Below, piece after piece: positions 1-32,065 of a DNA stretch of 32,065 nt. Position 1 is the stretch's first letter. Each line of letters begins with the position of its first letter. This stretch comes from Dehalococcoidia bacterium (GTDB taxonomy: Bacteria > Chloroflexota > Dehalococcoidia > DSTF01 > RBG-16-68-14): assembly GCA_040882355.1 (NCBI GenBank), contig JBBEBM010000032.1, forward strand, positions 1 to 32,065. Direction: 5' to 3'. The notes beneath the pieces are model-generated. The model was not told the origin of the DNA and did not search any database. It saw only the letters and a program-made list of their open reading frames with translations. The position numbers and the translations under genes were made by a program.

Positions 1-2237
1 GCCTGGGGCAGGTCGGGGTTGTCGGTGAAGCCGGCGGGCTCGAAGTGGACGCCGCGGAACTTACGCACCAGGTCCTCCAGCGCCACGCCGTACTGCAGCG
101 CCAGCGACGTCAGCACTGCCACCGAGTCCATCAGCCCGCGGATCGTCGAGCCTTCCTTCGAGATCGTGATGAACACCTCGCCAGGCTGGCCGTCCTCGAA
201 CAGGCCGACCGTGATGTAGCCTTCCTGCTCGCCGACGCGGAACTTGTGCGTGACCGAGGGCCGTTCGTCGGGCAGGCGGCGACGGCGGAGGTGCTCCTCG
301 CCTCCGCCAGTCGCCTTCGCCACCAGGGCCGTTACTTCTCCTTCCGCACCGCTCAGGACAAGCTCCGCCGCTTGCGCCTCGGCCTGCTCCGGGCCGCGCG
401 CGGTGGCGTGCGACAGCACCTGAAGCGCCCGCGACTGGTCGCGATAGATGGTGATCCCCTTGCAGCCCTCTCGATACGCCAGCAGGTAGGCGCGCTCGAC
501 GTCCTCGACGGTCGCCGACGAGCGGAAGTTGATCGTCTTGCTCACGGCGTTATCGGTGTGGCGCTGGAAGGCGGCCTGCATGCGCACGTGCCACTCCGGA
601 TCGATCTCATGCGACGTAACGAAGGCGCGCCGCACCCACTCGGGCACGTCGTCGCGGTCCTGGATGCTGCCGCCGCGCGCCAGCTCCTCGATCAGCGCCT
701 TCGAGTAGAAGCCCTCGGCCTTGGCGATGCGTTCGAAGGCGCGGTTCACTTCCGGTAGCTGCGTCACTTTGTCGGGGTCCTTCGGGTCGAGGTGGTGCTG
801 ACGCATGAAGGCAAGCGCGAAGGCGGGCTCGATGCCGCCCGAGCAGTCGGCGATGATGCTCAGCGTGCCCGTCGGCGCGACGGTGGTGCGCGTCGAGTTG
901 CGGAAGCGGGCCTTTCCTTCGTAGACGCTGCCCTCCCAGGCAGGGAAGACGCCGCGCTCGCGCGTCAGCTCTTCAGACGCGGCGTCGGCGTGCTCCTGGA
1001 TGAACGACATCATGCGCTCGCCCAGCGCCACCGCTTCGTCCGAATCGTACGCGATGCGTAGCGCCGCGAGCAGGTCGGCCCAGCCCATCACGCCGAGGCC
1101 GATCTTGCGGGTGCGCTTCGTCGCCTCCTCGATCTGAGGGATCGGGTAGACGTTCTGGTCGATGACGTCATCGAGGAAGCGCACACAGTCGGGGATGACG
1201 GCGGCGAGCTCGTCCCAGTCCACGCTGGCATCAGGGTCATGGGTCAAGGGTCTAGGGTGAAGGCGGCGGCCGTTCCGACTACGGCGCTTAGTGTCGCGTT
1301 GTTCCTTGCGGCCGTTCGCCGGAGTGACGAACTTCGCGAGGTTGAGCGAGCCGAGGTTGCACGACTCGTACGGCAGCAGCGGCTGTTCGCCGCAGGGATT
1401 CGTCGCCTCAATCGGGCCGAGCTGCGGCGTTGGGTTGTCGCGGTTGATGCGGTCGAGGAAGACGAGGCCCGGGTCGCCGTTCTTCCAGGCGTTCTCGACG
1501 ATCCGTCGGAAGACGTCGCGCGCCTTCCGACGGCCGGCCGACTTGCGCGTGCGCGGGTTGACCAGCGTAAACGTCTTGTCGCGCTCCACCGCGTCCATGA
1601 AGGGCGCGTCCACGGCGACTGAGATGTTGAAGTTTTGCAGGCTCACCATGTCCGCCTTCGCGTCGATGAACGCCTCGATGTCCGGGTGGTAGACGGAGAG
1701 GATCGCCATGTTGGCGCCGCGACGGGTGCCGCCCTGCTTGATCGCCTCGGTCGCCGCGTCGAAGACCTTCATGAAGGAGACGGGGCCCGACGCGACGCCG
1801 CCCGTCGCCGAGACGCGGTCGCCCTCGGGGCGGAGGCGGCTGAAGGCGAAGCCGGTGCCGCCGCCCGACTTGTGGATCAGCGCGGTGTCCTTGATCGCGT
1901 CGAAGATGCCTTCCATCGAGTCCTCGACGGGCAGCACGAAGCAGGCCGAGAGCTGCTGGAGAGGTCGGCCGGCGTTGCCGAGCGTCGGCGAGTTGGGCAG
2001 GAAGCGAAACGAGGTCATCAGCTCGTAGAAGCGCGCCTCGACAACCGCCACCTCTGCGGGCTTGGCGCCGTACCGCTCCTCCGCCAGCGCGACGTTGCGG
2101 GCGACGCGCCGGAAGAGCTGCTCGGGCGTCTCGGTGACGCGGCCGTGCTCGTCCTTCGCCAGGTAGCGGCGCTCCAACACCATGCGGGCGTTGGGCGAGA
2201 GTGCGATGGGGCGCTCTCGAGCGCGCGTGCGAGCCAT
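1..2237 (-). CDS. nrdJ: Class II (adenosylcobalamin-dependent) ribonucleotide reductase with C-terminal TSCPD-like region; 3' end outside window
   Basis: Manual minus-strand translation from ATG 2237 (SD GGAGG at 2246-2242): MARTRARERPIALSPNARMVLERRYL...FLPNSPTL...QLSACFVLPVEDSMEGIF...GGGTG...QGGTRRGANM...NFNISV...GDPGLVF...ATNPCGEQPLLPYESCNLGSLNL...RKIGLGVMG...TTVAPTGTLS...NAVSKTIN...KGITIYRD...VTHKFRVGEQEGYITVG. Open to position 1, so absent from the ORF track. Confidence 0.93.
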   Translation of the reverse strand, partial: MARTRARERPIALSPNARMVLERRYLAKDEHGRVTETPEQLFRRVARNVALAEERYGAKPAEVAVVEARFYELMTSFRFLPNSPTLGNAGRPLQQLSACFVLPVEDSMEGIFDAIKDTALIHKSGGGTGFAFSRLRPEGDRVSATGGVASGPVSFMKVFDAATEAIKQGGTRRGANMAILSVYHPDIEAFIDAKADMVSLQNFNISVAVDAPFMDAVERDKTFTLVNPRTRKSAGRRKARDVFRRIVENAWKNGDPGLVFLDRINRDNPTPQLGPIEATNPCGEQPLLPYESCNLGSLNLAKFVTPANGRKEQRDTKRRSRNGRRLHPRPLTHDPDASVDWDELAAVIPDCVRFLDDVIDQNVYPIPQIEEATKRTRKIGLGVMGWADLLAALRIAYDSDEAVALGERMMSFIQEHADAASEELTRERGVFPAWEGSVYEGKARFRNSTRTTVAPTGTLSIIADCSGGIEPAFALAFMRQHHLDPKDPDKVTQLPEVNRAFERIAKAEGFYSKALIEELARGGSIQDRDDVPEWVRRAFVTSHEIDPEWHVRMQAAFQRHTDNAVSKTINFRSSATVEDVERAYLLAYREGCKGITIYRDQSRALQVLSHATARGPEQAEAQAAELVLSGAEGEVTALVAKATGGGEEHLRRRRLPDERPSVTHKFRVGEQEGYITVGLFEDGQPGEVFITISKEGSTIRGLMDSVAVLTSLALQYGVALEDLVRKFRGVHFEPAGFTDNPDLPQ
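1234..1261. repeat. Heptamer tandem repeat (GGGTCAT GGGTCAA GGGTCTA GGGTGAA) inside an in-frame basic insertion of nrdJ-1
   Basis: Four 7-nt units read directly. They lie in the stretch encoding TPANGRKEQRDTKRRSRNGRRLHPRPLTHDPDAS between LAKFV and VDWDEL. Confidence 0.7.
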
Positions 2238-2263
2238 ACGGCCTCCTACACCAAAGTCACGTC

Positions 2264-2272
2264 AGTGTAGCA
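2264..2272 (-). promoter_or_regulatory. Putative extended -10 promoter for nrdJ-1 (TGcTACACT)
   Basis: TGn-TACACT about 27 nt upstream of the ATG. No well-spaced -35 and no NrdR box seen. Confidence 0.4.
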
Positions 2273-2334
2273 CATCCGTCCGAATGCAAGCGGGCGAGGA
2301 TCGGTCGAGGGCGGAACGCGAACCCAACTTCGAC

Positions 2335-2360
2335 GTAGCCGACGCCCTTTCCAACCTCGG
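2335..2360 (+). repeat. Degenerate REP (GTAG-CCGACGCCCTTTCCAACCTCGG) downstream of the RAYT, inverted relative to the right-hand array
   Basis: GTAG tetranucleotide followed by an imperfect palindrome. Matches the reverse complement of the units at 2846-3118. Confidence 0.75.
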
Positions 2361-2368
2361 CGTCGAGG

Positions 2369-2833
2369 TCATTGACCGAAGAACTCCGCAAGATCGACGG
2401 TCGAGTCCCGGCCCGCAGACGAGAAGTCATACGTCTCTGGTATCACGGACAATCCTCCGGCGACTGGGTTGTTATGGACGTACTCGATCGTGTCCCAAAG
2501 CTGCTTGTCGTTGCGAATGATCCGGTCGTAGAAGCTCTGCTGCCAGACGGAACCTCGACGGCCAGCTCGAGCGTTGAGGACGCGCGAGGTGTAGCCCTTC
2601 AAGCCTTGCATGATTTGCGAGCTGGTGTAGTCGTCTCTGGGAACGATGAGCGCATGGACATGGTCAGGCATGACAGCGAACGCCAGCAAGTAGCACCGCC
2701 GGCGCAGGTGCTGGAGCGCAGCCACCACGATCCCCGCATTGGACGGATCACGAAAGAGCGGGTCGCGGCCGCGCGTCGTTGTGACGACGTGATAGCACGT
2801 GTTCTCTTCGCCGTATCGGTGTAGCTTCGCCAT
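2369..2833 (-). mobile_element. REP-associated tyrosine transposase (RAYT/TnpA-REP, IS200/IS605 Y1 HuH superfamily)
   Basis: 154 aa with CYHVVTTT, VMPDHVH (HuH), WQQSFYDRIIR, EYVHNNP (catalytic Tyr) and YDFSS; flanked by GTAG-type REPs. Confidence 0.9.
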
Positions 2834-2845
2834 GTCTCAAGCCCA

Positions 2846-3159
2846 CCGAGGTTGGAAAGTCTCGGCTACGAGGACATCTTACACGCTCCTCACCGACCCC
2901 CGGGAGTGGCTCGGAGGGCTCAGACGCCTGGGCAAACGCGCCGAGGCTGGAAAGCCTCGGCTACTACGGAGAAGGGAAGGCGCGGCGAGATTGGAACGCC
3001 TAGGAGTGAGGGGATACGCGCCGAGGCTGGAAAGCCTCGGCTACGGTAACGAGGAGGCGCGTCGTTGGGAGGCCTCCGCGTAAGGGAGAGCGCGCCGGGG
3101 CTGGAAGGCCTCGGCTACGGAGAAAGGGAAACGCGACGAGGTTGGCTCGCCTCGCCTAA
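2846..3159 (-). repeat. REP array, consensus on minus strand GTAG-CCGAGGCT-TTCC-AGCCTCGG
   Basis: Near-intact 24-nt units at 2846-2869, 2941-2964, 3021-3044 and 3095-3118. Degenerate units at about 2985-3008, 3062-3082 and 3136-3159. All are in the same orientation. Confidence 0.88.
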
Positions 3160-3218
3160 GAGGAAGTGATGCTCGCCCCATTGGGCGGCACGCCTCCGTC
3201 CCGTATGCTGTCGGGGCG

Positions 3219-4472
3219 ATGTCGTGGTTCGATACGGCGCGGTTCGGGATGTTCGTCCACTGGTCGCACTGCGCGCAGCAAGGGATCGAGGTGTCGTGGC
3301 CGCTGGTGGGCGGCAACTTCGCGCTCCCCTACTGCAGCGACGTGCCGGTCGACGAGTACCACGCGAGCGCCGCGACCTTCGACCCGAAGCAGTGGGACGC
3401 GCGAAAGCTCGCGCGGACGGCGCGACGCCTCGGCATGACGTACGCCGTCATCACGACGAAGCACCACGACGGCTACGCGATGTTCCACACGAAGCACTCC
3501 GACTACTCGATCGAGCGCTCGCCCTTCGGGCGCGACGTCGTGCGGGAGTTCCTCGACGCGATGCGCGACGAGGGGCTGCGCGTGGGGGTCTACTACTCGC
3601 TGATCGACTGGCACCACCCGGACTACCCGCCGTTCACCGAGGCCGACAAGCCGTACGTGCTCGGCAAGTGGCCGAAGCCGGCGCCCGGCAAGTGGGAGCG
3701 CTTCGTGGAGTTCATGTTCGCGCAGGTCGGCGAGCTGCTCACGGACTACGGCAAGATCGACGTGATCTGGTTCGACGGCGGCTGGGAGCGGTCGAAGGAC
3801 GAGTGGCACTCGAAGGAGCTGGAGCAGATGATCCGCTCGCTCCAGCCCGAGATCCTGATCAACGACCGTCTGCCGGGCGTCGGCGACTACGTGACGCCGG
3901 AGCAGTTCGTGCCGCCGCTGCCGCCCGAGCGGCCGTGGGAGACGTGCATGACGATCAACGAGAGCTGGGGCTACAACGTCGGCGACGATCACTGGAAGTC
4001 GGCGCGCCAGCTCATCCAGATGCTCTGCGAGGTGGCCGGTCGCGGCGGCAATCTCCTGTTGAACGTCGGGCCGATGGGCAACGGCCTGCTCCAGCCCGAA
4101 GTGCTCGAACGGCTGGGCGAGGTCGAGCGGTGGATGGCGAAGAACGGCGAGAGCATCGTCGGGACGACGCCGGGCCTGGAGCCGTGGCAATGCTACGGCA
4201 GCTCGACGCGCGTCGACAACCGGGTCTACGTCCACCTGCTGCTGCGCCCGTACGAGACCGTCGCGGTGCGCGGCGTGCGCATCAAGCGGCTGCGTTCGGT
4301 GCGGGCGCTCTCGACGGGCGAGGAGCTGCCGTTCGACACGCGCTGCGGGATCATCGACGCGCAGTTCAACCCCGACCCCTACGGCGAGGTGACCGTGCGC
4401 GTGCCGGAGCACGCCATCGACCCGTACGCGACGGTACTCGCGCTCGATTTCGACGGATCACCGACGAAGTAG
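3219..4472 (+). CDS. Alpha-L-fucosidase, glycoside hydrolase family 29; no obvious signal peptide
   Basis: Motifs WFDTARFGMFVHW, FDPKQWDA, TTKHHDGYAMF, GVYYSLIDW, IWFDG (nucleophile), INDR, PWETCMT...SWGY, GGNLLLNVGP. Confidence 0.92.
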   Translation: MSWFDTARFGMFVHWSHCAQQGIEVSWPLVGGNFALPYCSDVPVDEYHASAATFDPKQWDARKLARTARRLGMTYAVITTKHHDGYAMFHTKHSDYSIERSPFGRDVVREFLDAMRDEGLRVGVYYSLIDWHHPDYPPFTEADKPYVLGKWPKPAPGKWERFVEFMFAQVGELLTDYGKIDVIWFDGGWERSKDEWHSKELEQMIRSLQPEILINDRLPGVGDYVTPEQFVPPLPPERPWETCMTINESWGYNVGDDHWKSARQLIQMLCEVAGRGGNLLLNVGPMGNGLLQPEVLERLGEVERWMAKNGESIVGTTPGLEPWQCYGSSTRVDNRVYVHLLLRPYETVAVRGVRIKRLRSVRALSTGEELPFDTRCGIIDAQFNPDPYGEVTVRVPEHAIDPYATVLALDFDGSPTK

Positions 4473-4675
4473 CGATACCACTGCAGCCGCGGAATGAGAG
4501 GCGTGAGACGCCCGTCCCCGCTCCGTGGCGACCCGAGCGGCTGCACAGCGGACGCGAGGGAGACGCAGAGGCGTCCCAAGGGGAAGGGTGGGACGCCTCG
4601 TTACGTGGCAGGCCGCCGGTGCTGGTGGCGGGGTGGTGGTTTCGGCGACCTATAGCCCAATTTTACGATGCCCAA

Positions 4676-4740
4676 ACGCCCGCCGAAGTTATGGAGAGCG
4701 GGGCATCCTTGCTCCGCCGGTCCATAACTCCGGCGGGCGT
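4676..4740. terminator. Long hairpin between convergent genes; possible terminator or RNA-processing site
   Basis: ACGCCCGCCG-A-AGTTATGGA pairs with TCCATAACT-C-CGGCGGGCGT, plus inner stem GCGGGGCA/TGCTCCGC. Only a short U-run follows on the minus strand. Confidence 0.5.
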
Positions 4741-4823
4741 CCTGAATTCTAGCCGGTCTCTGCGCGGTTGTGGGCGTTTATTACGTCAATTTCGTGTGAA
4801 TTTTCACGAATTGACGATAACGT

Positions 4824-5262
4824 CTACCTCCGCGCGCTGGCCAGAGCTCGACTGCGAGTCGCGGCCGACTTTGGCCGGTTGTTGTTGCTGCGGGCGGCCG
4901 TCTTGCGGACCGTCGTCTTGCGAACCGCCGTCTTGCGGGCGGCCGGCTTGCGAGCGGTGGTCTTGCGGACTGCCGTCTTGCGGGCGGCCGGCTTGCGAGC
5001 GGTGGTCTTGCGGACTGCCGTCTTGCNNNNNNNNNNNNNNNNNNNNNNNNNNNNNNNNNNNNNNNNNNNNNNNNNNNNNNNNNNNNNNNNNNNNNNNNNN
5101 NNNNNNNNNNNNNNNNNNNNNNNNNNGAGCGACCGTCTTTCGCGCGACCGTCTTGCGAGCCGTCGTCTTCCTAGCGACTGTCTTCTTCCTGGCCGGCGCC
5201 TTCTTCGCGACCGTCTTCCTCACCGTCGAGGTCTTCCTTCTCGTCGTTGTCCTTGCTGGCAT
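4824..5262 (-). CDS. Histone H1-like / chlamydial Hc2-like basic protein built of RK[TP]xx pentapeptide repeats; interrupted by assembly gap
   Basis: ATG 5262 with SD GGAGGG 8 nt upstream: MPARTTTRRKTSTVRKTVAKKAPARKKTVARKTTARKTVARKTVA. After the gap the repeat frame reads RKTAV RKTTA RKPAA RKTAV RKTTA RKPAA RKTAV RKTTV RKTAA RSNNNRPKSAATRSRALASARR to TAG at 4826-4824. Confidence 0.8.
4927..5026. repeat. Exact 45-bp tandem duplication (three 15-bp pentapeptide units), continuing into the gap
   Basis: 4927-4971 is identical to 4972-5016; a third copy begins at 5017. Confidence 0.9.
5027..5126. other. Scaffold gap (100 N) inside the pentapeptide repeat
   Basis: Run of 100 N. The true length is unknown and is probably a collapsed repeat. 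Confidence 0.98.
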
Positions 5263-5298
5263 ATTCCATGCCCTCCTTTCGCGGTCTCTTCCCGCTTC

Positions 5299-8097
5299 TT
5301 ACGAACACCCGCTAGTGCTGCCGCAATTTCCGCAGCGATAGCAAGTGCCGCTTCGCACCATGATCCAGCCACAGTTCGCGCAGGCCGGGGCGTCGGACTG
5401 TCCGCGACGCATCACGCCGGCATGCACAACGTCGATCGCGGTTTCGGCATGACCGTTGCCCGCGATCTCACTGTGACCATTGGAACCGTTCGCGTCGTTT
5501 TCCACATGTTCCAACCGTTCAATCATGCGCTGCTTTACTTCTTGGGTCAAGATCCCCAAGTCCTCAACTTCGTCCGCCGTGAGGAATTTCGATGCGAGCC
5601 AGCGGAACAAGTAGTCGATGATCGATTGCGCGAACGGTATCTCGGGGTTCGACGTCGCGCCCGCGGGCTCGAAACGCATGTGACTGAAGTTGCGCACGAG
5701 GTCGCGCAACGGCACGCCGTACTGCAGCGCGTACGAGATCGCGCGACCGAAGGACTCCATCATGCCATAGATGGTGCTGCCCTGCTTCGCCATGCTGACG
5801 AACACCTCCGCCGGCGTGCCGTCCTCGTACAACCCGACGGTGAGATAGCCGGTGTGGCCCTCGATCTTGAACTTGTGCGTGATCGAGGTGCGCGTGTCGG
5901 GCAGCTCGCGGCGGACCGGGTGCGGCGTGTCGGCCGGTAGCGCGCCGTTACTGCGCGAGTTCGTGTCGTTCGTGCCGGTGGAGAGCGGCTGCACCTTCTT
6001 CGAGCCGTCCCGGTAGACGGCGATCGCCTTCACGCCGTGGCGCCACGCCTCGGTGTAGGCGTCCATCACGTCGCCGGCGGTCGCTTCCTGCGGCAGGTTG
6101 ACCGTCTTGGAGATCGCGCCGGAGATGAACGGCTGGACGGCGCCCATCATCTTGATGTGGCCCATGTGATGGATGGTGCGTTCGCCTTGTTCCGCCTTGA
6201 ACGCGCAATCGAAAACGGGCAAATGCTCCTCCTTGAGTCCCTTTGCTCCTTCTATAGTACCTGTTTCATCGATTACACGCACTATCCGATCAACAAGATC
6301 GTTGTCATAACCAAGCCGTCGTAGCGCGAGGGGCACGGTGTTGTTCACGATCTTCATCAATCCGCCGCCTACGAGCTTCTTGTACTTCACCAGCGCGATG
6401 TCCGGCTCGACGCCGGTTGTGTCGCAGTCCATCATGAACGCGATCGTGCCCGTCGGCGCGATCACCGTCGCCTGCGCGTTGCGATAGCCGTGCGCGCTGC
6501 CGAGATCGAGCGCGCGGTCCCAGGCGTTACGCGCGGACGCGACGAGCTCATCGAAGTTCGACGCCGTCATGTCCGCGTTCGACGCATCGATCGCGTGAGA
6601 CGCGTCGCGGTGCTGCGCGATGACGCGCAACATCGGCTCGCGGTTCTTGTGGTACGCCGCGAACGGGCCGACGCGCTCCGCTATCGTCGCGGAGGTGGCG
6701 TAGGCGTGGCCCGTCATCAGCGCGGTGATCGAGGCGGCGTAGGCGCGGCCGGCGTCCGAGTCGTACGGGACGCCGAGCGCCATCAGCAGGGCGCCGAGGT
6801 TGGCGTAGCCGAGGCCGAGCTGGCGCATGTCGTTCGCGTTTCGCTCGATCTTGGGGGTCGGGTAGCTGGAGTAGCCGACGATGATCTCCTGCGCCCAGAT
6901 CATCGTCGCCACCGTCCGCCGGAAGCCCTCGACGTCGAAGCGGCCCTCCTCATCGAGGAAGGTGAGGAGGTTGATGGAGGCCAGGTTGCAGGCCGAGTCG
7001 TCGACGTGCATGTACTCAGAACACGGGTTCGAGGCGTTGATCCGGCCGGAGTTCGGACAGGTGTGCCAGTGGTTGATGATGGTGTCGAACTGCATGCCCG
7101 GGTCGCCGCACTCCCAGGTCGCCTGGGCGATACGGCGCAGCACCTCGCGCGCCTTGACCACGTCCATCGTCTGGCCCGAGGTGATCCCGCGCAGCTCCCA
7201 GTCGCGGTCGTCGATGACGGCTTGCATGAACTCGTCCGTGGCGCGGACCGAGTTGTTGGCGTTCTGGAACTGGACCGAGGCCCAGGCCTCGCCGTTGAGC
7301 GACATGTCCCAGCCGGCGGCGCCCAGGTCATACGCCTTGCGCTCCTCGCGCGCCTTGCACTCGATGAACTCGAGCACGTCCGGGTGCTCCGCGTTGAGGA
7401 CGACCATCTTCGCGGCGCGCCGCGTCTTGCCGCCGGACTTGATCGAGCCGGCGATAGCGTCGGCGCCGCGCATGAACGATACCGGGCCCGACGCGATGCC
7501 GCCCGACGAGAGCTGCTCGCGGCTCGAGCGGATTTTCGAGAGGTTGACGCCGGAACCGGAGCCGCCCTTGAAGATCATCCCTTCCGTCTTCGACCACTCC
7601 AGGATCGACTCCATGGTGTCGTCCACGGAGAGGATGAAGCAGGCCGAGCACTGCGGCTTCTCTTCGACGCCGACGTTGAACCAGACCGGGCTGTTGAAGC
7701 AGGCCTTCTGGTGGAGCAGCAGGTGCGTCAGCTCCGCAGCGAACGTCTCCGACTCATCGGCCGACGCGAAGTAGCCGCCGTCGACGCCCCACGACGTGAT
7801 CGTGTTGACGACGCGGTCGATGAGCTGGCGCACGGAGGTCTCGCGCTGCTCTGTGCCGAGCGGGCCGCGGAAGTACTTGGAGACGACGACGTTGGTCGCC
7901 GTCAGCGACCAGAACGCGGGCATCTCCACCTCGTGCTGCTCGAAGACCGCCTGGCCGGACTCGTCGGCGATGCCGGCGGAGCGTCGTTCCCACTCGACCA
8001 GATCGTAGGGGTGCACGCCGGGCGTGGTGAAATAGCGTTCGATACGGAGCGCGTCCGAAACCTCAGTGTGGCCTGTCCTGTCCGGCGTCATGACCAT
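5299..8097 (-). CDS. nrdJ: Second class II ribonucleotide reductase (932 aa) with TSCPD region and C-terminal Cys4 zinc ribbon
   Basis: FNSPVWFN, PQCSACFILSVDD, GSGSG, SGGKTRRAAKM, QNANNSV, GDPGMQFD, ASNPCSEY, ACNLASINL, LGLGYANLG, APTGTIAF, ISKTVN, AVYRDGSK, SITHKF, CANCG...CGNCGSTSGCS. Confidence 0.96.
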   Translation of the reverse strand: MVMTPDRTGHTEVSDALRIERYFTTPGVHPYDLVEWERRSAGIADESGQAVFEQHEVEMPAFWSLTATNVVVSKYFRGPLGTEQRETSVRQLIDRVVNTITSWGVDGGYFASADESETFAAELTHLLLHQKACFNSPVWFNVGVEEKPQCSACFILSVDDTMESILEWSKTEGMIFKGGSGSGVNLSKIRSSREQLSSGGIASGPVSFMRGADAIAGSIKSGGKTRRAAKMVVLNAEHPDVLEFIECKAREERKAYDLGAAGWDMSLNGEAWASVQFQNANNSVRATDEFMQAVIDDRDWELRGITSGQTMDVVKAREVLRRIAQATWECGDPGMQFDTIINHWHTCPNSGRINASNPCSEYMHVDDSACNLASINLLTFLDEEGRFDVEGFRRTVATMIWAQEIIVGYSSYPTPKIERNANDMRQLGLGYANLGALLMALGVPYDSDAGRAYAASITALMTGHAYATSATIAERVGPFAAYHKNREPMLRVIAQHRDASHAIDASNADMTASNFDELVASARNAWDRALDLGSAHGYRNAQATVIAPTGTIAFMMDCDTTGVEPDIALVKYKKLVGGGLMKIVNNTVPLALRRLGYDNDLVDRIVRVIDETGTIEGAKGLKEEHLPVFDCAFKAEQGERTIHHMGHIKMMGAVQPFISGAISKTVNLPQEATAGDVMDAYTEAWRHGVKAIAVYRDGSKKVQPLSTGTNDTNSRSNGALPADTPHPVRRELPDTRTSITHKFKIEGHTGYLTVGLYEDGTPAEVFVSMAKQGSTIYGMMESFGRAISYALQYGVPLRDLVRNFSHMRFEPAGATSNPEIPFAQSIIDYLFRWLASKFLTADEVEDLGILTQEVKQRMIERLEHVENDANGSNGHSEIAGNGHAETAIDVVHAGVMRRGQSDAPACANCGWIMVRSGTCYRCGNCGSTSGCS

Positions 8098-8128
8098 GTT
8101 GCGGGGGACTCCCTTCCCAAAGATCGTC

Positions 8129-8914
8129 TCAGTTCAGTGTTGCCGGCCTCACGACCGACAGGACGAAGCGCGCGCTGCCACGCAGGAAGCCCTTCGCTTC
8201 GCAGTGGTAGACGCACCATGGCTGGTCCGGCCACGGCGTCTCGTGTCCGGTCTCTCGTTGCTTCGACGCGTAGGCGCGCGCGATCGGCGACGTCTCGTTC
8301 GACAGGCTGCGGTAGGCCGTCGCGCCTTTCGCGGTGAGCAGCGGCTGGCCGCTCTTCCAGCGCACGCGCAGCCCGAGCTTCTGCTCGCGCTCCCAGCAGA
8401 CGACCTGCGCGGGCGCGTCGGAGAGCTCGCCCATGCGCAGCGCTGTCGACTGCAGCGACGCCTCGTAGGTGCGCGCGAGCCGCTCGACGGTGTTCAAGCT
8501 GACGCCCTCGCCCTGCATCGACTGCGTGAACATCTCGTACGGCATGAGTAGCTCGGCGGCGATCTGGTCGCAGAGCCGCTCGAGCGCCGTTCCGCGGCGC
8601 GGCGTGCGCGCGGCGAGCACGACGGTGGCGGGCTTGTCGCCCATCCTGTCGACGATCGTGTGGGCGATCTCGTGCGCCATCGTGAAGCGCTCGCGCAGCG
8701 GCTGGCGGCTGTTGAGCAGCATCGTCAGGCTGCCGTCCTGACCCTCCTTGACCATGCCGAGCGTGCGCTTCATCTTGCGATGGCGGATCGAATTGATGCC
8801 CTGCAGCTTTGCAAGCTGGACGAGATCGACGGGCGGCTCAGAGACACGCGCGGCATCGAGCAGCCGGTTCACGGCCTCCCGAATCGTCTCGCTGTCGATC
8901 TGTACGGCGGTCAT
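8129..8914 (-). CDS. ImmA/IrrE-family (peptidase M78) zinc metallo-endopeptidase, 261 aa
   Basis: Start re-assigned to ATG 8914 (SD GGGGAGG at 8923-8917). Motifs PPVDLVQLA, RERFTMAHEIAH (HExxH), LERLCDQIAAELLMP (third ligand Glu), HTH-like VERLARTYEASLQSTALR, then a beta-rich C-terminal domain. Confidence 0.88.
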   Translation of the reverse strand: MTAVQIDSETIREAVNRLLDAARVSEPPVDLVQLAKLQGINSIRHRKMKRTLGMVKEGQDGSLTMLLNSRQPLRERFTMAHEIAHTIVDRMGDKPATVVLAARTPRRGTALERLCDQIAAELLMPYEMFTQSMQGEGVSLNTVERLARTYEASLQSTALRMGELSDAPAQVVCWEREQKLGLRVRWKSGQPLLTAKGATAYRSLSNETSPIARAYASKQRETGHETPWPDQPWCVYHCEAKGFLRGSARFVLSVVRPATLN

Positions 8915-8978
8915 TGCCTCCCCAATGCCCTCAAGGGGCGCCCGCTCCTCCGGGGGCGCCCCGTCGGGCCTACGACGA

Positions 8979-9377
8979 TCAGCGTGCGGCCGGCGTCTCC
9001 CTTGCGGGCGAGACGGGCGATCCCTCGCCCGCATCGCCGGCCGCTCTCGCGTCCTGCGCATCTTCAGTTGGCTGCGACGACCCGCCTTTCGCGAACTCGC
9101 CCTTGGCCAGCCGCAGCCGGTACATAGTGCGCCGCCCATTCCCGCCGGGCGGCTGGCCCGGCAGACGAAGCCGCACGATCATCGGGCGGCGGGTGACGCG
9201 GATCTGACGGCCGGAGTCCAACTCCAGCGCGAGGCCGCCGTGCGCCGTACGGATCGAATGCGACTCGCGCAGCGGCTCCATCGTGGCGACAGCGGCCGCC
9301 TCGTCGAGCTGGCAGGGGCCTTCAGCGATCAGCTCGCCTTCGGCGTTCACAAGCCGGGCGTGGGGGCGCTCGATCAT
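8979..9377 (-). CDS. Hypothetical protein (132 aa), translationally coupled to nrdR
   Basis: ATGA overlap with the nrdR stop at 9374-9377 and GGAGG upstream. Fills the space between nrdR and the protease. Confidence 0.7.
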   Translation of the reverse strand: MIERPHARLVNAEGELIAEGPCQLDEAAAVATMEPLRESHSIRTAHGGLALELDSGRQIRVTRRPMIVRLRLPGQPPGGNGRRTMYRLRLAKGEFAKGGSSQPTEDAQDARAAGDAGEGSPVSPARETPAAR

Positions 9378-10006
9378 GAGCGTTGCCTCCGATGCCGGGC
9401 CTCGCCCAGCTCGCTCGGCGGCGTCCGGCGGACGTTCGTCGAGCCGGCCGGCCTGCCTCGACGCCGTCGCACCGGGAAGGCGCGCACGCCGCGGGTGAGC
9501 GTACGCAGATCTTCTTCAGGCAAGAGGGGCGGCTGGCCGGCGCCCGGCCCGGGCGGCGTGCCGCGCGTCGCGAGCGACTCCAGCTCCTGCTGCAGCTCCT
9601 CCAGGTCGGCGAAGGACCGGTAGACGGAGGCGAACCTGATGTAGGCGATATGGTCGAGCTCGCGCAGGTGGTCCATCACCAGCTCGCCCACCTCCTCGCT
9701 GGGTACCTCGGGCGCGCCTCGCTGGCGGAGCGCCGATTCGATCGCGTCGGCGACGGCCTCGATGGTGCCGCCGGGGAGCGGGCGCTTCTCGCAGGCCTTT
9801 CGCAGCCCGCCGAGCAGCTTCTCGCGCGAGAACTCCTCGCGCCGGCCGTCCTTCTTGACGACGAGCAGCTCACCGGCGGTGAGGCGCTCCATGGTGGTAA
9901 AGCGCTGCTCGCAGTTCAGGCACTCGCGGCGGCGACGAATGCCGTCGTCGGCGTCCCGTGAGTCGGTCACCTTCGTATCTGCGAAACCACAATATGGACA
10001 ACGCAT
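9374..10006 (-). CDS. nrdR: Transcriptional repressor NrdR with about 60-aa C-terminal extension
   Basis: MRCPYCG...VTDSR...IRRRRECLNCEQRFTT zinc ribbon, VVKKDGRREEFSREKL ATP-cone, AYIRFASVYRSF. Confidence 0.97.
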   Translation of the reverse strand: MRCPYCGFADTKVTDSRDADDGIRRRRECLNCEQRFTTMERLTAGELLVVKKDGRREEFSREKLLGGLRKACEKRPLPGGTIEAVADAIESALRQRGAPEVPSEEVGELVMDHLRELDHIAYIRFASVYRSFADLEELQQELESLATRGTPPGPGAGQPPLLPEEDLRTLTRGVRAFPVRRRRGRPAGSTNVRRTPPSELGEARHRRQRS

Positions 10007-10022
10007 GGCTCTCGTAAAGTCG

Positions 10023-10052
10023 AATCTAGCACAACATCTGGTGCAGTGTCAA
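10023..10052 (-). promoter_or_regulatory. Sigma70-type promoter of the nrdR operon
   Basis: Minus strand TTGACA (10052-10047), 18-nt spacer, TAGATT (10028-10023), with TG at the extended -10 position. Ends 16 nt before the nrdR ATG. Confidence 0.8.
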
Positions 10053-10073
10053 GTCAGATCACCAGATATTGTG
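10030..10073. promoter_or_regulatory. Pair of NrdR boxes
   Basis: CACAACATCTGGTG (10030-10043) and CACCAGATATTGTG (10060-10073) are 13/14 reverse complements of each other and 30 bp apart. They fit the NrdR-box consensus acaCwAtATaTwGtg, and one lies in the promoter spacer. Confidence 0.85.
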
Positions 10074-10155
10074 GAAACAGGCGTGCGAAAGGTCTACGCC
10101 CCTACCTAGATTGCCCGGCGCGTGCTGCCGAGAATACTAACAGCATGGGCAGAGT

Positions 10156-10182
10156 TAAAGATCCGTTCGCTGCCGCCGATAC
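10156..10182 (+). promoter_or_regulatory. Sigma28 (FliA/WhiG/SigD)-type promoter for the Tad pilin cluster
   Basis: TAAA (10156-10159), 15 nt, GCCGATAC (10175-10182), versus consensus TAAA-N15/16-GCCGATAA. A weaker copy TAGA-N16-GCCGAGAA lies at 10107-10134. Confidence 0.65.
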
Positions 10183-10232
10183 TGCTATCGGGAGAACCCC
10201 TAAGGGGTTCGACCCCGACAACAGAAGAGACG

Positions 10233-10328
10233 ACTCCGAACGAGGGCAAACCCGGTGAGAGCCGGGGACGCAAAGCCACGGATCTCCCCTCCGCTCCATG
10301 CGGAGACAGACCGCCGGGCTGCCGGAGC
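10233..10328 (+). ncRNA. Cyclic di-GMP-I (GEMM) riboswitch
   Basis: AGGGCAAACCCGG-TGAGA-GCCGGGGACGCAAAGCCACGGATC...GACCGCCGGGCTGCCG, with P1 CTCCG/CGGAG. The GGGCAAACC, GGACGCAAAGCC and GGGCTGCCG landmarks are in the expected order upstream of pilin genes. Confidence 0.9.
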
Positions 10329-10343
10329 CCATTCGGAGCCTTC

Positions 10344-10374
10344 AGCCCACCGCCAGGCATGAAGGCGGTGGGCT
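10344..10374 (+). terminator. Hairpin in riboswitch expression platform
   Basis: 11-bp stem AGCCCACCGCC/GGCGGTGGGCT with weak U-tract (TTCCTAT). A competing pairing is GCCTTCA 10338-10344 with TGAAGGC 10360-10366. Confidence 0.55.
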
Positions 10375-10405
10375 TCCTATCGTGGAAGGCCCGTGGAGGT
10401 GCGCA

Positions 10406-10894
10406 GTGACGAATCTAACGCATATCACGGCAACCGAGGGAGACGAGATCTTGGAGCGCCAGGGTCGCAAACCGAGACCGTGGCGCGCAAGCCGGCGGCT
10501 GGGCCGGTTCGCCAGGCGAGAGCGTGGCCAGAACATTGTTGAGTTCGCGATCATGGCGCCCCTGCTCTTCCTCCTGGTGTTCGGCATCATCGATTTCGGC
10601 ATCGGCCTCCACTCGTGGATCACGGTCACCAACGCGGCCCGCGAAGGCGCCCGGCTCGGGGCCGTTCACGCGTCGGAAGCGGAGATCATCGCGAAGGTAG
10701 AGGAGTCAGCGCACAACGTCGATCCGGCGGACCTCGACATTACCGTCACCAACGAGGACCCGGACGGCCTGAGCACGGGCGAGCCTGTGACCGTGGAGGT
10801 CGCGTACGAGTACACGCTGATGACGCCCCTGAGCGCCATGCTCCAGATCCCCAGCTTCAACATCGTGTCCACGGCCGAGATGCGGCTCGAGTGA
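10406..10894 (+). CDS. TadE-like minor pilin
   Basis: GTG 10406 with GGAGG at 10395-10399; basic leader RRERG|QNIVEFAIMAPLLFLLVFGIIDFG...NAAREGARLGAV. Confidence 0.88.
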   Translation: MTNLTHITATEGDEILERQGRKPRPWRASRRLGRFARRERGQNIVEFAIMAPLLFLLVFGIIDFGIGLHSWITVTNAAREGARLGAVHASEAEIIAKVEESAHNVDPADLDITVTNEDPDGLSTGEPVTVEVAYEYTLMTPLSAMLQIPSFNIVSTAEMRLE

Positions 10895-10923
10895 CTGGCA
10901 AGGCCAAAGTGAGTGCGACAGCG

Positions 10924-12789
10924 ATGAAAGCAACGACAAACCGAAACGCGGACAGGCCTCACGGCGAGCGTGGGCAGATCATGTGGCTGTGCGCATTCAT
11001 GCTCGCCATCCTCCTGGGGATGGTCGCCATGGTCGTGGACGTCGGCAACTTCCTGCACGAGCGGGCGCAGCTCCAGACGGTCGTGGACGCGGCCGCACTG
11101 GCAGCGGCTCAGGAGCTGCCGGACAACGACACGATGGCTGACGACGTTGCCCTCGAATACGCCGCGGCCAACCACCCGACGCTCGATCTCTCGAACGTGA
11201 ACAGCACCTTCTACTGCTTCGTTGGGGACGACGACGACAACGGCGTTCCCGACGCGAACGACATTCCGGCCGCCTGCAACCCGGGCAGCAACGCTGCCTG
11301 GACCTGCGGCGGCGGCGCCTGCGCGAGCCCCTGCTTCCCCAACGAAGGCGACAAGTGCAACACCATCAGCGTGGGCGCGGAGAACAGCGTCTCGTTCATC
11401 TTCGCTCCCGTCATTGGCATGGAGGAAGCGGACACCGGGACCATCCATGCCGCCGCCTGCCACGGCGCCTGCGGCGGACCAGCCGCCGGCCCGCTGGACG
11501 TGGTGATGATCATCGACCGGTCCAGCAGCATGAGCAGCTCGGAGCTGAACGACGCTAAGACAGCGGCGAGGGCCGTCCTGGACATCTTCAATCCGGCACA
11601 GCAGCACGTCGCCCTTGGCGTCCTGGGCGCCAGTGACCCGAGCAACCTCTGCAACGACGAGGACCCCGATGACGGCGGCACCTGGCTGGCGGTGCCCCTC
11701 TCCAGCGACTTCAAGAACTCGGACGGAACGCTGAACACCTCCAGCTCCCTGGTGAGCACGATCAACTGCCTCACCAGCTCCAGCCAGGGGACGAACCTGG
11801 GCAGCCCGATCAACGACGAGGCGTACGGCCAGCCGGACGCGATGTCGCACCTGCTCACCAGCGGCCGTCCGGGCGTGAAGAAGGCGATCATCCTGTTCAC
11901 GGACGGCGCGGCCAACCAGCCGACGAGCACCCCCGCCACCAACACGGGCTGGCTGAACTGCGCCGCGCAGGCCGCGACCACCGGCGGCGACAACAACGGC
12001 TTCCAGACAACCCCAATCGGCGCGTGCGCGGACGCCGGCACGGAGGCCTCGGACGCGAACAGCGGCACCGGCACCAGCACGTCCTGCACGAACAGCGGCA
12101 AGGACAAGCACATCTTCTACGACTACAACATCAGCGCACCCGCTGGTAACACCATCGACGGCATCGAAGTCCGGCTGGACGCGAGGATCAATACCGCTTC
12201 CGGCACCCGGCGCATGTGCGTGCAGCTTTCATGGGACGGCGGCACGACGTGGACCTCAACCGACCAGACTTCGAACCTGAGCACGAGTCAGCAGACCTAC
12301 ACGCTGGGCGACAACGACGATGACTGGGGTCACACTTGGACGGCCAATGAGCTCACGAACGCGAACTTCCGCGTCCGCGTCATCGACGTAGCGGACAGCA
12401 CCAGCCGCACATTTCTCCTGGACTGGGTCTCCATCCGGGTGCACAGCAGCCAGAGCTTCGACGCATGCGAGTACGCGTTCGACCAGGCCGAGACGGCGAA
12501 GGCCGCCGACATCGAGATCTTCGCCCTGGGCTACGGCCTGGAGAACGAGGAATGCGGAGACAGCTCCAGCTCCCCGTACAACAACCAGTCCGTGACGGAG
12601 CTGCTTGGCGACATGGCGACCGACTCCGAGGATGAGACCGGGTGCGACAACGCATCTGAAGCAGCCCAGGAGAACGGCGACGGCGACCACTTCTACTGTG
12701 AGACCGATTCGTCCGGCCTCTCCGCCATCTTCCAGCAGGCCGCTGAACAACTGGCCACCGGCTCTCGCCTAGTGCGACTTCCGTTCTGA
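10924..12789 (+). CDS. TadG-like pseudopilin with vWA domain (MIDAS DRSSS), Cys-rich segments and an inserted beta-rich domain; start uncertain (10909 GTG or 10924 ATG)
   Basis: GERG|QIMWLCAFMLAILLGMVAMVVDVG...LQTVVDAAALAAAQEL; LDVVMIIDRSSSM, GTNLG, IILFTDG, IEIFALGYG, LSAIFQQAA. Confidence 0.88.
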   Translation: MKATTNRNADRPHGERGQIMWLCAFMLAILLGMVAMVVDVGNFLHERAQLQTVVDAAALAAAQELPDNDTMADDVALEYAAANHPTLDLSNVNSTFYCFVGDDDDNGVPDANDIPAACNPGSNAAWTCGGGACASPCFPNEGDKCNTISVGAENSVSFIFAPVIGMEEADTGTIHAAACHGACGGPAAGPLDVVMIIDRSSSMSSSELNDAKTAARAVLDIFNPAQQHVALGVLGASDPSNLCNDEDPDDGGTWLAVPLSSDFKNSDGTLNTSSSLVSTINCLTSSSQGTNLGSPINDEAYGQPDAMSHLLTSGRPGVKKAIILFTDGAANQPTSTPATNTGWLNCAAQAATTGGDNNGFQTTPIGACADAGTEASDANSGTGTSTSCTNSGKDKHIFYDYNISAPAGNTIDGIEVRLDARINTASGTRRMCVQLSWDGGTTWTSTDQTSNLSTSQQTYTLGDNDDDWGHTWTANELTNANFRVRVIDVADSTSRTFLLDWVSIRVHSSQSFDACEYAFDQAETAKAADIEIFALGYGLENEECGDSSSSPYNNQSVTELLGDMATDSEDETGCDNASEAAQENGDGDHFYCETDSSGLSAIFQQAAEQLATGSRLVRLPF

Positions 12790-13101
12790 CCGAACGGCCT
12801 CCCGCTCCTGCATCGCCGCCCAAGGGCGGCGGTGTGGGGGTCTCAGGGCAAGGCTCGCCCGCAGAAGACACGTCGCCCGTGCGGGTTTCCCCCGACACGA
12901 CCGAACCTTACCAAGAGGGGGTAGCAGCGCCGCCCCGGCGGCCATCGCGGCGCCATCCGGCCGCGAAGGCGGGGCGCCGTCTATCTGCAGGCTGGGGTTC
13001 TCATCTCCCATCGGACGGAGAGGGCAACAGTTCTGCGCCATGGCTGCCGAAACTCTAGTGGTAAACCCTGTGCGGGTTTACCCGAAGCGCGAGAGGCCGG
13101 T

Positions 13102-13536
13102 ATGAGCAACGCCACCAAGCCAGGGAAGGGACCGCGGAAGCGGCTGCGCTCCAGCCGCGGCCAGAGCATGGCCGAGCTGGGCCTTGTCCTCCCAATCATC
13201 ATGCTGATCATCGTCGGCGTCGTGGAGATCGCCGACGGGATGAACGCCTACCTCACGGTCGTCGACTCGGCGCGAGACGGCGCCCGCCTGGGCGCCAAGG
13301 GCGGCGCATCGGACGACGAGATCAAGAACCTGGTGGTGACGGAGACGGACCGCCTGCGCGACCCGATCGACCCCAGCACCGACATCACGGTCGATCACGT
13401 CACGGTCGACGGCGTTGATGCGATCCGCGTCGAGGTATGCAACGACCGCTCGCTCCTCATGGGCGTGCCGCTTGTCTTACCCGAGGACTTCCGCATGTGC
13501 AGCACTACAACCATGCGTGTCTTGCCGGCATCATGA
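13102..13536 (+). CDS. TadE-like minor pilin
   Basis: RSSRG|QSMAELGLVLPIIMLIIVGVVE...DSARDGARLGA. Confidence 0.88.
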   Translation: MSNATKPGKGPRKRLRSSRGQSMAELGLVLPIIMLIIVGVVEIADGMNAYLTVVDSARDGARLGAKGGASDDEIKNLVVTETDRLRDPIDPSTDITVDHVTVDGVDAIRVEVCNDRSLLMGVPLVLPEDFRMCSTTTMRVLPAS

Positions 13537-13562
13537 TCAAACCAGGGGGTGGGAGAACGGCG

Positions 13563-14828
13563 ATGCAACGACTCAACAGCGAACGGTCCCAAGTACTACC
13601 GATCATGGCGCTGCTGTGCGTGGCGCTCATTGGCCTGATGGGCCTTGCCCTGGACATCGGCCGGATTGTGATCGCGAGAGCGGAGCTGAGCCGGGCGCTG
13701 GACTCGGCGGCGCTTGCCGGCGTGGTCGAGTTGCCGAACGTCGACGCGGCGCAAGACCGCGCGGCCGTCTACATGGACGACAACCTCCCGACCAGCACGA
13801 TCAGCTTCCCGGCGACCGAACAGGAGTACCAGTTCCGGGTGCAGGGCGAACGCACCGTGGACTTGATCTTCATGGGCATCTTCGGCTTCGGCGAGACAGC
13901 CATTGACGCCCAGGCCGCCGCCGGATACGGCATCATCCCTGTCGACGCCATGGTCACGCTGGACGCGACGGGGAGCATGCATACCGGCTGCAACGCCGAC
14001 GAAACCAACACCGGCGGCGCCTGCCCTATCAAGGAGGCGCGGGACGCCGCTAGCCTGTTCGCGGACATTCTCCTACCCAACACACCCACGTCTACGACCA
14101 CCAAGGTCGCGTCCGGCGCCTTCCGAGGCTGTTACGACCCGCCCAGGGACAACGTGAAGTGCATCCCCACATCTGTGATCCAGGCGCTAACGAACAACCA
14201 GACGACGATCATAAACGGGATCAGCAACATCCACGCGGTTGGCGCGACGGGCCAGCCGACCGGCGGCTCAGGCACGAACATCTGCCAGGCGCTGAAAAAG
14301 GTGCAGGACACGATCTTCGGCGCCGGCTCCCACACAGAGACGAACACGCTGCGCTTCGTCGTCATCCTCTCCGACGGTGACAGCGTCTACAACGCCACGC
14401 AGGTGAACCAGACGAGTCCTCAGTCGCCGGAGTCGCCGTGCCGTCCGACGAACCCGTCCACCAACGACGGTGACGTGAGCGCGAACTGCCTGAACACGAC
14501 GCAGACCCAGGAGGCGAAGGTCGACCGCCTTTCGAAGACACAGGCCGACAACATCAGGCTCCAGGGAGTCGAGATCTACGTCGTCGCGTTCAGCGTCTGC
14601 GGCGGCGCCGGCGCGCACACCGGCACCTGTCCGACCAACTCGAGCACCGTCATCGGGCAGACCGGCTCGTCATTCCCTGACAGTCTGACGGACCACGTGC
14701 TCTTGAAGTGCATCGCCTCGTCCAAGTCGGGCACGAACGATCACTACTTCGAGACGTCGACCGCTTCTGAGCTGCCTGGCATCTTCGAGCAGATCGCGCG
14801 CAGCATCACCTACCGGCTGACGGAGTGA
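13563..14828 (+). CDS. Second TadG-like pseudopilin with vWA domain
   Basis: ATG 13563 after GGGAG; SERS|QVLPIMALLCVALIGLMGLALDIG...RALDSAALAGVVEL; VTLDATGSM, GTNI, VVILSDG, VEIYVVAF, LPGIFEQIA. Confidence 0.86.
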   Translation: MQRLNSERSQVLPIMALLCVALIGLMGLALDIGRIVIARAELSRALDSAALAGVVELPNVDAAQDRAAVYMDDNLPTSTISFPATEQEYQFRVQGERTVDLIFMGIFGFGETAIDAQAAAGYGIIPVDAMVTLDATGSMHTGCNADETNTGGACPIKEARDAASLFADILLPNTPTSTTTKVASGAFRGCYDPPRDNVKCIPTSVIQALTNNQTTIINGISNIHAVGATGQPTGGSGTNICQALKKVQDTIFGAGSHTETNTLRFVVILSDGDSVYNATQVNQTSPQSPESPCRPTNPSTNDGDVSANCLNTTQTQEAKVDRLSKTQADNIRLQGVEIYVVAFSVCGGAGAHTGTCPTNSSTVIGQTGSSFPDSLTDHVLLKCIASSKSGTNDHYFETSTASELPGIFEQIARSITYRLTE

Positions 14829-14848
14829 CGGAGAAGGGCCGCACGAAC

Positions 14849-15346
14849 ATGGCAGTGAACAAGCGCGGACGCAAGCGGCAGCGCGGACAGGCGATCGCTG
14901 AGTTTGCCATGATCACGCCGGTGCTGATGCTGATCATCTTCGGCATCATCGATATCTCGCGCATCTACAACGCGTGGGTAACCGTCCAGGGCTCGGCGCG
15001 GGAGGCCGCCCGTTACGGCGTCACCGGCCGCTCCGACTGCAACATCACCACGCCGACGCGGATCGACTGCATCGAGGACGCCGCGTTCCGGCGCGCCGAC
15101 GCGCTCACGAACACCCCTGCTGACATTGGCATCAGCGTGCGGAGCTGGGAGTTCCCGGACTACGACAATCCTCCGACCGAGGACGACGCCGGCGAGCAAT
15201 GCGACGCGCTGGAGGTGCAGATCGACTACGACTTCACGCCCTCCACGCCGCTCATCGGCAACATCATCGGCGACATCCACCTTGTGGGACGCGAGCGGAT
15301 GGTGAACGAGCCGTTCGGGCCCTGCGAGCCGCCGCCGCCCGACTAG
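14849..15346 (+). CDS. TadE-like minor pilin (alternative GTG start at 14825 overlapping upstream stop)
   Basis: RKRQRG|QAIAEFAMITPVLMLIIFGIIDISR...SAREAARYGV. Confidence 0.88.
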   Translation: MAVNKRGRKRQRGQAIAEFAMITPVLMLIIFGIIDISRIYNAWVTVQGSAREAARYGVTGRSDCNITTPTRIDCIEDAAFRRADALTNTPADIGISVRSWEFPDYDNPPTEDDAGEQCDALEVQIDYDFTPSTPLIGNIIGDIHLVGRERMVNEPFGPCEPPPPD

Positions 15347-15358
15347 CCGTAGAGAACG

Positions 15359-15408
15359 CGAAGGACTGCGGACGACGCCATCTCCCGTTACGTCGCCCGC
15401 AGTCTTCG
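15359..15408. terminator. Hairpin between convergent tad cluster and ftsZ
   Basis: CGAAGGACTGCGGACGACG ... CGTCGCCCGCAGTCTTCG imperfect inverted repeat 12 nt after the stop codon. Confidence 0.55.
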
Positions 15409-15506
15409 TGTGTCCCGTTCTCTCGCGGGACCGAGTGCCTCGCCCACGGCGAGGAGTAGCGTACGGTTAGACAGGCACCTCCTTTCTCCTTGTCGTCACC
15501 GCCTCC

Positions 15507-16586
15507 CTATCGCATCGCAACGGTGCGGCGCAGGAAGGCGGGGAGCTCCGTGTCAACGGGCGGCGGGCCCGGCTCCGCCTCTTCGTCGTGAGGCGTGTCG
15601 ATGCCCGTGGTGATGTCGTGTGTCTCCACGGCGCGCGGGCCGATCGGGAAGCCGGTGGCGATCACAGTCACCTTGACCTCGTCGCCCAGACTTGGGTCGA
15701 TCGCCGTGCCGAAGATGATCTCCGCGTCCGGCGAAACGACCTCGGCGATCACCTGCGCCGCGGCGTGCAGCTCGTGCAGGCCGAGGTTGCGCGCGCCGAC
15801 GACGTTGTAGAGCACGGCCTTCGCCCCTTCAATATTCACATCCAGGAGCGGGCTGTTCACGGCGGCGCGCGCGGCCTCCACGGCCCGGTCCTTGCCGGCG
15901 CCCCGCCCGATGGCGAGGAGCGCCGGGCCGGCGTCTTCCATCACTCGCCGCACGTCGGCGAAGTCGAGGTTGATCTCGCCGGCGAGCGTGATCAGCTCGG
16001 AGATGCCCTGGATGCCCTGGCGGAGCACGTCGTCGGCGGTGCGGAAGGCCTCCTCCACCGTCGCCTCCGGTCCGCAGATGTCGAAGAGCCGGTCGTTGGG
16101 GATGACGATGAGCGTATCGACCTGATCGCGGAGCCGGACGATGCCCTGCTCCGCGGCCTGGCGGCGCTTAGCGCCTTCGAAGCCGAAGGGCTTCGTGACG
16201 ACGCCGACGGTCAGCGCGCCCGCCTCACGGGCCGCCTCCGCGACGATGGGCGAGGCACCGGTGCCGGTGCCGCCGCCCATGCCGGCGGTGATGAAGACCA
16301 TCTGCGCCCCGCGAACGGCGTCCAGCACCTCATCACGGCTCTCTTCGGCGGCGCGCTCCCCCTTGTCGGGGTCGCCACCCGCCCCCAGGCCCTTCGTCAG
16401 CTTGTCACCCATGCGGATGCGCACGGGCGCCTCGCAGCGGGCAAGCGCCTGGGCGTCCGTGTTCACCCCGACGAACTGGACGTCCATTGCGTTTTCCTGG
16501 AGCATGCGATTGACAGCGTTGCAGCCGCCGCCGCCCACCCCCACGACTTTGATGGCCGGGATCCCGTTTAGGTCTGCGCTCATCAT
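15507..16586 (-). CDS. ftsZ: Cell division GTPase FtsZ (possible longer form from ATG 16799)
   Basis: [58 protein letters not shown]-terminal [20 protein letters not shown] upstream of 16586. Confidence 0.97.
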
Positions 16587-16817
16587 ACTCTCCCTCCTCC
16601 TTGCTCCCCGACGGGCCGGCGGGTCGTCGTGCTGACCGCGCTGGGGGACGGTGGGGCTCGCTTCGCCCCGGTACTCCTCATCGGTGCTCTCCATTCGTGT
16701 GGGGTCGATCGCTTCGTCGATGTCCGGCTCGGCCACCATGCCCGGCAGGTTTGGCTGCTCCGAGCCCCGGCCAGCCCGCGTCGCGTCGTTCTCAGGCATC
16801 CCTACCACTCCTCACTC

Positions 16818-18059
16818 CTATTCCGGCAACAGCACGCGCGCCCAGCGCGTGAGCCGCTGCCACAGGTCGCCTCCCACAGGCGCCACGCGCTGCTGGGCGT
16901 GCCAGGTGCCCACCTCGTACTGGCGCACCGCCCACTGCAGCACGCCGACGCTGGTGGCGTAGGCGGGGTCGCAGAGCGCGTCCACGAGTCCCTGCAGGTT
17001 GCGCGGCGCGCCGACGCGGGCGGGCAGCCCCGTCGCCTGCTCAGCGGCCGTAGCGATGCCGGGCAGGTTCGCCGTGCCGCCCGTCAGCACCAGCCCGGCC
17101 GAGAGAATGTCGTCGTGGACGGAGCGGCGCACCTCCTGCATCGCCAGCTCGCAGATCTCCTCGATCCGCGCCTGGACGATCTCGGCGATACGACGGCGCG
17201 GCACCGACTTGCGGCCCTCCTCGCCGAAGGCGTCGATCTCAACCGTCTCCTCGGCATCGATCGCGCCGGGCAGCGAGTGGCCGAACAGTGTCTTTGCGTC
17301 CTCCGCCGCCTGATACGGGCAGCGAAGCCCGACGACGAGGTCGCGCGTGAGGTGCCCGCCACCGAGCGGGAGCACGGCGGTGTGGTAGACCGCGCCTTCA
17401 ACGAAGGCAGCGACGTCCGTCGTGCCGGCGCCGATATCGACGAGCACGACGCCCTGGCTCTTCTCTTCGTCCGAGAGCACCGCCTCCGCGCTGGCGAGCG
17501 ACGCCAGTACCGGCTGCTCCATGCGAACGCCCGCGTTCGCCACGCACTGGGCGAGGTTCTGGAGCACCGTGCTCAGGCCGGTCACGATGTGCGTCTCCAC
17601 GTCCAGCCGCTGGCCGTACATGCCGACCGGGTCGGTGACGTGCTCCTGGCCGTCCACGACGAAGAAGCGCGGCACCGCGTGGATGACCTCTCGATTGGTC
17701 GGTATGGCCACGATCTGCGAGCCGTCCAGCACGCGCAGCACGTCGTCGTGGCTGATCGGGCGCTCCCGGTCCGGGATCGCGACGATGCCTCGGTTGTTCT
17801 GACACGAGATGTGCGGCCCCGCGACCGAGACGAACGCCGAGCCGACCGGCACGCCGCTCGATCGCCGGGCCTGGTCGACCGAGGTGCGGATCGATTCGCC
17901 CGCGTCGCGCAGGTTCTCGACCATGCCCCGGTTCAGCCCGTGCGCCGCGGCCACGCCCACGCCCAGGATGCGCAGCGGCTGCTCGGGCAGCATCTCGCCC
18001 ACCAGGGTCACGACCTTAGTGCTGCCGACATCGATCGATGTGAACACGTTACCTTTCAT
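16818..18059 (-). CDS. ftsA: Cell division protein FtsA
   Basis: IDVGSTKV, LVDIGAGTTD, GGGHLTRDL, VLTGGTANLPG, C-terminal amphipathic WQRLTRWARVLLPE. Confidence 0.96.
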   Translation of the reverse strand: MKGNVFTSIDVGSTKVVTLVGEMLPEQPLRILGVGVAAAHGLNRGMVENLRDAGESIRTSVDQARRSSGVPVGSAFVSVAGPHISCQNNRGIVAIPDRERPISHDDVLRVLDGSQIVAIPTNREVIHAVPRFFVVDGQEHVTDPVGMYGQRLDVETHIVTGLSTVLQNLAQCVANAGVRMEQPVLASLASAEAVLSDEEKSQGVVLVDIGAGTTDVAAFVEGAVYHTAVLPLGGGHLTRDLVVGLRCPYQAAEDAKTLFGHSLPGAIDAEETVEIDAFGEEGRKSVPRRRIAEIVQARIEEICELAMQEVRRSVHDDILSAGLVLTGGTANLPGIATAAEQATGLPARVGAPRNLQGLVDALCDPAYATSVGVLQWAVRQYEVGTWHAQQRVAPVGGDLWQRLTRWARVLLPE

Positions 18060-18952
18060 TGGGCAGCCTCCTGGGACGGCGGGTCCGCCTGCACGGCGAC
18101 GCGGTCGCCGAAGCGCAGATCGACCTGGCGGACGACGCGCCCCTGTTCTCGAGCGCTCTGGAGCACCGCGAAGAGCGACGCTACCTTGAATTCGAGACCC
18201 TGCGTGCCGCCGAAAACGGCGCGCAGCTCCGGCTGGCCGGCGCCGGCCGCGAACACGGCGGTCACGCCCGCCGCCTGCGAGTACTCCAGCCGGACCAGCG
18301 GCCGCTCGACCGCGCGCTCCGCCGCAACCGCGAGGATGCGCGCGAGCGCGACCGCGTCACGATCGACCGAGTCTCCGGGCTTGGGCGGCGGGAGGGCGTC
18401 GGTCTGCACGATCGCCGGGGCGCCGGGCGGCACCGGCACGTCGATGACAACGCCCTCGTCGTCGATGACGAAGCTCTGCGCTCCCACCTGCCAGAGGCCC
18501 CAGGGCGTTCGTTCGACGATCTGGATGCTGGCGCCGCGCGGCCAGTTGCGTGTGATCTGTACGTCCTTCACCATTGGCAGCGTCGTCAGCCGGTCGCTGG
18601 CGGCGGCGAAGCCCGGGCGGACCATGCTTTCGCCATCGACGGCTGCGAGCGTCTCGATCTGCTGCGGCGAGAGCGTCACCGTGCCCGACACCGAGACGTC
18701 CTGCACCGAGAGCAGCGGTGAGTTGTAGAGCCACCAGCCGCCGGCGGTGACGGACACCCCCGTGACGGCGGCGAGCGCAAACCGGCGCCAGTGGACGCGA
18801 GCGACGAACGCGCCGAGCGCCGGCCAGCGAGGGAGCCGCGCGACACGCGGCAGGCGCCAGACCGGCATGAAGCGCCGCGAGCGCCGCTGCGCCCGGTCGA
18901 CCATGACCGGTTGCCAGCGCGAGCCGGCGCGGGCGGCGTGCCGCTTAGCCAC
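18056..18952 (-). CDS. ftsQ: Cell division protein FtsQ/DivIB
   Basis: Basic N-terminus, one TM segment, POTRA-like VQDVSVSG...LPMVKDVQITRNWP...IVERTP, C-terminal VDLRF; sits between ddl and ftsA. Confidence 0.85.
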   Translation of the reverse strand: MAKRHAARAGSRWQPVMVDRAQRRSRRFMPVWRLPRVARLPRWPALGAFVARVHWRRFALAAVTGVSVTAGGWWLYNSPLLSVQDVSVSGTVTLSPQQIETLAAVDGESMVRPGFAAASDRLTTLPMVKDVQITRNWPRGASIQIVERTPWGLWQVGAQSFVIDDEGVVIDVPVPPGAPAIVQTDALPPPKPGDSVDRDAVALARILAVAAERAVERPLVRLEYSQAAGVTAVFAAGAGQPELRAVFGGTQGLEFKVASLFAVLQSAREQGRVVRQVDLRFGDRVAVQADPPSQEAAQ

Positions 18953-20006
18953 GTCGCTGCTCCTTGTGCCGCTCGAGCGCCAGGTCCACCAGCCGCTCGA
19001 TCAGCGCCGCATAGCTCAGGCCGGCGTGCTGCCAGAGCAGCGGATACATGCTGTCAGGCTTGAAGCCCGGCACCGTGTTGATCTCATCGATGAGGACGTC
19101 ACCGTCATCGGTCAAAAAGAAGTCCATCCGACCCATGCCGGCGCAGTCGATGGCGCGATAACCGCGTACGGCCAGCTCCTGAATGCGCTCCGCGGTCGCC
19201 TCCGGCAGGTCGGCCGGAACGATGAGCTGCGTGGATGGGTCCAGGTACTTTGCCTCGTAGTCGTAGAACTCGCGCGTGTACTTGATCTCGCCCAGCGGCG
19301 ACGGCTGCGGGTCGTCGTTGCCGAGCACAGCGCACTCGACTTCGCGTCCCGCGACCGCGCGCTCGACGAGCAGCTTGCGGTCGTACTGGAAAGCAGCGCA
19401 GAAGGCGCCACCCAGGTCTTCGCGCGAGTGCGCCTTCGTGATGCCGACGCTGCTGCCACCGTTCGCCGGCTTGACGAACGCTGGGTAGCCGATCGAATTC
19501 TCGACCGCGTCGCGCAGGGCGTCAGGGTTCGACTTGTACTCGGCGAGACGGACGACGATGTGCTCGGCGGTGTCGAGGCTGGCCTGGCGGAAGAGCCGCT
19601 TCATCAACGCCTTGTCCATGCCGATCGCGCTCGCGGCGACGCCCGCGCCCGCGTAGGGCACGCCTGCCAGCTCGAGTAAGCCCTGGAGCGTACCGTCCTC
19701 ACCGTGCGTGCCGTGGATCAGCGGGAACGCCACGTCGATCTCGGCCAGGACGGCCAGCGTCTCCGGCCGCGCAAGGATGCCTGTCTCGTCCGAGACGAGC
19801 GTCTTGTGGAACGGCTCGTCCGGGCGCGCGAGCTGGCGCTCCGTCTCCTCCACGGGGAGCCAGGCGCCGGCCTTCGTCACGCCGATCGGCACGACGTCGA
19901 AGCGTTCGCGCGCGGCCTCGATTACGGCCTGCGCGGAGACGACCGAGACCTCGTGCTCGCCGGACTCGCCGCCGAAGATCACGCCCAGCCGGAGCTTCTC
20001 AGCCAT
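18945..20006 (-). CDS. ddl: D-alanine--D-alanine ligase
   Basis: Start at ATG 20006 (SD GGGGAGGG); FGGESGEHEVS, HGTHGEDGTLQG, VKPANGGSSVG, YDYEAKY, EINTVPG. Confidence 0.95.
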   Translation of the reverse strand: MAEKLRLGVIFGGESGEHEVSVVSAQAVIEAARERFDVVPIGVTKAGAWLPVEETERQLARPDEPFHKTLVSDETGILARPETLAVLAEIDVAFPLIHGTHGEDGTLQGLLELAGVPYAGAGVAASAIGMDKALMKRLFRQASLDTAEHIVVRLAEYKSNPDALRDAVENSIGYPAFVKPANGGSSVGITKAHSREDLGGAFCAAFQYDRKLLVERAVAGREVECAVLGNDDPQPSPLGEIKYTREFYDYEAKYLDPSTQLIVPADLPEATAERIQELAVRGYRAIDCAGMGRMDFFLTDDGDVLIDEINTVPGFKPDSMYPLLWQHAGLSYAALIERLVDLALERHKEQRRG

Positions 20007-22377
20007 CGAAGCCCTCCCCGACCAGACCGACTTCGAGCTCAAGTTCGATGCCGTAGCGGTCTCGCACGCGCTGACGCGTTATGTCAACGAGGCCCTTCAC
20101 GTCCGCTGCTCGGGCCTTGCCTACATTAAGGAAGAAGTTGCAGTGCTTGTCGGAAATCATCGCGTCGCCGATGCGATGCCCGCGCAGGCCGACTTCATCG
20201 ATCAGGCGCCAGGCGGGGTGCTCCGGCGGGTTCTTGAAGATCGAGCCCGCGTTTCGCCCGCGCGGCTGCGCCTTCAGCCGCCGCGCGTCCAGGTCGCGCA
20301 CGCGTTCGGTCAGCGCTTCGGTGTCGCCGGGCCAGAGGGTGAACTCGGCGGCGAGAACGATGCGGTCGCGGTACTGACCGCGCGTAAAGACGCTGCCCCG
20401 GTAGACGAGATCGAGCTGGTCCGCGGCGACCTCCTTGGCTGCGCCCGTACCGTTGACGACGTTGATCGAGCGGAGCACATCGCTCAGGCAGCCGCCATAG
20501 GCGCCCGCGTTGTAGACGACAGCGCCGCCCAGCGTGCCCGGGATGCCGCTGGCCCACTCTAGGCCAGCGTAGCCCTGCCGGGCGAGCGTGCGCGCCACGC
20601 CGGCGAAGCTCGCGCCGGACTCGACACGGAAGGTGAGGCCGCCCTGACCGTCCGGCTCGGGGCCGTGCACCGCCTTCGCGCGGTTCTCGATGACGACGCC
20701 GCGAATGCCGCCGTCGCCGACGACGATGTTGCTGCCGGAGCCGAGCACGAAGACGGGCGCGCCTTGCGCGCGGCAGACGATGGCGATGCGAGCAAGCTGG
20801 TCCGCGTTCTCAGCTACGACGTACACGTCGGCCGGCCCGCCGACGCCGAACGTCGTGTGGCGGGAGAGGGGCTCGTTCGTGCGCACCGTTGTGATTCGTT
20901 CGAGATCCGCGATCAGCTTCTCGGAACCTGAAGACACGAGAACCTGGGAACCGGCGCCTTGCGCGACCTGGTTCCCTGTCCCTTGTCCCTTGTTCCTGAG
21001 CACTTCGAGCACCAGCGGGCCGACGGCGTCCACGTCGCCGGCGCCGATCGTGAAGAAGACGTCGCCGGGACGCAGCAGGTCGAGCGCGACCTGCGTGGCT
21101 TCGTCGAACGTATCGACGTAGCGGGCGCGCGGCGCTTCGATCGCGTCGGCGAGCTCCCGCGCGTCCATGCCGTCCGATTCCGGCTCGCGGGCGGCGTAGG
21201 TGGCGAGCAACAGCAGCTCGTCGAGCCCGTCGAAGCAGGTGCGGAAGCCTTCGAGCAGGTACCGTGTGCGGCTGTACGTGTGCGGCTGGAAGAGCGCGAC
21301 GATGCGCCTGCCCGGGAACCATGCCCGCGCGGCCTCGACGGTGTCGGCGACCTCCGTCGGATGGTGGGCGTAGTCGTCCATCACGACGACGCCGTCCGCC
21401 TCGCCGATGCGCTCGAAGCGGCGCCTGGCGCCCGCGTAGGCGCGCAGCGTCGCGCGCACAACGTCGTCCGGGATGTCGAGCTTGCGCGCGGCCACGATCG
21501 CGGCGAGCGCGTTCGAGACGTTGTGACGGATCGGGAGCGCGAGCTCGTACCGTCCGGCCACGTCGCCTTTGTGGAGCACGGTGAACGCCTGAGCGCCGTC
21601 CTGCAGGACTTCAACGTCGCGCGCCGTCCAGTCTGCGCCAGTGGCGAGGCCATACGTCTCGACCTCAGCCTGCAACGCCGTCGACGCGACGAGCTCGCGG
21701 AGCTTCGGGCTGTCGGCGCAGACGATCAACGCGGCGCCTGGCTTGACCTGCGACATGAACTGCCCGAACGCCTCGCTCAGCGCCTCGAACGAGCCGTAGA
21801 TGTCGAGATGGTCCGGCTCGACGTTCGTGACGACGGCGAGGTCCGGATGGTACTCGAGGAACGCGCGGTCGAACTCGTCCGCCTCGACGACGATCTCGTT
21901 GCCCTCGCCGGGCGCGGCGTTCGCGCCGAGGTCGCGCACCTCGCCGCCCACCAGGTAGGTCGGCGAGCGGCCGGCGCGGACAAGCATCGAGGCGATCAGG
22001 CCGGTCGTTGTGGTCTTGCCGTGAGTGCCGGCGACGCAGACCGAGGAGCGGCCCTCCATCAGCCGGGCGATGAACTCGGCGCGCTTGAGCACCGGGACGC
22101 CGCGGCGTCGCGCCTCGACAAGCTCCGGGTTGTCGTCTTTGGCGGCCGACGTGGTCACCACAAGCTGCGCCTCGCCGACGTTTTCGGCGCGATGTCCTTC
22201 GAACACCGTCACGCCGAGCCCCTCGAGCGTGTCAGTCAGCGGCGAGCGGCGAGTGTCGGACCCCGTTACGGTGTGGCCCCAGGCGGCGAGGATGCGGGCG
22301 ATGCCCGACAGGTGCATGCCACCGACGCCCACCAGGTGGACGCGCTCCGGAATGGCGAGCGGTCGTTCCGCCGTCAC
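19999..22377 (-). CDS. murC-murB: Fused MurC (UDP-MurNAc--L-Ala ligase) - MurB (UDP-N-acetylenolpyruvoylglucosamine reductase)
   Basis: GTG 22377 overlaps the murG stop. MurC motifs VGVGGMHLSG, AGTHGKTTT, EADEFD, DDYAHHPTE, FQPH, GAGDV. In frame after them are MurB motifs TTFGVGG, LGSGSN, GIPGTLGGAVVYNAGAYG, NAGSIFKNP, KHCNF, ELEV. Confidence 0.93.
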   Translation of the reverse strand: MTAERPLAIPERVHLVGVGGMHLSGIARILAAWGHTVTGSDTRRSPLTDTLEGLGVTVFEGHRAENVGEAQLVVTTSAAKDDNPELVEARRRGVPVLKRAEFIARLMEGRSSVCVAGTHGKTTTTGLIASMLVRAGRSPTYLVGGEVRDLGANAAPGEGNEIVVEADEFDRAFLEYHPDLAVVTNVEPDHLDIYGSFEALSEAFGQFMSQVKPGAALIVCADSPKLRELVASTALQAEVETYGLATGADWTARDVEVLQDGAQAFTVLHKGDVAGRYELALPIRHNVSNALAAIVAARKLDIPDDVVRATLRAYAGARRRFERIGEADGVVVMDDYAHHPTEVADTVEAARAWFPGRRIVALFQPHTYSRTRYLLEGFRTCFDGLDELLLLATYAAREPESDGMDARELADAIEAPRARYVDTFDEATQVALDLLRPGDVFFTIGAGDVDAVGPLVLEVLRNKGQGTGNQVAQGAGSQVLVSSGSEKLIADLERITTVRTNEPLSRHTTFGVGGPADVYVVAENADQLARIAIVCRAQGAPVFVLGSGSNIVVGDGGIRGVVIENRAKAVHGPEPDGQGGLTFRVESGASFAGVARTLARQGYAGLEWASGIPGTLGGAVVYNAGAYGGCLSDVLRSINVVNGTGAAKEVAADQLDLVYRGSVFTRGQYRDRIVLAAEFTLWPGDTEALTERVRDLDARRLKAQPRGRNAGSIFKNPPEHPAWRLIDEVGLRGHRIGDAMISDKHCNFFLNVGKARAADVKGLVDITRQRVRDRYGIELELEVGLVGEGFDG

Positions 22378-23456
22378 GCGGCCACCTCCGTCAGCAGTTC
22401 GGCGATGCGTCGCGCGGCATCCGGCTTCGCGAGGCGACGCATCGCTTCGCCCATCGCGCGCAGTTTCGTCTCGTCCGCGAGCAGCTCCCGCACGACATCG
22501 CTCAGCCGCGCAAGCTGCGTCTGCTCCAGCATGACGCCGGCGCCTTGCTCTTCCAGGTAGCGCGCGTTCGGGCTCTGGTCCCAGCCCTCGTAGACGCCGG
22601 GCACGAGCACCGCGGGCAGGCACGCCGCCGGCAGCTCACCGAGCGTCGAAGCGCCGGCGCGCATCACCGCGAGGTCGGCCGCTGCCATCGCACCGGCCAT
22701 GTCATCGAGGTAGCCAAAGACGTGGTAGCGCTCACGCAGCGCCTCCGGCAGCCCGCCTTGGCGGGCGCGCACCTCGGCTTCGTCCGCGCGACCCGTCAGG
22801 TGCAGCACATTCGCCGCATCGAGCAGCGATTCGATCTGTTCCATCACCGCGCCGTTCAGCCGGTGGGCGCCCTGGCTCGCGCCGCTCACGAGGAGCACCT
22901 TCGCATCCAGCGGCAGGCCGAGGCGCTGCCGCGCTCCTTCGCGTGTGGCGACCCAGAACGAATCGCGCACCGGATACCCGACGACGACGCCTTTGCCGGC
23001 GGGCAGCTCGTCGAGCGAGCGTTCAGCGGTCGTCGCGACGCGCGTAGCGAGCCGCGAGAGCAGGCGCACCGCCCAGCCCGGGCGCACATCGGGCAGATAG
23101 ACGACGAGCGGGCGGCGTCGCAGGCGAGCGGCGATGCCCACCGGCACGCTGGCGTAGCCGCCGGTGGCGAAGACGGCGTCGGGCCGGAAGCGGCCGAGCA
23201 GCCGCCAGGCCTGCGCCGTGCCGAGCGCGAGGTCGAGGAGGCTGCGCAGCGCCCGCAGCGGCGACTTGACGCGCAGGGGTCCGGCGCGCACTGCTTCGAA
23301 GGGCAGACCGGCGTCCGCGACGATCGTCTCGTCCATGCGGCCGCGCACACCGATGTAGAGCAGCTCGTGCGCGCCTGCCTGGCGGAGCGCTTCGCCGACC
23401 GCAAGGGCCGGGTAGACGTGGCCACCGGTGCCTCCACCTGAGAGGACCACCTTCAC
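22374..23456 (-). CDS. murG: Lipid II GlcNAc transferase MurG
   Basis: SGGGTGGHVYPALA, TGGYASVP, GASQGA, RAGASTLGEL. Confidence 0.95.
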   Translation of the reverse strand: MKVVLSGGGTGGHVYPALAVGEALRQAGAHELLYIGVRGRMDETIVADAGLPFEAVRAGPLRVKSPLRALRSLLDLALGTAQAWRLLGRFRPDAVFATGGYASVPVGIAARLRRRPLVVYLPDVRPGWAVRLLSRLATRVATTAERSLDELPAGKGVVVGYPVRDSFWVATREGARQRLGLPLDAKVLLVSGASQGAHRLNGAVMEQIESLLDAANVLHLTGRADEAEVRARQGGLPEALRERYHVFGYLDDMAGAMAAADLAVMRAGASTLGELPAACLPAVLVPGVYEGWDQSPNARYLEEQGAGVMLEQTQLARLSDVVRELLADETKLRAMGEAMRRLAKPDAARRIAELLTEVAA

Positions 23457-24649
23457 CTCGCTCCTCGCCGTCCCCGACGTTGGGGACGATCGGCTTCGTC
23501 CGTGTTCTCTTCCTCTTCTACGAGCGGCGGGCCGTTTGCGTACCGCGACACGCTCAGCAAGATCCCGACCGCCGCAAGCAGCGCCGCGAGCGCGGAACCT
23601 CCGTAGCTCAAGAAGGGCATCGGGATACCGGTCATCGGCATGGCGCGCGTGATGCCGCCGACGTTGATTAGCGCCTGGTACGCGATCCAGCTAATGATGC
23701 CCGTCGCCAGCAGCGCGCCGAAGTCGTCGCGGGCGTTCAGCGCGATGCGGAAGCCGCGGAAGACCAGCACGGCGAACAGGACCACGACGGCCATCGCGCC
23801 GATGAAGCCCAACTCCTCGCCGATGATGGCGAAGATGCCATCGGTGTGAGAGCCGGGGATGTAGAAGAACTTCTGCCGGCTCGCGCCGAGGCCCAGCCCT
23901 TCTATGCCACCACTGCCCAGGGCGATCAGGAGCTGGATCGTCTGGAAGCCGAGGCCCGCGGGATCGTCCTCAGCACGAATGAAGGCGAAGAGGCGGTCGG
24001 CGCGATAGCCGGACGTAAGGATAAGGAAGCTCGCCGCGACCCCGCCGATGCCCATCAGCGCCACGAGATGCGTGAGCGAGGCGCCGGCGATGAAAAAGAG
24101 CGTCATCGTGGTGAGTATTAGGATGGCCGCCGTGCCGGTGTCGGGCTCGAGGAGCACCAGGCCGGCGACGATGCCGACCATGAGCACAAAGGGCACGAAG
24201 CCGAGATAGAAGCTGCGTACGTCTGTGCCCCGCGCGGCGAGCCAGGCCGAGACGTAGATGATCAGCGCAAGCTTGGCGAACTCGCTTGGCTGCACCGGCG
24301 GCAGCGGCCCAATCGCGATCCAGCGGTAGGCGCCGTTGCGCTCCAGCCCGAGGCCGGGTACGAGCACCGCCATCAGCCCGACGATCGATGCGAGCATCAG
24401 GAGCGGGCTCAGCTTGCGCAGGATGGCGTAGTCCAGGCGCATCAGCACCACGAGCATGATCCCGCCGATCGCCGCCCACATCGTCTGGCGGGTGACGAAG
24501 TAGTGGGCGTCGTTAAAGGCGAGCAGGCCGAGCGCCAGGCTGGAGCTGTAGACCATGATCAGCCCCAGCACCACGAGTCCGGCGACGAGCCCGAGGAGCA
24601 GGTAGTCCGGGCGGCCCTTCATTGGAGGAGCGGTTTCGGCCAGGGCCAT
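23453..24649 (-). CDS. ftsW: SEDS peptidoglycan polymerase FtsW
   Basis: Start ATG 24649 (SD AGGAGG); GLIMVYSSS, QPSEFAK, EPDTG, HTDGIFAIIGEELG, TGIPMPFLSYGGS. Confidence 0.95.
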   Translation of the reverse strand: MALAETAPPMKGRPDYLLLGLVAGLVVLGLIMVYSSSLALGLLAFNDAHYFVTRQTMWAAIGGIMLVVLMRLDYAILRKLSPLLMLASIVGLMAVLVPGLGLERNGAYRWIAIGPLPPVQPSEFAKLALIIYVSAWLAARGTDVRSFYLGFVPFVLMVGIVAGLVLLEPDTGTAAILILTTMTLFFIAGASLTHLVALMGIGGVAASFLILTSGYRADRLFAFIRAEDDPAGLGFQTIQLLIALGSGGIEGLGLGASRQKFFYIPGSHTDGIFAIIGEELGFIGAMAVVVLFAVLVFRGFRIALNARDDFGALLATGIISWIAYQALINVGGITRAMPMTGIPMPFLSYGGSALAALLAAVGILLSVSRYANGPPLVEEEENTDEADRPQRRGRRGAR

Positions 24650-24651
24650 CG

Positions 24652-26040
24652 CTACCTCCTTCCCTTCGCGGCCAGGCGCCGCGCCTGACAGCGGAAGTCT
24701 TCGCCGCGCGCCTCGAAGTTGTCGTAGGCGTCGTAGCTCGTGCACGCGGGCGAGAGGAGCACGACATCGCCCGGCTTCGCGAGGCGGCGAGCTGCCTCGA
24801 CGGCCTGGCCGAGCGTGTCGACTCGTTCGACCTGCGCCTCGCCGCCAGCCGAACGGAGTGCTTCTTCCAACAGCGGGCCAGCTTCGCCGAAACAGACGGC
24901 GGCCCGGCAGCGGGCGTGCGTCTCGCGTGCCAGCTCCTCGAGCGGGAGGTGCTTTTCGCGGCCCCCCAGCAGGAGCACGACCGGCTCCTTGAACGAGCGC
25001 AGGCCGGCGAGCGTGCGCTCGGGCGTCGTGGCGATGCTGTCGTTGTAATAGGAGACGCCGTTGCTGGCGGCGACGAGCTCGAGCCGGTGCGGCACGGCCT
25101 TGAACTCGCGCACGGCGCGCGCGACCGCCTCGGACGGCAGGCCGGCGGCGCAGGCGACGGCGACGGCGGCGAGCACGTTCGATACGTTGTGCGCGCCGCG
25201 GAGCGGTATCTCGCGAACGGTGAGCAGCTTCGTTTCGACGTGACCCTGGCGCCAGAGGATGTCGCCGTCCCGGAGGAAGGCGGCTCCGTCGCCGTTTGGC
25301 GGCCGGCGCGCGCTGAACCAGACCACCTGGCCACGCGCCTCCGTCACGAACGAGCTGGTCACCTCGTCGTCGAGATTCAGGACCGCGATGTCGTTCTTCG
25401 ACTGCTCGCGCAGGATGCGCAGCTTAAGCGCCGTGTACTCGTCCCAGGTGTAGCGGTCCAGGTGGTTGGGGGTAACGTTGAGCACACAGGCGATGTGCGG
25501 GCCGCGCTCGGCCAGCTCAAGCTGTGTGTGGCTCAGCTCGAGCACGACCCACGTTTCGGGCGTGATCTCGTCAAGCAGGCCCAGCAGCCCGACGCCGATG
25601 TTCCCGCCCACGACGTGCCTGCGACCGGCGGCGGCGAACATCGCTGCCACCAGAGAGGTGGTGGTCGTCTTGCCGCTGCTGCCTGTGATGCCGATCACGG
25701 TGCCCTCGCAGCGTTCGAGGAAGAGGCGGGTCATCGAGCTGATTGGAACGCCCTTCTCGCGCGCCGCCTCTACGGCGGGCAGCGTCAGCGGCACCCCCTG
25801 AGAGACGAAGAGCATCTCGGAGGCGGCCGCCTCATCGACGCGGTTCTCGCCCAGCGAGAACTGGACCGGCAGGCCGTCGAGCTCCTGGATACGGCGGGCG
25901 AGGGCTTCGGGCGGCTTCGAATCGGAGACAGTGACAGAAGCGCCCTGGGACGCGAGGTAGCGTACCAGGTCGACGCCCTCGATTCCGAGGCCTAGAACTG
26001 TCACACGCTTTCCCACCAGGAACTCTCGATCACCTGTCAT
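24652..26040 (-). CDS. murD: UDP-MurNAc-L-Ala--D-Glu ligase
   Basis: GITGSSGKTTT, GGNIG, LELSHTQL, NHLDRY, HRLE, YNDSIAT, LLSPACTSYD. Confidence 0.95.
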   Translation of the reverse strand: MTGDREFLVGKRVTVLGLGIEGVDLVRYLASQGASVTVSDSKPPEALARRIQELDGLPVQFSLGENRVDEAAASEMLFVSQGVPLTLPAVEAAREKGVPISSMTRLFLERCEGTVIGITGSSGKTTTTSLVAAMFAAAGRRHVVGGNIGVGLLGLLDEITPETWVVLELSHTQLELAERGPHIACVLNVTPNHLDRYTWDEYTALKLRILREQSKNDIAVLNLDDEVTSSFVTEARGQVVWFSARRPPNGDGAAFLRDGDILWRQGHVETKLLTVREIPLRGAHNVSNVLAAVAVACAAGLPSEAVARAVREFKAVPHRLELVAASNGVSYYNDSIATTPERTLAGLRSFKEPVVLLLGGREKHLPLEELARETHARCRAAVCFGEAGPLLEEALRSAGGEAQVERVDTLGQAVEAARRLAKPGDVVLLSPACTSYDAYDNFEARGEDFRCQARRLAAKGRR

Positions 26041-26052
26041 AGCACTTTCTCA

Positions 26053-27030
26053 CTACTCTGTCAAGGCGAGGGCGATCCCCAGAAGCGCGCCCACGGCTCC
26101 GACGAGCCAGAACCGCAGCACGACCTGAGTCTCGGCCCAGCCGGCGAGCTCGAAGTGGTGGTGAAGCGGCGCCATCTTCAGCACCCGCTTCCCGGTGAGC
26201 CGGAACGAGCCGATCTGGGCGATATTCGACAACCCTTCGGCGACAAGGACGATGCCAACGATGGGCAGCAGGAGCCACCAGCCAGTCATCAGCGCAACGA
26301 CGGCCAGACCGGCGCCAAGCGGCAGGGCGCCCGATTCGCCCATGAAGACGCTTGCCGGATGGGCGTTGTGCCAAAGGAAGCCGATCAGCGCCCCCACGAC
26401 CGTGAAGCAGAAGATCGCGAGGTACGTCTGGCCCTGAAGCCCGGCGATTACGCCGTACGCCCCGTAGGCGAGCGCCATCAGGCCGCCAAGCAGGCCATCG
26501 AGGCCGTCCGTGATGGCCGTAGCGGTGGTCGTCGCGGCGACGACGAGCACGGCGATGGCGACGAACCCGGCGTTCATCTCGTAGCTGTGGCCGCCGGGCA
26601 ACAGCATGAAGTGCTCGTCGAGGGCGAACGCGAGCACCAGCCCCACAACCAGCCCTACCGCGACGAAGAGCCCCTCCTTCACGACGAAGCCCATGCGCTC
26701 GTGGCCGCCGGTCGCGCTCGCTCTACCGACGAGCGTGCGGCGGTCGTCTGCGATGCCGAAGAGGCCGGTCGCGATCATTACGCCGAGGGGCAGCAGCACG
26801 GGCAGGTGCCCGACCACGTTGCTCGCGAGCGTGACAGCAACGATCGTCGCGACGACGAACGCGCCGCCCATGGTCGGCGTGCCTGTCTTCGCCTGGTGGG
26901 ACTGCGGGCCTTCCTCGCTGATCGCCTTGACGATGCCGAGGCGGCGCAGCAGCGCGACCGTCTGCCATCCTACCAGGGCGGAGACGACGCTTGCGGCGGA
27001 ACCGATGACCAGCGCGCGGACCATCGTCAC
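26053..27030 (-). CDS. mraY: Phospho-N-acetylmuramoyl-pentapeptide transferase (divergent active-site motifs)
   Basis: KTGTPTMGG, GIADD, TDGLDGL, PASVFMGESG, MAPLHHHFELAGW; canonical position between murF and murD. Confidence 0.9.
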   Translation of the reverse strand: MTMVRALVIGSAASVVSALVGWQTVALLRRLGIVKAISEEGPQSHQAKTGTPTMGGAFVVATIVAVTLASNVVGHLPVLLPLGVMIATGLFGIADDRRTLVGRASATGGHERMGFVVKEGLFVAVGLVVGLVLAFALDEHFMLLPGGHSYEMNAGFVAIAVLVVAATTTATAITDGLDGLLGGLMALAYGAYGVIAGLQGQTYLAIFCFTVVGALIGFLWHNAHPASVFMGESGALPLGAGLAVVALMTGWWLLLPIVGIVLVAEGLSNIAQIGSFRLTGKRVLKMAPLHHHFELAGWAETQVVLRFWLVGAVGALLGIALALTE

Positions 27031-28385
27031 TCCTTCAGGACGTCGAGCAGCGTCTCGAACGCCATCGCGCGCGAGCCCTTCACGAGTACGACGTCGTCCG
27101 GGCGCAGGTCAGCGGCGATCGCTTCGCCTGCCGCTTCATTCGCGGGCCAGTGATGCGTCGACCTGTGTCCGGCAGCAATCGCTGCCTCGGCGATGACCGC
27201 GCCGAGATCGCCGACCGTGTGAATGACGTCAGCCGCCTCCGCGGCCCGCTGGCCGACGAAGACGTGGCTCTCTCGCTCTGCCGGGCCCAGCTCCTTCATG
27301 TCACCGAGCAGCGCGATGCGCCGGCCCGGGATCTCGGCGAGCAGATCGAGCGCCGCCGCCATCGACGCCGGGCTCGCGTTGTAGGTATCGTCGATGATCG
27401 TCGCGCCGTTGCGCCCGCGCACGGTCCGCACGCGCAGGGGCACGTCGACGCGCTCCAGCGCTCGTGCGACCTCGCCGAGCGACATGCCATCGGCGAGAGC
27501 GACGGCGGCGGCGGCGAGCGCGTCCGACACGATGTGGCGGCCGGGCAGCGAGGTCTTCGTGAGCGCGCTCTCGCCTCGCCAGTGGAGCCGGAACGCCACG
27601 CCCTCCAGCCCCCGGCTCGCGATCTCGCTCGCGCGCACGTCAGCCTCGTCGGACGTACCGAAGAAGAGCGGGCGAGCGCGCGTTCGGTCCGCCATCGAGC
27701 GCACGAGAGGATCGTCGGCGTTGAGCACCGCGAAGCCGTGGGGCGGCAGGCTCTCGAGCAGCTCCGCTTTCGCGGCGGCGATCGCTTCCAGGCTGCCGAG
27801 CTGCTCCATGTGCGTCGGGCCCACGTTCGTCACCACGCCGATCTCGGGCCGCGCGATCTCGCAGAGGAGGCGGATCTGGCCCGGGCCGCGCATCGCCATC
27901 TCCAGAACGGCGCGGCGGTGGCGCTGCGTCAGCTCGAGCAGCGTGAGCGGCAGGCCGATCTCCGTGTTGTAGTTCGCCTCGTTCTTGAGCACGGGATAGC
28001 GCGTGGCGAGGATAGCGGCGGTGATCTCCTTCGTCGTCGTCTTGCCGACCGTGCCGGTGACGCCGATCACCTTCGCGCGACGGCGGTCCCGGCGGCCGGC
28101 GGCGAGACGCTGCAGCGCGGCGAGGGTGTCGCTCACGACGAAGACGCCGACGCCTTCCGGCAGGCCCGACGGCGCTTCGTTCACGACAACGCCGCGCGCG
28201 CCGCGCGCGACCGCGTCGGGGACGAAGCGCTGGCCGTCGTCGCGTTCGCCGCGCAAGGCGAAGAAGAGATCGCCTCGACCGGCCTGGCGCGAGTCGATCA
28301 CCGGCCGGCGGAAGCGCGCGGCGCCAGGGCGTCGCTCGATCAGGAGCGACCCGAGGCTCTCAGCAATTTCGCTCGCAGTGATCAT
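27027..28385 (-). CDS. murF: UDP-MurNAc-tripeptide--D-Ala-D-Ala ligase
   Basis: IDSR, GVTGTVGKTTTKE, NTEIGLPLTL, DDTYNASPASM, LGDMKELG, LVKGSR. Confidence 0.95.
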   Translation of the reverse strand: MITASEIAESLGSLLIERRPGAARFRRPVIDSRQAGRGDLFFALRGERDDGQRFVPDAVARGARGVVVNEAPSGLPEGVGVFVVSDTLAALQRLAAGRRDRRRAKVIGVTGTVGKTTTKEITAAILATRYPVLKNEANYNTEIGLPLTLLELTQRHRRAVLEMAMRGPGQIRLLCEIARPEIGVVTNVGPTHMEQLGSLEAIAAAKAELLESLPPHGFAVLNADDPLVRSMADRTRARPLFFGTSDEADVRASEIASRGLEGVAFRLHWRGESALTKTSLPGRHIVSDALAAAAVALADGMSLGEVARALERVDVPLRVRTVRGRNGATIIDDTYNASPASMAAALDLLAEIPGRRIALLGDMKELGPAERESHVFVGQRAAEAADVIHTVGDLGAVIAEAAIAAGHRSTHHWPANEAAGEAIAADLRPDDVVLVKGSRAMAFETLLDVLKE

Positions 28386-28397
28386 GTCGAGTGTGAG

Positions 28398-30113
28398 CTA
28401 CGGTCCGGCGTCCACGAGCGCCGGGTCGGGCGCGACGCCGAGGTAGGTGAGGATCTGAGGCGTCAGCGTGCGAAAGATCGGCGCGGCAACGACGCCGCCG
28501 AGGCGATCGTCCTGCGGCTCGTCGACCTTCACCAGCATGATAAAGCGCGGCGCCTCGACCGGCGCGAACCCGATGAAGGATGCGATGGTCGTCGAGCGGT
28601 CCGTGAAGGTGCTGGTGCCGGTCTTCCCGCCTACCGAGTAGCCGTGCACCCGGGCGAGGTGGTTGGGAACGCCCTCCACCACGGCATTCAGCATCTCCAC
28701 TAGCGTTCGAGAGGTCTCCGGAGACACCGCCCGCCGTACGACCACGGGTTCGAAGCTGCGCGGGCCGTCAGGACCGACCACCTCCTTCACGATGTAGGGT
28801 CGCATGAGGAGGCCGCCGTTGACAAGGGCGGACACGGCCGTGATCATCTGGAGCGGCGTCGCGGCGATGCTCTGGCCGAAGCTGCCCGTCGCCAGGTCGG
28901 ACGGGTACCAGCCGTCGTCCGTGTTGGTGCGGAACATGCCCGTCCCCTCGCCCGCCAACCCGACGTCCGTTGCCTCGCCGAAGCCGAAACGCTGCACGTA
29001 GTCGTAGAAGTTGTCAGCGCCAAGCAGGCCGCTGAGCCAGACAGCGCCCGTGTTCAGGCTGTACTGGAGGATCTGCGTGGCCGTCACCGTGCCCCGCGAG
29101 CTGTAGTCCCAGTTGTGGATCGTCGCGCCCTGCACGCGCGCGACGCCGCTGTCATAGAAGGTGCTGTTCGGTGTGACCAGGCCCAGATCGATCGCCGCGG
29201 CCATGGTCACCGTTTTCATCAGCGAGCCGGGCGGGTACGTGTCGGTGACGGCGCGGTTGCGATAGAGGTCGGCCTGGGCCGGGTCGTTGAGGTTGAGCGC
29301 GCTCAGCTTGAAGCTCGGGCGGCTCGCCATCGCCATGATCTCACCGGTCATCGGGTCCATGACGATGACCGAGCCGCCGGTCGCCTTGTGCTGTTCGATC
29401 GCTTTGTCCAGCTCGATCTCCACCAGCCGCTGAATGTAGCGGTCGATGGTCAGGCGTACGTCGCCGCCGGGTACGGGCTCGCCACCGAGCTTTCGGCCGA
29501 ACGGGATCGGATTGCCGATCGCGTCCCGCTCGAAGTAGACCTCGGCGGGCACGCCGCCCAGCTCGGCGTCGAAGTCGGACTCGAGGCCGGTAAGCCCCGT
29601 CTGGTCGCGCCCGACGAACCCGAGCAGCGTCGACGCCACGTCCCCCTCCGGATAGAAGCGCAGGCTCGTCTCCACCGCCTTAACGCCCGGCGGCGCGTCG
29701 TCGATGAGCTGGAGGCCCTTCGTCGCATCCAGCGAGCGCGCGGCCAGATAGTCGCCCTGGTCCTGCCCGCGGACGTCCAGCACAAGCTTAGCCGGGTCTC
29801 GCCCGAGCACCGGCGCGAGCGCGGCGGCGCCGCGAATGGCCGTCGCGTCATCGCCCCAGGTCCGCGGATCGACATAGATGTCGAAGGCTGCCACGGTCGT
29901 GGCGAGCGGGTAGCCGTTGCGGTCGAGGACTGCGCCACGCGGCGCGCGCACGATCGTGCGATGAAGGTGCTCCTCCTCGGCCTGCTGGACGTAGTAATCG
30001 TGGTGGAGGAGCTGCACCTGTACGAGGCGCGCGACGATCCATCCCGTGCCGGCGACGAGGAGCAAGATCAGAAGGAGCAGCCGCCAGCTCAGGCGGCTAT
30101 TGCGGCGTGCCAT
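28398..30113 (-). CDS. ftsI: Class B penicillin-binding protein (FtsI/PBP3-like)
   Basis: Start ATG 30113; N-terminal TM, RGAVLDRNG, RFYPEG, LTID, catalytic SLMK, SLN and KTGT motifs. Confidence 0.92.
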   Translation of the reverse strand: MARRNSRLSWRLLLLILLLVAGTGWIVARLVQVQLLHHDYYVQQAEEEHLHRTIVRAPRGAVLDRNGYPLATTVAAFDIYVDPRTWGDDATAIRGAAALAPVLGRDPAKLVLDVRGQDQGDYLAARSLDATKGLQLIDDAPPGVKAVETSLRFYPEGDVASTLLGFVGRDQTGLTGLESDFDAELGGVPAEVYFERDAIGNPIPFGRKLGGEPVPGGDVRLTIDRYIQRLVEIELDKAIEQHKATGGSVIVMDPMTGEIMAMASRPSFKLSALNLNDPAQADLYRNRAVTDTYPPGSLMKTVTMAAAIDLGLVTPNSTFYDSGVARVQGATIHNWDYSSRGTVTATQILQYSLNTGAVWLSGLLGADNFYDYVQRFGFGEATDVGLAGEGTGMFRTNTDDGWYPSDLATGSFGQSIAATPLQMITAVSALVNGGLLMRPYIVKEVVGPDGPRSFEPVVVRRAVSPETSRTLVEMLNAVVEGVPNHLARVHGYSVGGKTGTSTFTDRSTTIASFIGFAPVEAPRFIMLVKVDEPQDDRLGGVVAAPIFRTLTPQILTYLGVAPDPALVDAGP

Positions 30114-30194
30114 CCCTCTCTCCTCCGACGGCCCGAATCCGGGCCGCCGTGGCGCTCCGGCGGCCATGCCGGGCCGTCGCAGTGCTGGCGTTAG

Positions 30195-30629
30195 CTAGAA
30201 CGGGAGGACGCGGAGCAGGTCTCGCCACCAGGATGAGTCCTGCTCTTCTGCCTCGAGTTCGTCAGTTGACGAGGTACGAGCGCCAAGCTGTTGGTCCGCC
30301 GGCGGCGGCGCCACGTTCACCAGGACGGACGACCGCTCTTGGGGAGGCGCCAGCCCCAGCCGCTCCGTTGCGTCTCGTTCGATCCGGTCCAGCGATTGGA
30401 GCGCCGCAACGTCCCGCTCCAACTCGCGGACGTGCGCCAGCCGCTCCAGGCGCTGCTGTTCGAGTGACTGGATATCGAAGCTCGTCGTCGCCAGCCCGGA
30501 CACGAGCATCATGCGCGCCATTGAGATGACGACGACGGCCACGCCGGCGATGATGGCGATGGAGACCGGGCTGAGCTGCAGCCTGACGAGCGGTTGGGCG
30601 CGAGCGAAGGTGCGGCTAAGAACGGCCAC
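30195..30629 (-). CDS. ftsL: FtsL-like membrane-anchored coiled-coil protein
   Basis: TM segment, coiled coil, LQSLDRIERDATERLGL; sits between rsmH and ftsI. Confidence 0.7.
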   Translation of the reverse strand: MAVLSRTFARAQPLVRLQLSPVSIAIIAGVAVVVISMARMMLVSGLATTSFDIQSLEQQRLERLAHVRELERDVAALQSLDRIERDATERLGLAPPQERSSVLVNVAPPPADQQLGARTSSTDELEAEEQDSSWWRDLLRVLPF

Positions 30630-30641
30630 GGCGCCCGCCTC

Positions 30642-31586
30642 CTACGCGGCCGCCGGCAGGCGCTCCGCGACGCGGAGCCGGGCGCTCCGGCTGCGGGGGT
30701 TGCGCGTGACCTCATCGTGCGCAGGGCGGACCGCGCCCCGGCTGACCCGGCGAAGCGTCGCCTTGTGGGCGCACGTGCAGACCGGCTGGCGCGGCGGGCA
30801 GATGCAGTCCCGCGACTCGCGCTGGATGAACGTCTTGACGAGGCGGTCTTCCAGCGAGTGATAGCTGATCACTGCCAGCCGGCCAAGGTCGCCCAGGAGG
30901 CTGCAGGCCTGTGGAAGCGCGGCATCGAGGCTGAGGAGCTCCTCGTTCACCGCAATCCGGAGGGCCATGAACATCCTGGTGGCGGGGTGGGTCTGGCGTC
31001 CTGCCCTCCCGCCTGCAGCCTCCAAGGCGACCTTGGCGAGTTCTAGCGTTGTCTTGAGCGGGCGTCGCTTCACGATGAGCCGGGCGATCCGCCGCGACCC
31101 CGTCTCCTCGCCGTAGCGCCAGAGCACGTCGGCGAGGTCCCGCTCCGAGTAGTCGTTGACGATCTGGGCCGCCGTCAGCTTCTGGCTAGGGCTGAAGCGC
31201 ATGTCCAGCGGTCCTTCGAGCTGGAAGCTGAAGCCGCGTTCGGCGGTTTCGACCTGCATCGATGACAGGCCGAGGTCCAGCAGCACGCCGTGCACGGGCG
31301 CGAAGCCGATCTCGCGGCAGAGGCGCTCGAGCTCCGCGAAGCTCCCCTCGATCAGACGGACGTCCGCGCCGAAGCGCTCCAGCCGCCGGCTCGCGATGTC
31401 GAGCGCCTGCGGGTCGCGGTCGAGGCCCAAGAGCGCGCCTCCGGGCGACGCTGCCTCCATGATCGCCTCGGCATGGCCGCCTGCGCCCACGGTCGCGTCC
31501 ACATATCGGCCGCCTGGCCGCACGTTCAGCGCGGCGAGCGACTCGCGCAGCAGAACGGGCTGGTGGTCGACGGCCGTGGGACTCAT
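30642..31586 (-). CDS. rsmH: 16S rRNA m4C1402 methyltransferase
   Basis: Start ATG 31586 (ATGA overlap with mraZ stop); HQPVLL, DATVGAGGH, DLGLSSMQ, RGFSF...PLDMR, ISYHSLEDR, NPRSRSARLR. Confidence 0.96.
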   Translation of the reverse strand: MSPTAVDHQPVLLRESLAALNVRPGGRYVDATVGAGGHAEAIMEAASPGGALLGLDRDPQALDIASRRLERFGADVRLIEGSFAELERLCREIGFAPVHGVLLDLGLSSMQVETAERGFSFQLEGPLDMRFSPSQKLTAAQIVNDYSERDLADVLWRYGEETGSRRIARLIVKRRPLKTTLELAKVALEAAGGRAGRQTHPATRMFMALRIAVNEELLSLDAALPQACSLLGDLGRLAVISYHSLEDRLVKTFIQRESRDCICPPRQPVCTCAHKATLRRVSRGAVRPAHDEVTRNPRSRSARLRVAERLPAAA

Positions 31587-32014
31587 GACGGCCCGCGCCT
31601 TCTGCGCGATGCCGGAGCGGGCTGACGGCGCTTCGCCATGGCGTCGGCGAAACGTCGCGGGTTCCAGATCTCGAGCCATTCGCCGGTACCGGCGACGATC
31701 ACCGCGTTCTCCAGGCTGGCGTACGTCCGCATGGGGCCGGGGATCAGGATTCGTCCCTGCCGGTCCAGCTCCACAGCCATGCAGTTGGCGAAAAAGTCGC
31801 GCCGGTCCTCCCGGCCTTCCTGCTCCGTCGATGGCTTGCTGGTGTAGAGCTGCGCCTCGCGCTGGAAGCTCTCGCCGGTAAAGAGACGCAGACAGGAGTC
31901 CGGCCCTTCGTTGAGCCAGGCTTCCTCCGTAAAGGCGTTGCGATAGCGCGGCGGCACCGGTACCCGGCCCCGCTCGTCCATCGCGTACTCGAAGCGGCCT
32001 GCAAAGACCTGCAC
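31583..32014 (-). CDS. mraZ: Division/cell-wall cluster transcriptional regulator MraZ
   Basis: Two SpoVT/AbrB repeats: MDERGRVPVP and LDRQGRILIP, ending LEIWN. Confidence 0.93.
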   Translation of the reverse strand: MQVFAGRFEYAMDERGRVPVPPRYRNAFTEEAWLNEGPDSCLRLFTGESFQREAQLYTSKPSTEQEGREDRRDFFANCMAVELDRQGRILIPGPMRTYASLENAVIVAGTGEWLEIWNPRRFADAMAKRRQPAPASRRRRGPS

Positions 32015-32065
32015 TGCCCGACTCTCCCACCAGCAACCTCCGCGACGCCCCCCGCCGCCGGTCGT

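What the first reader, a model, noticed from the sequence alone, without database searches (positions are those of the whole stretch)
4824..10073. Candidate new module: NrdR-boxed operon nrdR - unknown ORF - IrrE-like protease - class II RNR - histone-like protein
Seen: five same-strand genes with tight junctions (ATGA overlap, then 64, 31 and 36 bp gaps) behind one sigma70 promoter overlapped by NrdR boxes. The third gene has a full M78 zinc site (HEIAH...ERLCD..AA.LLMP), an HTH-like segment and a C-terminal domain. Known: IrrE/PprI, ImmA and CapP are stress or DNA-damage-activated proteases that cut an HTH repressor (DdrO, ImmR, CapH). ImmA and CapP are encoded beside their targets. No XRE/HTH gene occurs in this window, and the only regulator in the operon is NrdR, which is normally controlled by nucleotides rather than proteolysis. 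Inference: a damage-sensing protease switch wired to dNTP supply and nucleoid compaction, with NrdR's tail, the 132-aa ORF or the basic repeat protein as candidate substrates.
Basis: partly seen in the sequence, partly recalled or inferred. Interest (0 to 1): 0.78.

Follow-up and report, generated by a model that had tools for sequence, protein, structure and literature searches.

The report
IrrE-like protease inside nrdR-nrdJ operon
A gene for a protease of the type that senses DNA damage sits inside the operon that makes and regulates the enzyme supplying DNA building blocks in a Chloroflexota bacterium. A few relatives share this layout, but the protease's target is still unknown.

Summary
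Five minus-strand genes run nrdR, a 132-aa ORF, an M78 peptidase, class II RNR nrdJ and a basic repeat protein. Their junctions are -4, 64, 31 and 36 nt. They follow one sigma70-like promoter that overlaps two NrdR boxes and end at strong hairpins.

The peptidase is a complete IrrE/PprI/CapP-type enzyme with an intact zinc site, an HTH-like linker and a GAF-like domain (model pLDDT 88; Foldseek E about 1e-12).

The layout is not unique. Contig-length matching places orthologues (46-89% identical) with NrdR on five other contigs, three of which also hold the ORF. It is a minority form: 4 of 30 long NrdR contigs match the peptidase.

The ORF belongs to a narrow, unnamed small-protein family, so far seen mostly in Chloroflexota, that is linked to nrdR on 30 contig lengths, mostly without the peptidase. 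It is therefore not a dedicated substrate. The extended NrdR tail is likewise clade-wide.

No XRE gene lies in the window, and no substrate was identified. Most likely this is a damage-sensing protease co-expressed with RNR under NrdR and acting on an unlinked repressor. NrdR as its target is not excluded.

Verdict: a new variant of a known kind, of moderate interest.

The parts
10059..10074 (.). NrdR box 1 (distal), just upstream of the -35 hexamer
   Evidence: Exact match to the box core pattern at 10060..10073. It scores 12 of 16 against the recalled consensus. It is the inverted-repeat partner of box 2.
10029..10044 (.). NrdR box 2 (proximal), filling the spacer between -35 and -10
   Evidence: Exact core match at 10030..10043, and 11 of 16 against the recalled consensus. 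The spacer to box 1 is 14 nt, within the bound range of 14-17 nt.
10023..10052 (-). Sigma70-like promoter TTGACA-18-TAGATT with TG extension
   Evidence: 10 of 12 match. It is the only promoter-like site in an intergenic stretch of 4500..10500.
9374..10006 (-). nrdR, 210 aa: Zn-ribbon plus ATP-cone plus a clade-specific C-terminal extension of about 55 aa with an RGRP core
   Evidence: Pfam Zn_ribbon_NrdR 4e-18 and ATP-cone 1.5e-23. TIGR00244 scores 181 bits against a cut-off of 124.65. The tail is conserved in 39 clade members.
8979..9377 (-). ORF2, 132 aa: a small beta-barrel protein of an unnamed family, seen mostly in Chloroflexota. It is translationally coupled to nrdR through the ATGA overlap.
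   Evidence: 107 homologous clusters, none with a Pfam domain. 47 representatives among 1.84 billion, all 54-221 aa, with no fusions. The model has 7 strands in residues 1-93 and a disordered tail. No significant fold match. GC3 is 0.83.
8129..8914 (-). IrrE/PprI/CapP-type metallopeptidase, 261 aa: M78 domain (HEIAH 81-85, E112), HTH-like linker (about 140-165) and GAF-like domain (about 168-258)
   Evidence: Pfam PF06114 1.6e-14. PADLOC capP 7.5e-31. AF2 model pLDDT 88.2, pTM 0.84. Foldseek matches IrrE 3dti, PprI 8sln and CapP 7t5t at E about 1e-12 over 262-283 columns. The profile against PDB sequences gives 8slm 1.9e-13.
5299..8097 (-). nrdJ, adenosylcobalamin-dependent class II ribonucleotide reductase, 932 aa
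   Evidence: Pfam Ribonuc_red_lgC 6e-144, Ribonuc_red_2_N and TSCPD. NCBIfam PRK06556 scores 1434.7 bits against a cut-off of 859.
4824..5262 (-). Lys/Arg/Thr/Ala-rich repeat protein (histone-H1/HC2-like in composition only), interrupted by a masked run of 100 N at 5027..5126
   Evidence: Sub-threshold HC2 hits. The repeat continues in a frame shifted by one base after the N run and ends at a TAG near 4824.
4672..4821 (-). Two strong hairpins (4780..4821 and 4672..4741) after the last gene. They are the probable end of the transcript and lie between the operon and the convergent fucosidase gene.
   Evidence: RNA fold MFE -77.6 kcal/mol, z -7.75, with 0 of 200 shuffles folding as well. There is no canonical U-tract. 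No minus-strand terminator-like site was found inside the operon.

Best explanation
This is one NrdR-autoregulated operon of a Dehalococcoidia-related Chloroflexota bacterium: nrdR, ORF2, an irrE/capP-like peptidase, nrdJ and a basic repeat protein.

Shown:
- The third gene encodes a complete, catalytically intact three-domain peptidase of the IrrE/PprI/CapP type.
- It sits between ORF2 and nrdJ with short gaps and its own ribosome site.
- The same linkage to nrdR recurs on five other contigs.

Inferred:
[quoted passage not shown] When dNTPs are needed, the protease therefore rises together with the reductase.
- Like IrrE and CapP, the enzyme is then switched on by single-stranded DNA bound in the groove between the peptidase and GAF-like domains, and possibly by zinc.
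- It cleaves a repressor. The most likely substrate is an XRE/DdrO-type repressor encoded elsewhere in the genome, as I recall is the case for irrE and ddrO in Deinococcus.

On this reading the operon position links the amount of a DNA-damage sensor to dNTP demand, rather than placing the sensor beside its target. ORF2 is a separate matter. It is a conserved accessory protein linked to nrdR, its role is unknown, and it predates and outnumbers the protease insertion.
For: Fold and catalytic residues:
- Model pLDDT 88.2.
- Foldseek top hits are IrrE, PprI (including the ssDNA complex 8sln) and CapP at E 1e-12, TM 0.60-0.69, spanning all three domains.
- HEIAH, E112, C115 and D116 are invariant or nearly so in 21 sequences.
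- PADLOC capP scores 105 bits.
- A basic residue (R74, Lys in some orthologues) sits 7 residues before the first His. That is the spacing of CapP R90 and IrrE R85, which contact ssDNA (Results part 1, Discussion).
- In IrrE, a GAF-like domain is required for stimulation by ssDNA.

Operon:
- One promoter with the boxes.
- No promoter-like site in the intergenic gaps and no minus-strand terminator-like site before the hairpins.
- GC3 of the peptidase gene is 0.91, against 0.89 for nrdJ, so it is not visibly foreign.

Conservation:
- 5 contig-length matches of 3.4 kb or more between peptidase orthologues and NrdR, against 0.03 expected (data).
- Pairwise identities of the two proteins co-vary, r = 0.89 over 10 non-independent pairs.

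No partner in cis:
- 0 of 48 ORFs carry an HTH domain.
Against: - The rest of the genome could not be read, so an unlinked XRE repressor is assumed, not seen.
- In CapP and in the 2 of 2 distant M78 loci examined, the substrate-type gene is adjacent. Its absence here is therefore unusual.
- Linkage to nrdR is kept while the peptidase has diverged to 46-52% identity. That could mean more than co-expression.
- Co-transcription, metal dependence, ssDNA activation and proteolysis are all untested.
- The contig-length method shows co-residence on a contig, not adjacency, except on the short contigs (3457 and 1595 bp).
Confidence: 0.5

Rival explanations
1. The protease acts on a product of its own operon: NrdR (for instance by removing the clade-specific basic C-terminal tail with its RGRP core), ORF2 or the basic repeat protein. 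DNA damage would then directly derepress RNR.
For: - No XRE gene lies in cis.
- The peptidase co-resides with NrdR on 5 further contigs, against 0.03 expected, and has co-diverged with it.
- NrdR here carries a conserved extra tail, and ORF2 has a conserved disordered tail. Either could in principle be a cleavage site.
Against: - The NrdR tail and ORF2 are conserved across the clade, mostly where no peptidase orthologue was matched. ORF2 matches NrdR on 30 contig lengths, against 4 for the peptidase; 4 of 30 long NrdR contigs have the peptidase.
- On contigs 9808 and 8424 the peptidase occurs with NrdR but no ORF2 hit.
- To my recollection, every characterised substrate of this family is an XRE-type HTH repressor. 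For DdrO and CapH this is supported.
- No test of cleavage or binding between the peptidase and any operon product was run.
Confidence: 0.12
2. An orphan remnant. The peptidase is what is left of a mobile or defence-type CapH/CapP or XRE/M78 pair that landed in the operon and lost its partner. It has no working relation to ribonucleotide reduction.
For: - The best profile match is the defence-associated capP model.
- The distribution on the NrdR tree is patchy: 5 changes, of which at least 3 are forced by well-supported branches.
- It is in a minority of loci.
- An IS200-type transposase lies 5 kb away.
Against: - Catalytic and structural residues are intact and conserved in orthologues down to about 41% identity.
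- The position next to nrdR is kept across that divergence.
- Base composition matches the neighbours.
- No defence genes appear in the window.
Confidence: 0.15
3. A non-proteolytic sensor. The protein works as a ligand- or ssDNA-binding regulator through its HTH-like and GAF-like domains, as I recall the M. tuberculosis regulators with an M78-like plus GAF-like core do. It would modulate nrd expression or NrdJ without cutting anything.
For: Foldseek also matches the M. tuberculosis transcriptional regulator entries 6d2s, 6cyy and 6cz6 at E 1e-8. Rir, another family member, may lack peptidase activity despite having the motif (Discussion).
Against: The full zinc site and the catalytic Glu are invariant or nearly so. 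Matches to the active proteases are four orders of magnitude better. There is no separate DNA-binding HTH domain.
Confidence: 0.08

Closest known systems
Deinococcus IrrE/PprI with the repressor DdrO
   Same: The same three-domain architecture and zinc site, and the best structural matches (3dti, 3dte, 8slm, 8sln). There is no cysteine-switch loop. As I recall, the protease gene is not next to its substrate gene in Deinococcus either.
   Different: Only 21-23% identity. The phylum differs. The gene is embedded in an operon carrying NrdR boxes. No DdrO-like gene or RDR-type operator was seen, although the rest of the genome could not be read.
CapP/CapH regulators of CBASS and other defence operons
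   Same: The strongest profile hit (PADLOC capP 7.5e-31) and the highest TM-score (7t5t, 0.69). A basic residue sits at the position of ssDNA-contacting R90.
   Different: No CapH/XRE gene and no defence operon lie beside it. There is no Cys in the loop equivalent to the cysteine switch (residues about 91-110). Its neighbours are housekeeping nrd genes.
ImmA/ImmR of ICEBs1 and the generic COG2856-XRE pairs
   Same: The M78 catalytic domain.
   Different: Those lack the GAF-like domain and are not stimulated by ssDNA. They are encoded beside their XRE partner, as in loci L001 and L002.
Streptomyces nrdRJ operon (nrdR co-transcribed with class II nrdJ behind two NrdR boxes)
   Same: nrdR and nrdJ lie in one unit behind a pair of NrdR boxes that overlap the promoter. 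The nrdRJ boxes of S. coelicolor are cited (passages).
   Different: Here two extra genes (ORF2 and the peptidase) sit between nrdR and nrdJ, and a basic repeat protein follows. NrdR carries an extra tail of about 55 aa. The box spacer is 14 nt.

Membership tests
IrrE/PprI/CapP-type three-domain M78 peptidases | HExxH plus a downstream Glu as the zinc site, with a catalytic Glu | tested here: met
   HEIAH at 81-85 and E112 in ERLCD. E112, C115 and D116 are invariant, and H81, E82 and H85 are conserved in at least 90% of 21 sequences. The site aligns to the IrrE, PprI and CapP active sites.
IrrE/PprI/CapP-type three-domain M78 peptidases | Peptidase domain, HTH-like linker and C-terminal GAF-like domain in one chain | tested here: met
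   Model pLDDT 88.2, pTM 0.84. Foldseek alignments of 262-283 columns to 3dti, 8sln and 7t5t at E about 1e-12, with separate GAF-domain hits.
IrrE/PprI/CapP-type three-domain M78 peptidases | ssDNA-binding groove residues and ssDNA-stimulated cleavage | tested here: inconclusive
   Only one position could be mapped by sequence: R74 (Arg or Lys in orthologues) at the spacing of CapP R90 and IrrE R85. The GAF-side residues could not be aligned. Activity is not testable here.
IrrE/PprI/CapP-type three-domain M78 peptidases | A cleavable XRE-family repressor as substrate | not testable with these tools
   None is present in the 32-kb window. The rest of the genome was not available.
CapP/CapH defence regulators | An adjacent capH (XRE) gene and an associated immune operon | tested here: not met
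   0 of 48 ORFs carry an HTH domain, and the neighbours are nrd, Tad-pilin and dcw genes. PADLOC found nothing in the other three operon proteins scanned, and nrdJ was not scanned.
CapP/CapH defence regulators | A cysteine-switch loop (present in only part of the family) | tested here: not met
   There is no Cys between the HEIAH helix and E112. This loop is the low-confidence stretch 94-107 of the model. The source paper says not all CapP homologues have the switch.
NrdR repressors | Zn-ribbon plus ATP-cone, and paired NrdR boxes at an nrd promoter | tested here: met
   (TIGR00244 above its cut-off). The spacer of 14 nt is within the bound range.
Class II (adenosylcobalamin) ribonucleotide reductase NrdJ | A match above the curated cut-off to NrdJ equivalog models | tested here: met
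   PRK06556 scores 1434.7 bits against a cut-off of 859, and TIGR02504 scores 605.9 against 399.95.
Histone H1-like Hc2 nucleoid proteins | A match above the family cut-off | tested here: not met
   Pfam HC2 scores 24.8 bits against 40, and NCBIfam Hc2 scores 28.9 against 135. The resemblance is in composition only, and the gene is interrupted by masked sequence.

The most novel reading that the evidence does not exclude
An ssDNA-sensing IrrE/CapP-type protease encoded inside the nrdR-nrdJ operon cleaves NrdR itself, or the ORF2 protein linked to nrdR. One possibility is removal of NrdR's clade-specific basic C-terminal tail. DNA damage would then override the nucleotide-sensing repressor and switch on dNTP synthesis. 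That would be the first proteolytic input into NrdR and the first non-XRE substrate for this protease family.
Probability: 0.1. Interest if true: 0.85.

Novelty: new variant of a known kind. Interest (0 to 1): 0.5.

Why it matters
IrrE and CapP are the known protease-based, ssDNA-triggered alternatives to the SOS response. So far they are tied to Deinococcota repair regulons and to phage-defence operons.

Here a complete enzyme of this type is inherited inside an NrdR-controlled ribonucleotide reductase operon in several Chloroflexota lineages, without its usual XRE neighbour. That points to a physiological link between damage sensing and dNTP supply that I did not find in print. Whole-word searches gave 0 papers for nrdR with ImmA and 1 unrelated review for NrdR with IrrE. 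None of the 40 listed of 105 papers holds NrdR, and none of the 15 listed of 167 holds M78.

The work also surfaced two features that matter for NrdR biology, since to my knowledge no NrdR partner protein has been described:
- a small, unnamed protein family translationally coupled to nrdR
- a clade-specific NrdR tail

Tried and rejected
- Genome scan. The single genome-contig scan, run with the peptidase as one protein, returned only distant relatives. L001 and L002 are 31-32% identical over the N-terminal 157 residues. L003 and L004 are weak C-terminal fragments and were not examined.
- Adjacency through accession numbers failed, because almost none are held.
- Co-fold of NrdR with ORF2: the verdict was 'no answer' (score 0.00 in both runs, against a mark of 0.32). 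It says nothing either way.
- ORF2 fold searches found nothing significant: PDB best E 0.07, viral library best E 0.02. The Atlas returned only unnamed, mostly Chloroflexota clusters, plus TM below 0.5 to phage head-tail and PilZ-like barrels. A PilZ RxxxR reading of the ORF2 N-terminus was dropped because the first Arg is not conserved.
- ORF2 fusions: none among 47 representatives.
- The plasmid collection held no close relative of the peptidase. The best hit is 33% identity over 63% of the query.
- The nrdJ 90% cluster gave no contig length shared with the other genes.
- Two contig-length matches were discarded as chance. For 1291 bp, the three genes would not fit and the sources differ. 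For 1602 bp, the sources differ.
- No further palindrome lies in the promoter region.
- No Rfam element lies in the operon.
- No NrdR-box-like site lies upstream of the second nrdJ.


Full report
**What is there.**
The window is 68% G+C. Between 10074 and about 4670 it carries five minus-strand genes:
- nrdR (9374..10006, 210 aa)
- an unnamed ORF2 (8979..9377, 132 aa)
- an M78 peptidase (8129..8914, 261 aa from the ATG that the orthologues share)
- a class II ribonucleotide reductase, nrdJ (5299..8097, 932 aa)
- a Lys/Arg/Thr/Ala repeat protein (about 4824..5262)

The junctions are a 4-nt ATGA overlap, then 64, 31 and 36 nt. Each of the four downstream genes has a purine-rich ribosome site upstream. 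All have the high third-position G+C of real genes here, 0.83-0.91.

A TTGACA-18-TAGATT promoter with a TG extension lies at 10052..10023. Two copies of the NrdR-box core occur at 10030..10043 and 10060..10073. These are the only two matches in the window (0.39 expected; 7 of 100 shuffles reach two). They are the only two 16-mers scoring 11 of 16 or better against a consensus I recalled from memory. They are 93% complementary to each other. One fills the -35/-10 spacer and the other abuts -35.

Taken as 16-nt boxes, the spacer is 14 nt. That is one less than the usual 15-16, but within the 14-17 nt that four tested NrdRs bind (passages of bioRxiv 10.1101/2024.05.27.596032).

No promoter-like site lies in the intergenic gaps, and no minus-strand terminator-like site lies inside the unit. 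After the last stop codon come two strong hairpins (MFE -77.6 kcal/mol, z -7.75), facing the convergent fucosidase gene. The sequence therefore reads as one operon. Transcription itself is untested.

**The peptidase.**
- Pfam gives M78 at 1.6e-14. The PADLOC capP model gives 7.5e-31.
- With an alignment of 21 relatives, the AlphaFold2 model has mean pLDDT 88.2 and pTM 0.84. It shows a peptidase domain, two short helices of an HTH-like linker and a C-terminal alpha/beta domain.
- Foldseek against the PDB ranks D. deserti IrrE (3dti, 3dte), D. geothermalis PprI with and without ssDNA (8sln, 8slm) and Thauera CapP (7t5t) first. These score E 1e-12 to 7e-12 and TM 0.60-0.69, over alignments of 262-283 columns that cover the whole chain. 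M. tuberculosis regulators follow at 1e-8, and isolated GAF and PAS domains come lower.
- A sequence profile finds the same three proteases.
- HEIAH, E112, C115 and D116 are invariant or nearly so.
- A basic residue sits seven residues before the first His. That is the spacing of the ssDNA-contacting CapP R90 and IrrE R85.
- The loop that carries CapP's cysteine switch has no Cys here. This is also true of IrrE and of part of the CapP family.

Membership of the three-domain IrrE/CapP group is therefore met on every feature that sequence and fold can test. Activity, ssDNA stimulation and the substrate cannot be tested here.

**Is the arrangement conserved?**
No orthologous DNA could be fetched. 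I therefore used a proxy, the contig length that the protein database reports for each cluster.
- The peptidase has 14 orthologous clusters, one of them a partial sequence, at 41-88% identity. Several are named Dehalococcoidia or Chloroflexi MAG proteins.
- I matched 29 orthologue entries against the 119 best NrdR hits and 107 ORF2 hits.
- The peptidase shares a contig length with NrdR at 3457, 8424, 9808, 13811 and 19338 bp. That is five matches of 3.4 kb or more, against 0.03 expected under a jitter control.
- It shares a contig length with ORF2 at 1595, 3457, 13811 and 19338 bp.
- Two short matches (1291 and 1602 bp) were rejected as chance.
- On the five contigs, the peptidase is 46-89% identical between pairs and NrdR 68-90%. 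The two sets of values co-vary, r = 0.89 over ten non-independent pairs.

The form is nonetheless a minority one:
- Of 30 NrdR contigs of 5 kb or more, four match the peptidase and ten match ORF2.
- On a tree of 39 NrdRs, the peptidase-positive rows are scattered: five changes, at least three of them forced. Four of the five fall in one ten-row subtree.

Several limits apply to these counts:
- Only 119 of at least 8000 NrdR hits were listed.
- The contig length is a property of the cluster, not of each member.
- Co-residence on a contig is not adjacency, except on short contigs.
- Six peptidase contigs of 3.4 kb or more stayed unmatched (3414, 3856, 5801, 15086, 44850 and 157258 bp). That is uninformative.

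**ORF2 and the NrdR tail.**
ORF2 is a real gene.
- It has 107 homologous clusters at 38-92% identity, none with a Pfam domain.
- It has 47 representatives among 1.84 billion proteins, all 54-221 aa, with no fusions.
- Atlas clusters are assigned mostly to Chloroflexota.
- The model is a seven-stranded barrel over residues 1-93 plus a disordered tail. There is no significant fold match.
- The family keeps a single invariant Cys and a conserved C-terminal tail.
- It shares a contig length with NrdR at 30 values, 17 of them 3.4 kb or more against 0.1 expected. Several of those contigs are too short to hold much beyond the two genes.

ORF2 is thus linked to nrdR far more widely than to the peptidase. 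Conversely, contigs 9808 and 8424 hold the peptidase and NrdR without an ORF2 hit.

NrdR of this clade carries an extension of about 55 aa, with a conserved helix-like motif and an RGRP core. By recollection this resembles an AT-hook, although Pfam reported no such domain. The extension is conserved in all 39 aligned members, with or without the peptidase. Neither feature is therefore specific to the protease, which weakens both as dedicated substrates. A co-fold of NrdR with ORF2 gave no answer (see Tried and rejected).

**What is missing.**
None of 48 ORFs scanned carries an HTH or XRE domain. In contrast, both distant M78 loci that I could read (Lentisalinibacter L001 and a Pseudomonadales MAG, L002) have an XRE gene immediately upstream of a two-domain, 176-aa peptidase. 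CapP is likewise described as working with an adjacent CapH (abstract). By my recollection, irrE and ddrO are not neighbours in Deinococcus. An unlinked substrate therefore has precedent for exactly the GAF-bearing type seen here.

**Most likely mechanism (confidence 0.5).**
NrdR, loaded with dATP and ATP, binds the two boxes and represses the whole unit. This is established for NrdR (abstracts listed, including PMC9110341). When it releases, the reductase and the protease rise together. The protease is then activated by ssDNA in the inter-domain groove, and perhaps by zinc, and cuts a repressor encoded elsewhere.

The fold, the catalytic residues, the operon layout and the conserved linkage are shown. 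Co-transcription, activation and the substrate are inferred.

Rivals:
- An orphan remnant of a mobile XRE/M78 pair (0.15). Conservation and native base composition count against it.
- A non-proteolytic sensor (0.08). The intact zinc site counts against it.

**Comparison and novelty.**
The protein works like, and on testable features belongs with, IrrE/PprI/CapP. It is not a CapP/CapH defence regulator, because the adjacent-partner and immune-operon features are not met. The frame of the operon is the nrdRJ arrangement known from Streptomyces, with two inserted genes.

I found no paper that links NrdR with ImmA, IrrE, PprI, CapP, COG2856 or M78:
- 0 papers.
- 1 unrelated review.
- none of the 40 listed of 105 papers holds NrdR.
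- none of the 15 listed of 167 papers holds M78.
- word-start matches only, all unrelated.
- DdrO with Chloroflexi gave 4 unrelated papers.

I rate this a new variant of a known kind, with interest 0.5. The context is unreported and makes a damage-to-dNTP link testable. However, the protease is ordinary in itself, it is accessory to the operon, and no target is in hand.

Noticed in passing
window 10235..10326 (+): A c-di-GMP-I riboswitch (RF01051, 63.9 bits against a gathering score of 35). It is divergent from the nrdR promoter and leads into a run of TadE/TadG-like pilin genes with VWA domains (10298..15346).
   Followed up: no
window 3..2237 (-) and 2369..2833 (-): A second class II RNR paralogue (PRK08665, 980 bits), cut by the window edge. 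An IS200-type Y1 transposase lies directly upstream, and no NrdR-box-like site is present there. The window therefore carries two nrdJ genes, only one of them behind NrdR boxes.
   Followed up: partly
window 9374..9540 (-), C-terminal 55 aa of NrdR: A clade-specific NrdR extension with a conserved helix-like motif and an RGRP (AT-hook-like) core. It is conserved in 39 relatives of 201-218 aa. On the two contigs with the peptidase but no ORF2 hit (9808 and 8424), the RGRP core is degenerate.
   Followed up: partly
window 8979..9377 (-): The ORF2 family keeps one invariant Cys (C22) and a conserved disordered C-terminal tail after a linker of variable length. The function is unknown, and the family is a candidate accessory of NrdR or NrdJ.
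   Followed up: partly
window 5027..5126: A masked run of 100 N inside the basic repeat gene. The repeat reading frame differs by one base on the two sides, so the protein's length and frame are unresolved.
   Followed up: yes
window 19999..22623 (-): An 874-aa ORF in the dcw cluster that combines Mur ligase (MurC-like) domains with MurB domains (FAD_binding_4 and MurB_C). It appears to be a fused MurC-MurB.
   Followed up: no
window 4672..4741 (-): A long, almost perfect hairpin between the convergent operon and the fucosidase gene. It is unusually strong for a terminator and has no U-tract.
   Followed up: partly
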